From contig DASVOS010000009.1 in NCBI GenBank assembly GCA_036383255.1, positions 148,110 through 212,109 on the forward strand: a DNA stretch of 64,000 nt, read 5' to 3'. The position numbers and the translations under genes are program-made. Below, one piece after another: positions 1 to 64,000 of this stretch. The notes under the pieces were generated by a model. That model was not told where the DNA came from. It did no database searches and was given only the letters and a program-made list of their open reading frames with translations. Each line of letters opens with the position of its first letter. Within the stretch, counting starts at the first letter, position 1. Source of the DNA: Gammaproteobacteria bacterium. Lineage in GTDB: Bacteria; Pseudomonadota; Gammaproteobacteria; Natronospirales; REEB76.

Positions 1-2436
<2,436 letters not shown>

Positions 2437-2455
2437 ACAAGGCATGATGAAAACG

Positions 2456-2486
2456 AAAAGCCCCGCTCACGCGGGGCTTTTATTTT
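2456..2486. terminator. Bidirectional intrinsic terminator between convergent acnA and OMP gene
   Basis: Hairpin AAAAGCCCCGC-TCAC-GCGGGGCTTTT flanked by A-run on one side and T-run on the other. Confidence 0.75.
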
Positions 2487-2501
2487 GACCATGGGCGTCG
2501 C

Positions 2502-3116
2502 TCAGAATGAGTAGCGCAACCCTATACGAGTCTCTTCAGTGGTGAACTGGGAGCGCTCGTAGGTGACGTCCACGCTGAATCCGTAATCGAGTTTCTTCAT
2601 CACCCGCAGGCCGTAGAGGAAGACTTCACCCTGGTCCTCCTTGAGGAGCACCTTGCCCGGGTCGCCCGCTTTCCAGGCCATCTCTCCTGCCAGCACCGCG
2701 AGGTAGAGCTGCGGCGCCACTTCGTAGCGCGCCACCATCACCGCGGAATAGCCTTGGAGGCTCGGGCAGGAGAAGCGCGTGGCATTGTCCGGGCAGTAGT
2801 GGATGCCGCTGCAGGCGAAAGGCGGCTGCCCCGGCGCGCAGCTGCCGCTGGTGTTCTGGTAGAACGCGGTGGGTGCGCCGTAGTCGTGGTAAGCGCCCTC
2901 GATGCTGAAGATGTCGCTGAGGTCGTAGCCCAGGAACAGCGTCTTGGCCGTCTGGGTGCCGTCGATGCCGCCCTGCTGCCCGCCGGCAAGGGAGAGACTG
3001 CCGCGGTTGAGGGAGGCGTGGCCGATGCCGACACCGATGTAGGAGGGACCATCGGCATGGGCCGCATTCGCCGCTACGAGCAGCACGGCGGCCAGGAGCA
3101 CGTTTGCAAGTTTCAT
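2502..3116 (-). CDS. Outer-membrane beta-barrel protein (OmpA-like/porin-family fold)
   Basis: Start moved to MKLANVLLAAVLLVAANAAHA signal peptide; alternating beta-strand pattern; C-terminal GLRYSF aromatic terminus typical of OM barrels. Confidence 0.7.
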   Translation of the reverse strand: MKLANVLLAAVLLVAANAAHADGPSYIGVGIGHASLNRGSLSLAGGQQGGIDGTQTAKTLFLGYDLSDIFSIEGAYHDYGAPTAFYQNTSGSCAPGQPPFACSGIHYCPDNATRFSCPSLQGYSAVMVARYEVAPQLYLAVLAGEMAWKAGDPGKVLLKEDQGEVFLYGLRVMKKLDYGFSVDVTYERSQFTTEETRIGLRYSF

Positions 3117-3149
3117 CGGGGACCCCATTCGGCAGATGGACGCCATTCT

Positions 3150-3181
3150 ACAAAAAGAATACCCCGCAATGCGGGGTATTC
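3150..3181 (-). terminator. Intrinsic terminator after exported hypothetical gene
   Basis: Perfect 11-bp stem GAATACCCCGC-AAT-GCGGGGTATTC (3157-3181) followed on the minus strand by TTTTTG. Confidence 0.75.
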
Positions 3182-3204
3182 AATTAACGAGCAAACGAAG
3201 CAGC

Positions 3205-3642
3205 TTATTTGTCGTCTTCCGTCTTCCAGACCACTGGCGTCCACTTGCCCGAGGCCTCGAACTTGGCGCCCACGTAGTAGGCCTTGCCCTGCTCCACCGT
3301 AAGCTTGAGGTCGTGGGTCTCCTGGCCGTAGCTGGCATGGCGCTGCAGGCCGGGGATGTCCGCCAGGTTCACGCTGCGGGCGAGCTTGATGCCGAGGGTG
3401 TAGTCACCTGGCTTTACCCACAGTACACCCTGGTCGCTGCGGTTGGTGAGCTTGCCATCCACCGTCCAGACCTCCACCGGGTAGGTCTGCTTGGCGGTCT
3501 GGTCCACGTTGAGGTGCAATGTGCCGTGCGGCTCGCTCTTGGAGCCCAGGAACGGCGAGTCCGAAGCCGCCAGGCCCGCCACGCTCACCAGCGCGAACAG
3601 GGCGGCGGTCAACACCGCGAATCGAGTCTTGGAAAATTTCAT
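3205..3642 (-). CDS. Exported hypothetical protein
   Basis: ATG at 3640-3642 preceded by GGAGGA RBS; signal peptide MKFSKTRFAVLTAALFALVSVAGLAA; longer track ORF to 3747 lacks RBS. Confidence 0.5.
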   Translation of the reverse strand: MKFSKTRFAVLTAALFALVSVAGLAASDSPFLGSKSEPHGTLHLNVDQTAKQTYPVEVWTVDGKLTNRSDQGVLWVKPGDYTLGIKLARSVNLADIPGLQRHASYGQETHDLKLTVEQGKAYYVGAKFEASGKWTPVVWKTEDDK

Positions 3643-3795
3643 GGCGTCCTCCTGATGCTTGAATCTGGCCTTACATACGCATGACCGTCCCGCGCCCGCG
3701 GGAATTCCCTCTGCAGTTAACGTCCGGTCGGCGCCGCCGGATGACATGGCGGCCTGTCCACGCTACACCCGGCCGACGGACCCGTCTCGCCGGAT

Positions 3796-4653
3796 TCAGA
3801 CGCCGTCGGCCTCCCGCGCCACCGGCCGGCCGGCGTCACGGATCCATTCGCTCCAGGAACCGGCATAGAGCCGCCCTCCCTTGAGTCCCGCCACCTCCAT
3901 GGCCAGCAGCCCCTGGCAGGCGGTGACACCGGAGCCGCACATGCACACCACCTGCTCGGGCTTGGTGCCGGCCAGCACGGTCTCGAAACGCTGGCGCAGC
4001 ACTGCAGGACAGTGGAAGCGCCCGTCCTCCGCCACGTTACCGGCGAACGCCAGGTTCGCCGCCCCCGGCACGTGCCCCGCCACCGGGTCGATGGGTTCCT
4101 CCTCGCCGCGGAAACGCTTGGGTCCGCGCACGTCCAGCAGGCCGCGCTTGCGGTCGCGTACCATCTCCAGCACCTCGTCGGTACTCAGCCACATGTCGCG
4201 GCGCGGCTCGTGCAGGTCGAAGCGGCGCGCTTCGACGCGGGGCGGTTCGGTACTCACCGGCCGTTCCTCCTTGAGCCATTGCTGCCAGCCGCCGTTAAGC
4301 ACGGCCGCTTCGGTATGCCCGAGCCAGCGTAGCAACCACCACAGGCGCGCCGCATAGGCGCCGCCCGCATCGTCGTAAGCCACCACCTGGGTGCCAGCAC
4401 CGATGCCGGCGCGTCCGAACACCTCGGCGAGCTGGGCCGGGTCCGGCAGGGGATGGCGTCCCGTCTCTGGCGTCAGCGGACCCGAGAGATCGCGTTCCAG
4501 GTGCAGATGGCGCGCGCCGGGGATGTGGCCGGCGGCATAGCGGCGCGGCCCCTCCTCCGGGTCGGTGATGGACGAGCGGCAGTCCGCCACCACCCAGGCC
4601 GGATCAGCCAGGTGCGCGGCCAGGACCTCGGTCTCCACCAGCGCGTCGAACAT
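3796..4653 (-). CDS. sseA: 3-mercaptopyruvate/thiosulfate sulfurtransferase (tandem rhodanese)
   Basis: Start at MFDALVETEVL (4651-4653); two rhodanese domains; active-site loop CGSGVTAC; the 463-aa track ORF is an upstream extension overlapping the next gene. Confidence 0.85.
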   Translation of the reverse strand: MFDALVETEVLAAHLADPAWVVADCRSSITDPEEGPRRYAAGHIPGARHLHLERDLSGPLTPETGRHPLPDPAQLAEVFGRAGIGAGTQVVAYDDAGGAYAARLWWLLRWLGHTEAAVLNGGWQQWLKEERPVSTEPPRVEARRFDLHEPRRDMWLSTDEVLEMVRDRKRGLLDVRGPKRFRGEEEPIDPVAGHVPGAANLAFAGNVAEDGRFHCPAVLRQRFETVLAGTKPEQVVCMCGSGVTACQGLLAMEVAGLKGGRLYAGSWSEWIRDAGRPVAREADGV

Positions 4654-4720
4654 GCGGATGATTATACGTGCGGACCGCGGGACCGCCGATTGGACCGGAC
4701 GGTGCGTTATGACAGGCGTG

Positions 4721-5428
4721 TCAGGCGATCTCGACCCAGGCGGGTACGTCGCGCCAGGACTCGCCCAGCTCCTGGTCGAGCTCGCGACACCTGGGCTCGA
4801 ACTCCTCCACCAGCTTCCAGAAGCGGGGCGAGTGATCGAGGTGCTTGGTATGCGCGAGTTCGTGGATGACGAGGTAGCGCACCAACTCAGGCTCCAGGAA
4901 CAGGAGCTTGTAGTTGAGGCTGAGGGTGCCGCTGGAGGAGCAGCTGCCCCAGCGGCTGGTTTGGCCGCGGATCTGCAGCTTCTTGAAGCTGAAGCCGGTG
5001 CTGTGGCAGAGCCGCGGCAGATAACTGCCGAAATGCCCGCGGGCGCGCTCCATGAGCCAGCGGCGCAGCGCCTGGCGCGCGGCGCGCTCGTCATGCCCGT
5101 CGTAGTGCACGGTGAGCACGCCGCCGCGGGCGGTGACGCGGGCGCGGTTGCCGCCGCGGCTGCGGTAACGCACCTCCCAGTGCTCATCGATGCCGCGCAA
5201 CTCCAGGACCGTGGGCAGCGTGAGGTCCGCGTCCACGATCTGCTCGCGCATGCGCTGCCATGTGTCGCGGATCCACTGCCGGTGCCGCAGCACGAAGGCG
5301 CGGGCGCGCTCGCGACTCACATGCCGGGGGATCACCACTTCGATCCCGTTCCAGGGCGTGATGTGCACCTGCAGCGACTTGGCCCGCGGGCTGCGCCGCC
5401 AATGGTAGGCGAGATGGCTCTGCATCAT
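4721..5428 (-). CDS. YgjP-like (DUF45, M48-related) zinc metallohydrolase
   Basis: HELAHTKHLDHS HExxH motif near C-terminus; overall YgjP-family layout. Confidence 0.8.
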   Translation of the reverse strand: MMQSHLAYHWRRSPRAKSLQVHITPWNGIEVVIPRHVSRERARAFVLRHRQWIRDTWQRMREQIVDADLTLPTVLELRGIDEHWEVRYRSRGGNRARVTARGGVLTVHYDGHDERAARQALRRWLMERARGHFGSYLPRLCHSTGFSFKKLQIRGQTSRWGSCSSSGTLSLNYKLLFLEPELVRYLVIHELAHTKHLDHSPRFWKLVEEFEPRCRELDQELGESWRDVPAWVEIA

Positions 5429-5452
5429 GGAAGCGACTCCACGCGGAGAGGT

Positions 5453-6769
5453 CTAGGCTTGCCGCTTCTCCGCGTAACCGTATTCTTCGCGCGCCGCCAG
5501 CACCGTGGACTCTGACTCGAACAGTTCCGGCAGCACGAACTCGAACTCATGGCGGTGCACTGCGACGATGTCGCCGTGCTTGAGGGCATGGTCACCGGCC
5601 ACCCGCTCGCCGTTGACGAAGGTGCCGTTGATGCTGCCCTGGTCGGTGATCCAGAAGGAATGACCGCGCCGTTCGATGAGCGCGTGGCAGCGGCCCACGG
5701 TGGGCTCGGCCGCCAGCACGTACTGCACCTCCGGGTCATAGCCGGCCACGCGGCCGATGACGGTGGCCTTCTCGCCAAGCTCGTAGCGCTTGATGTCGTT
5801 GGGGTTGCTGATGTCGTACAGCACCGCCTGCAGGCCGTCGGGCTGCCCCGCCGGCGCCTGCGGCTTGGGCAGCACGTTCTTAAGCCCGCCCTTCTTCCAG
5901 ACGTAGAACCCGCCGCCGCCGAACACCGCCAGCAACACCAGTGCCACCACCACCGTGAGCAGAAGCCGGCGCGAATCGTCCTCCTCCTGCTGCATGTGGG
6001 TGAGAGGCGTGTTGAAGCTGAACCCCCCGGATCCTGCCGCGGGCTGCTGCTGCGGGGCGGCAGGTGCCATCCCGGCGTCGGCCGGCTGCGGCACCGGCTT
6101 GCCGGAGAGCAGCGTGTCGCTGATCTGGCGGTAGATGCCGGCTAGGTCGCCCGCCTGGTAAGCGCGGTAGTAGCCTGCGCCGGTCTTCTGCGCCAGCTGC
6201 TGCAGGAGCTCGTAGTCGGCCTGGTCGGTGAAGGCCACGCCGAAGATGCGCACCCGCCTGGATACGGCCTCCGGGATCAGCGACTGCACGATCCAGTGGA
6301 TCTTGTCGCTGTCGCGGGAAGCGTTGCCCACGTCCACGTAGCCGTCGGTCATGAGCACGATGCAGCGCAGCGAGTCGGCACGGCCGTGGCTGTCCAGCTC
6401 GTAGAGCGCGCGCTCCAGGGCGGCGCCGGTGTCGGTCCATTGGCCCCGGTAGTCGAGCTGCTGCACCGCGGCCTGCGCCTGGATGCGGGTACCCTCGTCC
6501 AGCGGCGTGAGCGGCATCAGGACCTTGGGGCTGTTGGCGAACTGGATGATGGAGAGGCGGACGTCGCCCTTGAGGCCGTCCACGAAGCTGGTGACCGCCT
6601 GGCCGGCGAGCCGGTTGGGGTCATTCGCGCGCATGCTGCCGGAGTTGTCCAGCACCAGCACCACGTCCTGGGCTGCGGACGCGGGCAGGACCAGCGCCAG
6701 CCACAGGCCCAATACCCCCATGAGACGTGCTGCAGACTTCACGCAAACCCCCTGCTTGTCTTTCTTCAT
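5453..6769 (-). CDS. Membrane protein with periplasmic vWA domain and cytoplasmic FHA domain
   Basis: Signal peptide; MIDAS motif DNSGSM; Pro/Gln-rich linker; one TM (LLLTVVVALVLLAVFGGGGFYVW); C-terminal FHA (ATVIGR...GRCHALIERRGHSFWITDQGSINGTFVNGERV). Confidence 0.8.
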   Translation of the reverse strand: MKKDKQGVCVKSAARLMGVLGLWLALVLPASAAQDVVLVLDNSGSMRANDPNRLAGQAVTSFVDGLKGDVRLSIIQFANSPKVLMPLTPLDEGTRIQAQAAVQQLDYRGQWTDTGAALERALYELDSHGRADSLRCIVLMTDGYVDVGNASRDSDKIHWIVQSLIPEAVSRRVRIFGVAFTDQADYELLQQLAQKTGAGYYRAYQAGDLAGIYRQISDTLLSGKPVPQPADAGMAPAAPQQQPAAGSGGFSFNTPLTHMQQEEDDSRRLLLTVVVALVLLAVFGGGGFYVWKKGGLKNVLPKPQAPAGQPDGLQAVLYDISNPNDIKRYELGEKATVIGRVAGYDPEVQYVLAAEPTVGRCHALIERRGHSFWITDQGSINGTFVNGERVAGDHALKHGDIVAVHRHEFEFVLPELFESESTVLAAREEYGYAEKRQA

Positions 6770-6977
6770 TGTAGCGGGCGCCGGCCTGAACCGGCAGCCA
6801 AAATTCCATTTAACGCAAACGGTTATGAGCGGTTCTTAAAGGGGATTTTCCAAGCCCCTTCAATGAGATACCCCTGGAACGTCTAAAAATGCACCAATCC
6901 CCTGCCGTCTGCAAGGAGGACATCCATGCCCCCTCCCAGGACCTGCGGCAGCATACCCGTGAGGCCGGCTCGAGGGT

Positions 6978-6999
6978 GTGACGCCTGTCACTCGACAGG
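6978..6999. promoter_or_regulatory. Two overlapping palindromes upstream of ABC-2 operon
   Basis: GTGAC-GCCT-GTCAC (6978-6991) and CCTGTC-ACTC-GACAGG (6984-6999), 52-73 nt upstream of the ATG at 7051. Confidence 0.2.
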
Positions 7000-7050
7000 C
7001 TCCGGCGGGCCTGCGGATAATGCCGGCCCTGTCCTTCCCCACGGCCCGCC

Positions 7051-7935
7051 ATGCCCGCCATCCTCGAAGTCCGTGATCTCGTGAAGCGCTACCCCGGCGT
7101 GACCGCCGTGGACGGCATCCGCTTCGCGGTGGAGGGGGGCGAGTGCTTCGGCCTGCTGGGGCCCAACGGCGCCGGCAAGACCACCACCGTGGAGATGATG
7201 GAGGGCATCATCTCTCCCAGCGCCGGTGAGGTGCTGTACCGGGGCATGCCAGTCGACGCGCACTTCCGCCAGGAGGTGGGCATCCAGTTCCAGTCCACCG
7301 CGCTGCAGGACTTCCTCACGGTGCGCGAGACGCTGCAGATGTTCCGCAGCCTCTACAACCGCGGCCTGGACGTGGACGAACTGGTGCGCATGTGCACCCT
7401 GCAGGAATACGTGGACCGGGACGCGCGCAAGCTCTCCGGCGGGCAGCGCCAGCGCCTGCTGCTGGCCCTCGCCCTGGTCAATGACCCCGAAGTGCTGTTC
7501 CTGGACGAGCCCACCACCGGCCTCGACCCCCAGGCGCGCCGCAACTTCTGGGACCTGATCCGCGCCATCAAGTCCCGCAACAAGACCGTGATCCTCACCA
7601 CCCACTACATGGAAGAGGCGTTCCTGCTCTGCGACCGCATCGCGATCATGGACCATGGCCACATCATCGCCGAGGGCCCGCCCGCCACGCTCTTGGCCAA
7701 GCACTTCCACGACGTCATCCTGCAGCTGCCTAAGCAGGACTTCCCCGCTGCCGCGGCCCAGCTGGGACTGGACGTGCATGACGCCGGCGAGAGCGTGGAG
7801 ATACAGACCGCCGACGTGGACGCCACCCTGCAGAAGCTGATGGAAGGCAAGGTGCCGCTGGCGCGCCTACGCATCCGCGAACGCACCCTCGAGGACCTGT
7901 TCCTCGAGCTCACCGGAAAGGAACTGCGGGCATGA
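7051..7935 (+). CDS. ABC transporter ATP-binding protein (ABC-2 exporter type)
   Basis: Walker A GPNGAGKTT, signature LSGGQRQRL, Walker B LFLDEPTTGLD. Confidence 0.9.
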   Translation: MPAILEVRDLVKRYPGVTAVDGIRFAVEGGECFGLLGPNGAGKTTTVEMMEGIISPSAGEVLYRGMPVDAHFRQEVGIQFQSTALQDFLTVRETLQMFRSLYNRGLDVDELVRMCTLQEYVDRDARKLSGGQRQRLLLALALVNDPEVLFLDEPTTGLDPQARRNFWDLIRAIKSRNKTVILTTHYMEEAFLLCDRIAIMDHGHIIAEGPPATLLAKHFHDVILQLPKQDFPAAAAQLGLDVHDAGESVEIQTADVDATLQKLMEGKVPLARLRIRERTLEDLFLELTGKELRA

Positions 7936-8954
7936 CGCACCGCTTCCTCGCGATCCTGAAGGCCCGCAACCTCGAGTTCCTGCGCGACCGTGCCGCGCTC
8001 GGCTGGAACATCGTGCTGCCGGTGCTGATCGTGATCGGCATGTGGTTCATCTTCTCGGGCGGCCAGAAGCCGCTGTTCAAGGTGGCAGTGCTGAACGGCG
8101 GCGTGCCCATCGAGCAGATCGACGAAGCCTTCCTCAAGACCCGCTACGTGGATTTCTACCCGGTCGCCGACGAGCGGCAGGCCGAGTCCAAGGTCGCCCA
8201 CAACCAGATCGACATGCTGCTGGATCCGCGGGACCCCAAGGCGCCGCGCTACTGGGTGAACGAGACCTCGCCCAAGGGCTACGTGCTGGAGAAGATCCTG
8301 GCGGGCGAGACGGACGTGCGCTACACCCGCGCCACCGTGACCGGCAGGGCCATCAACTACGTGGACTGGCTCATCCCCGGCGTGCTGGGCATGAACATGA
8401 TGTTCTCCTGCCTGTTCGGCGTGGGCTACGTGATCGTGCGCTACCGCAAGAACGGCTTCCTGAAGCGCCTCAACGCCACGCCGCTCATGGCCTTCGAGTT
8501 CATCGCCGCCCAGGTCTCGTCGCGGCTGCTGCTCATCATGAGCATCACCCTGGCGGTGTTCATCGGCACGCACCTCCTGATCGACTTCTACATGGCCGGC
8601 AGCTACTGGCTGCTGCTCCTGGACGCGGTGCTGGGGGCGGCGTGCATGATCTCCCTCGGCCTGCTGGTGGCGGCACGGGTAGCGAGCGAGGAGTTCGCCG
8701 GCGGCCTGCTCAACCTCGCCTCCTGGCCCATGATGTTCCTCTCGGGCGTATGGTTCTCCCTGGAAGGCGCGCCCTGGTGGATACAGGACTTCTCCAGCAT
8801 CTTCCCCCTCACGCAGATGCTGATCGGCGCCCGCAAGATCATGCTGGACGGCGCCGGCGTCGCCGAGATCTGGCCGCAGCTCGTCTCCATGGGCGCCATG
8901 ACCGCCCTGTTCCTGGGCCTGGGTTCCTTCGGCTTCAAGTGGAAGAATGAGTGA
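7932..8954 (+). CDS. ABC-2 family transporter permease
   Basis: 4-nt overlap with ATPase gene; N-terminal TM, extracytoplasmic loop, then five C-terminal TM helices. Confidence 0.85.
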   Translation: MTHRFLAILKARNLEFLRDRAALGWNIVLPVLIVIGMWFIFSGGQKPLFKVAVLNGGVPIEQIDEAFLKTRYVDFYPVADERQAESKVAHNQIDMLLDPRDPKAPRYWVNETSPKGYVLEKILAGETDVRYTRATVTGRAINYVDWLIPGVLGMNMMFSCLFGVGYVIVRYRKNGFLKRLNATPLMAFEFIAAQVSSRLLLIMSITLAVFIGTHLLIDFYMAGSYWLLLLDAVLGAACMISLGLLVAARVASEEFAGGLLNLASWPMMFLSGVWFSLEGAPWWIQDFSSIFPLTQMLIGARKIMLDGAGVAEIWPQLVSMGAMTALFLGLGSFGFKWKNE

Positions 8955-8996
8955 CCCCCGGCTTGGCCTGAGACTATCCGGCCCCATCTCTCAGTG

Positions 8997-9758
8997 ATGC
9001 TGTCCTTCTTCGACCGCTGGCGTGAACGGCGCATCCTGAAGCGCCACCCCATAGCCGAAGCGGACTGGCGCACGGCTCTCAAGCGATCCGCGCCTCTGGC
9101 GCGCCTCGATGCTTCCGATCAGGCCCGCCTGCGGGTGATGGCGACCCTGCTCCTGCACGACAAGAGCATCGAGCCGGTGCGGGGCTTGGAACTGGCCTCC
9201 GCCGATCGCGCCTGGCTCGCCGCCCTCGCCTGCCTGCCTGTGCTCAAGCTCGGGTTGCGCTGGTACCGGGAATGGCATTCCATCGTGGTCTACCCCGATG
9301 CCTTCGTGCCGGAGCGCGAGCACGTGGATGAGGCCGGCGTGGTGCACCGGCACCGCACGCCCCTGTCGGGAGAAGCCTGGGAACAGGGTCCGGTGATCCT
9401 GGCCTGGGAAGAAGTGGCGGGGGCCGGCGCGACGCCGGGCCACAACGTCGTGATCCACGAGATGGCCCACAAGCTGGACATGCTGAACGGCGACGCCAAC
9501 GGCTTCCCGCCGCTGCATGCGCGCATGAGCCGGCGCATCTGGGTACAGGTCCTGGGCGGCGCCTTCCGCCAACTCGAGCAGCGCGTGGATGCGGGATACC
9601 CGCCGCCGTTGGACCCCTACGGCCTCGAGAGTCCCGGCGAGTTCTTCGCCGTGGCGAGCGAAGCCTTCTTCGAGACACCGCGCAGGCTCAGGAACTTCTC
9701 ACCCGAGCTCTACCAGCAGCTCGCCCTCTTCTACCGGCAGCGTCCGCTGCCGGAATGA
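8997..9758 (+). CDS. mtfA: MtfA-like (M90) zinc-dependent peptidase
   Basis: HEMAHKLD zinc motif; IVVYPDAF and FFAVASEAFFE family motifs; ATG at 8997 (GTG at 8994 is the alternative). Confidence 0.8.
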   Translation: MLSFFDRWRERRILKRHPIAEADWRTALKRSAPLARLDASDQARLRVMATLLLHDKSIEPVRGLELASADRAWLAALACLPVLKLGLRWYREWHSIVVYPDAFVPEREHVDEAGVVHRHRTPLSGEAWEQGPVILAWEEVAGAGATPGHNVVIHEMAHKLDMLNGDANGFPPLHARMSRRIWVQVLGGAFRQLEQRVDAGYPPPLDPYGLESPGEFFAVASEAFFETPRRLRNFSPELYQQLALFYRQRPLPE

Positions 9759-9759
9759 C

Positions 9760-10941
9760 TCAAAGCTGACGAAGGCTCGTAGCTATAGGCATCCTGACGG
9801 CACGTGCAGCCGGCAAGAGCCCACCCAGCAGACCCATGAGCAGTGCATAGACCGCACCTTCCATCAGCAGGCCCGGCGTGACCCGGAACGAGAACGCGAG
9901 CTGCGCGAAGTTGGAACCCATGGTGCTGGTCTCGATGCCGTTGAAGAGGAAATAGGCCAGCACGCCGCCCACCACGCCGCCGGCGAGGCCCAGCAGCATG
10001 CCCTCCACCAGCACCGACAGCAGCACTGGCGAGCGGCCGAACCCGAGGGCCCGCAGCGTCGCTATCTCGGCGGCACGGCTCGACACCGAGTTGTACATGG
10101 TGTTCACCGCGCCGAACACCGCCCCGATGCCCATCAGGAACGCGATGAAGGCGCCGATGCCGGTGATGAACGCGTTCATGTTCTTGGACTGCTCCGCGTA
10201 GAAATCCGTCTCCCGGTCCACGCTCACGTTGAGCTGGGGATTGGTGGTGAGGTAGTCCTTGAACTGCTGGAAGTCGCCGGGCGAGGCCAGCTTCACGTAC
10301 ACCGACTCCATGGAGCTGCCGCGGTTGTAGGCCGCCTGCATCACCGTGAGGTCGCCCCACACCTCCGAGGAGTACACGCCGCCGTCGTCGAAGAAGCCTA
10401 CGATGTGCCACGTGTAGGGTCCGGACTGGATCACGCCGCCCAGGCTCAGGCCCTTGTACTCGTGCGACGCGTGCAGGCCCACGATGACCTCGTTGAGGCC
10501 CGGCTGGAAGCTGCGGCCGGCGGTGAGGCGCACCTTGTCGTGCACCTGGAATGCCGTGCCGCTGACCCCGCGGAACGGCACGTTCGCGTCGAGGCCGGTG
10601 TCCGTCTTCTGCAGGCTGAGCTGCACCAGGAGTTCCTCCGAGGCCAGGGGACCCGCCTCGCCGCTGCGGATGCCGGGCGCGCCGGCCACCACCTTGGCAT
10701 CCTTGTCGCCTAACACGCTGTTGATCTCGGCGCCTGCGCCGCCACGCAGCACCACCGCCACGTCCGGCGAGCCGGAACCGCGCAGCGTGGCATTGAACCC
10801 GTCCCGGATGGCGAACACTGCGACGAACACCATGATGACGCCCGTGAAGCCGATCACCGCCACCAGGGAGGAATCCAGGCGCGCCTTGAGGTTGCCGAGG
10901 TTGAGCACGCAGACGGTGTAGAGCTGATGCAGCCAGCGCAT
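9760..10941 (-). CDS. ABC transporter permease, FtsX/MacB-like
   Basis: N-terminal TM, large periplasmic domain, C-terminal FtsX domain with EIATLRALGF motif. Confidence 0.85.
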   Translation of the reverse strand: MRWLHQLYTVCVLNLGNLKARLDSSLVAVIGFTGVIMVFVAVFAIRDGFNATLRGSGSPDVAVVLRGGAGAEINSVLGDKDAKVVAGAPGIRSGEAGPLASEELLVQLSLQKTDTGLDANVPFRGVSGTAFQVHDKVRLTAGRSFQPGLNEVIVGLHASHEYKGLSLGGVIQSGPYTWHIVGFFDDGGVYSSEVWGDLTVMQAAYNRGSSMESVYVKLASPGDFQQFKDYLTTNPQLNVSVDRETDFYAEQSKNMNAFITGIGAFIAFLMGIGAVFGAVNTMYNSVSSRAAEIATLRALGFGRSPVLLSVLVEGMLLGLAGGVVGGVLAYFLFNGIETSTMGSNFAQLAFSFRVTPGLLMEGAVYALLMGLLGGLLPAARAVRMPIATSLRQL

Positions 10942-10942
10942 G

Positions 10943-12085
10943 TCAGGCCCTCCTCAGGGCGGTGGCCACCTGCAGGCGCATGGCCTGCACCGCGGGCAGC
11001 AGGCCCGCCAGCAGGCCGAGCAGCAGCATCAGCAGGATGCCGAGCGCGATGCCGGCGGGCGGCGTGTGGAAGTTCTGCAGGAACGGCAGCTTGGAGCCGA
11101 TACCGCTGGCGAAGCCGGAACCCAGGAACAGGCCGAGCGCGCCGCCCAGCACCGTCACCAGCAGCGACTCGCCCAGCACCATCAGGCCCACGCCGCGGCG
11201 GCTGAAGCCCAGGGCTTTCAGCACCGCGAGCTCGCTCACCCGCTCGCGGATGGACTGGGCCATGGTGTTGGCGGTGACCAGCAGCATGCTGAACAGCACC
11301 GCGCTCACGATGCCGGTGACGATCTTGCCGATGTTGCCCAGCATGGCGGCGAAGCTCTGCAGGAAGGCCTTCTCGGTCTGGGTCTTGCTCTCGGCGGCGG
11401 AGTTCGCGAACAGCTGGTCCACGTCCCGGGCGATGGCGCCGGAGCGCGCGGGGTCCGCCACCTTGAGCACGAACATGTTGGCCTGGTTGTTGCGGAACGC
11501 GCGGGCCTCATCCAGGTACTTGTAATGCATCAGCAGGAGGTCTTCCTGGCCGCCGCTGTAGACGCCGTCCACGGTCACGTCCCACGTGCTCTTGCCGTCC
11601 TTGTCGCGCCAGATGTTGGAACGCAGCGGGAAATGGTCGCCGGCCTTCCAGCCGTAGCGCTTGGCGAGGATCTGGCCCACGATCACGCCCGTGCGGTCCG
11701 CGAGCCAGGCCTGGGCCTGGCCCGGCGGAAGCTGCATGTCCGAATGCACCTCCAGAAAGCTCGGCGCGTCCACCGCGAAGCCGGTGATGGGCTGGCGCGG
11801 GTCCTGGTAGTAGGCGCCGACCCAGTCCTGCAGCGTCACCGCCGCCACACCCGGCACCTTGGCGATGCGGTCGACGTAGTTCACGGGCATGGAGTTGATG
11901 AGGCCGGTCTTGTTCATGACCATGAGGCGGTCGGCGCCGGCCAGCTCCACGCCGCCGGTGAAAGCCTGGTCCACGGCGCCCAGCACCGCGAACAGCATGA
12001 AGGCGATGAACACCGACAGCAGCGTGAACACCGTGCGCACCTTGCGCCGCATCAGGTTCGCCCAGATGAGAGGAAGGTATTTCAC
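10943..12085 (-). CDS. ABC transporter permease, FtsX/MacB-like (second copy)
   Basis: Same architecture as neighbour; ELAVLKALGF motif. Confidence 0.85.
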   Translation of the reverse strand: MKYLPLIWANLMRRKVRTVFTLLSVFIAFMLFAVLGAVDQAFTGGVELAGADRLMVMNKTGLINSMPVNYVDRIAKVPGVAAVTLQDWVGAYYQDPRQPITGFAVDAPSFLEVHSDMQLPPGQAQAWLADRTGVIVGQILAKRYGWKAGDHFPLRSNIWRDKDGKSTWDVTVDGVYSGGQEDLLLMHYKYLDEARAFRNNQANMFVLKVADPARSGAIARDVDQLFANSAAESKTQTEKAFLQSFAAMLGNIGKIVTGIVSAVLFSMLLVTANTMAQSIRERVSELAVLKALGFSRRGVGLMVLGESLLVTVLGGALGLFLGSGFASGIGSKLPFLQNFHTPPAGIALGILLMLLLGLLAGLLPAVQAMRLQVATALRRA

Positions 12086-12804
12086 TTCTCGGGCTCCGCG
12101 GCCAGCTTGCCCTTGTTCATGTAGAGGATGCGGCGCGCGCGGGCGGCGGCGTGCGGGTCGTGGGTGACCATCACGATGGTCTTGCCCTGCTCGCGGTTGA
12201 GCGCCTGCAGGAGGTCCAGGATCTCGTCGCCGGATTTGCGGTCCAGGTCGCCGGTGGGCTCGTCGCAGAGCAACAGCAGCGGGTCCGCCACGATGGCACG
12301 GGCGATGCCCACGCGCTGCTCCTGGCCGCCGGAGAGTTCCGAGGGCCTATGCTTGGCGCGGTCGGCGATGTTGGTGAGCTGCATGGCAGCCTGCACGCGC
12401 CGCTTGCGGTCGGAAGCCGAAAGCCCCGTCAGCAGGAGCGGCAGCTCCACGTTGCGCTCGGCGGAGAGCACCGGCAGCAGGTGGTAGAGCTGGAAGACGA
12501 ATCCCACGTTGCGGGCGCGCCAGCGCGCGAGTTCCGACTCGCCAAAGCTGGCGATGTCGGTGCCTTCCACCTTGAGGCTGCCGGAGGTGGGCCGGTCGAT
12601 ACCGCCCAGCAGGTTCAGCAGCGTGGTCTTGCCTGAACCTGAGGGGCCCATGAGCGCGAGGAAGTCACCCCGCGGGATGCTGAGGGTGAGGTCCTGCAGC
12701 ACGTGTACGGTCTCGCCGCCGCGCGGGTATTCCTTGGTGATGCCCTGCAGCTCCACCAACGGTGTGCCGGCGTCGGCACGCGGGACGGGATTGGGCCTGC
12801 TCAT
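12082..12804 (-). CDS. ABC transporter ATP-binding protein (MacB/LolD-type)
   Basis: Start at MSRPNPVP (12802-12804); Walker [10 protein letters not shown], signature [14 protein letters not shown], Walker [13 protein letters not shown]. Confidence 0.9.
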
Positions 12805-12829
12805 GTCATGCTCCTGATGTCGGATATCT

Positions 12830-14074
12830 TCAAGGGTTGTTGTTCTCGCGCACACGCATGCCGTCGGCGAGCGGCTTCTCGGAAGCGGTGATCACCTTCT
12901 CCTCGCCAGCCACGCCCGCCAGGACTTCCACGTCCGAACCCGTGGCGGCGCCGAGCTTGATGGCACGGCGCTCCACGCGGCCATCGGCGTAGATGAAGAC
13001 GTAGGGGGTGGCGCCGTCCTTGTGCACCGCGGCCTGCGGGACCTGCACGCGCGCGGCCGGCGCGGAAGCCTCGCCGCTCCCCTCGCCCAGGAACCACACC
13101 TGGATCGCCATCTGCGGCAGGATGCGCGGGTCGAGTTGGTCGAAGCCCACGCGCACCTTCACGGTGGCCTTGTCGCGGTCTGCGGTGGGGATGATGCTCA
13201 CAACGTGTGACGGGATGTGCCAGTCCGGATAGGCGTCCAGCACCGCGTCCACCTTCTGCCCGCCGTGGACGCGGCCGATGTAGGCCTCGTTCACGTCCAC
13301 CTCGATCTCGAGAGAGCTCATGTCCACCACGGTGGCGATGCCGGTGCGGGTGTTGCCGCCGCCGGCGGAGTTCGGGGAGATCATCTCGCCGGGCTGCGCA
13401 TCCTTCGACACCACCACGCCGGCGAAGGGCGCGCGGATCACGGTGTCATCCAGGAACTGCTGGTCCAGTGCCAGGCTGTTTTCGGCCACGCTGGCCTGCT
13501 GGCGCGCGCTGTCCAGGGAAGCCTGCAGGCTCGCCTCACGGGTAGTCGCGGCGTCCATGTCGGCCTGGCTCACCAGGTGGCGGGCATAGAGCGTGCGGGT
13601 GCGGGCGAGGTCGCGCTCGGCATTGGCGTGCTCCACCTCGGTCTGCACCGCGAGCGCACGGGCGGCGGCGAACTGGCTCTTGGCCACGTTCACCTGGTCG
13701 CGGGCGGTGGCATCGTCCAGGCGCGCCAGCACCTGGCCTGCCTTCACGTGCATGCCCTCCTCCACGTGCACTTCGCTCACCTTGCCGGTGACTTTGGAGG
13801 AGACCACCGCCTGCAGGCGCGGCACCACGTAACCGGAGGCATTGAGCAGGCGAGCACCTGCCCCCGCGGCAGGGCTGTCCTGCACCACGCGGGCGGAGGC
13901 GGTCTGCACTGATATATAGGTGGGCTTGAACAGCAGCCAGGCCACCAGGGCTGTGACCGTCAGGAGCAGCAGCGCGGCGCCGGCCAGCAGCGGACGGCTG
14001 CGGCGCTTCAGGGCCGCGTCGTCGGCGCCGCGGTCCATGCGCAGGGCATCCAAGGCATCCCGGTCCAGTGGCAT
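12830..14074 (-). CDS. Efflux periplasmic adaptor subunit (HlyD/MacA family)
   Basis: Start at MPLDRDAL (14072-14074); N-terminal TM; coiled-coil hairpin and beta-barrel segments typical of MFP; the track ORF to 14485 is an unsupported extension. Confidence 0.85.
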   Translation of the reverse strand: MPLDRDALDALRMDRGADDAALKRRSRPLLAGAALLLLTVTALVAWLLFKPTYISVQTASARVVQDSPAAGAGARLLNASGYVVPRLQAVVSSKVTGKVSEVHVEEGMHVKAGQVLARLDDATARDQVNVAKSQFAAARALAVQTEVEHANAERDLARTRTLYARHLVSQADMDAATTREASLQASLDSARQQASVAENSLALDQQFLDDTVIRAPFAGVVVSKDAQPGEMISPNSAGGGNTRTGIATVVDMSSLEIEVDVNEAYIGRVHGGQKVDAVLDAYPDWHIPSHVVSIIPTADRDKATVKVRVGFDQLDPRILPQMAIQVWFLGEGSGEASAPAARVQVPQAAVHKDGATPYVFIYADGRVERRAIKLGAATGSDVEVLAGVAGEEKVITASEKPLADGMRVRENNNP

Positions 14075-14206
14075 GAGGCTCCCCGTAGAGTTCGGCGTCG
14101 GACACGCGGCGGGGCATAGTTTACACTTGCGCCGCCCGCGGCCTTCCGACGCGAGGCATTCTGGCCATGTGGGTACCCCGGCGGCAGTCCCATCCATCAG
14201 GAATCC

Positions 14207-15016
14207 GTGATGACAGATGTCATGCCCTCCGCGCTGGTGGACATCGGCGCCAACCTCACCCACGACAGCTTCGACGCGGACCGGACCGAGGTCATCGCGC
14301 GGGCACAGACCGCCGGCGTGGAGCGTTTCGTGGTCACCGGCAGCGACGCGGCCCATAGCCGCAAGGCGCTGGAGCTCAGCGCCGCATGGCCTGGAATCCT
14401 CTACGCCACCGCCGGCGTGCACCCGCACCATGCCAAGGACTGCACTCCGGGCACCCGCGACGAACTCCGGGAACTGCACCGGCACAAGGAGGTGGTAGCG
14501 GTCGGTGAATGCGGCCTGGACTATTTCCGCAACTTCTCACCGCCGGAGAGACAGCGGGAGGTGTTCGGCATGCAGCTCGAGCTCGCCGCCGAGTGCGGCA
14601 AGCCCGTGTTCCTGCACCAGCGGGACGCCCATGACGACTTCATGCGCATATTCACCGACCACCGGCCACGGCTGTCGAAGGCCGTGGTGCACTGCTTCAC
14701 CGGCGACGCGGCGGAGCTCAAGGACTACCTGGCGCTGGACTGCCACATCGGCATCACCGGCTGGATCTGCGACGAGCGCCGCGGCCTGCACCTGCGGGAA
14801 TGCGTCGGGCTCATCCCCGCCGACAGGCTCATGCTTGAGACCGATGCACCCTACCTCATCCCGCGGGACTTGAAGCCGCGGCCTGCCTCCAACCGCAACG
14901 AGCCCATGTACCTGCCCCATATCGCGCGCGTAGTGGCCGCGTGCCTCAGCAAGGACGTCGCGCAGCTGGTCGCAGAGACCGCGCGCAACTCGGAAGCTTT
15001 CTTCGGCCTGGGGTAA
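14207..15016 (+). CDS. tatD: TatD family metal-dependent hydrolase/DNase
   Basis: VDIGANLTHDSF, GECGLDY, FLHQRDA, HCFTG, ETDAPYL motifs; GTG 14207 or ATG 14210. Confidence 0.9.
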   Translation: MMTDVMPSALVDIGANLTHDSFDADRTEVIARAQTAGVERFVVTGSDAAHSRKALELSAAWPGILYATAGVHPHHAKDCTPGTRDELRELHRHKEVVAVGECGLDYFRNFSPPERQREVFGMQLELAAECGKPVFLHQRDAHDDFMRIFTDHRPRLSKAVVHCFTGDAAELKDYLALDCHIGITGWICDERRGLHLRECVGLIPADRLMLETDAPYLIPRDLKPRPASNRNEPMYLPHIARVVAACLSKDVAQLVAETARNSEAFFGLG

Positions 15017-15063
15017 AATACCGCTCCCTCAAGACGCCCCCTCTATTTCGCACGGAGATACTG

Positions 15064-16473
<1,410 letters not shown>

Positions 16474-16488
16474 GAGCGATGCAAGGAA

Positions 16489-17865
16489 ATGGATGCGGTG
16501 CTGCTATCGCGGGTGCAGATGGCGTTCACGCTCAGCTTCCACATCCTGTTCCCCACGCTCACCATCGGCCTCGCGGTATTCCTCGCCATCCTCGAGAGCC
16601 TGTGGCTTAAGACCGGCGACGACTTCTACCGGCGCCACTATCACTTCTGGGTGAAGCTCTTCGCCCTCACCTTCGGCGTGGGCGTGGTATCGGGGGTGGT
16701 GCTGTCCTACGAGTTCGGCACCAACTTCGGCCGCTTCTCCGCCATCGCAGGCAGCGTGGTGGGGCCGCTCATGAGCTACGAGGTGCTCACCGCGTTCTTC
16801 ATGGAGGCGGGTTTCCTCGGCATCATGCTGTTCGGATGGAACCGGGTGGGCAGGAAGCTGCACTACACGGCGACCCTGCTGGTGGCTGCCGGCACCGTGA
16901 CCTCGGCGTTCTGGATCCTATCCGCCAACTCCTGGATGCAGACGCCGGTGGGCGCCGAGTTGCGGGACGGCGTGTTCTACCCCCTGGACTGGTGGCAGAT
17001 CGTCTTCAACCCGTCCTTCCCGTACCGCTTGGCGCACATGCTGCTGGCAGCGCTCCTGAGCTCCAGCGTGTTCGTGGCGGGCGTCTCCGCTTTCCTGTGG
17101 TCCAAGGGTCCTGAACCGCGTTTCGGCCGTTTCAGCTTCCGTTTCGCCATCGCGGCCGCAGCCATCCTCGCTCCGCTGCAGATCCTGGCGGGTGACCAGC
17201 AGGGGTTGATCGCGGAGCGCTACCAGCCCATCAAGGTCGCCGCCATCGAGGGCCATTGGCAGACCGGCGGCCACGCCCCCCTGGTGCTGTTCGGCTGGCC
17301 TGACGTGGAAACCCGCAGCAACAAGTACGCTGTCGAGTTGCCGGAAGCCGGCAGTCTCATCATCAAGCATTCCCGGGACGGCGTGGTGGTCGGCCTCGAT
17401 GCGGTTGATCCCAAGGACTGGCCCTCGGTGCCGGTGGTGTTCTGGGCTTTCCGCATCATGGTGGGCCTGGGATTCCTGATGCTGGCCTATGCCTGGCTCG
17501 GCGCCTGGTACGCAAAACGCCACAAGGACGATATGCCGCGCTGGTTCCTCAGCGCCGCGGTGTGGATGGTACCGGCGGGTTTCATCGCCACCGTGGCCGG
17601 CTGGTGGGTGGCGGAGACGGGCCGCCAGCCCTGGGTGGTGTACGGCATCCTGCGCACTGCGGATGTCGCCACCGATGTCCCGGCGGCACAGGTGCTCTGG
17701 TCGCTGCTCACCTTCATCGCGGCCTACATCGTGGTCATGGCCGCCTATCTCTATTACATGCTCAAGGTGATCCGCGGCGGGCCGGCTGCCGCCAAGCCGC
17801 CCGAGCCCGCCACCGGCAAGGCTCCGCCGGCACGGCCCGCCTTCGGCGGCGTGGAGGACAAGTGA
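16489..17865 (+). CDS. cydA: Cytochrome bd ubiquinol oxidase subunit I (short Q-loop, CIO-type)
   Basis: N-terminus LSRVQMAFTLSFHILFPTLTIGLA; 458 aa, shorter than the long-Q-loop E. coli-type CydA as I recall it. Confidence 0.95.
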   Translation: MDAVLLSRVQMAFTLSFHILFPTLTIGLAVFLAILESLWLKTGDDFYRRHYHFWVKLFALTFGVGVVSGVVLSYEFGTNFGRFSAIAGSVVGPLMSYEVLTAFFMEAGFLGIMLFGWNRVGRKLHYTATLLVAAGTVTSAFWILSANSWMQTPVGAELRDGVFYPLDWWQIVFNPSFPYRLAHMLLAALLSSSVFVAGVSAFLWSKGPEPRFGRFSFRFAIAAAAILAPLQILAGDQQGLIAERYQPIKVAAIEGHWQTGGHAPLVLFGWPDVETRSNKYAVELPEAGSLIIKHSRDGVVVGLDAVDPKDWPSVPVVFWAFRIMVGLGFLMLAYAWLGAWYAKRHKDDMPRWFLSAAVWMVPAGFIATVAGWWVAETGRQPWVVYGILRTADVATDVPAAQVLWSLLTFIAAYIVVMAAYLYYMLKVIRGGPAAAKPPEPATGKAPPARPAFGGVEDK

Positions 17866-18866
17866 TGCACGCACTGCCGCTGGTGTGGGCCGGGATCATC
17901 GCGCTGGGCGTCGCGATCTACGTGGTGATGGACGGCTTCGACCTCGGCATCGGCATCCTGTTCCCTTTTGCCAAGGACCACGGACACCGCGACGTCATGA
18001 TGAACACCGTGGCGCCGGTGTGGGACGGCAACGAGACCTGGCTGGTGATGGGCGGTGTGGGGCTGTTCGCGGCCTTCCCCCGCGCTTATGCCATCCTGCT
18101 GCACGCCCTCTACATACCGTTGATCCTGATGCTGGTGGCGCTCATCTTCCGGGGCATCTCCTTCGAGTTCCGCTTCAAGGCCCACAAGAGCCGTGTACTT
18201 TGGGATATCGCCTTCAGCGCGGGCTCGATGCTCACGGCCCTCTGCCAGGGCATCACCCTCGGCGCCGTGGTGCAAGGCATCTCGGTGATAGACGGCCGCT
18301 ACACCGGCGGCAGCTTCGACTGGCTCACGCCCTTCAGCCTGTTCACGGGCCTCAGCGTGGTGGCGGGATACGCCCTGCTGGGCTCGAGCTGGCTCATCAT
18401 GAAGACCGAGGAGGACCTGCTGGACTGGTGCTACAGGATGGCCCGCCGCAGCCTGCTGCTGCTGCTCATCGCCATCGCCGTGGTGAGCCTCTGGACGCCC
18501 ATCATGTCGCCGGCCATCCGCGAACGCTGGTTCTCCATCCCTAACTTTTATTATCTCTCCCAGGTGCCGCTCGCCACGCTGCTGCTGGCGGCCGGCCTCT
18601 GGTATTCCCTGAAGCGCCGCCACACCTATCCACCGTTCTACTGCAGCGTGGGCCTGTTCATGCTGGCGTACCTAGGGCTCATCATCAGTATCTGGCCTTA
18701 CATCGTGCCGCGCGCCGTCACCTTCGAGCAAGCCGCCGCGCCGGAGTCGAGCCAGGTGTTCGAGCTGGTGGGCTTCCTGATCGTCATCCCCATCATCCTG
18801 ACCTACACCGTCGCCGGCTACTACATCTTCCACGGCAAGGTGAAAGCCGGCGAGCACTACCATTGA
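17865..18866 (+). CDS. cydB: Cytochrome bd ubiquinol oxidase subunit II
   Basis: ATG overlaps cydA stop (TGATG); MHALPLVWAGIIALGVAIYVVMDGFDLGIG. Confidence 0.95.
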   Translation: MHALPLVWAGIIALGVAIYVVMDGFDLGIGILFPFAKDHGHRDVMMNTVAPVWDGNETWLVMGGVGLFAAFPRAYAILLHALYIPLILMLVALIFRGISFEFRFKAHKSRVLWDIAFSAGSMLTALCQGITLGAVVQGISVIDGRYTGGSFDWLTPFSLFTGLSVVAGYALLGSSWLIMKTEEDLLDWCYRMARRSLLLLLIAIAVVSLWTPIMSPAIRERWFSIPNFYYLSQVPLATLLLAAGLWYSLKRRHTYPPFYCSVGLFMLAYLGLIISIWPYIVPRAVTFEQAAAPESSQVFELVGFLIVIPIILTYTVAGYYIFHGKVKAGEHYH

Positions 18867-18874
18867 GCCGGCGC

Positions 18875-18982
18875 ATGAGCCCCAAGCTCAGGTCCTGGCT
18901 CTGGTTCGCGGGGATCTATCTCTTGTCGCTGGCGGCATTCGCCGCGGTGATGGGACTCTTGCGCCTCTTCATCCGCGCCTGA
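18875..18982 (+). CDS. Small single-TM protein, DUF2474/CydX-like oxidase accessory peptide (35 aa)
   Basis: Not in ORF track (under 60 aa). ATG 8 nt after cydB stop; MSPKLRSWLWFAGIYLLSLAAFAAVMGLLRLFIRA; position and hydrophobic pattern match small peptides found after cioB/cydB. Confidence 0.55.
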   Translation: MSPKLRSWLWFAGIYLLSLAAFAAVMGLLRLFIRA

Positions 18983-19589
18983 CGGGGAGCGGACGTTCCT
19001 TGCCGGGCGGCACGTTCGCCGCCTCGCAGACCTTGTCCCACACCGCCTGCAGCTCCGCGTCCAGGGTCACGGGCTCCTTGGCGGGAGCGCGCAACAGCGG
19101 CTGGGCGAACTCCTCCAGGAGCTGCACGCCGTCGGGGCGGCCCTTGGGGAAGTGGCCGCGGGAAGTGAACAGGATGCGCGGCAGCACCTCGATGCCCGGC
19201 ACCAGGTACTTAACCGCCGCCACCCGGTCGTGCATTGGGCGGATGGGGTTGTTGAACTGGTAGCGCCGGCGCTTGCCCATGGCGGTCCAGATGTCCATCT
19301 TCTCCGAGCCGAACACCGCGCCTTCCACGTCGCGAACGTCCAGCACGTAGAGACGGCGCTCACGCAGTATCAGCGCGTCCACCGGCACGAAGCCGCCGAT
19401 ACCGTCGGGGATCACCACGTCGCGGATGAGCCGGTCGGCGACGATGCGCAGGGTGCGGTTCACGTCGCGGCGCACCGCGGTCATGCGCAGCCACACGGCC
19501 AGCGCCACGATCGCGAGCAGCACGGCGAGCGCCGCGCCCGCCAGCGTCCAGACCTGCCAGTTGTCGTACCAGGCGTGAGCCATCCGCAT
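18969..19589 (-). CDS. NERD domain-containing membrane protein
   Basis: N-terminal TM; VDALILRERRLYVLDVRDVEGAVFG...NNPIRPMHDRVAAVKYL resembles the nuclease-related NERD pattern. Confidence 0.65.
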   Translation of the reverse strand: MRMAHAWYDNWQVWTLAGAALAVLLAIVALAVWLRMTAVRRDVNRTLRIVADRLIRDVVIPDGIGGFVPVDALILRERRLYVLDVRDVEGAVFGSEKMDIWTAMGKRRRYQFNNPIRPMHDRVAAVKYLVPGIEVLPRILFTSRGHFPKGRPDGVQLLEEFAQPLLRAPAKEPVTLDAELQAVWDKVCEAANVPPGKERPLPVRRG

Positions 19590-19669
19590 CCCTCTCCGTC
19601 TCGTGCGTCCACCGGACCCCTCCGGCGGCGCGTATTGTAGCGGAACGGGTCGCCGACTTTATATGTCGT

Positions 19670-19975
19670 TCAGAACGGCAGCTTGCGGAAGAGTATGTCG
19701 CGGAACATGACCCAATCCCCCAGGAAACTGTAGATGGGATGGGTGAAGGTGGCGGGGCGGTTCTTCTCGAAGAAGAAATGTCCGATCCAGGCGAAGCCGT
19801 AGCCGAACAGCGGCAGCAGGAACCACCACTGCCAACGGCCCGTGACGAGGAGCCCCGCGAAGGTCAGCAGCACCAGGGAGCTGCCGATGAAGTGCAAGCG
19901 GCGGCAGGTGCGGTCGCTATGCTCCCCCAGGTAGAAGGGGTAGAACGCGCGAAAACTGGGGAAATCCCGGCTCAT
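19670..19975 (-). CDS. DUF962 (Mpo1-like) membrane protein
   Basis: FYPFYLGEHSDRTCRRLHFIG...GYGFAWIGHFFFEKNRPATF family pattern. Confidence 0.75.
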   Translation of the reverse strand: MSRDFPSFRAFYPFYLGEHSDRTCRRLHFIGSSLVLLTFAGLLVTGRWQWWFLLPLFGYGFAWIGHFFFEKNRPATFTHPIYSFLGDWVMFRDILFRKLPF

Positions 19976-20014
19976 GCACCCACTATACAGCCGGGCTTTA
20001 TCCGGGCGCCTAAT

Positions 20015-20031
20015 AGGACTAAAATAGTCCT
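20015..20031. promoter_or_regulatory. Candidate Rrf2-regulator operator overlapping the suf promoter
   Basis: Perfect 7-3-7 palindrome AGGACTA-AAA-TAGTCCT overlapping a TAAAAT -10-like hexamer, 25-41 nt upstream of the regulator ATG. Confidence 0.5.
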
Positions 20032-20055
20032 CTTTATGCAGTCTACGGTAACCCC

Positions 20056-20516
20056 ATGCTGCGCCTGAGCAAATTGACCGACTACGGCACCGTGGTGCTG
20101 GCGGAGATGGCCCGGGAGCCCAAGCGGCTCTACGCCGCGGCCGAGCTCGCCGCCGCCCTGCATCTCGCCGCTCCCACCGTCAGCAAGCTGCTGAAGCAGT
20201 TCGCCCGGGCAGGCCTGGTCAGTTCCCAGCGCGGTGCCAAGGGTGGCTACAGCCTGGCACGCCCGGCCGAGCAGATCACGGCGGTCCACATCATCGACGC
20301 CATCGAGGGGCCGGTCGCCATCACCCAATGCAGCATGACCCACAGCCGCTGCGGCATCGAGGCGGTGTGCGGCATCGGCCACAACTGGCAGCGCATCAGC
20401 CTCGCGATCCGTGACGCCCTGAAGGGCGTGACCCTGGCGCAGCTCGCCCGGCCCGTGGCGCTGCCGCCGCGGCTCGACTTCAGCGGCGTGCTCGACGCGC
20501 CGCGCCGCCGGGAGCA

Positions 20517-20520
<4 letters not shown>
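20056..20520 (+). CDS. Rrf2-family SUF-system Fe-S cluster assembly regulator
   Basis: N-terminal w[22 protein letters not shown]; Cys cluster [15 protein letters not shown]. Confidence 0.9.
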
Positions 20521-21971
<1,451 letters not shown>

Positions 21972-21986
21972 AAAGGCGAAAAAGAG

Positions 21987-22736
<750 letters not shown>

Positions 22737-22738
22737 AT

Positions 22739-24022
22739 ATGAGTGCTCTCGCCCCCTACCTCGAAGGCTACGCGGCTTATCCCAAGACCCGGCCCTGGCT
22801 GCAGGCGCTCAAGCAGCAGGCGCTGCAGCGGGCCGAAGCCCGCGGCTTCCCGCAAGCGCGGGACGAGGCGTGGAAATACACGTCCCTCGCCACGCTGGAG
22901 CAACGCGGCTTCAGGCCCGCATCCAGCACCGTGACGCTCGACGCCGGCGCGCTCGCGCCGCTGCTGGTGCCGGGACTGGACTGCCCACGGGCGGTGTTCG
23001 TGAACGGCCGCTATGCCGCCGGCCTCTCGCATCTGCCCAAGGGCGTACGCGTGGTCGCAGCGCGTGATGCAGACGAGTCTCTTGCAGCCCTGTTGGCGGT
23101 CCCGCCGGACTGGGAGGACGACACCTTCCTGAACCTGAACACGGCCCTGTTCCAGGAGGCGCTGCTGGTAGACGTCTCCGGTGAGCTCACCGAGCCGCTG
23201 GAGTTCCTGCATGTGAGCGCGCCGGAGACGGCTGCGGCCTCCCACCACTCCCGCTGTACGGTGAAGCTCGGCGCCAACGCCCACGCCATGCTCATCGAGC
23301 GCTACACGGGACTGGACGGGGCCAAAAACCTCACCAACAGCGTGGTGCAGATCGAGCTGGGGTCCGGCGCGAAGCTCACACATCTACGCCTGCAGGAAGA
23401 GACCTTCCAGGGTTTCCATCTGGGGCGCGTGCTGGTGAGCCAGGCGGCGGATAGCTGCTATGTATCCCACAACCTCCAGCACGGTGCCGCCTGGGCACGC
23501 CTCGACCTGGCGGTGGCGCTCAAGGCGGCCGGGGCCAGCGCCGAGCTCAACGGCCTCTATGCGACGGGCGGCCGCCGCCACCTGGACAACCACACCCGGG
23601 TGGATCACCTCGCGCCCCACACCGCGAGCCGCGAACTCTACCGCGGCATCCTGGACGGCCAGGGCCGCGCGGTGTTCAACGGCAAGGTGGTGGTGGCGCC
23701 GCATGCCGCCAAGACCGATGCGAGCCAGGCGAATCACAACCTTCTGCTGTCGCGCGGCGCGGAGATCGACACCAAGCCTGAACTCGAGATCTATGCCGAC
23801 GACGTGAAGTGCAGCCATGGCGCGACCATCGGCCAGCTGGACGAGCAGCAGCTCTTCTACCTGCGCTCCCGCGGCCTGGACGCCGAGACCGCGCGCAGCC
23901 TGCTCATCGGCGCCTTCGCCGAGCGGCTGCTCACCCTCTTGCCCTTGCCCGCCCTCGCTGCCCACGCGCGCCGCCGATTGGGTGCCGCCGTGAGCCGCAT
24001 CAACCTGCCGGAGCCCGCATGA
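22739..24022 (+). CDS. sufD: Fe-S cluster assembly protein SufD
   Basis: C-terminal beta-helix region homologous to SufB (PELEIYADDVKCSHGATIGQLDEQQLFYLRSRG). Confidence 0.9.
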   Translation: MSALAPYLEGYAAYPKTRPWLQALKQQALQRAEARGFPQARDEAWKYTSLATLEQRGFRPASSTVTLDAGALAPLLVPGLDCPRAVFVNGRYAAGLSHLPKGVRVVAARDADESLAALLAVPPDWEDDTFLNLNTALFQEALLVDVSGELTEPLEFLHVSAPETAAASHHSRCTVKLGANAHAMLIERYTGLDGAKNLTNSVVQIELGSGAKLTHLRLQEETFQGFHLGRVLVSQAADSCYVSHNLQHGAAWARLDLAVALKAAGASAELNGLYATGGRRHLDNHTRVDHLAPHTASRELYRGILDGQGRAVFNGKVVVAPHAAKTDASQANHNLLLSRGAEIDTKPELEIYADDVKCSHGATIGQLDEQQLFYLRSRGLDAETARSLLIGAFAERLLTLLPLPALAAHARRRLGAAVSRINLPEPA

Positions 24023-25272
24023 GCACCTTGCGCAAAGCCCTGGATACCGCCGCCGGCTTCGATCCGCTGCGCTGGCGCAGAGACTTCCCGATCCTGGGCG
24101 AGAAGGTGCACAGCAAGCCGCTGGTGTACCTCGACAACGCCGCCACCTCGCAGAAACCGCAGGCGGTCATCGACGCGATATCGCGTTATTACGAGCACCA
24201 CAACGCCAACGTGCACCGCGGCGTGCATACCCTGAGCGAGCTCGCCACAGCAGATTACGAGGGCGCCCGCGAGAAAGTACGCGCATTCATCAACGCTCGC
24301 TCCGTGAAGGAAGTGGTCTACACACGCGGCACCACCGAGGCCATCAACCTGGTGGCCCAAAGCTTCCTCCGGCCCAGGCTCAAGCCGGGCGACGAGATAC
24401 TTCTCACCCAGATGGAGCACCACTCCAACATCGTGCCCTGGCAGCTGCTGGCCGGGCAGACCGGCGCAGTGCTGAAGGTGGTGCCGATCACCGATGCCGG
24501 CGAGCTGGAGCCCGGCATGTTCCAGGAGCTCCTCGGCGAGCGCACCCGCATCGCCGTGTTCGGCCACGTGTCCAACGCTTTGGGCACTGTCAACCCCGTG
24601 AAGGAGATGACCGCCCAGGCCCATGCCCATGGCGTGCCCGTGCTGGTGGACGGCGCCCAGGCGGTGCCGCACATGGCAGTGGACGTGCGGGACCTGGACT
24701 GCGACTTCTATGCCTTCTCCGGCCACAAGATGTTCGCCCCCACGGGCATCGGCATCCTCTACGGCAAGGAGGCGCTACTGGAGGCCATGCCGCCGTGGCA
24801 GGGCGGCGGCGAGATGATCCGCATCGTGCGCTTCGGCCAGACCACCTATAACGACCTGCCCCACAAGTTCGAGGCAGGCACCCCGGACATCGGCGGTGCC
24901 GTGGGCTTGGGCGCCGCAGTGGACTACCTGAACCAGGCGGGCATGGGCGCCATCCAGGACTACGAGCGGGGCCTGCTCGCCTACGCCACCGACCGCATCG
25001 GTTCCGTGCAGGGCGTCAGACTCGTGGGCACCGCGCGGCACAAGGCCGGCGTGGTGTCGTTCGTGATGCAGGGAGTGCATCCTCATGACCTCGGCACCAT
25101 CGTGGACCAGGAAGGCGTCGCCATCCGCACCGGGCACCATTGCGCCATGCCGGTGATGGAGCGCTTCGGCCTGCCGGCCACGGCCCGCGCCTCCCTCGCC
25201 TTCTACAACACCCGCGAGGACATCGACACGCTGGCGGCGGCCCTGGACAAGGCGCGGGGGATACTCGGCTGA
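24019..25272 (+). CDS. sufS: Cysteine desulfurase SufS (group II)
   Basis: ATGA overlap with sufD; YLDNAATSQKP, SGHKMFAPTGIG (PLP lysine), RTGHHCAMP (active-site Cys). Confidence 0.95.
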   Translation: MSTLRKALDTAAGFDPLRWRRDFPILGEKVHSKPLVYLDNAATSQKPQAVIDAISRYYEHHNANVHRGVHTLSELATADYEGAREKVRAFINARSVKEVVYTRGTTEAINLVAQSFLRPRLKPGDEILLTQMEHHSNIVPWQLLAGQTGAVLKVVPITDAGELEPGMFQELLGERTRIAVFGHVSNALGTVNPVKEMTAQAHAHGVPVLVDGAQAVPHMAVDVRDLDCDFYAFSGHKMFAPTGIGILYGKEALLEAMPPWQGGGEMIRIVRFGQTTYNDLPHKFEAGTPDIGGAVGLGAAVDYLNQAGMGAIQDYERGLLAYATDRIGSVQGVRLVGTARHKAGVVSFVMQGVHPHDLGTIVDQEGVAIRTGHHCAMPVMERFGLPATARASLAFYNTREDIDTLAAALDKARGILG

Positions 25273-25724
25273 TGGACGCGGGCCTCAAGGACCTCTACCG
25301 CGACGTGATCGTGGACCACAACCGGTCCCCCCGGAACTTCCGCAAGATCCCGGACGCGGACCGCGCGCTGGAGGGTTTCAATCCCCTCTGCGGCGACAAG
25401 CTCACGCTCTACCTCAAGCTGGACGGCGGGACCATCAAAGACCTCAGCTTCGAGGGCAGCGGCTGCGCCATCTCCGTGGCCTCCGCCTCGCTCATGACCG
25501 AGCGCCTCAAGGGCAAGACCCGCGCCGAGGCGGAGAGTCTGTTCGGCACCATGCACGAGCTCCTGACCAAAGCCGATGCCCCGGCGGACGAATCCCTGGG
25601 CAAGCTCGCCGCGCTCTCGGGCGTGCGCGAGTTCCCGTCCCGCGTGAAGTGCGCGAGCCTGTGCTGGCACACGCTCATGGCCGCCTTGAAGGGCGATGCC
25701 GGCAACTCGATATCGACGGAATGA
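25272..25724 (+). CDS. sufU: SufU-type (NifU N-terminal-like) sulfur acceptor/scaffold
   Basis: Start overlaps sufS stop; three conserved Cys (NPLCGD, GSGCAIS, VKCASL). Confidence 0.85.
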   Translation: MDAGLKDLYRDVIVDHNRSPRNFRKIPDADRALEGFNPLCGDKLTLYLKLDGGTIKDLSFEGSGCAISVASASLMTERLKGKTRAEAESLFGTMHELLTKADAPADESLGKLAALSGVREFPSRVKCASLCWHTLMAALKGDAGNSISTE

Positions 25725-26275
25725 CCATGTACGACCGCGAACCCATCAAGCTCCTGCGTTCCTGTGAGGCGGTGATGATCCCCGCCGGCACCCGCGTGGT
25801 GGTGCCCGAGGGCACCGAGGTGAACGTGGCCCAGTCCCTGGGCGGCAGCTTCACCGTATACGTGGACGGCAACCTGCTGCGCATCGCCGGCAAGGACGCG
25901 GACGCCCTCGGCCTCGAGGTCCAGGAAGCACCCAGGCTGCCGGAGAATCCCAGCGACGCGGACGTGGAGAAGCTGGTCTGGGACCAGCTCAAGACCTGCT
26001 ACGACCCGGAGATCCCCATCAACATCGTGGACCTGGGCCTGGTCTACGAGTGCAAGCTGCAGCCCGCCGATGAGGGCAAGAAGAAAGTGGGCGTGAAGAT
26101 GACGCTCACCGCCCCCGGCTGCGGCATGGGCGGCATCCTGGTGCAGGACGTGAAGGACAAGCTGGAGCAGGTGCCTACCGTGCAGGCGGCGGACGTTGAG
26201 CTCGTATTCGACCCGCCCTGGAGCCGCGAGATGATGTCCGAGGAAGCCAAGTTGCAGACGGGGATGTATTACTGA
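25721..26275 (+). CDS. sufT: SufT (DUF59-containing Fe-S assembly factor)
   Basis: ATGA overlap with sufU; DUF59 core CYDPEIPINIVDLGLVY...LTAPGCGMG. Confidence 0.8.
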   Translation: MTMYDREPIKLLRSCEAVMIPAGTRVVVPEGTEVNVAQSLGGSFTVYVDGNLLRIAGKDADALGLEVQEAPRLPENPSDADVEKLVWDQLKTCYDPEIPINIVDLGLVYECKLQPADEGKKKVGVKMTLTAPGCGMGGILVQDVKDKLEQVPTVQAADVELVFDPPWSREMMSEEAKLQTGMYY

Positions 26276-26595
26276 TGGCCGAGTGGATCGACGTCGCGCC
26301 CATGGACAGCTTCCCGGCGGGCACCCACAAGATCGCGGACGCGGACGGGGTGCGCATCGCGGTGTTCAACATCGAGGGGAAGCTCTACGCCATCGAGGAC
26401 GTCTGCACCCACGACGGCGGCATCCTCACGGGCGGCCCGGTGCAGGGCTGCATCATCACCTGCCCGCGCCACGGCGCCACCTTCGACATCCGCAGCGGCG
26501 AAGCCCTCACCGCTCCCGCCTACGAGCCCACTTCCACCTTCCCGGTGCGAATCCAGGATGGGATGGTGCAAGTCAAAGACGAACGCTGGGACTAG
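26275..26595 (+). CDS. Rieske [2Fe-2S] ferredoxin-like protein
   Basis: CTHDGG...CPRHGATF Rieske ligand motifs; start overlaps sufT stop. Confidence 0.85.
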   Translation: MAEWIDVAPMDSFPAGTHKIADADGVRIAVFNIEGKLYAIEDVCTHDGGILTGGPVQGCIITCPRHGATFDIRSGEALTAPAYEPTSTFPVRIQDGMVQVKDERWD

Positions 26596-26736
26596 CCTGC
26601 CGCATATAACCTGCTGCGCTCGGCATGACGTCGTTGGGCTCGGCTCGCAATCCTCACGTACTTAAGAGTACGCTCCGGTGTGCTCGCCTTCGCCCGGCTA
26701 GTCCTGCCTTCGCTCGCGACGGTTATCTGCGGCAGG
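26596..26736. repeat. REP/MITE-like imperfect palindromic element between convergent genes
   Basis: 16-nt terminal inverted repeats CCTGCCGCATATAACC / GGTTATCTGCGGCAGG (15/16 complementary); central hairpin CGTAC-TTAAGA-GTACG; GCTCG-rich interior. Confidence 0.4.
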
Positions 26737-26744
26737 TCTGACAA

Positions 26745-27368
26745 TCAAATATCAGTGGGAAGGTCGGATTCGCCGAAGTGATCGAGGTAGTCGGCATGCG
26801 CCGCCTTGATCACCTCATAGGCTTTGTCGTGCTTATACACCGCCTGGATGTCCACCTTGTGGGCCTGGCCCGGCACCCACTTGTAGGTGCTGAAGTAGTG
26901 CACCAGCCGCTCCACCATCACATGGGGCAGGTCCTCCAGCTCCCGGGCATGGCCCCAGAGGTTGTCGCTGGCCAGCACGGCGATGATCTTGTCGTCCGCC
27001 TCACCGCCGTCGATCATGCGCAGGCCGCCGATGACGCGGGCGTGCATCAGCACCTCAGACCGGGCGATGGGCCGCTCGGAGAACACGCAGATGTCCAGGG
27101 GATCCTTGTCGCCCGGGATGCCCTCGCCCGCCAGCCGCCCCACCCGCTCGCCGCAGTAGGTACGCGGCACGAACCCGTACAGCGCCGGCATGTGCGCGGA
27201 ACTGCGTTGGGGGCGGTCCACCCGCAGGTAGCCCGTGGCCTTGTCCACCTCGTACTTCACCACGTCGAAGGGCGTGATCTCGATGTAGGCGTTGACCACG
27301 GCGGGGGCGTCTTCACCCAGCTCCAGGCCGTGCCAGGGGTGGGGACGCCACTGGTTATAGGGCTTCAT
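26745..27368 (-). CDS. ppa: Inorganic pyrophosphatase (family I)
   Basis: Start at MKPYNQW (27366-27368); DKDPLDICV and [12 protein letters not shown] motifs. Confidence 0.9.
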
Positions 27369-27435
27369 AGGAAAGACCGACGTTCGGAAACCGGGGGCGC
27401 GCATTGTAGCGGCTGGACCCCTGCCATTCCAGGCT

Positions 27436-27711
27436 TCAGCGGCGGCCCGGATCGTCCTTGCGGGTGTATTCCCCTTCCAGGGTCACACCGCGCCGGCCCT
27501 CCGGGCGGTCCTGCGCAGGCGCCTCACGCACCCAGCGCCGGCGCAGCCACCAGAAGCGCAGGGACAGCCCGATGCCCAGCAGCACCGCCGCGCCGAGCAC
27601 CACCAGGAACAGCACCGTGCCCAGGAAGAACGCGACGGTGAACGCGGCCAGGAGCGCCAGCGCCGCCAGGAGGCGCGCGAAGGGACCGCGGCTTCGCGGC
27701 AGCTGTTGCAT
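27436..27711 (-). CDS. Small two-TM membrane protein, hypothetical
   Basis: ATG overlaps the stop of the upstream GT9 gene; hydrophobic core [36 protein letters not shown]; no recognisable family. Confidence 0.4.
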
Positions 27712-28736
27712 CACAGGAGTTCCTTGGCGATGCGCGCGGCGGCCTGCGCCACGTCGATACTGCCCATGTCACTCTCCTCCGCGCCCTCCGGGGGCATGAA
27801 CGCCAGGCGCTTGCTTTCGCCGTTGACGGTCTGCCAACGCAGCGCGGTGGAGGAACGCCGGCGCGGATAGAACGCAGCGGTGGGCCGGCCCAGCGCCGCC
27901 GCGAGGTGCAGCGGCCCGGTGGAACCGCTCACGAACAGGTCCGCGAAGGCGAGGTGCTTGGCGAAGGGCAGCAGACCGTCCTTCGACACCAGCAGCGTGT
28001 GCGGCGCATCCAGGAGGCTCGAGAGACGCCGCGCCTGTGCCTCCTCCGCGGGGCCCGCGGTGAGCACCAGGTGGCGCTTGCGGCCGGCCAGGTCCCGCGC
28101 CAGGTGGCCGTACTGCCCGAGGGAGAGGTTGTCGGCGGAGCCGCCGTGCCCCGCGTGCAGGAACACGAGCTGCTTGCCGGCGGCGATCTTGTGCTTCTTC
28201 AGGAAGTCACGTTTGAGCTTCTGCACCTCGGCGGATTTGAACTCGAGATAAGGCGCTGTCACGGGCCTGGGCTTCGCGACACCCCGTTCCAGCAGGTATG
28301 CCGCCGCGAGGTCGAGGTTGTACTCATACTCGGGCTTCTCGGAACGGGAACGCCGCTGCCGGATGCGCCGGTTGTAGAAGATCTGGGCGAGCTTGGTGGC
28401 GGGCGCGTACCGCAGCGGGATGCCGGCGAGCCACACGCCGAAGCCGGTATCGAAGCGTGAGAACAAGGTCACCACTGCGTCGAATCGCATGGGCTTCAAG
28501 GCCCGTGCCAGGGCGAAGCCGTTGCGCCAGGCGCCCTTGAGCCGGGGGTCCCGCACCACCTCGTCCACATAGGGACAAGCTTCTGCCAGCGGCGCGGTAT
28601 AGGCCGGTACCAGCACCGCGATGTGGGCCTTGGGCAGGTTCTTGCGCAGGAGCGCCAGGGCCGGCCAGGCCAGCATGAAGTCCCCCAGCTTGTCGTTGCG
28701 GATCACCAGGATGCGTGGGCCGGCGGATGCGGGCAT
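27711..28736 (-). CDS. Glycosyltransferase family 9 (LPS heptosyltransferase-like)
   Basis: ATG at 28734-28736 (track TTG start at 28784 is less likely); ILVIRNDKLGDFMLAWPAL N-terminal GT9 motif. Confidence 0.85.
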   Translation of the reverse strand: MPASAGPRILVIRNDKLGDFMLAWPALALLRKNLPKAHIAVLVPAYTAPLAEACPYVDEVVRDPRLKGAWRNGFALARALKPMRFDAVVTLFSRFDTGFGVWLAGIPLRYAPATKLAQIFYNRRIRQRRSRSEKPEYEYNLDLAAAYLLERGVAKPRPVTAPYLEFKSAEVQKLKRDFLKKHKIAAGKQLVFLHAGHGGSADNLSLGQYGHLARDLAGRKRHLVLTAGPAEEAQARRLSSLLDAPHTLLVSKDGLLPFAKHLAFADLFVSGSTGPLHLAAALGRPTAAFYPRRRSSTALRWQTVNGESKRLAFMPPEGAEESDMGSIDVAQAAARIAKELL

Positions 28737-28849
28737 GGAGGGCGGCCTTGAGAGCGCGGGCTGCGCCGCGGGAATCTTAACCAAGGGGGCGGCAGGGGTC
28801 TAATGCCTCCGTCTGCCCCTTGCCGCTCAGGACAAATCCAGGACCCATA

Positions 28850-28865
28850 TGGGGTATTTACCTAA
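28850..28865 (+). promoter_or_regulatory. Box-1-like element TGGGGTATTTACCTAA overlapping a TAATAT -10-like hexamer
   Basis: 11/16 identity to the 16-mers at 29989 and 34361; TAATAT at 28863-28868. Confidence 0.25.
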
Positions 28866-28874
28866 TATAAAAAA

Positions 28875-29046
28875 AGTCGCCCCCGGTCCAGACTTTGCCT
28901 CGGGTCGTGCACCCCTCACGATCCAAACGGCTGATGTTCCCCGTCGGCCGCACAAGCCGGGATGCAACGTCACGGCTCGCAATTCGGGTGGTCCTCCCTA
29001 CCGCCCGCGTTGACTGAAGCGCCTCGAAAGAGGCGCTTCTTTTTGG
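28875..29046 (+). ncRNA. Candidate ~170-nt small RNA or terminator-controlled leader upstream of the OmpR-type regulator
   Basis: Divergent intergenic region; -10-like TAATAT at 28863-28868; strong plus-strand intrinsic terminator at 29016-29046; no convincing CDS between them. Confidence 0.35.
29016..29046 (+). terminator. Intrinsic terminator
   Basis: GAAGCGCCTC-GAAA-GAGGCGCTTC followed by TTTTTGG; no T-run on the opposite strand, so plus-oriented. Confidence 0.75.
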
Positions 29047-29150
29047 TGGGGACAATACCCGGATTCAGGTCGTTTCCCGCCGGTATTCAGGGGATCACCC
29101 GCTTCCCTGCAACGGCAGGGCTCAACTATTCTCGACCCTGGACGCCATGG

Positions 29151-29954
29151 ATGGTGTCCGCCTTCCAGGATGTCCAGCCTGACCCAGGCGGACCCGGAAA
29201 AAAGAAAGTGGACCTGCGCATCTCATCGACTCCGACGCGAGCCCCGTTCAAGGCCCTCATCGCCACCGATGATGCAGCCCTCACCACGGTCGAGCACTCC
29301 GCCCTCAAGCAGTTGCATTTCGACGCCGTCACCGTGCATGACGACGGCGAGATGCTGCACAGCATCCACGCCGAGCGCCCCGACCTCGTGATCCTGGACG
29401 CGGACCTGCCCGCAGGCGGAGGCCTGGAGGCCTGCCGCCGCCTAAGGGAGGATCCCAGCACCGCCTCCATCCCCATCATCATGGTGACCGGCGAGGACGA
29501 CAGCTCCGAGAGGATCGAGGCGCTGGAGACCGGCGCCGACGACTGCGTGACCAAGCCCCTGCAGGTGGACATGCTGGTGGCCCACATCAAGGCATTGGCG
29601 CGGCGCGCACTGCAGGCGGTGACCCCCGGCCACCGGTTGCGGGCCGGCCCCATCGACATGGACCTGGACCGCTGGACGGTGCAGGTCTCCGGTGCGCCCA
29701 TCGAGCTCACCAAGAAGGAATTCCGGCTGCTGCAGGTGCTCCTGGAGGCCAAGGGGCGGGCCCTGACCCGTGACTTCCTGCTGCAGGAGGCCTGGTCCCA
29801 CGGCACCATCCACGGCCTCGACACCCGCACCGTGGACGTGCATATCGGCCGCCTGCGACGCAAGCTTGGCAAAGCCGGCCACTACATCATCACCGTGCGC
29901 AACGTCGGCTTCCGCTTCGACATCCTTCCGGAGTGGTTCACCACCCGCTCCTGA
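29151..29954 (+). CDS. OmpR/PhoB-family response regulator (orphan)
   Basis: Receiver (DLVILDADLP acceptor Asp, VTKP Lys) plus winged helix (LTKKEFRLLQVLL, RTVDVHIGRLRRKL); ATG 29151 or GTG 29208; the track start at 28962 would place the terminator hairpin inside the CDS. Confidence 0.85.
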   Translation: MVSAFQDVQPDPGGPGKKKVDLRISSTPTRAPFKALIATDDAALTTVEHSALKQLHFDAVTVHDDGEMLHSIHAERPDLVILDADLPAGGGLEACRRLREDPSTASIPIIMVTGEDDSSERIEALETGADDCVTKPLQVDMLVAHIKALARRALQAVTPGHRLRAGPIDMDLDRWTVQVSGAPIELTKKEFRLLQVLLEAKGRALTRDFLLQEAWSHGTIHGLDTRTVDVHIGRLRRKLGKAGHYIITVRNVGFRFDILPEWFTTRS

Positions 29955-29988
29955 GCCGCCACCCGTGGGGTCTTTACATGTATACAAA

Positions 29989-30004
29989 TAGGGTGATTAC
30001 CCTA
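29989..30004 (+). promoter_or_regulatory. Box 1: TAGGGTGATTACCCTA (imperfect palindrome) upstream of rsbR-like operon
   Basis: Near-identical 16-mer at 34361-34376 (TAAGGTGATTACCCCT); contains NarL-heptamer-like TACCCTA. Confidence 0.35.
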
Positions 30005-30027
30005 TTCGTTTCAGGTCCCCTCCCCGC

Positions 30028-30039
30028 TAAGGTTTAACC
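30028..30039 (+). promoter_or_regulatory. Box 2: TAAGGTTTAACC
   Basis: Related copies TTAGAGGTTTCAC (34407-34419) and TTAAGGGTTTAACC (36002-36015), each in an intergenic region of this locus. Confidence 0.3.
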
Positions 30040-30383
30040 TAATTCCAGGGACAGGCGCGGGCGGAGCGCCTAACTAAATCCGAAGAAGAAACAGTGAGCT
30101 GCGGACAGAATCCACTGCGATGGATCAGGCCCGCGGATCCTGCCGCCTCACGCAGGCTGCTTTTACATATGCACGCGCGGGGCCTCAGCTTTGATATTTA
30201 GTACCATGAAACCCGCCATCAAGGCCGGCCGCACCCCAAGGTGGCCAGTCAGCGCCATGCGGCAGTCACGCGGCCTTACCAGCTTCGGGCTTTCGCCTGC
30301 GGACCTGTCCCAGGGAACTATGAACGGCATGAGCCGTCCCGACAGATCTCCCCCGTTACAGAGGGAAGAACGAGGAGCGAACC

Positions 30384-31295
30384 ATGACTGATAAAGGCAA
30401 GAGCCGCGACCGGAGCCTGCAGACGGACCCTGGCGCCGGCGGCGACGAATCCCACGCCGAAGTACTGCGAGAGCTGGTGGCGCATCTGCGCCAGAACCGC
30501 ACCCAGCTGCGCGAGGTATGGGCTAGCCGCATCATGAGCGCCCGCTTCCTCACCGCCATGACCAATGAGGAAATCATGGCGGAGGCGAGCTCGGTGTACG
30601 ACAACTACCTGGGCGCCCTGGAGACCGGCTCGATCGAGGCCCTCGAAGCCTACGCCCGCGACCTGTCGGAACGAATCATCCCTCGAGGCGTGGAGACGCA
30701 CGAAGTGGTGGGTATCGTGCTCCTGCTGCGCGACGTGCTGGCCCGCTCCCTCTTCTCCAAATACGGCCAGAACCAGCAGCTGTTGACACGGGTGCTGGAC
30801 GCCTACGAGCCTGCGGCGAACCGCATCGCCACCACGGTGGCGGTGGGCTTCGTGCAGGAGCGCGAGCGCATCATCCGCCAGCAACAGGAAGCCATCCGTG
30901 AGCTGTCCACCCCCGTGCTGGCGGTGCGTGAACGGCTGCTGATTCTCCCCATCATCGGCATCCTCGACCCGCAACGCGCCCGCCAGCTGACGGAACAGCT
31001 GCTGCGCGGCATCCGCGTGAACCGCGCACGAGTGGTCGTGATGGACCTGACCGGTGTGCCGGCGGTGGACGCCGCGGTGGCAAACCACCTGGTGCAGACC
31101 GTGGAAGCGGCCCGACTGGTCGGCGCCGATGTGATCGTCACCGGCCTCGCGCCGGAACTGGCCCAGACGCTGGTCACCATCGGCGTGGACCTCGGCAAGA
31201 TGGCCACGGTGGGCGACCTGCAGGGCGGCATCGAAGAGGCCGAGAAGCTGCTGGGCTACAAGGTGGTGCCGATCCTCGACAAGAGCCCGGAATAA
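30384..31295 (+). CDS. rsbR: RsbR-like stressosome sensor (N-terminal helical sensor domain + C-terminal STAS)
   Basis: GAGGAG RBS 6 nt upstream; STPVLAVRERLLILPIIGILDPQRARQLTEQLL and VVMDLTGVPAVD...GLAPELAQTLVTIGV match the RsbR STAS pattern. Confidence 0.85.
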   Translation: MTDKGKSRDRSLQTDPGAGGDESHAEVLRELVAHLRQNRTQLREVWASRIMSARFLTAMTNEEIMAEASSVYDNYLGALETGSIEALEAYARDLSERIIPRGVETHEVVGIVLLLRDVLARSLFSKYGQNQQLLTRVLDAYEPAANRIATTVAVGFVQERERIIRQQQEAIRELSTPVLAVRERLLILPIIGILDPQRARQLTEQLLRGIRVNRARVVVMDLTGVPAVDAAVANHLVQTVEAARLVGADVIVTGLAPELAQTLVTIGVDLGKMATVGDLQGGIEEAEKLLGYKVVPILDKSPE

Positions 31296-31307
31296 GGACA
31301 CGCCCAA

Positions 31308-31697
31308 GTGGAAGTCCCTATCCTAAAACAGCGCAATTACCTGATTGCGTCAGTGCAAGCGGTGCTGACCGACCAGGACCTGGTCAACCTGCGCGACCGC
31401 CTGGTGGCACAGGTGGGCCGTTACCGCTCCGTCGGCGTGATCCTCGACGTGACTGGACTCGACGTGATGGACTCGTTCTCCGTGCGCACGCTGCGGGACA
31501 TGGCCCACATGATCCGCCTGCGCGGCGCCGACACGGTCATCGTCGGCATCCAGCCGGAAGTCGCCTTCTCGATGGTGCAGTTGGGACTCAGCCTGGAAGG
31601 CGTGCCCACTGCGCTCGACCTCGAAGAAGGCCTCGCCTATCTGGACGCGCGGCCCAAGCGCACCAGCGTGGGCAGCACCCCGCCCGGACCTAGATGA
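31308..31697 (+). CDS. rsbS: RsbS-like single-STAS stressosome scaffold
   Basis: GTG start; close to my recollection of B. subtilis RsbS (PILKQRNYLIASVQ, LDVTGLDVMDSFSVRTL with conserved Ser, GIQPEVAFSMVQLGL, TALDLEEGL). Confidence 0.9.
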   Translation: MEVPILKQRNYLIASVQAVLTDQDLVNLRDRLVAQVGRYRSVGVILDVTGLDVMDSFSVRTLRDMAHMIRLRGADTVIVGIQPEVAFSMVQLGLSLEGVPTALDLEEGLAYLDARPKRTSVGSTPPGPR

Positions 31698-32152
31698 ATA
31701 AGGTCGGGCCTTCTCCTCAGAACGGAAGCAGCGAGGCGACAGGGTCTTTGGAAGACAGGGTAGTCATTCCCATCAGGACGGTGATGGATATCGTCACCGC
31801 CCGCCAGCATGGGCGCGAACTCGCGTTGCAATCCGGCTTCTCGGAGACGGAGTCGACGCTGATCGCGACCATCATCTCCGAGCTCGCGCGCAACATCGTG
31901 CTGTACGCGCAGACCGGCGAGATCGTGCTGCAGAAGAGCGGCGGCACCGACAAGCCGCGCGGCGTGGTGATCGTCAGCCGCGACAACGGACCGGGCATCC
32001 CCGACGTGCAGCGCGCCCTCGTAGGCGGCTACTCCACCTCCGGCGGCCTCGGCATGGGCCTCTCCGGCGTGCGCCGCATGGTGGACGAGTTCTACATAGA
32101 CACCGGCGTCGGCAAGGGCACCACCGTCACCGCCAAGAAATGGCTCCAATGA
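31694..32152 (+). CDS. rsbT: RsbT-like serine kinase (GHKL ATPase, anti-sigma regulatory factor family)
   Basis: ATGA overlap with rsbS; ISELARNIVLYA, DNGPGIPD, GYSTSGGLGMGLSGVRRMVDEF motifs. Confidence 0.9.
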   Translation: MNKVGPSPQNGSSEATGSLEDRVVIPIRTVMDIVTARQHGRELALQSGFSETESTLIATIISELARNIVLYAQTGEIVLQKSGGTDKPRGVVIVSRDNGPGIPDVQRALVGGYSTSGGLGMGLSGVRRMVDEFYIDTGVGKGTTVTAKKWLQ

Positions 32153-32751
32153 ACCGGAGCATCATAGAGTCGGGCGCAGCCTCCTTCACCCTGCCCGGGC
32201 AGGCGGAATCGGGCGACCGCCACGCGGTGGTCGAGGTCAAGAGCGGCGCGGTCGCGACGGTGGTTGACGGTCTGGGCCACGGCAGCGAAGCCGCGGCGGC
32301 CGCCGAGCTCGCCATCGAGAGCGTGCAGCGGCACGCCGACGGCGAGCCGCTCACCGCCCTGCTCAAGCACTGCCACACCGCGCTCAAGGGCAGCCGCGGC
32401 GCGGTCATGAACGTGGCGGCCTTCGATGCACGCGAAGGCACGCTCACCTGGCTCGGCATCGGCAACGTGGAGGGCCGGCTCCTGCTCAAGAGCGCACACA
32501 ACGGCTACGTGCGCCAGAACCTCCTGCTGCGCCCGGGCGTGGTCGGGCAACGCCTGCCCTCGCTGCAGGCCGCAGTCACGAGGGTGCAGCCGGGTGACAT
32601 GGTGATCTTCGCCACCGACGGCATCGCTCCTGACTTCGCAGAGCAGGTGCGATTGGATGCGCCGGTGGACGAGATCGCCGAGCGCATCATCACCCGCTAT
32701 TGCAAGAAGACCGATGACGCCCTGGTACTGGTCGTCCGGTACCTGGGCTGA
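32140..32751 (+). CDS. rsbX: RsbX-like PP2C/SpoIIE-family phosphatase
   Basis: ESGDRHAVV, VVDGLGHG, VMIFATDGI, DDALVLVVRY PP2C metal-binding motifs; ATG 32149 (ATGA overlap with rsbT stop) is an alternative start. Confidence 0.8.
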   Translation: MAPMNRSIIESGAASFTLPGQAESGDRHAVVEVKSGAVATVVDGLGHGSEAAAAAELAIESVQRHADGEPLTALLKHCHTALKGSRGAVMNVAAFDAREGTLTWLGIGNVEGRLLLKSAHNGYVRQNLLLRPGVVGQRLPSLQAAVTRVQPGDMVIFATDGIAPDFAEQVRLDAPVDEIAERIITRYCKKTDDALVLVVRYLG

Positions 32752-32757
32752 CGCGCG

Positions 32758-33693
32758 ATGCGCGCCTTCTCACCGGACCTGCATGAGATGTACCGCAAAG
32801 CCCTAGACCGATATCTGACCCAAGGCGGCGAAGCCCCGCTGCTGGAGGCCTACGAACTCGGCCGCCAGGCACTGGGCTCGGGGGTCGGCGTGCTCGGCCT
32901 CATCAACATCCACCATTCCGCACTCGCCGCGCTGCTGGACCACCCCGGCGGCGACGTGCGCCAGAAGCTCGATGACTCGCACCGCTTCCTGATGGAGAGC
33001 ATGTCGCCCTTCGAGATGATGCAGATCGGCAACCAGGAATCCAACGCCGCGCTGCGCCGGCTCAACGGCATCCTCGAGGAGGAAGCCAAGCGCATCGCCC
33101 ATACCCTGCACGACGAGGCGGCTCAGATGCTCGCCTCGGCTTACCTCGAATTGGCGGAGATCGAACGCCTGGCGCCGCCGCAGGCCGTGCGCGAGCACGT
33201 GGAGCACATCTCCGCCCATCTCGATGAGGTCTCGGACCAGCTCCGGCGCCTGTCGCATGAGCTTCGGCCGCCCATCCTCGACCAGCTCGGCCTGATGCCG
33301 GCGCTGACATTCCTCAGTGACGGCTTCCGCAAGCGCGCAGGCCTGGAGATAGACATCGAAAACGAGATCGCTGAACACGGCCGCCTGCCGCAACCGGTGG
33401 AGACCGCGCTGTACCGCACGGTACAGGAGGCGCTCAACAACGTGGTCAAGCACGCCCAAGCCCGCCGTGTCGGGATCCGGGTATGGATCGCGGATCATCT
33501 CGTCTATTGCAGCATCAAGGATGACGGCAAGGGCTTCGCGGCTCCCGCCAGCAGTGAGACCGGTTCGCACGGCCTCGGTCTGCTGGGGATCCGCGAGCGC
33601 ATCAGTAGCCTGCACGGGGCCTTCGAAGTCGAGTCGAAGCCCGGCGCCGGCACGGAGCTAAGGATAGGCATACCACTAGGAAGCAACCTATGA
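32758..33693 (+). CDS. Soluble histidine kinase: RsbU N-terminal-like domain + HisKA_3 + HATPase_c
   Basis: No TM segments; N-terminal ~100 aa (YRKALDRYLTQGGEAPLLEAYELGRQAL...INIHHSAL...FLMESMSPFEMM) resembles the RsbT-binding RsbU_N domain; H-box RIAHTLHDEAAQ; N/G boxes LNNVVKHA, DDGKGF, GLGLLGIRER. Confidence 0.85.
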   Translation: MRAFSPDLHEMYRKALDRYLTQGGEAPLLEAYELGRQALGSGVGVLGLINIHHSALAALLDHPGGDVRQKLDDSHRFLMESMSPFEMMQIGNQESNAALRRLNGILEEEAKRIAHTLHDEAAQMLASAYLELAEIERLAPPQAVREHVEHISAHLDEVSDQLRRLSHELRPPILDQLGLMPALTFLSDGFRKRAGLEIDIENEIAEHGRLPQPVETALYRTVQEALNNVVKHAQARRVGIRVWIADHLVYCSIKDDGKGFAAPASSETGSHGLGLLGIRERISSLHGAFEVESKPGAGTELRIGIPLGSNL

Positions 33694-34322
33694 TGTCGAA
33701 CATCGTATTGGCAGACGATCACCCCATGTTCCGGCAGGGCCTCAAGGCGCTGCTCGAACGGGAAGGCTACGACGTGGTGGCGGAGGCAGCCAACGGCCAT
33801 GAGGCAGTGCGGCATGCACGGCAGCTGAATCCGCGCCTCGCGGTGCTGGACCTCGGCATGCCGCTGCTGAACGGCATCGATGCCGCCCGTGAGATCCACA
33901 AGCAGGCGCCCAAAACGGAAGTGGTGCTGCTCACCATGTACGAGGAGGATGCCTACGTGCTGGAAGCGCTGCGCGCCGGCATCCGCGGCTACGTGCTGAA
34001 GGCGCAGGCCGCCTCGGACCTGCTGAGCGCCATCAAGGAGGTGTTGCGCGGCGCGGTATACCTCTCCCCCGGCATCTCCAAGGCGGTCGTGGACGCCTAC
34101 GTCGGCAAGTCAGAGCTGCCGGCTGACCCGCTCACAGACCGCGAACGGCAGGTGCTGCAGCTCGTGGCCGAAGGCAAGACCACCAAGCAGGTAGCGGAAG
34201 TGCTCGGCCTCAGCGTGAAGACCGCCGACTCGCACCGTACCCGCATCATGCAGAAGCTCGAGATCCACGAGACCGCGAGCCTGGTGCGTTACGCGATCCG
34301 CCGCGGCTTCATCAAGGCATGA
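33690..34322 (+). CDS. NarL/FixJ-family response regulator (REC + GerE HTH), copy 1
   Basis: ATGA overlap with kinase stop; ADDHPMF, VLDLGMP acceptor Asp, LLTMY, YVLK; C-terminal LTDRERQVLQLVAEGKTTKQVAEVLGLSVKTADSHRTRIMQKL. Confidence 0.9.
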   Translation: MMSNIVLADDHPMFRQGLKALLEREGYDVVAEAANGHEAVRHARQLNPRLAVLDLGMPLLNGIDAAREIHKQAPKTEVVLLTMYEEDAYVLEALRAGIRGYVLKAQAASDLLSAIKEVLRGAVYLSPGISKAVVDAYVGKSELPADPLTDRERQVLQLVAEGKTTKQVAEVLGLSVKTADSHRTRIMQKLEIHETASLVRYAIRRGFIKA

Positions 34323-34360
34323 GGGCGGCGCCGGCGTGTAGTCGCCGGCCTACGCGGGAT

Positions 34361-34389
34361 TAAGGTGATTACCCCTCGAATTGGGGGTA
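34361..34389 (+). promoter_or_regulatory. Box 1 copy TAAGGTGATTACCCCT overlapping inverted repeat TACCCC-N8-GGGGTA
   Basis: TACCCCT (34370-34376) fits the NarL heptamer TACYYMT; inverted partner GGGGTA at 34384-34389; lies 110-140 nt upstream of regulator copy 2. Confidence 0.35.
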
Positions 34390-34500
34390 CTTACTTGATT
34401 TCGCCCTTAGAGGTTTCACTGCATAGTCTGCGCATCGTGGTTTTTGTAGGTCCTGCGCGGTGCGCAGCGGCCGAGAACCACAACGACCTAGAGAGCAGCC

Positions 34501-35130
34501 ATGCAGCGGATATTGCTGGCAGATGACCATCCCATGTTCCGGCAGGGCCTCAAGGCGCTGCTGGAGCGTGAAGGCTTCGATGTGGTGGGCGAAGCGGCCG
34601 ACGGCCATGAGGCGGTGCGCCTGGCGCGCCAGCTCGGCCCCTCCATCGCGGTGCTCGACCTCGGCATGCCGCTCCTCAACGGCATCGATGCCGCCCGCCA
34701 GATCCTCAAGCAGACCGCGGGCATCCAGGTGATCGTGCTAACCATGTACGAGGAAGAAGCGTACGTGCTGGAGGCGTTGCGCGCCGGCATCCGCGGCTAC
34801 GTGCTCAAGGGCCAAGCGGCCGCCGACCTGGTGGGCGCCATCAAGGAAGTGCTGCGCGGCTCGGTCTACCTCTCCCCGGGCATCTCCAAGACCGTGGTGG
34901 ATGCCTACGTCGGCAAATCCGAGCTGCCGGCCGATCCGCTCACGGACCGTGAGCGCCAAGTACTGCAGCTCGTGGCCGAGGGCAAGACCACCAAGGAAGT
35001 GGCGCAAGTCCTCGGCCTCAGCGTCAAGACCGCCGACTCGCACCGTACCCGCATCATGCAGAAGCTCGACATCCACGACACCGCGAGCCTGGTGCGTTAC
35101 GCCGTGCGGCGGGGGTTCATCAAGGCCTGA
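34501..35130 (+). CDS. NarL/FixJ-family response regulator, copy 2
   Basis: Same motifs as copy 1; own upstream 178-nt intergenic region. Confidence 0.9.
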   Translation: MQRILLADDHPMFRQGLKALLEREGFDVVGEAADGHEAVRLARQLGPSIAVLDLGMPLLNGIDAARQILKQTAGIQVIVLTMYEEEAYVLEALRAGIRGYVLKGQAAADLVGAIKEVLRGSVYLSPGISKTVVDAYVGKSELPADPLTDRERQVLQLVAEGKTTKEVAQVLGLSVKTADSHRTRIMQKLDIHDTASLVRYAVRRGFIKA

Positions 35131-35138
35131 CGACCGCC

Positions 35139-35828
35139 GTGCACCCCCTGACTGGACCCGCACATACCCCCTTCCCCGCCTCCCGCCCCGAGGGCACCCC
35201 GGTGCGCGTGCTCCTGGCGGACGACCACAAGATCTTCCGGCAGAGCCTCAGCATGCTGCTGCAGCAGGAGGGCTTCGAGGTGGCGGGCGAGGCAGCGGAT
35301 GGCCCCGAGGCCCTGGACCTCGCCGAGACGCGCCATCCGGACGTCGCGATCCTCGACTATGACATGCCCGCCATGGATGGCATCAGCGTGGCGCGCGAAC
35401 TGCAGCGCGCGACCCCCGGCATCCAGACCGTGCTGCTCACCACCGACGAGGACAACGCCAGCGCCGTGGAGGCGCTGCGCGCCGGCATGCACGGCTATGT
35501 GTACAAGTCACAGACCGCGGCGGAGCTCATCAGCACCATCCGCGAGGTGGCGCGCGGCGCCATCCACTTCAATACCCGGCTCACTCCTGGCGCCCTGTCC
35601 TCGCTGGTCTCGCATGCCGAGACCCCGCCGGAACCGCTCACGGAGCGCGAGCGCGAAGTCCTGCTCCTGATCGCGCGTGGCAACACCACGCGCATGATCG
35701 CCAAGGAGCTGGGCTTGAGCGTGAAGACCGTGGAGTCCCACCGCAGCCGCATCATGCACAAGCTTCACGTGCACCGGGCGGCGGAACTCATCCGCTACGC
35801 CATCCGCCGGCAGCTCATTCCGCCCTGA
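35139..35828 (+). CDS. NarL/FixJ-family response regulator, third and more divergent
   Basis: REC (ADDHKIF, ILDYDMP, LLTTD, YVYK) + GerE HTH (LTEREREVLLLIARGNTTRMIAKELGLSVKTVESHRSRIMHKL); GTG 35139 or GTG 35202 start. Confidence 0.85.
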   Translation: MHPLTGPAHTPFPASRPEGTPVRVLLADDHKIFRQSLSMLLQQEGFEVAGEAADGPEALDLAETRHPDVAILDYDMPAMDGISVARELQRATPGIQTVLLTTDEDNASAVEALRAGMHGYVYKSQTAAELISTIREVARGAIHFNTRLTPGALSSLVSHAETPPEPLTEREREVLLLIARGNTTRMIAKELGLSVKTVESHRSRIMHKLHVHRAAELIRYAIRRQLIPP

Positions 35829-35969
35829 CCCGAACCCTGATTCCTCCATCCCCGGATTGATTCTGAAGCGCCGCCATGAAGCGGCCGCAAGTGCATGTGA
35901 CATAGCTCACGTTTCCACTGCTGTTTACGCCCCGTTGCCACTCGCTTTAAGGCCCCGTTACTCCCCGCA

Positions 35970-36015
35970 GGTATATATCCCATACCGGTAAGGTAGGGAC
36001 CTTAAGGGTTTAACC
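35970..36015 (+). promoter_or_regulatory. Cluster of GGTA/TACC half-sites plus Box 2 upstream of the giant secreted protein gene
   Basis: GGTAT-N7-ATACC, palindrome TACCGGTA, GGTAAGGTAGGG, then TTAAGGGTTTAACC (36002-36015); 58-103 nt upstream of ATG 36073. Confidence 0.3.
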
Positions 36016-36072
36016 CCTGCATCCCCAGTGACTTATCGGTCCGTCTACCGATATGTACTGAGGTTATGCAGC

Positions 36073-39000
36073 ATGTCCTGTCGCCGCTTACTGGCCTTCC
36101 TGTTCTTCTGTCTCATCTCCCGCCTTGCCTTCGCCGCCACAGCTCCCGGCGGCTTCCTGGAGAACGACGAGACCGCCACCCCCCGCGCCCTCATGACCCA
36201 GGCCCAGGCCAGCGCGATCCTGCCTGAGCGAGGCGCCTTCGATTTCCCGGCCCCCTACGGCACCCGTGGCGTGCGGGTGACCAATGCCTCCGACTGCGGC
36301 GGCCAGGACTGCGTGGACATGATCTATTCCTACTGGCGCAACATGAGCAACAGCGCCGGCAGCAACACTCTCTATGTATTCATCGGTCTGGACCGCAACC
36401 GCGGTGGTCAGGGTCCGACCCTGTTCAGCTACGACAAGACCAGCGAGGCGCTCACCCAGGTGGGCCCGTTGTTCCCCGCCTCCAGCCCCTACAGCTGGAA
36501 CAGCGCCGAGGGCTGGTACTTCAGCTACGGCATGGCCACCAAGATTTACCTGCCGAGCGGCTCGAAGCTGCTGCGGTACGACGTGCTGAGCCACGCCATG
36601 GAGACGGTGTTCGACTCCACCACCCAGTATCCAAACACCGTCATCCGCCAGGCCAACTCCAGCAACGACGACGACGTCCACTCCGCCACCCTGCAGGATG
36701 CCTCCAGCCGCCAGACCTTGGGTTGCATCGCATACAAGTCCAGCACCCGCCAGTTCTTCTATTACCCGGCCCAGGGCAAGTTCGACGAGTGCCAGATCGA
36801 CAAGAGTGGCCGCTACCTGCTGATCAAGGAGAAGCTGCCTACCGATACCTGCACGAGCTGCGATGAGGACAACGTGTTCGTGGACCTGCAGACCGGCGTG
36901 CAGCAGGTGCTGATGGACCAAAGCGGCGCCGGCGGCCACTCCGACATGGGTTACGGCACCTACCTCGCGGTGGACAACTGGAACAACTACGCCAACGCAT
37001 GGCGGACCTGGAACCTGGGCCAGACCACCCTCGCGGGCGGCCTCACCTACCACGACAACGACTGGAGCGCATTCTCCCCGTCCCACGTGAGCTTCGAGAA
37101 CGCAAGCCCGGATCTGCCCATCGCACAGCAATATGCCTGCGGCAGCGGTGCCAGCCGTTCCACGGCGTTGCGGGCCAACGAGGTGATCTGCTTCATGCTG
37201 GACAGCTCGGTACCCCATGCCTCCGCCCAGGTGTTGGTGGTGGCACCGGTGATGACGAGCCTGGACGCGACCGGCGGCAATGCCACCTGCCCGAGCTGCA
37301 CCGACTATGGCAAGGACCCGAAGGGGAACATCGACCCCACGGGACAGTATTTCTTCTGGGTCAGCAACATGGGCGGCAGCCGCATGGATGCCTTCATGGT
37401 ACGCATCCCATCCCAGCTCCTGACCGGTACGGGCAGCAGCGGCGACAGCACCGCTCCTAGCATCGGCCTCACCGCGCCCTACGCCGGCGCCGCCCTCTCC
37501 GGCAGCGTGAACGTATCCGCCAACGCGTCCGACAATGTCGCCGTGGCCGGCGTGCAGTTCAAGCTGGATGGCGCGAACCTGGGCGCAGAACTGACCCAGA
37601 CCCCCTATACCCTGACCTGGGATACCACCAAGGTCGCTGCGGGCACCCATACCTTGAGCGCCGTGGCGCGGGATGCGGCTGGCAACGTCTCCACCGCCGG
37701 CAACGTGACCGTGACTACCTTCATCTACGTTCCGCCGCCGGTCATCTCCTCCGTGAGCGCCAGCGTCACCGGCAGCAGTTCCGTCACCCTGAGCTGGAGC
37801 ACCGACCAGCCGGCGAACTCCCAGGTGGCCTACGGCACCACGACCGCCTACGGCAGCACGTCGGTCCTCGATACCGCTCTCGCCACCGCCCATGCCTTGG
37901 TCCTGACGGGCCTTGTCCCGGGCACGCTCTACCACTACCAGGTGATCTCGCGGGACTCCACCGGCCAGGCCAGCGTCTCCGCAGACCAGGTGTTCACTAC
38001 CCAGGCGGGCGCGACGGTGACGCTGCCGGCCGTGCTCGCTGATTGGCGGCTGGACGCGGGCAACGGCTTGCAGGCCGTTGACAGCTCCGGCCACGGCTAC
38101 AGCGCCACGCTCCACAACCAGCCCTCGTGGGGGCTCGGCGTGGCCGGCGACGGCCTGAGCTTCGACGGCATCGACCAGTACGCGAGCGTGACCAGTAGCA
38201 GCGCACTCAACGCCTACCCTCTGACCGTGTCCGCCTGGTTCAAGGCCGGCAGCGACACGGGCCAGCACGGCATCGTCAGCAAGTACGCCTATGGCTCCAT
38301 GCGGGGCTACCAAGTGCTCATGAGCGGCGGCAAACTCTGCGCCTGGTATTACCGGGATAGCGCTGACCATGTCGGCAACACGGCCTGCAGCCTAAGGGCA
38401 GCGGGCTATGCCGATGGGACTTGGCATATGGTCACCTTCACGGTAAACGTCTACGGTGGCAAGCTCTACGTGGACGGCGCCCTGAAATCGAAGCTCGGCT
38501 GGACCGGACGGCCTGGTGCCGCCTCCACCAGCCAGGCCCTGAACTTCGCCCGCTACCCGGGCGCGAGCCGGCCCTATCTCGCCGCCACCCTGGATGAGGT
38601 GCGGCTCTATGCCAAGGCCCTGAGCGCCGCCCAGGTGGCTGCCCTCTACGCCTCGTTCCCGCGCGAGCAGCCCACCGCGTGGACAGATCTGCGCAACGTC
38701 ACCACCGATGGCGGCTCGCTGCAGAAGACCGCGGGCTGCGACGGCTGCGAAGACGCCAGCGCCGCCTCGCAGCAGCAGCTCGCCCAGGGCAGCGATGGCC
38801 ACCTGCAGTTCACGGTGGCCGAGACGAATACCCTTCGCAGCGTGGGCCTGGCAGCGGTAGGCTCTGGCCCGGGCGTGGCGAACATGGACTACGCGCTGCG
38901 CCTGCAGAACGGCATCGCGGAGGTACGCGAGAAGGGCCTATACCGCAAGGATGTGACCTTCGCTTCCGGCGACGTGTTCCGCCTGGAACTGCGCGCTGGA

Positions 39001-39132
39001 AGTGTGGATTACTACAAGAACGGCATCTTGTTCTACACGAGCACGGTCGCCGCCAGCCAGCCGCTGCAGGCGGCGGCCTCGGTGAACACCCTGGGGGGTA
39101 CCATAAGCGACGCGCTGATCCAGGGCCAGTGA
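36073..39132 (+). CDS. Large secreted multidomain protein (N-terminal beta-propeller-like region, Ig-like, Fn3-like, LamG/concanavalin-like, C-terminal beta-sandwich-like domain)
   Basis: ATG 36073 gives signal peptide MSCRRLLAFLFFCLISRLAFA; Ig-like segment approx 37450-37720 (NVSANASDNVAVAGVQFKLDG...HTLSAVARDAAGN); Fn3-like approx 37740-38010 (VTLSWSTDQPANSQVAYG...YHYQVISRD); LamG approx 38020-38660 (LDEVRLYAKALSAAQV). Confidence 0.85.
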   Translation: MSCRRLLAFLFFCLISRLAFAATAPGGFLENDETATPRALMTQAQASAILPERGAFDFPAPYGTRGVRVTNASDCGGQDCVDMIYSYWRNMSNSAGSNTLYVFIGLDRNRGGQGPTLFSYDKTSEALTQVGPLFPASSPYSWNSAEGWYFSYGMATKIYLPSGSKLLRYDVLSHAMETVFDSTTQYPNTVIRQANSSNDDDVHSATLQDASSRQTLGCIAYKSSTRQFFYYPAQGKFDECQIDKSGRYLLIKEKLPTDTCTSCDEDNVFVDLQTGVQQVLMDQSGAGGHSDMGYGTYLAVDNWNNYANAWRTWNLGQTTLAGGLTYHDNDWSAFSPSHVSFENASPDLPIAQQYACGSGASRSTALRANEVICFMLDSSVPHASAQVLVVAPVMTSLDATGGNATCPSCTDYGKDPKGNIDPTGQYFFWVSNMGGSRMDAFMVRIPSQLLTGTGSSGDSTAPSIGLTAPYAGAALSGSVNVSANASDNVAVAGVQFKLDGANLGAELTQTPYTLTWDTTKVAAGTHTLSAVARDAAGNVSTAGNVTVTTFIYVPPPVISSVSASVTGSSSVTLSWSTDQPANSQVAYGTTTAYGSTSVLDTALATAHALVLTGLVPGTLYHYQVISRDSTGQASVSADQVFTTQAGATVTLPAVLADWRLDAGNGLQAVDSSGHGYSATLHNQPSWGLGVAGDGLSFDGIDQYASVTSSSALNAYPLTVSAWFKAGSDTGQHGIVSKYAYGSMRGYQVLMSGGKLCAWYYRDSADHVGNTACSLRAAGYADGTWHMVTFTVNVYGGKLYVDGALKSKLGWTGRPGAASTSQALNFARYPGASRPYLAATLDEVRLYAKALSAAQVAALYASFPREQPTAWTDLRNVTTDGGSLQKTAGCDGCEDASAASQQQLAQGSDGHLQFTVAETNTLRSVGLAAVGSGPGVANMDYALRLQNGIAEVREKGLYRKDVTFASGDVFRLELRAGSVDYYKNGILFYTSTVAASQPLQAAASVNTLGGTISDALIQGQ

Positions 39133-39135
39133 GAT

Positions 39136-39167
39136 AAAAAAACGGCCGCCGGGGTGACCGGCGGCTG
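39136..39167 (-). terminator. Intrinsic terminator ending the minus-strand polysaccharide operon (also sits after the convergent plus-strand gene)
   Basis: GCCGCCGG-GGTGA-CCGGCGGC stem; seven-A run at 39136-42 on the plus strand is a T-run after the hairpin on the minus strand. Confidence 0.75.
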
Positions 39168-39206
39168 CAACACTGGTGTCGTATCGTCGTCGTTGTTGTC
39201 AGTTGT

Positions 39207-40214
39207 TCATGGCGCTGCCGTGCCGGCCTGGGCCGCGAGGCCCGGAAGGGTCTGCAGGTGCGGCGCGCGGGCCTGGTACTGCTCCAGCGCCAGCCACTTG
39301 CGGTACCAGTCCACCGTCTCCTTGAGGCCTTCCTTGAACGGCACTCCGGGCTCGTAGCCCAGGTACTGCTGCGCCTTGGCGATGTCCGCCTGGGAATGCT
39401 TCACGTCCCCCACCCGTTCCGGCTCGAACTGCGGAGCGATGCGGTCGCCCAGGAGGTCCTCCAGCATGTCGATTAGCTCGAGCAGGCTGCGGCGCTCGCC
39501 GCAAGCCACGTTGAACACTTGGCCTGCGGCCTCGGGAGCGCTGGCCGCCGCGATGGTGGCCTGTACCGCGTTGGTGACGTAGGTGAAGTCGCGGGACTGG
39601 GTGCCGTCCCCGTAGATGACCGGCGCCCCGCCGTTGAGGGCAGTGTCGATGAAACGCGGGATCACGGCGGCGTACTCGGAGTTCGGGTCCTGCCGCGGGC
39701 CGAACACGTTGAAGTAGCGCACGCAGGCGGTCTCCAGGCCATAAGCCTCCCAGTACACCCGGCAGTAATGTTCGCCGGTGAGCTTGGACACGGCATAGGG
39801 CGAAGCCGGCGCGGGCTTGGCATCCTCGCGCTTGGGCAGCGCCACGGCATTGCCATAGGCTGAGGACGACGCGGCGTACACCACGCGCTTCACCTTGGCC
39901 TTGCGGGCCGCATCCAGCACCGTGAGGGTGCCCGTCTCATTGACCGCGTGGGTAGCCAGGGGATCCTTCAGCGAGCGGCCCACGGAAGCCAGCGCCGCCA
40001 GGTGGAAGACGAAGTCCACGCCTTGCACCGCCTGGCGCACCTGCTCGGCGTCGCGCACGTCGCCCTCGATGAACTCGATGGGCAGGCTCTCGATGTTCTC
40101 GCGCTTGCCGGTGGACAGGTTGTCGAGCACCCAGACATCGTGTCCCTGGTGCAGCAAGCCGCGGGTCAGGTGCGAACCGATGAAGCCGGCGCCCCCGGTA
40201 ACCAGACATTTCAT
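39207..40214 (-). CDS. NAD-dependent nucleotide-sugar epimerase (UDP-hexose/UDP-HexNAc(A) 4-epimerase family)
   Basis: Start at MKCLVTGGAGFIGSH (40212-40214); YAVSK catalytic motif; extended SDR fold. Confidence 0.9.
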   Translation of the reverse strand: MKCLVTGGAGFIGSHLTRGLLHQGHDVWVLDNLSTGKRENIESLPIEFIEGDVRDAEQVRQAVQGVDFVFHLAALASVGRSLKDPLATHAVNETGTLTVLDAARKAKVKRVVYAASSSAYGNAVALPKREDAKPAPASPYAVSKLTGEHYCRVYWEAYGLETACVRYFNVFGPRQDPNSEYAAVIPRFIDTALNGGAPVIYGDGTQSRDFTYVTNAVQATIAAASAPEAAGQVFNVACGERRSLLELIDMLEDLLGDRIAPQFEPERVGDVKHSQADIAKAQQYLGYEPGVPFKEGLKETVDWYRKWLALEQYQARAPHLQTLPGLAAQAGTAAP

Positions 40215-40304
40215 GACAATCACCTCTTTATTGGATACGTGGAATAGGCTGCGCGGCAGCAAGGCCCGCGCGGCTTGGAATCGGTTCAGCGGCAGGGATG
40301 CCGC

Positions 40305-40757
40305 TCATGCGTCACGGGGATGGGCCCGGTTGTAGTCGTCCTCGAGGCGCACGATATCCTCCTCGCTGAGGAGGTCACCCTGCTGGACCTCGACGATGGA
40401 CATGGGCTCGTCACCCGGGTTTCCCAGGCGGTGCACCGTTCCCACCGGGATGGTCACGGTGTCGCGCGGCGCGAGTTCTATCTCGCGCTCACCCACCACG
40501 GCGCTGGCGCGTCCCGAGACACAGATCCACAGCTCGCTGCGGTGGCGGTGGTATTGCAGGCTCAGGCGGTGGCCGGGGCTCACCTCGATGAGCTTCACCT
40601 TCATGCCCTCGCCCTCGTAGAGGACGCTCCAGCTGCCCCAGGGCCGCTGCTCTGCCTTCACGACGGGGCCGGCGAAGGCCGAGGGGAGCCGGCGGATGCC
40701 GGGCACTGAGGTCAGGTACTTGTCCATGTACGACTTGCTCTCCTGTTGCAGTGTCAT
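40305..40757 (-). CDS. Cupin protein, type II phosphomannose isomerase C-terminal-like
   Basis: Start MTLQQESK (ATGA overlap with glmS stop); RPWGSWSVL...[17 protein letters not shown]...VHRLGNPG cupin motifs. Confidence 0.7.
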
Positions 40758-42580
40758 TCGACGGTCACCGACTTGGCGAGATTGCGGGGCTTGTCCACGT
40801 CGGTGCCGCGCTTCAGGGCCGTGTGGTAGGCCAGGAGCTGCACCGGGATGGCATGCACGATGGGTGAGAGGATGCCGGCATGGCGCGGGGTGCGGATCAC
40901 GTGCACTCCCGGGCTCTCGGCAAACTGGCTGTCCTGGTCCGCGAACACGAAGAGCTCGCCGCCGCGGGCGCGCACTTCCTGCATGTTGGACTTCACCTTC
41001 TCCAGCAGGGCGTCGTTCGGCGCGATCACCACCACCGGCATGTCCGAGTCCACCAGGGCCAGCGGCCCATGCTTGAGTTCTCCGGCCGGATAGGCCTCGG
41101 CATGGATGTAGGAGATCTCCTTGAGCTTGAGCGCGCCTTCCAGGGCGATGGGGTAATGCACGCCTCGCCCAAGGAACAGCGCGTGGTCCCGCTGGGCGAA
41201 GCGCCCGGCCCATTCCTTGATCTGGGGCTCGAGATTGAGGGCGTGCTGCACGCACTCGCCGAGATGGCGCAGGCTGGTGATGAAACCCATCTCACGCCCC
41301 ACCGGCAGGCGGCCCTGCAGCCGCGCCAGGGTCACGGCGAAGCCGAACAACGCCACCAGCTGGGTGGTGAAAGCCTTGGTGGAGGCGACGCCGATCTCGG
41401 CGCCGGCGCGGGTGTAGAACACCAGGCGCGAGGCGCGCGGGATCGCGCTCTCCGGCACGTTGCAGATGGAGAGGGTCTTGTCGTGGCCGACGGCTACCGC
41501 GTGCTTCAGAGCCTCCAGGGTGTCCAGGGTCTCGCCCGACTGGGAGATGGTGATGACGAGCTGCCTGGGATTCGCCACCGAGTCGCGGTAGCGGTACTCG
41601 CTGGCGATCTCCACCGACACCGGCACGCCGGCGATGGCTTCTATCCAGTAGCGAGCGGTGAGCCCGGCGTAATAGCTGGTGCCGGCCGCCAGGATCAGGA
41701 CCGAGTCCACGTCCCGGAACACCTCCTCCGCGTCCATGCCGAACAGCCGCGGCACGAAGCCCTGTTCAACGAACGGCGAGAGGGTGTCCCGCAGCATCTG
41801 AGGCTGCTCGTGGATCTCCTTCTGCATGTAGTGCTGATGGGCGCCGAGGTCCAGCGACGCCAGGGAAACATCGCTGACGCGCGGCGTCCGCTCCACCGGC
41901 CGGCCTTCCCGGTCGGTCACACGCACCTTGAGGTCACGCAGCTCCACCACGTCGCCGTCCTCCAGGTACAGCACGCGGCGGGTGGCCGAGAGCACCGCCG
42001 AGACATCGGAGGCGAGGAAGTTCTCCCCCTCCCCCAGCCCGACCAGCAGCGGGCATCCCATGCGGGCGCCGGTCACGACGTCCGGGGACTTGAGGGAGAG
42101 CACGCCGATGGCATAGGCGCCGGTCAGCTCCCGCGCCGCCTCCTGGGTGGCGCGGAACAGGTCGCCATGCTTCTGCAGGTGGTGATGGATGAGGTGTGCG
42201 ATCACCTCGGTGTCGGTCTGGGACTCGAAGGCGTAGCCGAGCTGCTTGAGGCGGGCTCGCTGCTCCTCATGGTTCTCGATGATGCCGTTGTGCACCACCG
42301 CGATCTCGTCACGCGAGACGTGGGGGTGGGCATTGGGCTCGGTGACGCCGCCGTGGGTGGCCCAGCGGGTGTGGCCGATTCCGGTGGTGCCGGCAAGCCG
42401 GCCGGCGCGCGCCTTGCCCTGCATCTCCGCCACGCGGCCTACGCTGCGCACGCGCCTGATGCTGCCGTTGACCACCGCGATGCCCGCTGAGTCATAGCCG
42501 CGGTACTCGAGCCTCTGCAGGCCTTCGATCAGGATCGGGACGATGTCGCGTCCACCAACCGCTGCGACGATTCCACACAT
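40754..42580 (-). CDS. glmS: Glutamine--fructose-6-phosphate aminotransferase (isomerizing)
   Basis: N-terminal MCGIVAAVG Ntn-amidotransferase; two SIS domains; C-terminal NLAKSVTVE. Confidence 0.95.
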
Positions 42581-42602
42581 TTGTCTGTCTCCAGGTTGCA
42601 GT

Positions 42603-43763
42603 TCAACCGGCAGTGCGTTCCCAAGTCACCTGCTGGCGGCCGTTGAGCAGGTGGACCAGCGCCATCACCGTGGCCCAGTTGAGCAGGCAGAAGGCGTAAG
42701 GGACGTTGAGGAAGAAAGGTTTACGGGCGGCGTGCCGCGTGAGGTAGCCGAGCAGCGCGGCGGCATAGAACAGCACCTGGGCCACGAAGAGGCCGCGGTA
42801 GGCCACCTGGTCCTGGGCCAGCAGCAGGTTCGCGCCGAAGGCCAGCGCGAGCCACAGGGGGCTCAGCAGCCGGCACAGCTTGTGGGACACGGTCTGCCAC
42901 CACAGCCGGTTCTGGAACGGATTCAACAGCCAGGGCCTGAGGAAGAACAGCTGGAAGTTACCGGCGATGGTCCGCAGCTTGCGGGTGAACTCATGGCGCG
43001 CATCCGGCGCCACCCAGTCGTAAGCCCGGGCGCGCGGCTCGAACAGCACCCGGTAGCCCTGCCGCGCCACCTGCATGGGTATCAGCACATCGTCCAGGAT
43101 CAGGGCCTCGGGGATGGGTCGGAACAGCTCGCGGCGCAGCGCGTAGATGGCACCGGTGGCGCCCACGGTGGAGTCCACCCGGCTCTCGTAGAGGCGCATG
43201 AACTTCTCATAGCGCCAGTAGAAATCCACGCCTTTGCCCACCTCGGAGCGCCCTGCACGGCCGTCCAGGAGCACCAGTTCACCGCTCACGGCTCCCACTT
43301 TCGGGTCCACGAAGCGGGCGGCGAGCGCCCTGAGCGCACCGGTCTCGAAGCGCTGGCGGGCGTCCGCCAGCACCACGATCTCGCCCGTGGCCATGGGCAC
43401 CACGTCGTTCAGCACCGCGCTCTTGCCGCGCCGCTGCCGGAACTCGACCACGCGCACCTGCTCCGATGCATAGACGCGGGCCCGTTCCACGGTGCTGTCG
43501 GTGGAGCCGTCGGAGGCCACGATCACCTCTACCCGGTCCCAGGGATAATCCAGGTCGAGGAAGTTCTCGAGCCGCTGGCGGATGCGGCGCGCCTCGTTGT
43601 ACGCCACCACCACCAGGGTGATGCGCGGCTGCAGCCAGCCCTCCGCCGGGATACGGCGCGGCAGTGCCGCCAGCAGGCGGATGAGCAGCGGATAGCCCAG
43701 ATACGTGTAGAGCAGCAGGGCCACGGACGCCCAGAACCACAGGGAGAGGTACGCCATGTCCAT
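42603..43763 (-). CDS. Membrane-embedded glycosyltransferase family 2 (synthase-like)
   Basis: N-terminal TM, GT-A core ([21 protein letters not shown]), C-terminal TM helices. Confidence 0.85.
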
Positions 43764-45523
43764 CAGTGCCCCTGGGCCGCCACGCAGGATGGGACCGAAT
43801 CCCCGAGATGGGGGTCGTAGGCATCGAGGGAGGCGCAGAGCTGATCCACGTCCACTCCGATGTCGCCGCCGTCATCGGCTCCGGCCTTGTATGCGCTGCC
43901 GGGCGCCAGGCGGTAGTCCCGCGCGCCCATGCGTGCGAAGCCGACGCCCCCCAGGTCCTTGGGGAAAAAGTTGCCGGACGGGTACTGCTGCGGGGCGGCG
44001 CCCACGATCACGTTGCGGCGCAGCTTGGCGCCCGGGAAGTAGGCCGAGATGGTGGACACACCGACACCCTTGTTGGTGCCGATGATGCCGTAGCGGTTAT
44101 GGGGCGCGATGTTGTCCGTATAGCTGAAACCGGAGACGGCGCGGCCGTCGCTGAACACGATGGTGCCGGTCTGCAGCGAGGTGTTGTGGCTGAAAGCTAC
44201 GTCGCGGCTGCCATCGCCCATCATGAGCAGCACGCCGGGGCCCCAAGGTCCGCCTACGTCCTCGAACAGGTTGTTGGAGACCTGGATGCGCTGGGTCTGG
44301 CGGCTCGGATGGTTATTGTCGTAGCCCAGGATGTTGATGCCGTTGGCCACGTGGCGCACCACGTTGTCCTTGAAGGTCACGTCCTGCACCACCGACCAGG
44401 GGGCGCTGCCGTCCTGGTCGCGCACCGTGAACAGGATGGAGAATCCGTCCTGGGACTGGGCCCAGTTGTATTCGAGCAGGTTGCCTTCCACCAGCACCCG
44501 CTGGGCATTCTTGAGCTCGAAGATGTTCTTCACGCTCCAGGGGGTGCCCTGGTAGGCGGGATCGTCCTTCTTCCAGGCCAATGGCTTGGAGAAGTGGTTG
44601 CCGCGCACCTCGATGTCCGAGGGCACCAGGTTCGGGATGGTGGGGTCGGTGCCGCCGAACAGCACGTTCTCGCCGGCGGCCTCCAGGTAGTCATCCACGA
44701 TCATGAACGGCCCGGTACCGTTCCAGGCCGAGAGCGCCTGGCTGTCCTCTCCTACCTGCTTGAAGTCGGAGAGATAGGAGTCGATGACCGCCACGTAGCG
44801 GCCGTTCATGGCCACGCCACGGCGTGCGCCCACCTGCGGGTCGCCGTGCAGGTAGCAGCGGTCTACGATGATGTGATGCGCCAAGGTCTCGATGGACTTG
44901 TCGCCGTTGCCGATCACGAAGAGGTTCGCCAGGAAGGCGGCCTTGGGCGCGGCAGGCGCGCCACCGCCCAGGCTGAAGCCATGCAGCCAGCTCAGCGCCT
45001 TGCTGACGCTGGCGGGGCCGGGCCTGAGCTCCAGTCCGATGAGCCGGTAGTGATGCGCGCCTTGGGCGGTGCGCAGCACCGGCCCGCTGCTGGCCTCCAG
45101 CTTGGGCATGAGAGCGGCATCGTCCGGAGACACGCGCACGCCAGGCGCGAGGCGGCCGTCCGCCACCGCGCTCGATTCCACGACGATCCAGCCGGCGGTG
45201 TCGGCGGGCTTGAGCGGCAACGTGAAGCTGCCACTGAAGACCGCGCCGGCCTCCAGCACCACGGTGTCACCCGGCTGGGCCTTGTCCAGCGCTGCCTGCA
45301 GGTCGCCACCGGCTTTCACGTCGATGCGCTTGCCGGTGGGGCGCACATAGCGCGCGTCCACGTAGCCCTGCGGGAGCTCGGGGGTCTGGCGTCCAGCCGG
45401 CTGCGGCGGGGCGGCGGCGACCGCCGCCTCGCTGTGGCAGCCCGGGACGATCAGGAGTGGGCCGGCGACCCCTGAGGCGAGTAGGCCGGCGTATAGGAAC
45501 CTGACGATGAAGGTTGTTTGCAT
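43763..45523 (-). CDS. Right-handed parallel beta-helix lipoprotein (polysaccharide lyase/epimerase/hydrolase-like)
   Basis: Start MQTTFIVRF (45521-45523) with AAGGTGG RBS; lipobox-like LIVPGC; repetitive beta-helix pattern (NHF, VEGN, FKDNVV, VSNNLF, FSHNT, YTDN). Confidence 0.7.
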   Translation of the reverse strand: MQTTFIVRFLYAGLLASGVAGPLLIVPGCHSEAAVAAAPPQPAGRQTPELPQGYVDARYVRPTGKRIDVKAGGDLQAALDKAQPGDTVVLEAGAVFSGSFTLPLKPADTAGWIVVESSAVADGRLAPGVRVSPDDAALMPKLEASSGPVLRTAQGAHHYRLIGLELRPGPASVSKALSWLHGFSLGGGAPAAPKAAFLANLFVIGNGDKSIETLAHHIIVDRCYLHGDPQVGARRGVAMNGRYVAVIDSYLSDFKQVGEDSQALSAWNGTGPFMIVDDYLEAAGENVLFGGTDPTIPNLVPSDIEVRGNHFSKPLAWKKDDPAYQGTPWSVKNIFELKNAQRVLVEGNLLEYNWAQSQDGFSILFTVRDQDGSAPWSVVQDVTFKDNVVRHVANGINILGYDNNHPSRQTQRIQVSNNLFEDVGGPWGPGVLLMMGDGSRDVAFSHNTSLQTGTIVFSDGRAVSGFSYTDNIAPHNRYGIIGTNKGVGVSTISAYFPGAKLRRNVIVGAAPQQYPSGNFFPKDLGGVGFARMGARDYRLAPGSAYKAGADDGGDIGVDVDQLCASLDAYDPHLGDSVPSCVAAQGH

Positions 45524-46827
45524 GGCTCTTCCACCTTTGTCTGGACACGGGACACACGCGCGATGCCGCGCGTGAGGTCTATGACGGGCAGTTCCGGCGC
45601 GGCGGCCAGCACCTGGCTGGTCTCTTCGCCGGCATTGCCCACCACCAGCAGTTCGGCGTGGTTGAGGAGATCGGCAGCCTCGGTGCACATGAGCGAGGAG
45701 ATATGCGGTATCTCCTCCTCGATGTAGCGCCGGTTGGCGCCGGTGAGACGCGCCACCGCGACGTTGTGGTCGAGGATCCGCACCTCTAGGCCCTTGCCGA
45801 TGAGGTTCTCGACCAGCGTCACCATCGGGCTCTCGCGCAGGTCATCGGTGCCGGGCTTGAAGGACAGGCCGAGTACGCCGATACGGCGCTTGTGGGTGGC
45901 CAGTACCGTGTCCACGGCTCGGCGGATCTGCGCGCCGTTGGACTCGAGGATGCGGCTGATCAGCGGCAGCTCCACGTCGGCGCTGCGGGCCGCATAGGTC
46001 AGGGCACGGATGTCCTTGGGCAGGCAGGAACCGCCGAAGGCGAAACCGGGTTTGAGGTAAGCCTCTGAGACGTTGAGCTTGCGGTCCATGCGGAAGATGC
46101 GCATGACTTCCTGCGGTTCCACGCCGAAGGCCTCGCAAGCGTCGCCCACTTCATTCGCGAAGCACACCTTCAAGGCGTGGAAGGTGTTGGCGGTGTACTT
46201 GATCATCTCGGCGGTGCGGATGCTGGTGCTGACGAACGGCGCATCCACGTTTGCGTAGAGTTCGCGCACCTTGGCCGCGGTGGCTTCGTCCTGGCAACCC
46301 ACCAGGGTGAACGGCGGCTGCAGGAAGTCCTGCAGCGCGCTGCCCTCGCGGATGAACTCCGGGTTCACCGCCACGCTCAGGAAGGAACGGTCACGGCGCT
46401 GGATGCCGGCGCGGATGGCGGGGAACACCACTTCCTCCACCGTACCCGGCAGCACGGTGCTGCGCACCACCACCGTGAACGGTTTCTCCCGATGGTGGAG
46501 CTCTCGGCCGATCTCTGAGCTGAGTTGGCGCAGGATGTCCACGTTGAGCTGGCCGTTGGCGTAGCCCGGCGTGCCGACGCAGATGAGCGCCATGTCCGAG
46601 TTGGCGATGCCCTCGGCCGCCGAGGTGGTGGCACGCAGGCGCCCATTCGCCACCGTGAAGGCCAGCAGGGCCTCCAGGCCGGGCTCCACGATGGGCGAGA
46701 GGCCGCCGTTGACCATCGCCACCTTCTCTGGATTGACGTCCACGCCGATGACCTGGTGGCCTGCCTCCGCGAAGCGTGCGGCGCTCACGCAGCCCACGTA
46801 ACCCAGTCCGAATATGCTGATACGCAT
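45451..46827 (-). CDS. Nucleotide-sugar 6-dehydrogenase, AlgD (GDP-mannose dehydrogenase)-like
   Basis: MRISIFGLGYVGCV...VIGVDVNPEKV...SPIVEPGLEALL, GFAFGGSCLPKD, closely resembling P. aeruginosa AlgD as recalled; 3-prime end overlaps the next gene by 73 nt. Confidence 0.9.
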   Translation of the reverse strand: MRISIFGLGYVGCVSAARFAEAGHQVIGVDVNPEKVAMVNGGLSPIVEPGLEALLAFTVANGRLRATTSAAEGIANSDMALICVGTPGYANGQLNVDILRQLSSEIGRELHHREKPFTVVVRSTVLPGTVEEVVFPAIRAGIQRRDRSFLSVAVNPEFIREGSALQDFLQPPFTLVGCQDEATAAKVRELYANVDAPFVSTSIRTAEMIKYTANTFHALKVCFANEVGDACEAFGVEPQEVMRIFRMDRKLNVSEAYLKPGFAFGGSCLPKDIRALTYAARSADVELPLISRILESNGAQIRRAVDTVLATHKRRIGVLGLSFKPGTDDLRESPMVTLVENLIGKGLEVRILDHNVAVARLTGANRRYIEEEIPHISSLMCTEAADLLNHAELLVVGNAGEETSQVLAAAPELPVIDLTRGIARVSRVQTKVEEPCKQPSSSGSYTPAYSPQGSPAHS

Positions 46828-46842
46828 GTCTCTGAAACTCCT

Positions 46843-47655
46843 CTATTGGATTCTTTCGCCCTGTTCCCGTTCCAGCCGCGCGAAGCGCTCCGCGATGAGC
46901 GGGTAGCCCGCTCCCAGCAGCGCCTTCACGGGCTTCTTCACGTTCCACTTCAGCCACGCCGGGTACAGCGCGCCCGGCTCCCGGGCCGCGAGCCGCGCGG
47001 CGAGGTCGGTGGGGTCGCCGCGCCGCACCGTGTAGCGTCCCCGTACCGTGCAGCCGGCGATGCGGCGCGCGCGGGTCTCGGGTTCCGAGGTGAACAGCGT
47101 GGTGATGCCCGCCTCCGCCGCCGCCTGTGCGGCGCGCGGCGCGAAGTAGCCGCCCGGCAAAGAGCCCGCGGTGACGTCGGCACCCAGGATGTCCTGCAGC
47201 GCGGCCCGGCTGTCACGCCACTCACGGCGCATGCGCTCCGGGGTGCAGGCCGTGAAGCGCGCCGGATGGCTGACAGAATGGCTGCCGATCACATGGCCGC
47301 GCGCGTGCAGCTCACGCAACTGCTGCCGGTCCAGGAATCCCGGCCGCCCTATCCAATCGCTGGTGACGAAGCAGTGGCCACGCCAGCCCCGCGTCTCCAG
47401 CCGCTCCGCCACCTGTGTGAAATAGGAGCGCCCACCGTCGTCGAAGGTCAACGCCAGGGGCAGCGGGTTCGCCGCAGGCTCGGGCCGCGTCACCAGGAGC
47501 GGCGGCGCATGCAGCACCTCGGCGAGGCAGGCGAGCTGGCGCTCGAACTCAGTGAGCGTCAGCTTGTAGCGTCCGGCACCCTCTCCCGCGAAACCGCTCT
47601 CGGCCGGATCCGTGACGTAGACATCGTGGTACAGGAGCGTGAGCAACGCGGTCAT
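46843..47655 (-). CDS. Polysaccharide deacetylase (NodB/CE4 family)
   Basis: TFDDGGRS and GSHSVSHP motifs. Confidence 0.8.
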   Translation of the reverse strand: MTALLTLLYHDVYVTDPAESGFAGEGAGRYKLTLTEFERQLACLAEVLHAPPLLVTRPEPAANPLPLALTFDDGGRSYFTQVAERLETRGWRGHCFVTSDWIGRPGFLDRQQLRELHARGHVIGSHSVSHPARFTACTPERMRREWRDSRAALQDILGADVTAGSLPGGYFAPRAAQAAAEAGITTLFTSEPETRARRIAGCTVRGRYTVRRGDPTDLAARLAAREPGALYPAWLKWNVKKPVKALLGAGYPLIAERFARLEREQGERIQ

Positions 47656-48488
47656 CGCCCCGCCTCACGCGGCATACCCTGGCGGGCGGCGTGCTTCCAG
47701 CGGAAATAAGCGCTGAGCCAGGGCTGACCCCAAGTGGCGGATTTGCGCTCGACCACGGGCAGGGGCTGCAGGTAGCCTCGCCAGGCGGCGCGCAACTTCT
47801 CGGCTACCGCGTCCAGGTTCTCCAGCACCACCCGGTACTGCATCACCGCGTGGGATTCCTTGAGCTCGTCGAATCCGTAGGAGGCCTGCAGCAGGATGGG
47901 GCCGGTATCCACGCCCGGGTCCACCTTGAGCAGGGTCATGCCGACCCGCTGCACGTCCCGGTTCGCGAGGGCCCAGAAGCAGCCGTGGGCATTGCGGTAC
48001 TCGGGGCAGATGCCCGGGTGCAGCGCATAGGTGCCATGGCTGGGTACGCCGAACACCTCAGGCTTCAGCAGAGTCTTGCAGCGTGCGATCATGACGTGCG
48101 GCCGCACCCAGCGTAGGAACGCGCGCACCGCGGGGCCGTTGGGGTCGTGGGTCACCAGTGTCATCACACCGGACGGATCCACCGGGTAGCGCGCCTTCAG
48201 CCGCTGCACCTCGTCGTCGATCCAGGCCGCATCGCGGCGCCCCCACATCAGGCGGTAATAGAAGCGGAAGGCCAGCACGTCCAGGAAGCGCAGCAGGCCG
48301 ACGCGGCGGATCTCGCGCCGGACCCGCTGCCAGGCGCGGCTGCGCCGCTCCTTGAGGCGGATCACTCCGACGAGGTCCATGCTGCTGGCGACCCAGGCCG
48401 TCAGGCCCTCGGTGTCGATGCGGTCCCCCTCGTGGCACATCAGCACCACGCGGGGCACGCCGGGACGGTGATGGAGCACCTCAGCCAC
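47652..48488 (-). CDS. Formyltransferase-fold protein (Formyl_trans_N-like)
   Basis: ALHPGICPEYRN...GMTLLKVDPGVDTGPILLQ resembles the HxSLLPxxRG...D(T)G core; start uncertain (GTG 48488 overlapping the upstream stop is proposed). Confidence 0.5.
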   Translation of the reverse strand: MAEVLHHRPGVPRVVLMCHEGDRIDTEGLTAWVASSMDLVGVIRLKERRSRAWQRVRREIRRVGLLRFLDVLAFRFYYRLMWGRRDAAWIDDEVQRLKARYPVDPSGVMTLVTHDPNGPAVRAFLRWVRPHVMIARCKTLLKPEVFGVPSHGTYALHPGICPEYRNAHGCFWALANRDVQRVGMTLLKVDPGVDTGPILLQASYGFDELKESHAVMQYRVVLENLDAVAEKLRAAWRGYLQPLPVVERKSATWGQPWLSAYFRWKHAARQGMPREAGR

Positions 48489-49680
48489 GGGCGGCCTCGC
48501 AGTGGGAGCCGAACACCCGAGCCACCTGGGGCCACGCGTAGCGCTCATGGGTTAGCCGCTGCCCGGCCTCGCCCAGCGCATGGCGCTGGACCGGATCCCT
48601 GAGCAGTTGGACCACAGCGGTGGCGAAGGCCTGGGGGTCGTCGGCCCGGAGGTAGTGCTCGCCGGGAGCGAGCGGCAACCCTTCCACGCCGACGGTGGTG
48701 GAGACCACCGCCTTACCCATGGAGAGGGCCTCGAATATCTTGAGGCGGGTGCCCCCGCCGATGCGCAGCGGGACCACGTAGACAGCCGCCGCGTCTATAT
48801 AAGGGCGCACGTCGTCGACGGTCCCTGTGACCTTGACCCCCGCCGCCTCGGCGGCACGGCGCAGCTCGCCGCTGGGATTGCGTCCTACCACGGTGACGTT
48901 GACCCGCGGCACCTCGCGGCGCACCGTCGGCAGGATGTCGCCGATGAAGTGACGGATGGCATCCTCATTGGGATGCCAGTCCATGGAGCCGGTGAATACG
49001 ATCTCCGCCGGCGCCTCGGGCGTGCCGTTGGCCTTGAAGTACCCGGTGTCGACGCCGGTGGGCACGTCGAAGATGGCCGCACCGCGGGCGTCAGCGCTGT
49101 GGAGTGCCCTGTCCTCGGGCGATACCGCCACCGTGAGGCGGGCCTTGCGGCAGACTGTGGCTTCGTAGCGGCGCATCTTGCGCCACTCGATGCCGAGCAG
49201 TGCGCGCTTGAGGGGATTCGCCTGCACGGCGGCGAGCCGTTTCAAGATCATGTACTCGACGTTATGGGAGAAGAAAACCACCGGGACGGGCCCATCCAGC
49301 GGCACGTTCGGCGTGGCGACCGCGAAATCGGCGACGCAAAGGTCGATCTCGCCTGCCGCCATGAGACGCTCCACCTCGGCCCGCAAGGCCGGTACACGGT
49401 GCTTGTAGATGTCCACCGGCATGGAGGAGAACCAGGAACCCAGCAGCGTCAGGGGGAATCGCGGGTTGTGCCACTTGGGCGCCGCGAAGGGGAAGGAACG
49501 CACGCGTTTGCAGTGGGGCAGCTGGCGGGCAAGAGCCTCGTTGTCCTCACCCGGCAGGTGCGTGGTGAAGACGCTGAGTTCGTGCTCGTGAGCGAGCTCC
49601 GACAGGATATTGAGGCTGCGCAAGCGGCCGCCTGTATTGGGCGGCCACAAGCCGCCGACTTTCACCCAAAGGATTCGCAT
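48481..49680 (-). CDS. Glycosyltransferase family 4 (GT-B)
   Basis: MRILWVKVGGLWPPNTGG N-terminus; C-terminal EX7E region GGTRLKIFEALSMGKAVVST. Confidence 0.85.
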   Translation of the reverse strand: MRILWVKVGGLWPPNTGGRLRSLNILSELAHEHELSVFTTHLPGEDNEALARQLPHCKRVRSFPFAAPKWHNPRFPLTLLGSWFSSMPVDIYKHRVPALRAEVERLMAAGEIDLCVADFAVATPNVPLDGPVPVVFFSHNVEYMILKRLAAVQANPLKRALLGIEWRKMRRYEATVCRKARLTVAVSPEDRALHSADARGAAIFDVPTGVDTGYFKANGTPEAPAEIVFTGSMDWHPNEDAIRHFIGDILPTVRREVPRVNVTVVGRNPSGELRRAAEAAGVKVTGTVDDVRPYIDAAAVYVVPLRIGGGTRLKIFEALSMGKAVVSTTVGVEGLPLAPGEHYLRADDPQAFATAVVQLLRDPVQRHALGEAGQRLTHERYAWPQVARVFGSHCEAARG

Positions 49681-49800
49681 AGAGCCTTCTCGATTCCATC
49701 GAGCCGGACCACATCGCAGTCCGCGCCATCCCTGTCTCTACATAATTCGCCGGACCCACCGGCGTCGTGTGAAGCACTGTCGCATCCACACCCTGCAGGA

Positions 49801-49816
49801 GGTATCCGGTGATACC
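49801..49816. promoter_or_regulatory. Palindrome GGTATC-CGGT-GATACC in the only sizeable intergenic gap of the EPS operon
   Basis: Contains GGTGATACCC, one deletion away from Box 1 core GGTGATTACCC; 121-136 nt upstream of the GT4 start at 49680. Confidence 0.3.
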
Positions 49817-49858
49817 CGCAATCTCCTGCGGATAAACCCGCAGTTGGACGTTAGGTGT

Positions 49859-51790
49859 TCAGGCGGCGATGCCGATCTCGGCGGACTTGAACATGCCCTC
49901 GTCGAGGATCGCCTCGGGTGCCTCACCTTCCAGGAAGACCCGCTGCCACAACTCGAGGTTAAGCAGCATCCACAGGCGGTCGCCGTGGTCCCAGGCGCCG
50001 TTGCGGTGCTCATTTACCAGATGCCTGATATAAGTCGCATCGAACAGTCCGCGCCCAAGCGCGCGCGGCCCCAGCACCAGCTCGTCCACGAGCGGCGCAT
50101 AGCGGCCGCGCAACCAGCGCCCCACCGGCACCGGAAAACCCATCTTGCGGCGGCCGAGGATCTCCTTCGGCAGGATGTCTTTCACCGCCGCGCGTAGCAC
50201 CGCCTTGGTCTGCCAACCCTGCAGCTTGTGGCGGCCAGGGATGGCGGCTGCGTACTCCACGAACTCATGGTCCAGGAATGGCACGCGGCTCTCGAGGGAA
50301 GCGGCCATGCTCATCTGGTCCTGCTTCATGAGCAGCTCGACCATGTAGGTCTGCATGTCAGCATGGCTCATGCGCTCGAGGGTGCCTCCCGGCGCCGCAT
50401 CGTAGTGGCCAAGACAGCCTGCGTAGGGGTCGCGGCCGCCCTTGGCCTGCGGCGTCAGCAGCCGCTGCATGGCCTCCGGAAACACCGCGAAGTTCTCGTA
50501 GAACAAGCCGCGTACGCCCGGGGTGGGCCCCAGGAAGCTGCGCTCTGCATAGCGGCGCACGGCCCGCGGGCAATGCCGCAGGAAGCTGCGGATGCCGTGC
50601 TGCAGGCGCTCAGGCACCGCCGCCCAGTAGGGACGGCCGAGCCGCTCATTCCAGGCGGTGACCCGGTAACGGTTGTAGCCCAGGAACAGCTCGTCGGCGC
50701 CCTCGCCCGTCAGCACCACCTTGACGTGCTGCTTCGCCAGTTGCGAGAGGTAAAACAGGCAGATGCTCGAAGGGAAGGCGATGGGCTCGTCCTCGTGCCA
50801 GATCATGCGCGGCAGCGCCCGCATGAAGTCAGCGGATGAGAGCAGCATGTCCCGGTGCTCGGCACCCACCGCTTTCGCCACCACACGGGCATGATCCAGC
50901 TCGTTGTATCCGTGCTCAGAGAAGCCGATGGAGAAGCTCTGGATGGGGCCGTCGACCATGGGCGCCATCAGCGCCGCGAGCGCGCTGGAATCCAGGCCGC
51001 CGGACAGGAACAGGCCCAGGGGCACGTCGCTGACGAGATGGCTGCGGACTGCATCCTGCAGCCGCTCCTTCAGGCTCTGGACGTGATCGTCGAAGGATAC
51101 TTCCGCGCCGCCGATCTCCTCAGGCAGGCGCCAGTAGCGCGAAACCTTGATGCCCTGCTCCGGGGTCCAACTCAGGGCATGGCCCGGCAGGAGCTTGCGC
51201 ACGCCCTGGAAGAAGGTCTCCTCTCCCGCCACGAAACGGGTGGCCAGGTATTCGGGCAGCACCGCCTCGTTGAACTCCGGCGCCAGCGCCCCGGCGGTGA
51301 GGATGGCCTTGATCTCGGAGGCGAACACCAGCTCGCCCGCGCAGGGCGCGTAATACAGTGGCTTGATGCCGAGGCGGTCGCGGGCCAGGAACAGCTTCTG
51401 GCGCCGGATGTCCCAGATGGCGAAGGCGAACATCCCGCGCAGGTGCTTGACGCAGTCCTCGCCATAGACCTCGTAGGCCTTGAGGATCACCTCGGTGTCG
51501 GATTGGGTACAGAAGGTGCAGCCCCGGGCCTCCAGCTTCGCCTTGAGCTCGCGGTAGTTGTAGATCTCGCCGTTGTAGCTGATCCAGGCGTGCTGGGTGC
51601 CGGCCATGGGCTGGCTGCCGGTGCCGAGATCGATGATGGACAGGCGGTTATGGGCGAGACCCACGCGACCGCGGATCACGATGCCGCTGCCATCCGGCCC
51701 CCGGTGCTGCAGCACCTCCCGCATGCGCTCCAGGCGCGCGTATTCCACCGGCGCGCCGTCGAGCTTGAGGATGCCGGCGATGCCGCACAT
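49859..51790 (-). CDS. Asparagine synthase-family glutamine amidotransferase (AsnB/WbpS-like), copy 1
   Basis: MCGIAG Ntn nucleophile; SGGLDSS PP-loop. Confidence 0.9.
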   Translation of the reverse strand: MCGIAGILKLDGAPVEYARLERMREVLQHRGPDGSGIVIRGRVGLAHNRLSIIDLGTGSQPMAGTQHAWISYNGEIYNYRELKAKLEARGCTFCTQSDTEVILKAYEVYGEDCVKHLRGMFAFAIWDIRRQKLFLARDRLGIKPLYYAPCAGELVFASEIKAILTAGALAPEFNEAVLPEYLATRFVAGEETFFQGVRKLLPGHALSWTPEQGIKVSRYWRLPEEIGGAEVSFDDHVQSLKERLQDAVRSHLVSDVPLGLFLSGGLDSSALAALMAPMVDGPIQSFSIGFSEHGYNELDHARVVAKAVGAEHRDMLLSSADFMRALPRMIWHEDEPIAFPSSICLFYLSQLAKQHVKVVLTGEGADELFLGYNRYRVTAWNERLGRPYWAAVPERLQHGIRSFLRHCPRAVRRYAERSFLGPTPGVRGLFYENFAVFPEAMQRLLTPQAKGGRDPYAGCLGHYDAAPGGTLERMSHADMQTYMVELLMKQDQMSMAASLESRVPFLDHEFVEYAAAIPGRHKLQGWQTKAVLRAAVKDILPKEILGRRKMGFPVPVGRWLRGRYAPLVDELVLGPRALGRGLFDATYIRHLVNEHRNGAWDHGDRLWMLLNLELWQRVFLEGEAPEAILDEGMFKSAEIGIAA

Positions 51791-53994
51791 CAGCGCGTCT
51801 CCACGTGGTTGAGGGGAGCGATCCCCGAACCGTCGGCCCGTTCCACGGTGACCTGCTGGCCGTTGACCCGCACGATCTCACGTCCGCCGCCGAAGATCAG
51901 CTTGGTGCTGCCGCCGGACTGCACAGCCGTCACCTCGGGCCGCTGGGTCTCCCCCGGCGCGTGGGGCACCAGCAGCGTGACTATGCGCAGCGGCAACTGC
52001 GTGGATGCGGAATAGACGAGTTGGGGCGCCGGCGCGCGCAGGCCATAGTCCGGTGAGACCCAGCCCCGGATCGGTTCTATCTCGCCCTCGTGCACTGCCG
52101 CCTGCAGTGGGGCGGTTGAGAAGGCGCGCAGGAACAGGCCGGGATCGCCGGTGCGTCCGCTGCGGGCCCAGCCGTCACCACCCAGCACCAGAGGCATGGG
52201 CGCGAACTGGAACTGCAGGTCCACCGTATGCACTTCCGCGCCTTCCAGGTCGTCCACCACCACCCAGTAGTGGGGTTTGACGAACAGCACGCGGCGGCGA
52301 TGCCGTACCGGATCGCTGAGGCGTCGGTAGGCATCATGCTCCGCGTCCACGTAGTCGAAACCCGGCGTTGATATCCAGTTGCGCAGCTTCGCCGCAGGGC
52401 GGCTGTGCCAGGCGAACGGACCCACCGGCACCGCCTGGCTCTTGTGGTCCACCACCACGGTGTTGTGGGCGGCGCTGCCGCGGAAATGATCGCGCCAGTG
52501 GGCGTTGCCCGTGTAGCAATAGGTGCCGGGGTCCACGAGCTGAGCTTTGCCGTAGGCACTGCACTGGAGGGCAAGCAGGTCCGCGTGGCCGTGACCGCCG
52601 CTCACGCGGCAACCTAGGGGTCCCACGTCAAACAGCAGCTGGTGGGCATCATGCTCCCAGCCGGTCTGCAACACCGCCTGCCCGCCTTCGGCGAAGAGGC
52701 GCGAGGGTGGCATTCCGGGTGGCGCTGGTTCCAGCGCGTCGAAGGCTTCCCAGCCGGCGCGACCCAGAAGCCAAGCCACTTCCGGCGTGATGCCTTTGGC
52801 GGCCCAGGCGTAGTCTGCACGGCCGAAGAAGGCCGCCGCCAGCGATAGCACGTCGCGGCAGTCGTCGGCGGCGCGCTGCGCGAGGGGCAGCAGCCGGCCG
52901 CCGTCGGAGTCGCCCACCTGGGGCATGCTGCCGTCGGGACGGCAGAACGCGAGCAGGCTGTCGAGCATCTTCTGTACCCGTTCCGCCGCCGAAGCCGGCA
53001 GTTCGATGCCGTTGCGCCGGGCGAGGATGAGGAAGTGCAGGTAGATCTCGATGGTATAGCGCTGGTAGCAGGTGGACTGCTCGAAGTACACGCCGTCCGC
53101 GTGCACCTGGCGAGTGAGCTGCTCCAGCAGGATGTCCTGGCCCAGGCGGCGCCAGCGGGCGGCACGCGGAAGCTCAGGGAACAGCACGCCGGCATAGAAC
53201 AGGCCGAGCGCCTCGCCGGTGAGGTGGGTATTGGGCGAGAAATAATGGGAGAGGTATCTCTCCACATGGGAGGCATGGGCACGCAGCCAGCCGAGCATCT
53301 CGGCATGCAGGCCAGGCGTGAGGGGCGGCGCGCCGCGGAACAGTTCCATCGCCCAGCACCAACTGATCAGCCGGTATGCGACCTCCAGGCTGCTGGCCCA
53401 GTTGATGCCCATGCCGGGCGGGTTCGCCCGCATCCAGTCGCGCACGCTCTCGGCGAACACCAGTGCATAGCGCTCCTCGCCGCTCAGGCGCCAGGCCTGG
53501 GCCAGGTGCACCAGCCACTGGTGGCGATTGAGCTCCCAGGTGACCTTGCTGTCGCCGACCTTGTCCGGGTCCAGGGGGTTGATGCGGCTCCAGTGCACCA
53601 GCGGGGCACGGCAACCAGAGACCGCGTCCCGATGCCAGTCGAGAGGTTCGCTCAGGAACAGGGCACGGTGTCCCAGCAGGCTGAAGCTGCGCTGGCACAG
53701 GGCCTCGCCCGCGGCGAGGCTGCGCTCACGGGTGCCGGGGAGGCGTGCGGCGAAGAAATCCGCGAGGCCGGGTTCCGCCGGACCGGCGAAGAACTGCCCG
53801 GCGTGTGCCGGCTTGCGCTGCGCGCTGTCCTGGCTCCAGGCCGGCAAGGGGCGTGGCGCGAGGTGATCGAATAGTCCGAGGCTGCGTACGCCCTCTTTCT
53901 CTACCGCCACGCGGTCGAAGGTGCGCCACACTTCCTGCCAGCCGCGGCTCGCGATGTCCGACAGTTCGGCGCGCATCAGGTTCTCGAACTTCAT
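51790..53994 (-). CDS. Heparinase II/III family protein
   Basis: HYFSPNTHLTGEALGL and GGHGHADLLA motifs typical of heparinase II/III-like proteins. Confidence 0.75.
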   Translation of the reverse strand: MKFENLMRAELSDIASRGWQEVWRTFDRVAVEKEGVRSLGLFDHLAPRPLPAWSQDSAQRKPAHAGQFFAGPAEPGLADFFAARLPGTRERSLAAGEALCQRSFSLLGHRALFLSEPLDWHRDAVSGCRAPLVHWSRINPLDPDKVGDSKVTWELNRHQWLVHLAQAWRLSGEERYALVFAESVRDWMRANPPGMGINWASSLEVAYRLISWCWAMELFRGAPPLTPGLHAEMLGWLRAHASHVERYLSHYFSPNTHLTGEALGLFYAGVLFPELPRAARWRRLGQDILLEQLTRQVHADGVYFEQSTCYQRYTIEIYLHFLILARRNGIELPASAAERVQKMLDSLLAFCRPDGSMPQVGDSDGGRLLPLAQRAADDCRDVLSLAAAFFGRADYAWAAKGITPEVAWLLGRAGWEAFDALEPAPPGMPPSRLFAEGGQAVLQTGWEHDAHQLLFDVGPLGCRVSGGHGHADLLALQCSAYGKAQLVDPGTYCYTGNAHWRDHFRGSAAHNTVVVDHKSQAVPVGPFAWHSRPAAKLRNWISTPGFDYVDAEHDAYRRLSDPVRHRRRVLFVKPHYWVVVDDLEGAEVHTVDLQFQFAPMPLVLGGDGWARSGRTGDPGLFLRAFSTAPLQAAVHEGEIEPIRGWVSPDYGLRAPAPQLVYSASTQLPLRIVTLLVPHAPGETQRPEVTAVQSGGSTKLIFGGGREIVRVNGQQVTVERADGSGIAPLNHVETR

Positions 53995-55094
53995 TCCAGG
54001 TCCCTCCGGTAGACGTCGGCCCAGTCTCCGGCGATGCGGGACCAGGTGTAGAGTTCCGCCTCGGCGCGGCCGGCCCGCGCGAGCTCCAGCGCCCGCTCCG
54101 GACGCTCCAAGAGCCCGTTGACGGCGCCGGCAATCGCCGGCGGATCGTGGGGCGGCACCAGCACGCCCGCTTCGCCGTGGCGCAGCATGGCGGCGATGTC
54201 GCCGGTGCCTGTGCTGATGACCGGCAAGCCTGAGGCGAAAGCCTCCAGTACCGACACCGGTTGGTTGTCCACCACCGCCGCGTTGATGAAGATGTCCGCC
54301 TCCGCGTATAGGGCTGGTATCGCGGCGGGCTCGACGCGGCCGGCGAAGCGGATGCCTTCCACGCCGAGGGAGGCGACGAGCGCCTTGAGGCGCGCCTCCT
54401 CGCTGCCATAACCCGCCACCGTGAGGGTCGCATCCGGGTGCCGCGCCTTCACCTGGGGGAAGGCCAGGATCACGTCCTCCACCCGGTAGTGAGGCTCGAG
54501 GTTGCGGACCGACAGCAGCCGGGGTTTGAGCGGTGAACGCTCGCGATAAGCAAAGCGCTGGGTGTCCACCACGTTCTTCACGACGCGGGTGTGGTAGCCG
54601 TAGTGCGCGAACACGTCGTGCAGGTACTCGGAAGGCACCACGATCTCATCGGCTAGGTGTAACCAGGGATGCACCAGCGCACCCCAGCGGGACAGGTGAT
54701 CCTCCGCCTCGCCGCTGTGGTAGTGCAGCACCGCGCGCTTGCGGAACAGCTTGGCCGCCAGCAGCGCCGGCACCGGCGCCAGCAGGAACGACCAGTAGGA
54801 AGCGGAGAAGACGTGGGCTACGTCGCTACGGCGCAACGAGGCGAGGCTCGGCAGATACAGGAGCTGGTTGAAGAAGGTGCGCGCGTAGCGCAGCTTGCGC
54901 AGCCAGCGCATGGAAGACGGGAACTGAGGATTGATGGGCAGGAAGCGCACGGCATAGCCGTTCCTGCGCAGGCCCTGGACCAGGGCCTCCGCTTGCACGC
55001 CCTGCCCGCCCAGGATCTCCAGGCCCGCCGCCACCAGGGTGACGCTGGGCGTCTGCTGGGGCGGCACTGAACCGATGTCATGTATGGCGCTCAT
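53991..55094 (-). CDS. Glycosyltransferase family 4 (GT-B)
   Basis: C-terminal EX7E region VSVLEAFASGLPVISTGTG. Confidence 0.85.
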   Translation of the reverse strand: MSAIHDIGSVPPQQTPSVTLVAAGLEILGGQGVQAEALVQGLRRNGYAVRFLPINPQFPSSMRWLRKLRYARTFFNQLLYLPSLASLRRSDVAHVFSASYWSFLLAPVPALLAAKLFRKRAVLHYHSGEAEDHLSRWGALVHPWLHLADEIVVPSEYLHDVFAHYGYHTRVVKNVVDTQRFAYRERSPLKPRLLSVRNLEPHYRVEDVILAFPQVKARHPDATLTVAGYGSEEARLKALVASLGVEGIRFAGRVEPAAIPALYAEADIFINAAVVDNQPVSVLEAFASGLPVISTGTGDIAAMLRHGEAGVLVPPHDPPAIAGAVNGLLERPERALELARAGRAEAELYTWSRIAGDWADVYRRDLE

Positions 55095-55101
55095 GGTGAC
55101 C

Positions 55102-56109
55102 TCAGAGGCGATAGCGGTAGCGCAGCATCAGCGGCAGCACCAGGAGGTACAGCCCCTTCTGCAGGCCGAAGCCGAATTGGCCGCGCCAGACCTCATCGGT
55201 GGAGATCTTCTGCACCGGGCGCATGCGGGCGTCGTTGCCAGCCACCTGGTGGCCCTGCTTCATGAGATGGCTGGTGCTCTCCTCGAAGCCGATGCGCTCG
55301 GTGCCGAGCAACTCCGCGAGCTGGCCCAGGGTGCCGTCCAGGTCAGCGGTGTAGTCCTCGTAGCGCAGGAACAGGTTCGGCCCGGGAATCTTGGGGCGCA
55401 CCCGCTCGCAGCAGTAGTTGATGGTGGCCCAGGTGCCAGCGAACCTAAGGTTGTTGCGGCGCTTGGACTTGCGCAGGGAGTACGCCACGCCGCGCACGTC
55501 CCGCACCAGATGCAACATGCGCACGTCAAGGCCCGGGACCCGCGACAGAGCCAGGGCGCGGGCCGGGTTCTTGGAAGAGTCCACGATCACGCTGGCGCCG
55601 GACAGATCGGAGATCGCGATGAACAGCGCCTGGGTGTACTCGGCATAGCGGGCGAACTGCGGCCGATCGAAGGAAAGCTCGTCGAAGGGCCGCAGCAGCG
55701 AACGCAGCCGCTCGTAGCGCCGCTGCAGCGAGCGGTATTCGCGCTCGGTGAAGTCAGGCACCGCTGCGCTCCAGCGCGCCACCACGTCGCGCCAGAAGCC
55801 GCAGTTCTGGGCGCGGGAGCCGCAGGCGCAGAATTCGTCCGGCGAGGCGATGGACTGCAACAGGTTGCCGAGTTCTCCGCAGGAGAAGGTCCCGGGGTAG
55901 GCGCCGATGAGCCGGTCCAGCAGCGTCGAGCCGCTGCGGCCATCGCCCGCGATGTAGGCTACCGTGAGCGGCTTGCGGCGGTCCTGCACGGCGCGCAGGG
56001 CGCTGCCCCGCGGCTCGGGCTCCGGCTGCCGCCCGAGGTCATCGAAGGCCAGTTGCGTGTTCGCCATACGGAAATCCCGGTATAGCCTAGATATGAATCC
56101 CATGCTCAT
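55102..56109 (-). CDS. Sulfotransferase family protein
   Basis: Start MSMGF (ATGA overlap with upstream stop); PAPS 5-prime-phosphosulfate loop GDGRSGSTLL and 3-prime-phosphate motif LVRDVRGVAYS. Confidence 0.8.
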   Translation of the reverse strand: MSMGFISRLYRDFRMANTQLAFDDLGRQPEPEPRGSALRAVQDRRKPLTVAYIAGDGRSGSTLLDRLIGAYPGTFSCGELGNLLQSIASPDEFCACGSRAQNCGFWRDVVARWSAAVPDFTEREYRSLQRRYERLRSLLRPFDELSFDRPQFARYAEYTQALFIAISDLSGASVIVDSSKNPARALALSRVPGLDVRMLHLVRDVRGVAYSLRKSKRRNNLRFAGTWATINYCCERVRPKIPGPNLFLRYEDYTADLDGTLGQLAELLGTERIGFEESTSHLMKQGHQVAGNDARMRPVQKISTDEVWRGQFGFGLQKGLYLLVLPLMLRYRYRL

Positions 56110-58025
56110 GCGCGCGCCTCCGTGGGCGCACCCAGCGTCACCGCCGGCAGGCGCAGTTCCGGCCGCGGCTTGTGCGCGTCCAGGAACTTGCGGCACCAGA
56201 GCTCGAAGGAGATCAGGGTCCAGAGCTGGAGGTTGAGGTCGCGGCCGCGCTCGTGCATGTCCAGGAGCTGGGAGATGTAGCCGCGGTCGAAGACGTGGCT
56301 GCGGGCCCCGCCATCCAGCAGCAGTTCCCGGGCGAAGCCCGAGAGTCGGCCGCGGAACCAGGCGCCCAGCGGGACCGCGAAGCCCTGCTTGCGGCGGTCG
56401 ATGATCTCGTCCGGCAGGATGCCGCGCATGGCGCGCTTGAAGATGCTCTTGGTCTCGCCGTTGCGCATGCGGTACTCAGGCGGGATGGTAGCCGCGAATT
56501 CCACCAGCTTATGGTCGAGCAGCGGCACCCGCGCCTCGAGCGAGTGAGCCATGCTCATGCGGTCCACCTTGGTGAGGATGTCCAGCGGCAGGTAGCTCTT
56601 GAGGTCCCAGTGCTGCAGGGTGGAGAGCCAATCGCCATCCAGGCGCTTGAGGAAAGCGCGCGCCTCACGCGAGGGATCGTGGTTGTCCACGAGCTCCGCC
56701 GCCTCGGGCCTGAACAGGCGCAGCTTCTGCTCGCGCTTGAACAGCGAGGTGGAGTCGAGGTAGCGGTCCGTGCCGGTCAGCGCGAGGTGTCGCAGGAAGT
56801 TACGCCCCTTGGCGCCCTCAGGCATGGAGGCTCCGATACGGCCGAGGATGCGGCGTAGCGGGGCCGGCGCGTACTCATAGAGCCGTTCACGCTCCTCCAC
56901 CCGGTAGCGGTCGTACCCTGCGAACAGCTCGTCACCGCCGTCGCCGGACAGCACGACCTTGACCTCTTGGGCGGCGAGCTTGGACACCATGTATGTGGGG
57001 ATCGCCGAGGAGTCGCCGAAGGGCTCGTCCAGGTGCCAGACGATGTCGTCTATCACCTGCCCGACGTCCGGATTGAGGATGAGCTGGGTGTGTTCGGTGC
57101 CGAACTGCTCGGCGACGCGCCGGGCCGCCGGAGTCTCGTCGTAGGCGGTTTCTTCGAAGCCGATGGAGAAGGTCTTGACCGGGCGCTCGCTGCGGCGCGC
57201 CATGAACGCCACCACCGAGCTGGAGTCGAGGCCGCCGCTCAGGAACGCGCCCACCGGTACGTCGCTGACCAGGTGCAGATCCACGGACTCCTCCAGGAGT
57301 TCGCGCAGGCGCTCGGCGAAGTACTTCTCGCCATGCACGTAGTCAGGCTCGAAGCTCACATCCCAGTAGCGCACCAGGCGCTGGGCGCCATCGGCGTGCA
57401 GGGTGAGGGTGTGGCCCGGCGGCAGCTTGTGCACGCCGGCGATGATGCTCTCCCGGCCCGGGGTGCACAGGCTGGTGAACAGGTGGTTGACCGAGCCCCA
57501 ATTGAGTTCCCGCGGGATGTCCGGAAGCGCCAGCAGCGACTTCAGTTCCGAGCCGAAGAACACCCGCCCACCGCTCTCGCCGTAGTACAGGGGCTTGATG
57601 CCGAGCCGGTCGCGGGCCAGGAGCAGGCTCTGGCAGCGCGCGTCCCACAAGGCGAAGGCGAACATGCCGCGCAGCTTGTCCACGCAGCCGGCACCGTATT
57701 CCTCATACAGGTGCACTATCGTCTCGGTGTCGGTGGCGGTGTAGAAGCGGTGGCCGCGGCCCTCCAGCTCCTTGCGCAGCTCGCGGTAGTTGTAGATCTC
57801 GCCGTTCATCACCACCCAGACGCTGCCGTCCTCGTTGCGCACCGGCTGGTGGCCGGTAGCGAGATCGATGATGCTGAGGCGGCGCATGCCGAGGCCCACG
57901 CGGCCCTGCACGTGGTAGCCCGCGTCGTCCGGGCCGCGATGCCGGATGGCATCGCACATGGCCTGGACCTCGGCCTGCTGCACGCCCCGGGGGCCGGGGC
58001 TGAAGATTCCTGCTATACCGCACAT
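56106..58025 (-). CDS. Asparagine synthase-family glutamine amidotransferase (AsnB/WbpS-like), copy 2
   Basis: MCGIAG nucleophile; SGGLDSS PP-loop; paralogous to 49859-51790. Confidence 0.9.
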   Translation of the reverse strand: MCGIAGIFSPGPRGVQQAEVQAMCDAIRHRGPDDAGYHVQGRVGLGMRRLSIIDLATGHQPVRNEDGSVWVVMNGEIYNYRELRKELEGRGHRFYTATDTETIVHLYEEYGAGCVDKLRGMFAFALWDARCQSLLLARDRLGIKPLYYGESGGRVFFGSELKSLLALPDIPRELNWGSVNHLFTSLCTPGRESIIAGVHKLPPGHTLTLHADGAQRLVRYWDVSFEPDYVHGEKYFAERLRELLEESVDLHLVSDVPVGAFLSGGLDSSSVVAFMARRSERPVKTFSIGFEETAYDETPAARRVAEQFGTEHTQLILNPDVGQVIDDIVWHLDEPFGDSSAIPTYMVSKLAAQEVKVVLSGDGGDELFAGYDRYRVEERERLYEYAPAPLRRILGRIGASMPEGAKGRNFLRHLALTGTDRYLDSTSLFKREQKLRLFRPEAAELVDNHDPSREARAFLKRLDGDWLSTLQHWDLKSYLPLDILTKVDRMSMAHSLEARVPLLDHKLVEFAATIPPEYRMRNGETKSIFKRAMRGILPDEIIDRRKQGFAVPLGAWFRGRLSGFARELLLDGGARSHVFDRGYISQLLDMHERGRDLNLQLWTLISFELWCRKFLDAHKPRPELRLPAVTLGAPTEARA

Positions 58026-58065
58026 GCGTGGGGATGCTCCTGTCGAGGCGGGCCCTAAGCCCGTC

Positions 58066-59148
58066 TCATTCCATGTGGTTGGCGCAGTGCGCCGCGAAGT
58101 CGAAGATGCCGTTGACCTGGCAGTCCATCACCGCCGGCGAGAACTGGCCGAACGCATCCAGGCAGGCGTTCTCCCAGAGGAGCCGCCGCGGGATTGTGAG
58201 AGAGGGATGATCCGTGTTGCGATGCAGGCAGGTGGTATAGGCGAAGCGGTAGCCCGCACCTGCCACGGAGCGCACCGCCAGGGCGTCGAAGCGTCCGTCC
58301 GGGTAAGCGAAGTGGCGCACCTCGGCGCCCAGGCGCCGCTCCAACTCGAGCCGCGATCCCTGCACCTCCTCCTTGATCTTCTCGGCCGACTCGTTGGTGA
58401 GAAGCGCGTGGCTGCGGGTATGTGAACCCACCTTGACGCCGGCCCGCTGCATCTCGATCAGCATGTCCCAGTCCATGGACACGTACCCGGCGCCCTCGCC
58501 TCCCGCGCCACCGAGCTTCTCCCGCAGGACTTTCATGAGGCGGATGAGCTGAGCCTGGGTCAGGGAGGCCAACAGCGCTCGGGTGGCGTGCAAGGGTTCA
58601 TCCAGCGCTCCAGCCACTCCCTGGATGCTGAAGGCGGTGATGCGGGCCTCGCCCAGGGACTGCACCAGCTCCTGGCGCGGCTCGCCCCAGGCCTTGAGCG
58701 CCCGCTTCATCAGGAGATAGAGCTCGTCATGGATCTGCAGCTCACCGGTGCCGACCAGGTCCGTGACCACGAACACTACCGCCGGGATGCCCTTGCGCTT
58801 TAGCAGCGGGAAGGCGTTCTCATACACGTCGCGGTAGCCGTCGTCGAACGTCACCACCGCCACCGGCTTGCCGGTAGGCTTGGCACCGTACAGCCAGGCG
58901 TCCATACCGTCCGGATCGGCGAACTCGAAACGCCGGCCGATCCAGTCGAGCTGCTTCTCCAGGGTGCTGGTGCTGATGAGCATGGGCGCGATGTAGCCAC
59001 GGGAATCGCGGTCGAAGTCCTCCACCACGCGGTGGTAACCGACCACCAGAGGCAAGGCGACCTTGCGGGAGCGCGCGCCGATGAGCGCGGTCACCCCGGT
59101 ACGCTGCAGCGTGGCCGCCGCAGCCGCCTTGACCATGTTACGGATCAT
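58066..59148 (-). CDS. Polysaccharide deacetylase (NodB/CE4 family)
   Basis: Start MIRNMV with [12 protein letters not shown]; VTFDDGYRD and GSHTRSH motifs. Confidence 0.8.
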   Translation of the reverse strand: MIRNMVKAAAAATLQRTGVTALIGARSRKVALPLVVGYHRVVEDFDRDSRGYIAPMLISTSTLEKQLDWIGRRFEFADPDGMDAWLYGAKPTGKPVAVVTFDDGYRDVYENAFPLLKRKGIPAVVFVVTDLVGTGELQIHDELYLLMKRALKAWGEPRQELVQSLGEARITAFSIQGVAGALDEPLHATRALLASLTQAQLIRLMKVLREKLGGAGGEGAGYVSMDWDMLIEMQRAGVKVGSHTRSHALLTNESAEKIKEEVQGSRLELERRLGAEVRHFAYPDGRFDALAVRSVAGAGYRFAYTTCLHRNTDHPSLTIPRRLLWENACLDAFGQFSPAVMDCQVNGIFDFAAHCANHME

Positions 59149-59173
59149 GTTCCTTCCTCCAGGACGGCAGTCA

Positions 59174-60676
59174 TCAGGCCCGCCGGTTGCCGCTCGTCCA
59201 GGCGGCGGGCAGTTGCAGGTATTGCAGAACGGTGCGGCGTTCGGCCCCACTCAGGGGGCCGAACCGCCACGTGAGCCCAACGTAGGAGACGGCGTATGCC
59301 GCCCCCAGGATCAAGAGCGAAGGCAACGGCGACAGCGCCAGCAGGGGCTTCAGTGCCAGGCACGGCGCCATGGAGGCGGCGACGATAGCGACGACGCGAC
59401 CCAGGTCCTTCCACGGCAGGAGGCTCGTGTAGCTGCAGCCCATCAGCTTCCTTATGCGCATCAGACCCACCGCTTTGGCGGTGAGGGTGGCCAGCAGCGT
59501 CACCAGCACCGCGCCCATGAGTCCGAAATGAGCCAGGAACGCGGTGATGGTGAGCGCCACCACGGCGAGGCGGATGACGTTGAGCAGGATCAGGAAGCGG
59601 GTGTCTGCATGCACACGCAGCACGCTGTCGGTCATGATGGCCATGAACAGCATGCTCAAGGTCCAGACCATGAACAGCGGCGCGGCGGCGGCGTAACTGG
59701 CGGTGAACAGCAGCACGATGAGCTTGTCAGCGCAGACCATGAGTCCGCCCACCAGGAACGCGAACACGAGGGTCAGCTTGCGGGTGGTATCCAGCCACAG
59801 CTCCAGGGCCGCGGCACGACGCCCATCCCGCAAGTCTTCGCTCATACGCACCATCATCACGCTACTCGTGGAAGTCATCATGAAATCCACCAGGGGCACC
59901 TGCAGGCAGCCCACTGAATACACCGCGAACACGGCAGCGTCGAAATGGTTGGAGACCACGTACATGTGCAGGTCCCGCTGCACCGCCTCTATACCCACCG
60001 CCAGGGCGAACGGCAGTGCATAGGCGAGCTGACGCTTCATCAGATTGGCGTCGAAGGCCGGCTGGCGCGGGAACTCGCGCCTTAGATACAGCGAGGCGGT
60101 GCAGAGCCTGAGCGCAGCAAAGGTGACCGCGCCGGCGAATACCGCCGCCAGGCTATGGAACAGTAGTCCCGGCAGCACAAACAGGCTCGCCCGAGCCAGG
60201 TCCGAGAGCGCGTAGGCGCCGAAGGCGAAGCCGTGATGCTTGCGGGTGATCATCACGATCTCGAACACCGCCGCCATCAGCATCAGCAGGAGGTAGATGC
60301 CCACCTGCGGGATATAGGCCGCGAGCGCCGGGTTGTGGAACCACGCGGCGATGGCGTGGGATCCGGCCCACAGCGCCATGAGGCACGCCAGCCCCGCCGC
60401 CCCCAGCGCCAACAGCGAGTTGGACACGTAGCGCCCGCGCGCCGTGGGATCCATGGGCAGGAAGTAATAGAGGCTTTCGGCCATGCCGAGCTGCGCGATG
60501 CCGTAGAGGGTGGTATAGATCAGGAACAGCTGCTTGTAGGTGCCGAACTCCGCCTGGTCGAAAAGGCGGACCAGCACCACCGGGATCGCGAAGGCGGCCA
60601 CGAAACCCAGCGCCCGCCCCGACATGAGCATGAAGGCGGGCTTGAACACCGAGCCGCCCGCCGTCGGGGGCGTCAT
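59174..60676 (-). CDS. Oligosaccharide flippase (Wzx/MOP superfamily)
   Basis: Start MTPPTAGG (ATGA overlap with upstream stop); 12 or more predicted TM helices, polysaccharide-biosynthesis-protein pattern. Confidence 0.8.
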   Translation of the reverse strand: MTPPTAGGSVFKPAFMLMSGRALGFVAAFAIPVVLVRLFDQAEFGTYKQLFLIYTTLYGIAQLGMAESLYYFLPMDPTARGRYVSNSLLALGAAGLACLMALWAGSHAIAAWFHNPALAAYIPQVGIYLLLMLMAAVFEIVMITRKHHGFAFGAYALSDLARASLFVLPGLLFHSLAAVFAGAVTFAALRLCTASLYLRREFPRQPAFDANLMKRQLAYALPFALAVGIEAVQRDLHMYVVSNHFDAAVFAVYSVGCLQVPLVDFMMTSTSSVMMVRMSEDLRDGRRAAALELWLDTTRKLTLVFAFLVGGLMVCADKLIVLLFTASYAAAAPLFMVWTLSMLFMAIMTDSVLRVHADTRFLILLNVIRLAVVALTITAFLAHFGLMGAVLVTLLATLTAKAVGLMRIRKLMGCSYTSLLPWKDLGRVVAIVAASMAPCLALKPLLALSPLPSLLILGAAYAVSYVGLTWRFGPLSGAERRTVLQYLQLPAAWTSGNRRA

Positions 60677-61881
60677 GCCTTGACCTCCTGCAGTGGCATC
60701 GGGCCGCGCCGCACCAGGCGCTTCAGGTTCTGCTTGAGATTCAGGGCACGGCGACACAGCGTGCCACGCACGCTCGGTGGGAAGCAGTGGACACGCACCA
60801 GGTCCCGACTGCTGCGGGTCCAAAGCGCCTTATAACTCTCGACGCCGTGCAGCATGTCGAATTCGGCCACGCCCTCGGCGATGGCCTCCTGTACGACCAA
60901 TGCGAGGGTCGATAGTCCGACGCTGTGGTCGTTGTAGGCAGGGTCGTAGCCGGCCTGGTAGTAATAGAAGGCATCGCCGTAACGGAACGAATAGGTGGAG
61001 GCCACTGCCGTGCCGTCCAGCCGCAGCACGTACAGCCGCAGCCAGCCCCGTTCCAGCGCCAGGCGGCTGAACTCGCGGTGGAAGGAAAGCACCGCGGGAC
61101 CGGTGAGAGCCGTGGAACGCTCGTCCCCCGACCAGCGCAACCGATGCAGTCCGAAGAACGTCTCGATGTCGTCCTGGCGCTCCGTCTCGGTGGCGCTGCG
61201 CCGGAACTCGACCGTGCGGAAATCCTCCGCCAGGAGCTTGAGTCTCCGGCGCACGTTACGCCGGTGCGCGCCGCTCACCCCCGCCATGTAGGACTGCCAG
61301 CTTTGGCCGGCGAGCGGAATATAGGGGCAGTTGTCGGTGATCTTCTGCTCCGCCTGCCACCCGGCTTGTCCGAGCAATGAGACCAGGGTGGCGATGCGGC
61401 GCGAAGCCGGCTTGACGCGGGACAACTCGATCACGAGTCCCCGTTCCTGCAGGTAATCCGCCAGGGCCTGCAGCACGCCCTGCTCCTCATGCGGCTGCAC
61501 GATGATATCTAGGTAGTCCGAGCCAACGTCCCCGCCGCCCATGAACTCCAGGGTCCGGAACGGCAGCAGCCGCTGCAGCTGCGGCGGCCTGAGCGCCAGC
61601 GGCGCTATGGCGAGCAGCTGGTCGCCGCGGCGCACCACCAGAAGGTGCAGGCGCCGGCCGGCCGAGAGGTGCTTCCACCAGGTGGCAAGCCATTCCCAGG
61701 TGAGGAACAGGCAGTCCGCCCCGCTATTGCGGAGCAGCGTGTCCCATTCGAAGCGCAGCAGTCCCAGCATGTCCGCGTCCTCCACGCGCTCCACCTTGAG
61801 CGCGGGTCGCTCGCCGTGGGCGTTGAGCTTGACGCGCGGCACAGTGCGGGTGATGGTCTGGGGGTAGGCTGTGTCTTCCAT
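60673..61881 (-). CDS. CelD/BcsL-like GNAT acyltransferase (Acetyltransf_6, FemAB-related fold)
   Basis: FEWDTLLRNSGADCLFLTWEWLATWWKHL...RLHLLVVRRGDQLLAIAPL and C-terminal FDMLHGVESYK pattern. Confidence 0.75.
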   Translation of the reverse strand: MEDTAYPQTITRTVPRVKLNAHGERPALKVERVEDADMLGLLRFEWDTLLRNSGADCLFLTWEWLATWWKHLSAGRRLHLLVVRRGDQLLAIAPLALRPPQLQRLLPFRTLEFMGGGDVGSDYLDIIVQPHEEQGVLQALADYLQERGLVIELSRVKPASRRIATLVSLLGQAGWQAEQKITDNCPYIPLAGQSWQSYMAGVSGAHRRNVRRRLKLLAEDFRTVEFRRSATETERQDDIETFFGLHRLRWSGDERSTALTGPAVLSFHREFSRLALERGWLRLYVLRLDGTAVASTYSFRYGDAFYYYQAGYDPAYNDHSVGLSTLALVVQEAIAEGVAEFDMLHGVESYKALWTRSSRDLVRVHCFPPSVRGTLCRRALNLKQNLKRLVRRGPMPLQEVKA

Positions 61882-61899
61882 GTGTCTCTCCCTCTGTCT

Positions 61900-62205
61900 C
61901 TAGGCGTGGCTCACGAGCGCCCGCTCGGGCGCAGCAAGACACGCAACGGCCATCGGGCTCAGGCGCGTGTGCGCGGCGACGAAGCGTACGATGCCGGCCA
62001 GTGAATGAAACGCATCCATGTCCATGCTCTCGAAGGTGAGGTCGAAGCCGAACTCCGCCTCGATGCTCAGCAGGAGGCCGGCGAACTCCAACGAATCCAT
62101 CAACCCGGATGCGAACAGGTCAGTATCCGGGGCCGGCGCGGGTTCGCCCAGCGCGTCCTCGAACAGCAGGTTGACCTTATGCAGCAGTGATTCTTGGGTG
62201 TACAT
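61900..62205 (-). CDS. Acyl/peptidyl carrier protein
   Basis: Start MYTQESLL (62203-62205); phosphopantetheine site LFASGLMDSLEF. Confidence 0.7.
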   Translation of the reverse strand: MYTQESLLHKVNLLFEDALGEPAPAPDTDLFASGLMDSLEFAGLLLSIEAEFGFDLTFESMDMDAFHSLAGIVRFVAAHTRLSPMAVACLAAPERALVSHA

Positions 62206-62713
62206 CGGGGCTCCTGTGCTCGCCGGCCTGCAGCTCGAACAACAGCCGGTCGAAGGGTTCGCCCTCCCCGTCCCGGCCATGGCGCTGGCGGCCGATGGGC
62301 CGGAAGTTGAGCTTCTTGAGGATGCGTAGCGAAGCCTGGTTGGACTCCAGTGCCCAGGCGTTCACGCACTCCAGGCCGTGCACGTCGAACCCCAAGGTCA
62401 GCATCGCGGAAGTGGAGCGGTACAAGTAGCCCTTGCCCGTATACCGTCGATCGCCGAGGAGCGCCCACAGCACCGCGGCGCGGAAATCCCGGTTCACACT
62501 GCTCAGCGCCACCAATCCGATCGGTCCGCCATCATCATCTGCTGTGAAGGCGCGGATGATGTGCGCGTCGTTCTTGGTCATGATCCTGAGCGCCATGGCG
62601 CCTATCGGCTTCTCGCCGCCGCCCAGGTCCAGCCACTTGCGGTTGTGCTTCTCGGAGAGCCAGCGGGCGCCCAGCTCTATCAGGGAATCGTCATCCAGGG
62701 GTATCAGTTCCAC
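62177..62713 (-). CDS. GNAT family N-acetyltransferase (RimJ/RimL-like)
   Basis: GTG start; LGDRRYTGKGY...NQASLRILKKLNFRPIG acetyl-CoA binding pattern. Confidence 0.75.
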   Translation of the reverse strand: MELIPLDDDSLIELGARWLSEKHNRKWLDLGGGEKPIGAMALRIMTKNDAHIIRAFTADDDGGPIGLVALSSVNRDFRAAVLWALLGDRRYTGKGYLYRSTSAMLTLGFDVHGLECVNAWALESNQASLRILKKLNFRPIGRQRHGRDGEGEPFDRLLFELQAGEHRSPDVHPRITAA

Positions 62714-64000
62714 CTTGCGTCCATGCCTTTATTAGCGTGCGCCCCGCAGCCGTGCCGGAGGCGTCTTGCGACAGTTCTCGCCACGCGCTCCAGTCGCCAT
62801 ACGGGGCGCGCTCCGCCGGCTCCATGCCAGCAGCGTAAGTCTTGATGGGGGAGATCGCCGTCGCCGTAGCCGAATAGAGCCGGCCATCCTGGCCCCGCCG
62901 CAGCCTCTCGCCGGTGCGGTATACGCGCCCTATCCTGTCTAAGCGCGGAAATGCGCTGGCACTGGCTTCGGACTCGCCCCAATAACCGGAACTCAGGCCC
63001 GGCCCTTTGATGTACAGGTCGCCGGTCTCGCCGGGGCGCACCTCCTGAAAGTTGTGGTCCAGCAGCAGGAGCTCGCCAGTACCGCAGGCGATACCGTAGG
63101 GCTGCGCCTCATCCGGCTCCGGAAAGGTGACCACGGTGTGGTAGCTGCCGGCGATCCCCGCCTCCACCGGGCCACGAAAGCCGGTGAACTCCACGTGTGG
63201 CAGGTGCCGCATCCAATAGTCGAGGGACCCTGTGGGCAGCGATTCGCCATGCCACTGCACTCGCCTCAGGTCCGGGAAGTCCCAAGGTCGCACCACGTCC
63301 AGGCGAGCCATGTGGTCCAGCACGTCCGTCAGCGAAGACCAGTGGGTGATACCGGAACTGCGCGTCCACTCCGCCAGGCGCTTGGGCAGGAGCGCATGCT
63401 CGGCCGGCACCAGGTGCAGCTCTGCGCCGGCGGCGAAGCTGCCGAAGCTGTCGTACAGCGAGAGCGGATGGGACAGTGGAGCGTGGCTGGCGAGCCGGTC
63501 TCCGGCGTCCAGGCGGAAGCGCCGCTGCGCCCACTCCACGAAGGAGATCACGTTGGCATGGGTGAGCGACACGCCATGGGGCGCATCGCCGCCGGTGAAG
63601 CGGATCTCCGCCGTATCCTGGGCGCGGTGAGCGCCCGCGAGCGGGGTACCGGGCAGTGCGCCGATGTCAGAGAAGCGGAAGCCCGCCGGCAACCCCTGCA
63701 GGTCCGCCGGGATCCCCAACCAGCCCAGGCGCAGGCTGGGGATGCCCGGATCGGCCAGGAGCTCTCGCACCAGCGGCGCCAGGCTTCCCGCCGCCAGCAA
63801 GCAGTGGCTGCCTACATGGCCCACGATGTGCGCCAAGGTGGCGGCGGAAGCGGACGGCTCCAGCGGCACATGGATGCAGTCAGCCTTGTAGATGCCGAGC
63901 TGGCACACCAGCGCCAGCGGCGACTTGGGGAGCAGTACACAGACCCGGTCACCACGGGCACAGCCCCGTTCCTTGAGGGCGCGGGCCAGCTGATTGGAGA
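62691..64000 (-). CDS. AMP-dependent synthetase/ligase (adenylating enzyme), partial: 5-prime end beyond window
   Basis: Frame stays open to nt 64000 (..NQLARALKERGCARGDRVCVLLPKSPLALVCQLGIYKA..); YRTGE and IK...EPAE core motifs. Confidence 0.85.
   Translation of the reverse strand, partial: SNQLARALKERGCARGDRVCVLLPKSPLALVCQLGIYKADCIHVPLEPSASAATLAHIVGHVGSHCLLAAGSLAPLVRELLADPGIPSLRLGWLGIPADLQGLPAGFRFSDIGALPGTPLAGAHRAQDTAEIRFTGGDAPHGVSLTHANVISFVEWAQRRFRLDAGDRLASHAPLSHPLSLYDSFGSFAAGAELHLVPAEHALLPKRLAEWTRSSGITHWSSLTDVLDHMARLDVVRPWDFPDLRRVQWHGESLPTGSLDYWMRHLPHVEFTGFRGPVEAGIAGSYHTVVTFPEPDEAQPYGIACGTGELLLLDHNFQEVRPGETGDLYIKGPGLSSGYWGESEASASAFPRLDRIGRVYRTGERLRRGQDGRLYSATATAISPIKTYAAGMEPAERAPYGDWSAWRELSQDASGTAAGRTLIKAWTQGGTDTPG

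Follow-up and report, generated by a model that had tools for sequence, protein, structure and literature searches.

An RsbRSTX stressosome-type module beside an RsbU_N histidine kinase and NarL-type regulators, with a predicted phosphorelay output

Gene content of the locus

Eight open reading frames, all on the + strand, occupy positions 30384–35828 of the 64-kb stretch of DNA from an uncultured gammaproteobacterium analysed here (the window), where an earlier note had placed them, and the three ATGA start/stop overlaps that it described (31694–31697, 32149–32152 and 33690–33693) are all present. By Pfam they encode an RsbR-like protein (30384–31295; STAS 2.4e-13), an RsbS-like protein (31308–31697; STAS 3.1e-12), an RsbT-like protein (31694–32152; HATPase_c 1.1e-12, HATPase_c_2 5.4e-9), an RsbX-like protein (32149–32751; SpoIIE/PP2C 1.6e-10), a soluble histidine kinase (32758–33693; RsbU_N 8.2e-12, HisKA_3 4.3e-11, HATPase_c 8.9e-15) and three NarL-type regulators, RR1 (33690–34322; Response_reg 9.5e-29, GerE 2.8e-19), RR2 (34501–35130) and RR3 (35202–35828), for which the GTG at 35202 is the more likely start although the longest reading frame begins at 35139. 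The gaps between the RsbR and RsbS genes and between the RsbX and kinase genes are 12 nt and 6 nt; rsbT overlaps rsbS and RR1 overlaps the kinase gene through ATGA, as expected of the genetically coupled kinase and regulator output proposed earlier.

A fourth regulator stands beside the three NarL-type ones, in the form of an OmpR/PhoB-type response regulator gene just upstream (29151–29954, + strand; Response_reg 1.4e-22, Trans_reg_C 2.1e-23). Its longest reading frame starts at 28962, but the product from 29151 has 267 aa, the length called on the identical contig L001. The RsbU_N kinase gene is the only kinase gene adjacent to it, and homologues adjoin the cassette in the related loci L003, L005, L007, L009, L012, L019, L083 and L084.

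On the other side lies a secreted multidomain protein (36073–39132, + strand), and beyond it a polysaccharide biosynthesis cluster (39207–64000, − strand). Within the 64-kb window we found no sigma factor, RsbW-like, RsbV-like or RsbU-type phosphatase gene, and no STAS, RsbT or PP2C paralogues beyond the cassette. The absence of sigma-B-type output genes noted earlier stands for these 64 kb, the part of the genome inspected.

The stressosome-type proteins and the RsbU_N kinase

The profile-HMM searches suggested in the earlier note place the first four proteins in the RsbR, RsbS, RsbT and RsbX families, and phmmer and matches to solved relatives agree. The RsbR-like protein, a co-antagonist, has a helical, non-haem-globin-like N-domain of the RsbRD_N type (a weak Pfam match of 20.8 bits, under the cut-off of 24.3), a linker helix and a C-terminal STAS domain, and it matches Listeria RsbR over residues 34–295 (phmmer E 5.6e-34). 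Its AF2 model is of moderate confidence (mean pLDDT 73) and finds Listeria RsbR 7b0u as the best Foldseek match (E 6.6e-12), with the STAS core at TM 0.83–0.93 to solved stressosomes. The modelled N-domain resembles the AfGcHK globin sensor (TM about 0.7), and no conserved His occurs in the helices expected to hold a proximal His, the only invariant one being His34 in the first helix. The RsbS-like protein, an antagonist with a single STAS domain, matches B. subtilis RsbS 6jhk (E 2.8e-23), and the conserved MDSF serine pointed out earlier is Ser56, in the motif LDVMDSF, which aligns with B. subtilis Ser59 and is kept in 45/45 related loci. The RsbT-like protein, a GHKL serine kinase/switch protein, is 46% identical over its full length to B. 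subtilis RsbT versus 24% to RsbW (hand-entered reference sequences), and retains the equivalents of Arg19 and Arg23 as Arg37 and Arg41. The RsbX-like protein is a single-domain PP2C; among solved structures it comes closest to Moorella MtX 3zt9 (6.6e-18), followed by B. subtilis RsbX 3w40 (1.3e-9).

The kinase had been described as a soluble HisKA_3 kinase, and its HisKA_3 and HATPase_c domains are indeed there, but that description overlooked the N-terminal RsbU_N domain (residues 11–87; 45.6 bits against a Pfam cut-off of 25.5), the feature on which the case for the wiring really depends. This docking domain, the only RsbU_N in the window, is followed by a conserved helical linker, HisKA_3 with the phospho-accepting His118, and HATPase_c; all of 13 homologues keep His118, Asp119, Glu120 and the N, G1 and G2 boxes. 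A profile of the kinase family matches the N-domain of B. subtilis RsbU (2j70/1w53) at E 2e-5 to 6e-5. RsbU Glu24, which contacts RsbT (PMC12143880), aligns with the invariant kinase Glu25; against docking of this kind, the RsbU residues Tyr28 and Ile78, which also touch RsbT in Bacillus, are replaced here by Leu29 and Ser83. RsbT activates RsbU by binding this N-domain and rigidifying the linker, and in Moorella the same type of domain governs a GGDEF cyclase, while stressosome operons also have it on histidine kinases (PMC12143880, PMC9237108). Because the kinase begins with the module on which RsbT docks in Bacillus RsbU, a physical link between sensor and kinase is suggested.

A survey of gene neighbourhoods, also put forward in the earlier note, shows that this linkage is widespread. 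Of 49 related loci, drawn from at least six phyla, 44 keep the order R-S-T-X-kinase-regulator; R-S-T-X lies directly upstream of the RsbU_N kinase gene in these 44, and at least RsbT is present in all 49. By comparison, 11 of 15 loci whose kinase has no RsbU_N match contain none of R, S, T or X, and just two contain RsbT. L055 carries a direct, Rosetta-stone fusion of the RsbR sensor domain and linker to a HisKA_3 kinase of the same type, followed by a NarL regulator. Thousands of metagenomic sequences from different phyla contain the cassette, and a NarL regulator is the sole DNA-binding protein common to all cassettes.

A conserved palindrome and its neighbouring genes

In 33 of 53 loci the operon is preceded by a 16-bp palindrome, TNRGGT-N4-ACCYNA, with 38 sites observed against 0.055 expected from dinucleotide shuffles. 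Exact sites number 38 in 23.7 kb of operon-upstream DNA and 10 in 932 kb elsewhere. In the window just four matches with at most one mismatch occur, all of them intergenic and at the cassette locus; taken by itself this loose pattern is near chance there (4 matches versus 2.99 expected), while a stricter pattern gives 5 matches versus 1.34 expected, a number reached in 0/100 shuffles. The GGG/CCC-type palindromic half-sites resemble those of NreC and DevR, a likeness that serves as a lead only.

The leftmost site, TGGGGTATTTACCTAA (28850–28865), matches the pattern exactly and is intergenic, separating the divergent genes for a heptosyltransferase and the OmpR-type regulator. The second, TAGGGTGATTACCCTA (29989–30004), is 380–395 bp upstream of rsbR, and the homologous position in L003 carries TCGGGTATTTACCCGA. 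The third, TAAGGTGATTACCCCT (34361–34376), is 125–140 bp upstream of RR2; second-regulator genes have a site upstream in L003 and weaker, two-mismatch matches in L008 and L017. At 35989–36004, 69–84 bp before the secreted protein's likely ATG, TAAGGTAGGGACCTTA is followed by AGGGTTTAACCCC, a block conserved in L003, and the secreted-protein homologue is preceded by the palindrome in L003 and L083. In L004, L009, L019, L020, L060 and L070 the palindrome lies in shared divergent promoter regions.

The secreted protein, called giant in the earlier note, is not giant: it has 1034 aa, or about 1019 aa if translation starts, as is likely, at the ATG at 36073. It comprises a signal peptide, an uncharacterised beta-propeller, and Big_7, FN3-like and LamG domains (Pfam for the known domains). 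The AF2 model of its N-domain (pLDDT 86.5, pTM 0.86) finds the oligogalacturonate lyases 3pe7 and 3c5m as best Foldseek matches (E about 1e-12, with other propellers at about 1e-8), and its predicted fold is therefore a beta-propeller that comes closest to PL22 lyases. From its palindrome and its synteny, the protein is a likely regulon member.

The neighbouring polysaccharide cluster, said to be an operon of more than 25 kb, is present, but extends from 39207 to beyond 63908, about 24.8 kb within the window, and runs on the opposite strand, convergent on the locus. It encodes an epimerase, a ManC-like protein, GlmS, a GT2, a UDP-glucose dehydrogenase, deacetylases, GT1s, two Asn-synthase-type amidotransferases, a heparinase II/III, a sulfotransferase, GNATs and an adenylating enzyme. 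Synteny of the cassette with the secreted protein gene and with polysaccharide genes extends to distant lineages, and homologues of the GT2, epimerase and UDP-glucose dehydrogenase genes adjoin the cassette in L003, L009, L012, L019, L026, L070, L083 and L084. This synteny and the operator before the propeller gene give some real support to the link with matrix polysaccharide proposed earlier, but the stretch of the polysaccharide operon that the window covers contains no palindrome, which leaves direct control of that operon unsupported.

Proposed signalling and comparison with known systems

We consider it probable that the locus is an RsbR-RsbS-RsbT-RsbX sensing module that signals through a His-Asp phosphorelay and not through a sigma-B partner switch. 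By homology, RsbR and RsbS would form a scaffold retaining RsbT; upon a signal RsbT would phosphorylate RsbS Ser56 and be freed, and RsbX, as a feedback phosphatase, would strip the phosphate and reset the system. Domain content, together with the work on RsbU and MtG, suggests that free RsbT would dock on the dimeric RsbU_N and helical linker of the kinase and shift its autokinase/phosphatase balance, activation being assumed by analogy. Phosphate would then pass from His118 to RR1, as gene coupling indicates, very probably to RR2, and perhaps to RR3. Comparative genomics suggests that a phosphorylated regulator dimer would bind the palindrome and so regulate its own operon as well as the RR2-RR3 unit, the OmpR-type regulator gene and the PL22-like propeller protein, the last itself tied to a uronic-acid-type polysaccharide locus.

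The three NarL-type regulators identified earlier each have Response_reg and GerE domains, the closest solved relatives of RR1 being VraR, DesR, NarL and DevR. RR2, its paralogue, is 85% identical to RR1 in amino acids and 83% in DNA; helix alpha-1 and the recognition helix do not differ at all between the two, pointing to a common kinase and a common DNA site. It is less likely that RR1 is the sole kinase substrate, with RR2 and RR3 acting as phosphate sinks, operator competitors or partners of another kinase, in which case the 'three-regulator output' would be one output plus modulators. This would fit the 178-bp gap after RR1 and the separate operator site of the RR2-RR3 unit, the divergence of RR3 (which shares about 49% identity with RR1 and RR2 and differs from them in its recognition helix) and the presence of a single regulator in 27 of 40 loci (two in 11, three in 1), but the identical RR1 and RR2 helices speak against it, as does the recurrence of three regulators, with an orthologue of the third, in L003 (71%) and L084, the only two other examined loci with this rare arrangement.

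Both canonical RsbR phosphosites are replaced, by Pro196 and Ala230 (equivalents of Thr171 and Thr205), and among 46 loci, 40 have Pro at the first position and 30 have Ala or Val at the second. Phosphorylation of Thr171 is required for signalling in Bacillus, and the complex here may therefore behave differently; with both threonines lost the RsbR-phosphorylation layer is probably absent, and signalling would run through RsbS-P alone. These replacements, set against a Vibrio RsbR that retains Ser199 and Thr233, would also suit a small partner-switching set of RsbR/RsbS dimers and RsbT, with no icosahedral stressosome and transmission unlike that of Bacillus. We regard this as rather unlikely, given how close both STAS proteins are to solved stressosomes, the invariant RsbS serine and the retention of RsbX; the linker residues Ser175 and Thr176, invariant among related loci, could moreover be alternative phosphosites.

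It is quite improbable that the main output is a sigma-B-like partner-switching cascade encoded outside the window, with the neighbouring kinase and regulators confined to feedback or autoregulation: the inspection covers 64 kb of the genome and the operator sites with the best support are autoregulatory, but the window has no RsbU-type phosphatase, RsbV, RsbW or sigma gene, its only RsbU_N sits on the kinase, and the cassette is self-contained and is conserved in 44/49 loci across phyla. That RsbT phosphorylates the kinase, as proposed in transient form for the Vibrio D1 kinase (which has no RsbU_N and showed no stable interaction), or that the two modules are mere neighbours, is very improbable in view of the RsbU_N domain and its strict co-occurrence with RsbT, the overlapping genes and the L055 fusion.

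The phosphorelay reading shares much with the stressosome of Bacillus subtilis and Listeria, including an RsbR with helical sensor and STAS, an RsbS with its serine, RsbT, RsbX and an RsbT target bearing RsbU_N. There the effector behind RsbU_N is a PP2C phosphatase and the pathway is RsbU-RsbV-RsbW-sigma B; here it is a HisKA_3 histidine kinase in a window without RsbV, RsbW or a sigma factor, rsbX directly follows rsbT, RsbR lacks both Thr phosphosites and the window has no RsbR paralogues. In Moorella thermoacetica, as Quin 2012 is cited in PMC12143880, MtR-MtS-MtT-MtX and MtG (RsbU_N-GAF-GGDEF) show the same RSTX order and an RsbT acting on RsbU_N fused to a non-phosphatase effector, as predicted for the kinase here; the output is c-di-GMP synthesis there and predicted phosphotransfer to DNA-binding regulators here, and MtX is the closest solved relative of our RsbX homologue. 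Vibrio vulnificus and V. brasiliensis offer a Gram-negative RSTX followed, as here, by two-component genes and no sigma factor, but their downstream genes encode D1/D2 two-component and c-di-GMP proteins where the output here is NarL-type, their RsbR is a haem-binding globin-coupled O2 sensor as opposed to an RsbRD_N-type one, and their D1 kinase, unlike ours, has no RsbU_N.

Two-component outputs of RSTX modules have been on record since 2005, Heinz 2022 (PMC9237108) noted RsbU_N kinases beside stressosome genes, and Baral 2025 (PMC12143880) modelled one. That 'NreB-like' kinase, MBI3545564.1 from a gammaproteobacterial MAG, has the same predicted architecture, and for it and the RsbU_N proteins of Heinz 2022 the same mechanism is proposed, RsbT ordering a coiled-coil linker. 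The two papers give a brief bioinformatic mention and a model only, with no operator, target genes, subfamily survey, multiple regulators or remark on RsbR phosphosites, and our literature search found no published binding, phosphotransfer or DNA-binding experiment for members of this kinase and cassette subfamily. Because of these precedents the novelty of the wiring is moderate, and the earlier claim to it was too strong for so widespread a cassette; its family assignments and coupled output hold. New here are the conserved palindrome, the candidate propeller target gene, the RsbR without Thr phosphosites and the rare three-regulator arrangement. The wiring had been predicted from genomes, and a conserved operator and likely target gene make it testable.

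In their kinase core and regulators these proteins are typical HisKA_3/NarL members, like DesK-DesR, VraS-VraR/LiaS-LiaR, NreB-NreC and DevS-DevR; those systems take their input from membrane, PAS or GAF sensors, whereas here it would enter through a docking domain for a partner protein.

The stressosome-type proteins and their setting

The eight plus-strand open reading frames that the earlier note placed at 30384-35828 (rsbR, rsbS, rsbT, rsbX, a kinase gene and the NarL-type regulator genes RR1, RR2 and RR3) are all present, and the three ATGA start/stop overlaps it described are found at 31694, 32149 and 33690; rsbR and rsbS are separated by 12 nt, and rsbX and the kinase gene by 6 nt. Assignment of the first four products to the RsbR, RsbS, RsbT and RsbX families was also borne out by profile searches, with Pfam matches to STAS, STAS, HATPase_c plus HATPase_c_2, and SpoIIE/PP2C, respectively. 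RsbS is a single STAS domain related to B. subtilis RsbS (6jhk, E 2.8e-23), with Ser56 aligned to Ser59 of that protein, and this phospho-serine is kept in 45 of 45 loci. RsbT is a small GHKL serine kinase, matching both HATPase_c families, that is 46% identical to B. subtilis RsbT (E 2e-41) versus 24% to RsbW (E 8e-4), a test weakened by the provisional nature of its reference sequences; a sequence search finds no RsbT structure in the PDB, SpoIIAB being the sole match. RsbX is a single-domain PP2C whose closest matches are MtX of Moorella thermoacetica (3zt9, 6.6e-18) and B. subtilis RsbX (3w40, 1.3e-9).

RsbR has the expected architecture of an N-terminal helical sensor domain, a long helix and a C-terminal STAS domain (E 2.4e-13). 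The N-domain gives a weak Pfam match to RsbRD_N and none to protoglobin, and in structural comparison of an AF2 model (mean pLDDT 73) it resembles globin sensor domains. Listeria RsbR matches residues 34-295 in a search against solved structures (E 5.6e-34), and the full-length Listeria protein (7b0u) is the best structural match of the model. Haem binding is unlikely because there is no conserved proximal histidine: His106 is variable (H, V, F or Y), and the sole invariant histidine, His34, lies in the first helix. RsbR is the best conserved of the five proteins compared, with a median identity to the window protein of 79% (RsbS 72%, RsbT 56%, kinase 47%, RsbX 46%), and its conservation extends into the sensor domain as long invariant stretches, which may point to a universal ligand or partner. 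The positions of the B. subtilis phosphosites Thr171 and Thr205 are occupied by Pro196 and Ala230; across 46 loci the first is proline in 40 and serine in six, and the second is alanine in 20, serine in 16 and valine in ten.

To the left of the locus, the flank at 1-28784 carries ordinary housekeeping genes for an aconitase, ABC and MacB-type exporters, a cytochrome bd oxidase, an Rrf2-regulated suf Fe-S operon, a pyrophosphatase and a heptosyltransferase, and no signalling partner for the locus was found in it.

The RsbU_N kinase and its relatives

The kinase had been described as a soluble HisKA_3 kinase, and it does contain HisKA_3 and HATPase_c, but an N-terminal RsbU_N domain had been overlooked. 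RsbU_N (PF08673) scores 45.6 bits over residues 11-87 against a Pfam cut-off of 25.5, and a profile built from 13 kinase homologues matches the RsbU N-domain structures 2j70 and 1w53 over residues 7-95 with E values of 2e-5 to 6e-5. In Bacillus, RsbT docks onto this domain of RsbU; docking imposes order on a coiled-coil linker and turns RsbU on (Baral et al. 2025, PMC12143880). Alignment shows that the RsbT contact Glu24 of RsbU corresponds to the family-invariant Glu25 of the kinase; among the other contacts, Tyr28 is replaced by Leu29, Ile74 by Met79 and Ile78 by Ser83, Tyr28 and Ile78 not being conserved. On the RsbT side, judged against the same provisional B. subtilis reference, equivalents of Arg19 and Arg23 are retained and Asn24 is replaced by Glu42. 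Residues 88-110, which join RsbU_N to the H-box, hardly vary across the family, and an AF2 model is reported for a homologue, an RsbU_N kinase from a gammaproteobacterial metagenome-assembled genome (MAG) (PMC12143880); no link was found, via cluster members, between the window kinase and the accession modelled there. The catalytic part has the H-box histidine and the N, G1 and G2 boxes of a HisKA_3 kinase, and His118, Asp119, Glu120, Asn228, the DxGxG motif and the GLG motif are all invariant. NCBIfam names, including MctS/MctR and UhpB, all scored far under their cut-offs and were discarded for that reason.

More than 2600 kinase homologues were recovered at E<=1e-10 among 8000 scored candidates, nearly all with the same four Pfam domains, and the closest named ones are from gammaproteobacterial MAGs. 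We fetched 80 species-level loci and mapped the window proteins onto them. The cassette order holds up in this comparison: where an RsbU_N kinase is accompanied by sufficient upstream DNA (49 loci), RsbR-RsbS-RsbT-RsbX lies directly upstream in 44, RsbT alone in three, and RsbT with RsbX in two. Loci in which the kinase has no RsbU_N match carry none of RsbR, RsbS, RsbT or RsbX in 11 of 15 cases. The sources are Acidobacteriota, Nitrospirota, Binatia, Methylomirabilota, Verrucomicrobiota and Gammaproteobacteria, and all loci but one are from MAGs. A search with the RsbU_N and linker region alone returned 1283 representative clusters; the ten sampled were all histidine kinases, of several classes, and the wiring of RsbT to kinases is therefore a broad theme.

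All three regulators have full-length Response_reg and GerE domains, and Asp54 of RR1 aligns with the phospho-Asp of VraR. RR1 and RR2 have 85% identity and do not differ in helix alpha-1 or in the recognition helix; RR3 is about 49% identical to either. The kinase is followed by a single NarL regulator in 27 loci, by two in 11 and by three in one, the arrangement of three recurring solely in the closest relatives of the window, L003 and L084. In L003 (11756-12088) and another close relative, L083 (11764-12171), an extra small STAS-domain ORF, 34-46% identical to RsbS, sits after the first regulator gene and before the second; at this position the window has just 178 bp of non-coding DNA. L003 (JBLNDO010000023.1) is titled 'Bacillota bacterium', a bin label that looks wrong: its locus keeps the synteny of the window, with proteins 66-94% identical, and the other close relatives are all Gammaproteobacteria.

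Several loci depart from the common plan. In six of Methylomirabilota/Rokubacteria type (L054, L057, L058, L059, L063 and L064) about 350 nt are inserted in the kinase gene between the RsbU_N and HisKA_3 regions; the insert probably encodes an additional PAS or GAF domain, such as more distantly related RsbU_N kinases possess. In an Acidobacteriota MAG (L055) an RsbR-type sensor domain and linker helix are fused to a HisKA_3 kinase (3334-4473, plus strand) that is followed by a NarL regulator gene (4437-5069); the fusion protein region has no STAS domain, RsbS, RsbT or RsbU_N, and L061 may be similar. Sensor and output are thereby linked by evidence that does not depend on gene order. Three Pseudohongiella-like loci (L009 at 9356-12186, L012 and L019) have a minimal cassette that encodes an RsbT-like protein, an RsbU_N kinase and a pair of NarL regulators, and RsbR, RsbS and RsbX are absent from its vicinity; a closely related RsbR occurs elsewhere in Pseudohongiellaceae (P0144). 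The sole cultured organism among the best 80 loci, Litorivivens lipolytica, was considered as a model and is a poor one: it has an RsbT-like gene, but the N-terminus of its kinase is not recognisably RsbU_N.

A putative palindromic operator and its candidate targets

A 16-bp palindrome, TNRGGT-N4-ACCYNA, occurs at exactly four sites in the window, all intergenic: at 28850 upstream of an OmpR-type regulator gene (29151-29954, plus strand), at 29989 upstream of rsbR, at 34361 upstream of RR2, and at 35989 upstream of a gene for a secreted protein. This count is at chance level for the window alone. The stricter TARGGT-N4-ACCYTA has five matches in 64 kb versus 1.34 expected, and none of 100 shuffles reaches five; a variant with a 3-nt spacer (seven matches, 2.8 expected, reached by two of 100 shuffles) was unconvincing and was set aside. 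The significance of the operator lies in the location of its sites and in a cross-locus test on other genomes, not in the window count. The 450-bp regions that precede rsbR (or rsbT) add up to 23.7 kb and contain 38 exact sites, distributed over 33 of 53 loci, where dinucleotide shuffles give an expectation of 0.055; elsewhere, 932 kb contain ten. Compared with L003, the operator blocks are preserved within intergenic DNA that has diverged around them. No DNA-binding protein other than the NarL regulator is shared by all cassettes, and the two-fold symmetry of the site would fit a dimer of the GerE type, from which we infer that the operator may serve autoregulation of the cassette by its cognate regulator.

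The palindromes were picked up by eye and by pattern search; a search for inverted repeats, which is blind below 12-nt arms, found none with arms of at least 12 nt in three intergenic regions. Scanning for sigma-70 promoters yielded no informative result. Neither Rfam families nor tRNAs were detected anywhere in the window, so that the long 5' regions are not explained by a known riboswitch or leader RNA family. A strong terminator-like hairpin at 29016-29049 (plus strand; 10-bp stem with seven GC pairs, then TTTTT) comes after the operator-like site at 28850 and before the point where the OmpR-type regulator gene is likely to start. It has no plus-strand gene upstream and might act in attenuation or mark where a small transcript ends.

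The secreted protein gene at 36073-39132 (plus strand, likely ATG at 36073) encodes Big_7, FN3-like and LamG domains recognized by Pfam. Its N-domain (36073-37467, 440 aa) matches no Pfam family and has 1446 homologues; the AF2 model, a confident one (pLDDT 86.5, pTM 0.86), is a beta-propeller whose best fold matches are PL22 oligogalacturonate lyases (E ~1e-12; generic propellers ~1e-8). We therefore describe it as a predicted PL22-like propeller, catalytic equivalence to the lyases being putative. Homologues adjoin the cassette in several arrangements: downstream in L003, L083 and L084, and divergent, with an operator in the shared promoter region, in L004, L009, L019, L020, L060 and L070. 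The minimal cassettes likewise diverge from a propeller gene across an operator-bearing promoter region, although in L012 there is no exact operator match; in L026 the propeller gene is divergent as well, and no site was found. Propeller paralogues are present as three tandem copies in L084 and as two in L019.

Homologues of the GT2, epimerase and UDP-glucose dehydrogenase genes also co-occur with the cassette; the window copies form part of a polysaccharide cluster that occupies at least 24.8 kb of the opposite strand. The suggestion of stress-gated matrix production is thus supported for the propeller gene, and for the polysaccharide operon it is an argument from synteny, no operator site being found in the part of the cluster inside the window. 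Two cluster products, at 43763-45688 (minus strand, 641 aa) and 59174-60823 (minus strand, 549 aa), have no Pfam or NCBIfam match. L083 encodes a Pfam-negative protein of 611 aa, a putative homologue of the former, at the same position, between the genes for GT2 and UDP-glucose dehydrogenase.

Relation to known stressosomes

The joint reading that we tentatively put forward, as possible but rather short of probable, is of a phylum-spanning, hitherto uncharacterised signalling system whose hosts are mostly uncultured bacteria from soil, sediment and water. The ultra-conserved RsbR would signal only through RsbS-P, and RsbT would directly switch the histidine kinase; a NarL-type regulator, acting through the conserved 16-bp operator, would autoregulate the system and control both a new family of secreted lyases of PL22-like type and a locus for a uronic-acid exopolysaccharide. 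The output would be diversified by additional paralogues of the regulator, of which the window lineage has three.

To our knowledge, only the Vibrio and Moorella stressosomes have been studied outside the sigma-B paradigm, and sensing and control by stressosomes outside the Firmicutes is largely an open field. In this subfamily the path from sensor to DNA is short, with all components soluble, a defined docking domain on the kinase, few regulators, a conserved putative operator and a candidate target; RsbT-to-kinase signalling could therefore be reconstitutable in vitro, and the regulon predictable by motif in many genomes. Because the family is abundant in MAGs of Acidobacteriota, Nitrospirota, Methylomirabilota, Binatia and Gammaproteobacteria, environmental bacteria may commonly couple stress sensing to matrix remodelling in this way.

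In its basic architecture the system has precedents. Alternative outputs for RsbRST modules were already proposed in 2005, as cited by Heinz et al. 2022 (PMC9237108), who themselves list RSTX modules with HisKA/REC proteins downstream, some of which carry RsbU_N; Baral et al. 2025 (PMC12143880) note that RsbU_N histidine kinases occur in stressosome operons and model one with AF2. Full-text literature searches turned up no experiments on stressosomes whose output is of HisKA_3/NarL type. The functional reading of the earlier note is largely right, but the architecture is of a kind already predicted; the present analysis contributes the RsbU_N link and a survey of the family, together with the conserved operator, a candidate target and the observation that RsbR lacks the phosphosites.

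As had been claimed, no RsbU PP2C, RsbV, RsbW or sigma factor gene of a sigma-B partner-switching system is found in the 64-kb window, whereas in the sigma-B systems RsbU-RsbV-RsbW-SigB is encoded with the module. RsbR differs as well. In Bacillus and Listeria it carries phospho-threonines at both sites, of which the window protein has neither, and Vibrio RsbR also keeps both phosphosites, in contrast to the Pro196 and Ala230 seen here. The Vibrio-type haem-globin stressosome has a proximal histidine; the window RsbR lacks a conserved one, yet its fold is like that of the globin sensors.

Follow-up and report, generated by a model that had tools for sequence, protein, structure and literature searches.

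Probable remnant of a glycan-decoration module with a putative adenylation-domain pseudoenzyme in a gammaproteobacterial exopolysaccharide locus

Comparison of a gammaproteobacterial exopolysaccharide (EPS) locus with its relatives indicates that three adjacent genes at the end of the analysed 64,000-nucleotide stretch of DNA (the window), encoding an ANL-family protein, a small GNAT and a carrier protein, are probably the remnant of a five-gene glycan-decoration module. The ANL protein has lost the motifs of adenylation chemistry together with most of its C-terminal subdomain. Because its core is still under purifying selection and shows new conserved positions, it most likely survives as a pseudoenzyme, a non-catalytic binding or scaffold partner of the overlapping small GNAT.

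Organization of the cassette and its canonical relatives

The four genes that the initial annotation read as an ANL ligase, a RimL-like GNAT, a DSL-type carrier and a CelD/FemAB-like transferase are real open reading frames located where it placed them, all on the minus strand. The ANL gene (62,691 to 64,000) runs past the window edge; extension into the contig located its ATG at window-equivalent position 64,109, with the first 36 codons outside the window and a full product of 472 residues. The small GNAT gene (62,177 to 62,713; RimL/SpeG-like, 178 residues, PF13302 E=2e-10) starts with a GTG that overlaps the ANL stop by 23 nt, and the carrier ATG (61,900 to 62,205) overlaps the small GNAT stop by 29 nt. 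The 101-residue carrier contains the quoted DSL phosphopantetheine motif and matches PF00550 with 35.8 bits, above the cut-off of 20.8. The description of the genes as overlapping is accurate for these two junctions and fails at the third, where an 18-nt gap containing a ribosome-binding site separates the carrier from a 402-residue PF13480 (Acetyltransf_6; FemAB/CelD/BcsL-like) acyltransferase (60,673 to 61,881; E=8e-33, 114 bits where the cut-off is 22). Further along the same strand lie a MOP/Wzx-type flippase (59,174 to 60,676; weak MOP flippase match, conserved synteny), whose likely ATG at 60,676 overlaps the stop of the PF13480 gene, and a polysaccharide deacetylase (58,066 to 59,250; PF01522 E=5e-27).

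The cassette occupies the middle of a Wzx/Wzy-type EPS locus of about 25 genes, and it seemed to head an operon only because the window ends there. Upstream of the ANL gene, outside the window, are nine or more further co-oriented EPS genes, encoding an outer-membrane protein, an export protein, a chain-length determinant, a tyrosine kinase, a priming phosphotransferase, a CofD/YvcK-like protein, an NDP-sugar dehydrogenase, a Wzy_C-like protein and a GT4 glycosyltransferase.

A canonical form of the module, ordered as luciferase-like monooxygenase, ANL, small GNAT (in some loci), carrier and large GNAT, is present in the congener G001 and in metagenome-assembled genomes of many soil and groundwater phyla, including Rokubacteria, Acidobacteria, Nitrospirae, Eisenbacteria and Sulfurifustis, in which the module is uncharacterised. 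In its ANL protein, which adjoins the carrier, all core motifs are preserved, among them the Asp for alpha-amino group binding. The window remnant is orthologous to this module, with ANL cores that are 46-57% identical, and shares with it the small GNAT and the carrier. Both are placed between Wzy_C/GT4 on one side and the PF13480/deacetylase/flippase/AsnB block on the other. The window, in contrast, has neither monooxygenase nor large GNAT, and its ANL protein is without the catalytic motifs and the C-terminal lobe. The same division was observed across loci, to which a metagenome scan contributed four degenerate examples: the monooxygenase is found in 55 of 75 canonical and none of eight degenerate loci, and the large GNAT in 36/58 and 0/7, whereas the small GNAT (20/58 versus 7/7) and PF13480 (10/58 versus 7/7) show the reverse; the carrier is kept in 55/58 and 6/7. 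Two degenerate-type loci (G006/L059 and L063) have no carrier gene. The window genome is 100% complete, and a search of the rest of it revealed no paralogue that could replace the monooxygenase, large GNAT or canonical ANL protein of this family. We found no congener locus in which the remnant had been cleanly excised and the EPS locus kept, with G008 and G009 also lacking the PF13480 gene. Literature searches returned nothing directly relevant on a monooxygenase-ANL-carrier-GNAT module or on stand-alone ANL pseudoenzymes.

As judged from the canonical relatives, the ancestral stand-alone A-domain would have activated one small alpha-amino acid and loaded it onto the carrier, the loaded amino acid would have been tailored by the monooxygenase and, in loci that have it, by the small GNAT, and the large GNAT (about 370 residues) would have moved it to a sugar. 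The lineage of the window genome has lost both the monooxygenase gene and the large GNAT gene by deletion. The PF13480 gene travels with the deacetylase and the flippase and not with the module; it invariably precedes the block of flippase, deacetylase and AsnB genes, and the deacetylase adjoins the FemAB-like gene in all related loci. Within the order, as far as searched, each PF13480 gene was accompanied by the module in one form or another, and the argument that it is independent comes from the multi-phylum contigs. The PF13480 protein has no match to TIGR03019 at E<0.01 and no solved homologue by sequence; the single TIGR03019 match in the genome lies elsewhere and scores 21 bits against 260. 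We suggest that PF13480 is an N-acyltransferase forming part of the EPS locus backbone, with the deacetylase as its probable functional partner.

The initial annotation had proposed that the cassette activates an acid, loads it onto the carrier and transfers it to a glycan by means of the PF13480 enzyme. This logic fits the canonical module of G001 and the many metagenome-assembled genomes. It does not fit the window genome, because the ANL motifs and most of the C-terminal subdomain are lost, because deletion has removed the monooxygenase and large GNAT genes, for which no paralogue stands in, and because the usual transferase of the carrier is the large GNAT while PF13480 travels with the deacetylase and flippase. 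Automatic annotation names the window ANL protein "AMP-binding protein" or "NRPS component F", so a reader of the operon annotation alone would predict an aminoacylated or acylated EPS. Judged by sequence, that prediction appears to be wrong in this lineage and right in its close relative G001.

Catalytic motifs and C-terminal lobe of the ANL protein

The N-terminal (Acore) domain of the window ANL protein is intact (PF00501, E=2e-54), and the best Foldseek matches of the protein are A-domain core constructs with a TM-score of about 0.9. Motif losses were judged against LgrA, eight syntenic orthologues and 119 database homologues. The A3 P-loop, A4 Asp, A5 Thr, A7 Asp, A8 hinge and A10 Lys, all essentially invariant in 89 canonical homologues, are absent. 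The A3 loop (T-S-G-S-T-G-x-P-K-G) is two residues shorter and carries His in place of Lys, a Lys found in 88/89 canonical proteins and in 0/31 members of the degenerate clade; the A10 Lys is likewise found in none of the 31. At A7, which binds ribose, the protein reads YRTGE with Glu at the Asp position, and this position is D, H, E, S, L or A across the degenerate clade compared with Asp in 89/89 canonical proteins. The same Asp-to-Glu change abolished all detectable activity of acetyl-CoA synthetase (Acs) (PMC3438747). The A4 column (Asp235), which binds the alpha-amino group, holds Pro, and specificity-pocket columns that are invariant in the 89 canonical members drift within the degenerate clade. 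Ligand binding is possible, as the A5 glutamate survives along with much of the core.

The C-terminal subdomain has lost about 55 residues to deletion, leaving a tail of about 55 residues, and a profile search of the protein for PF13193 gave no match. On TIGR01733, the model for NRPS-type amino-acid A-domains, the protein scored 202 bits, under the 317-bit cut-off. In the AF2 model, pLDDT exceeds 90 at residues 1-416 and falls below 50 at residues 417-472, and the tail is predicted to be disordered. A frameshift or sequencing error was rejected as the source of the odd C-terminus, with no alternative frame encoding the missing motifs and the same state seen in independent assemblies. The deletions differ from species to species in the alignment of syntenic orthologues. 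We propose that the catalytic motifs were all lost in a single ancestral event and that the C-terminal lobe then eroded through independent deletions.

Assignment to the ANL family holds for homology and fold only. By its motifs the protein does not appear to be a working adenylating enzyme, and the term ligase does not extend to it. A non-canonical mechanism, in which the protein, perhaps by its core only, still adenylates and loads the carrier for transfer to a glycan by PF13480, would agree with the intact core fold, with the gene order and overlaps that suggest co-translation, with the conserved carrier serine and with the two phosphopantetheinyl transferases of the genome. We regard it as highly improbable: in each of the 31 clade members, every residue known to contact ATP phosphates, ribose and the alpha-amino group is altered and the A10 Lys is missing, the pocket positions drift inside the clade, the lobe required in both half-reactions is deleted or disordered, and one subclade has dropped the carrier.

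Selection on the remnant genes and their possible functions

The window ANL protein falls in a monophyletic clade of 31 degenerate proteins (sequence clusters; support 1.0), whose sister group is the canonical G001 type. Since their shared node, the degenerate clade has accumulated 0.87 substitutions per site versus 0.24 in the sister, a rate about 3.6 times faster. Mean pairwise identity is alike in the degenerate and canonical groups (0.68 versus 0.63). Sixty-five columns conserved only in canonical proteins are lost in the degenerate clade, and 40 columns are at least 95% conserved only within it, clustered at residues 104-162. The N-terminal domain of the degenerate clade is still under purifying selection: its dN/dS is 0.11 (CI 0.07-0.18) and 0.14 (0.09-0.18), values obtained by NG86, which saturates at dS>1 and leaves G000-G010 as the only clean pair (dS about 0.2). 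Adjacent genes give comparable values. For the tail, dN/dS is about 0.5, with a CI extending to 1, and a canonical control pair gives 0.05.

These patterns bear on whether the ANL protein and the carrier are functionless relics, their low dN/dS reflecting translational coupling, codon or GC constraint, or avoidance of polarity. The stepwise losses of the monooxygenase, the large GNAT, the C-terminal lobe and, in one subclade, the carrier agree with decay, as does the accelerated evolution of the clade. However, the 415-codon frame is open and alignable across species at dS>1, with no frameshift in the eight aligned DNA loci; the N-domain is constrained like neighbouring working genes while the tail is not to that degree; forty new invariant positions have arisen; and coupling would constrain the 3' end alone. 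Decay without function is therefore unlikely, and a pseudoenzyme is preferred.

The small GNAT shows the strongest conservation among the three remnant genes, with dN/dS of 0.02 (G000-G010) and 0.12 (G003-G014). Among solved structures it comes closest to SpeG spermidine acetyltransferases (E about 1e-4), and it probably acts straight from acyl-CoA. A tentative extension of the pseudoenzyme reading, to which we give somewhat less than even weight, is that the long-retained ANL protein serves as a specificity or scaffold subunit for this RimL-type GNAT in polysaccharide decoration through the new surface at about residues 104-162, the GNAT replacing the carrier route via acyl-CoA. A search for fusions of the ANL protein with the GNAT, or of other GNAT fusions, found none among longer proteins, which is weak evidence against the scaffold role.

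The DSL serine of the carrier, the site of phosphopantetheine attachment, is conserved in 9/9 orthologues, and its modification is possible given the two PF01648 phosphopantetheinyl transferases encoded in the genome. The carrier dN/dS is 0.14-0.30, no higher than in the canonical pair (0.19). Since the serine is kept and selection is not relaxed relative to that pair, the carrier may still be used in this genome, loaded by another route; loading by the ANL protein has probably ceased, and a sister subclade dispenses with the carrier altogether. One such route would be loading in trans, by another ANL enzyme or by a phosphopantetheinyl transferase from acyl-CoA, with the window ANL protein as a docking platform for the GNAT or PF13480. 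The genome holds four other PF00501 genes, one adjoining another PP-binding gene on contig C4, as well as an Sfp-type transferase; GNATs that depend on a carrier are known, SbzI with SbzG being one case (PMC11685415), and most degenerate loci (6/7) keep the carrier. Yet identity to the other ANL proteins is just 24-27% and these are encoded in unrelated surroundings, docking of carriers on A-domains normally requires the C-terminal lobe too, and the carrier-less subclade retains the ANL protein, the GNAT and PF13480, so we consider this arrangement rather improbable.

As a putative pseudoenzyme clade, these proteins represent a well-sampled enzyme-to-pseudoenzyme conversion in the ANL superfamily, spanning 31 sequence clusters that share a single origin and have one lobe decaying by degrees, and could show what an A-domain core does without chemistry. 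The window lineage and G001 also form a natural matched pair for the role of a widespread module in soil-bacterial exopolysaccharides.

Comparison with known systems

Many genes of the locus, including the chain-length determinant, the export protein, the GT stp2 protein and the AsnB-like amidotransferase, match NCBIfam families of the XrtA/PEP-CTERM system best, all under family cut-offs. TIGR03098, the acyl-CoA ligase of such loci, gives 101 versus 592 bits on the ANL protein. Membership in this system was rejected, as a search of the 100%-complete genome turned up no exosortase (no TIGR03109 match; PF09721 at 18 bits, under cut-off).

DltA and DltC act in the D-alanylation of teichoic acids, and AlmE, AlmF and AlmG add glycine to Vibrio lipid A. 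The window resembles both in pairing a stand-alone A-domain with a small carrier for decoration of a cell-envelope polymer, and differs in that its A-domain appears dead. The locus does not match the Dlt system itself: DltA scores 104 versus 560 bits and DltC 28 versus a 52-bit cut-off, the DltC-like matches of the carrier being weak, and a search of 19 locus genes for MBOAT/DltB and DltD domains, and of the locus for an LpxM-type transferase, found none. The Dlt comparison is thus an analogy only.

The PF13480/deacetylase pair can be set beside HfsK and HfsH by shared fold class only, and we take HfsK to carry PF13480. HfsK, a Fem-like GNAT N-acyltransferase in the Wzx/Wzy EPS pathway of the Caulobacter holdfast, is genetically coupled to the HfsH deacetylase and was proposed to acylate the amines that HfsH exposes (PMC5362036). 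By the same logic, PF13480 most likely works with the neighbouring deacetylase and re-acylates an amine that has been exposed on the lipid-linked repeat unit, ahead of flipping.

In the altemicidin pathway, an adenylate is passed to a stand-alone carrier and from there to an amine by a GNAT-fold transferase (PMC11685415), and the SbzG-SbzI fusion (8zt4) is a weak sequence match of the window carrier (E=0.006). The system belongs to secondary metabolism and not to glycan decoration, and the window ANL protein is predicted to be inactive. SbzI has a replaced CoA-binding loop, whereas the small GNAT of the window retains an R-x-x-G-x-G-like loop by its sequence (PMC11685415 for SbzI). It is the ancestral module that the SbzL (ANL), SbzG (carrier) and SbzI (carrier-dependent GNAT) logic fits (PMC11685415).

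Gene cassette within the EPS locus

The four consecutive minus-strand genes proposed in the initial annotation are borne out by the ORF listing and by Pfam and NCBIfam scans. Briefly, the AMP-binding protein (PF00501; named ANL*) extends from 62691 to beyond 64000 and starts at window-equivalent 64109 when the contig is read past the window edge. The window corresponds to G000:C9:148110-212109. It is followed by a GNAT (PF13302/PF00583; 62177-62713), a carrier identified with Pfam (PF00550; 61900-62205), in which the serine of the quoted DSL phosphopantetheine site is present, and a FemAB/CelD-like protein (Acetyltransf_6, PF13480; 60673-61881). Overlaps had been proposed throughout; they are found between ANL* and the GNAT (23 nt) and between the GNAT and the carrier (29 nt), but not between the carrier and PF13480 genes, where an 18-nt gap holds an RBS.

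The cassette does not form the head of the operon as had been suggested, and the EPS genes continue upstream of the window edge. The contig extension upstream of ANL* encodes, in order, a GT4, a Wzy_C-like protein, an NDP-sugar dehydrogenase, a CofD/YvcK-like protein and a priming phosphotransferase and, farther upstream, a tyrosine kinase, a chain-length determinant, an export protein and an outer-membrane protein. Downstream of the cassette, the Pfam and NCBIfam scans identified a MOP flippase, a polysaccharide deacetylase, an AsnB-like amidotransferase, a sulfotransferase and a GT4. With EPS genes on both sides, the cassette thus lies in the middle of the operon, within a large Wzx/Wzy-type EPS locus.

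The CofD/YvcK-family gene (UDP-GlcNAc-binding protein family; minus strand, locus L003:8112-9230, contig C9:216111-217229, beyond the window) is located between the priming phosphotransferase and the NDP-sugar dehydrogenase, a position kept in congeners. A second, divergent PF13480-like ORF (plus strand, L003:16198-17412, C9:224197-225411), found by tblastn only and sharing 26% identity with the window protein, sits directly upstream of the EPS operon, in divergent orientation. XrtA/PEP-CTERM-system families are the best matches of many locus genes, with every score below cut-off; no exosortase (TIGR03109, PF09721) was detectable in the 100%-complete genome (G000), and an exosortase system is not demonstrable.

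Catalytic motifs and C-terminal lobe of ANL*

Full-length ANL* matches PF00501 only, without the C-terminal domain PF13193, and none of the other frames encodes the missing part. In an alignment to LgrA, the A3 loop is missing two residues and has His in the Lys position, His-Pro stands in for the A4 Phe-Asp, and the A7 motif reads YRTGE. The C-terminal subdomain has lost around 55 residues, and no A10 lysine region can be recognised in it. Among the syntenic orthologues taken from nine related genomes, those of G001 (same genus), G038 and G026 carry textbook motifs throughout, whereas the degeneration is common to G000, G010, G011, G014, G003, G004 and G006 (a C-terminal fragment). The best 120 database homologues divide in the same way. 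In 89 of them, from many phyla, A3, A4, A5, A7, A8 and A10 are virtually invariant, as is the specificity pocket, which implies one conserved substrate; the other 31 homologue clusters lack the A3 and A10 lysines, and their A7 position varies and their pocket residues drift. An AlphaFold model of ANL* (115 sequences) shows pLDDT above 90 for residues 1-416 and below 50 for 417-472, and in structure it most closely resembles isolated A-domain cores. ANL enzymes depend on both the A3 loop and the A10 lysine. In acetyl-CoA synthetase, an A7 Asp-to-Glu change alone removes detectable activity (PMC3438747). Judged from its motifs, ANL* very probably performs no canonical adenylation.

Evolution of the degenerate clade

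All 31 degenerate proteins form one clade (support 1.0), whose sister is the canonical G001-type group; since the two diverged, the degenerate clade has evolved at about 3.6 times the rate of the other. A nested subclade retains a full-length but motif-less C-terminal lobe with Arg for the A10 Lys, and the C-terminal deletions vary by species; after a single inactivation event, the lobe has therefore decayed on several independent occasions. The core-domain dN/dS (NG86, with estimates saturated at dS > 1) is 0.11 between G000 and G010 (bootstrap CI 0.07-0.18) and 0.14 between G003 and G014 (0.09-0.18), within the range of neighbouring genes (0.02-0.16), while the ANL* tail reaches about 0.5 with intervals extending to 1. 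In a canonical control pair, the ANL has a dN/dS of 0.05 and its carrier one of 0.19. At comparable mean within-group identity (0.68 vs 0.63), 65 columns are conserved in canonical ANLs and lost in the degenerate clade, 63 are conserved in both groups, and 40 are conserved only in the degenerate clade, clustered at residues 104-162; the members of this clade are non-independent observations, and all relatives are MAGs of uncultured bacteria. The unpublished genome G020 was inspected but underlies none of the claims made here. Collectively, the core conservation pattern and dN/dS are the hallmark of a protein that has been maintained for a new function other than catalysis, and we consider ANL* probably a pseudoenzyme retained by selection rather than a pseudogene.

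Canonical module, reduced loci and proposed mechanism

We mapped 106 loci from species-representative genomes and metagenome contigs with tblastn. A luciferase-like monooxygenase lies immediately upstream of ANL in 55 of the 75 canonical loci with room and in 0/8 degenerate ones. Likewise, a large Acetyltransf_9-like GNAT occurs near ANL in 36/58 canonical loci (33/46 on either side) vs 0/7, a carrier in 55/58 vs 6/7, a small GNAT in 20/58 vs 7/7, and a PF13480 gene within 4.5 kb in 10/58 vs 7/7, the degenerate loci numbering only 7-8. The conserved and apparently uncharacterised module, which is inserted into EPS loci in MAGs from many soil and groundwater phyla (L014:7561-12127 in G001, L016:6093-11769 in G026, and L027-L139 generally), comprises an SsuD-like luciferase-like monooxygenase, a stand-alone A-domain, an optional small GNAT, a carrier and the large GNAT, with a DegT aminotransferase added in some canonical loci. 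In one canonical Deltaproteobacteria MAG (L033:3848-7289), two tandem ANL-homologous stretches follow the monooxygenase, an arrangement that may reflect either a duplication or a split gene.

In several phyla, the module occurs without any nearby PF13480 gene (e.g. L029, L030), which places PF13480 better in a PF13480-deacetylase-flippase-AsnB backbone block, and the large GNAT is more likely the cognate transferase of the carrier. In G006 (L059, G006:C264) and a metagenome contig (L063, 8406-10140), whose loci share 83% nucleotide identity, the carrier gene is absent entirely; ANL*, GNAT and PF13480 are kept, with PF13480 directly after the small GNAT.

No copy of the monooxygenase, large GNAT or DegT occurs elsewhere in the G000 genome, nor does a canonical ANL of this family. 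The genome encodes two phosphopantetheinyl transferases. At G000:C4:344695-359525, a separate cluster encodes an Sfp-type phosphopantetheinyl transferase alongside two PP-binding genes and an ANL-like gene with a partial match. This may represent an unrelated acyl-carrier pathway, by which loading of the window carrier in trans is conceivable.

The activate-load-transfer logic first proposed for the cassette would apply to the ancestral module; in G000, the route is broken by the ANL motif and gene losses. In the ancestral route, an alpha-amino acid would be activated by adenylation and passed to the carrier; after tailoring, the large GNAT would transfer it. The canonical Asp235 and the invariant pocket indicate an amino-acid substrate, perhaps a small residue as the pocket resembles such codes, which we take as a lead only. 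On the reading with most support for present G000, ANL* would be a non-catalytic partner, and we tentatively propose the overlapping small GNAT as its specific partner, a reading somewhat short of an even chance. This GNAT is invariably co-retained and highly constrained, with an R-x-x-G-x-G-like CoA-binding loop still visible in its sequence. On the same reading, the carrier would be vestigial or loaded via a different route, and the PF13480 enzyme would work with the deacetylase, following the transferase-deacetylase pairing proposed for HfsK/HfsH (PMC5362036).

The searchable literature yielded no account of either the canonical module or stand-alone ANL pseudoenzymes, which does not prove that none exists. 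The system bears on pseudoenzyme evolution, and the G000 and G001 types offer a natural on/off pair for resolving an uncharacterised EPS decoration. Despite the Dlt-type logic suggested initially, this is not a Dlt system, with equivalog scores far below cut-off. The likeness to known ANL-carrier-acyltransferase decorations is limited to the ancestral form of the G000 system, whose logic of adenylation, carrier loading and transfer parallels that of SbzL/SbzG/SbzI (PMC11685415).
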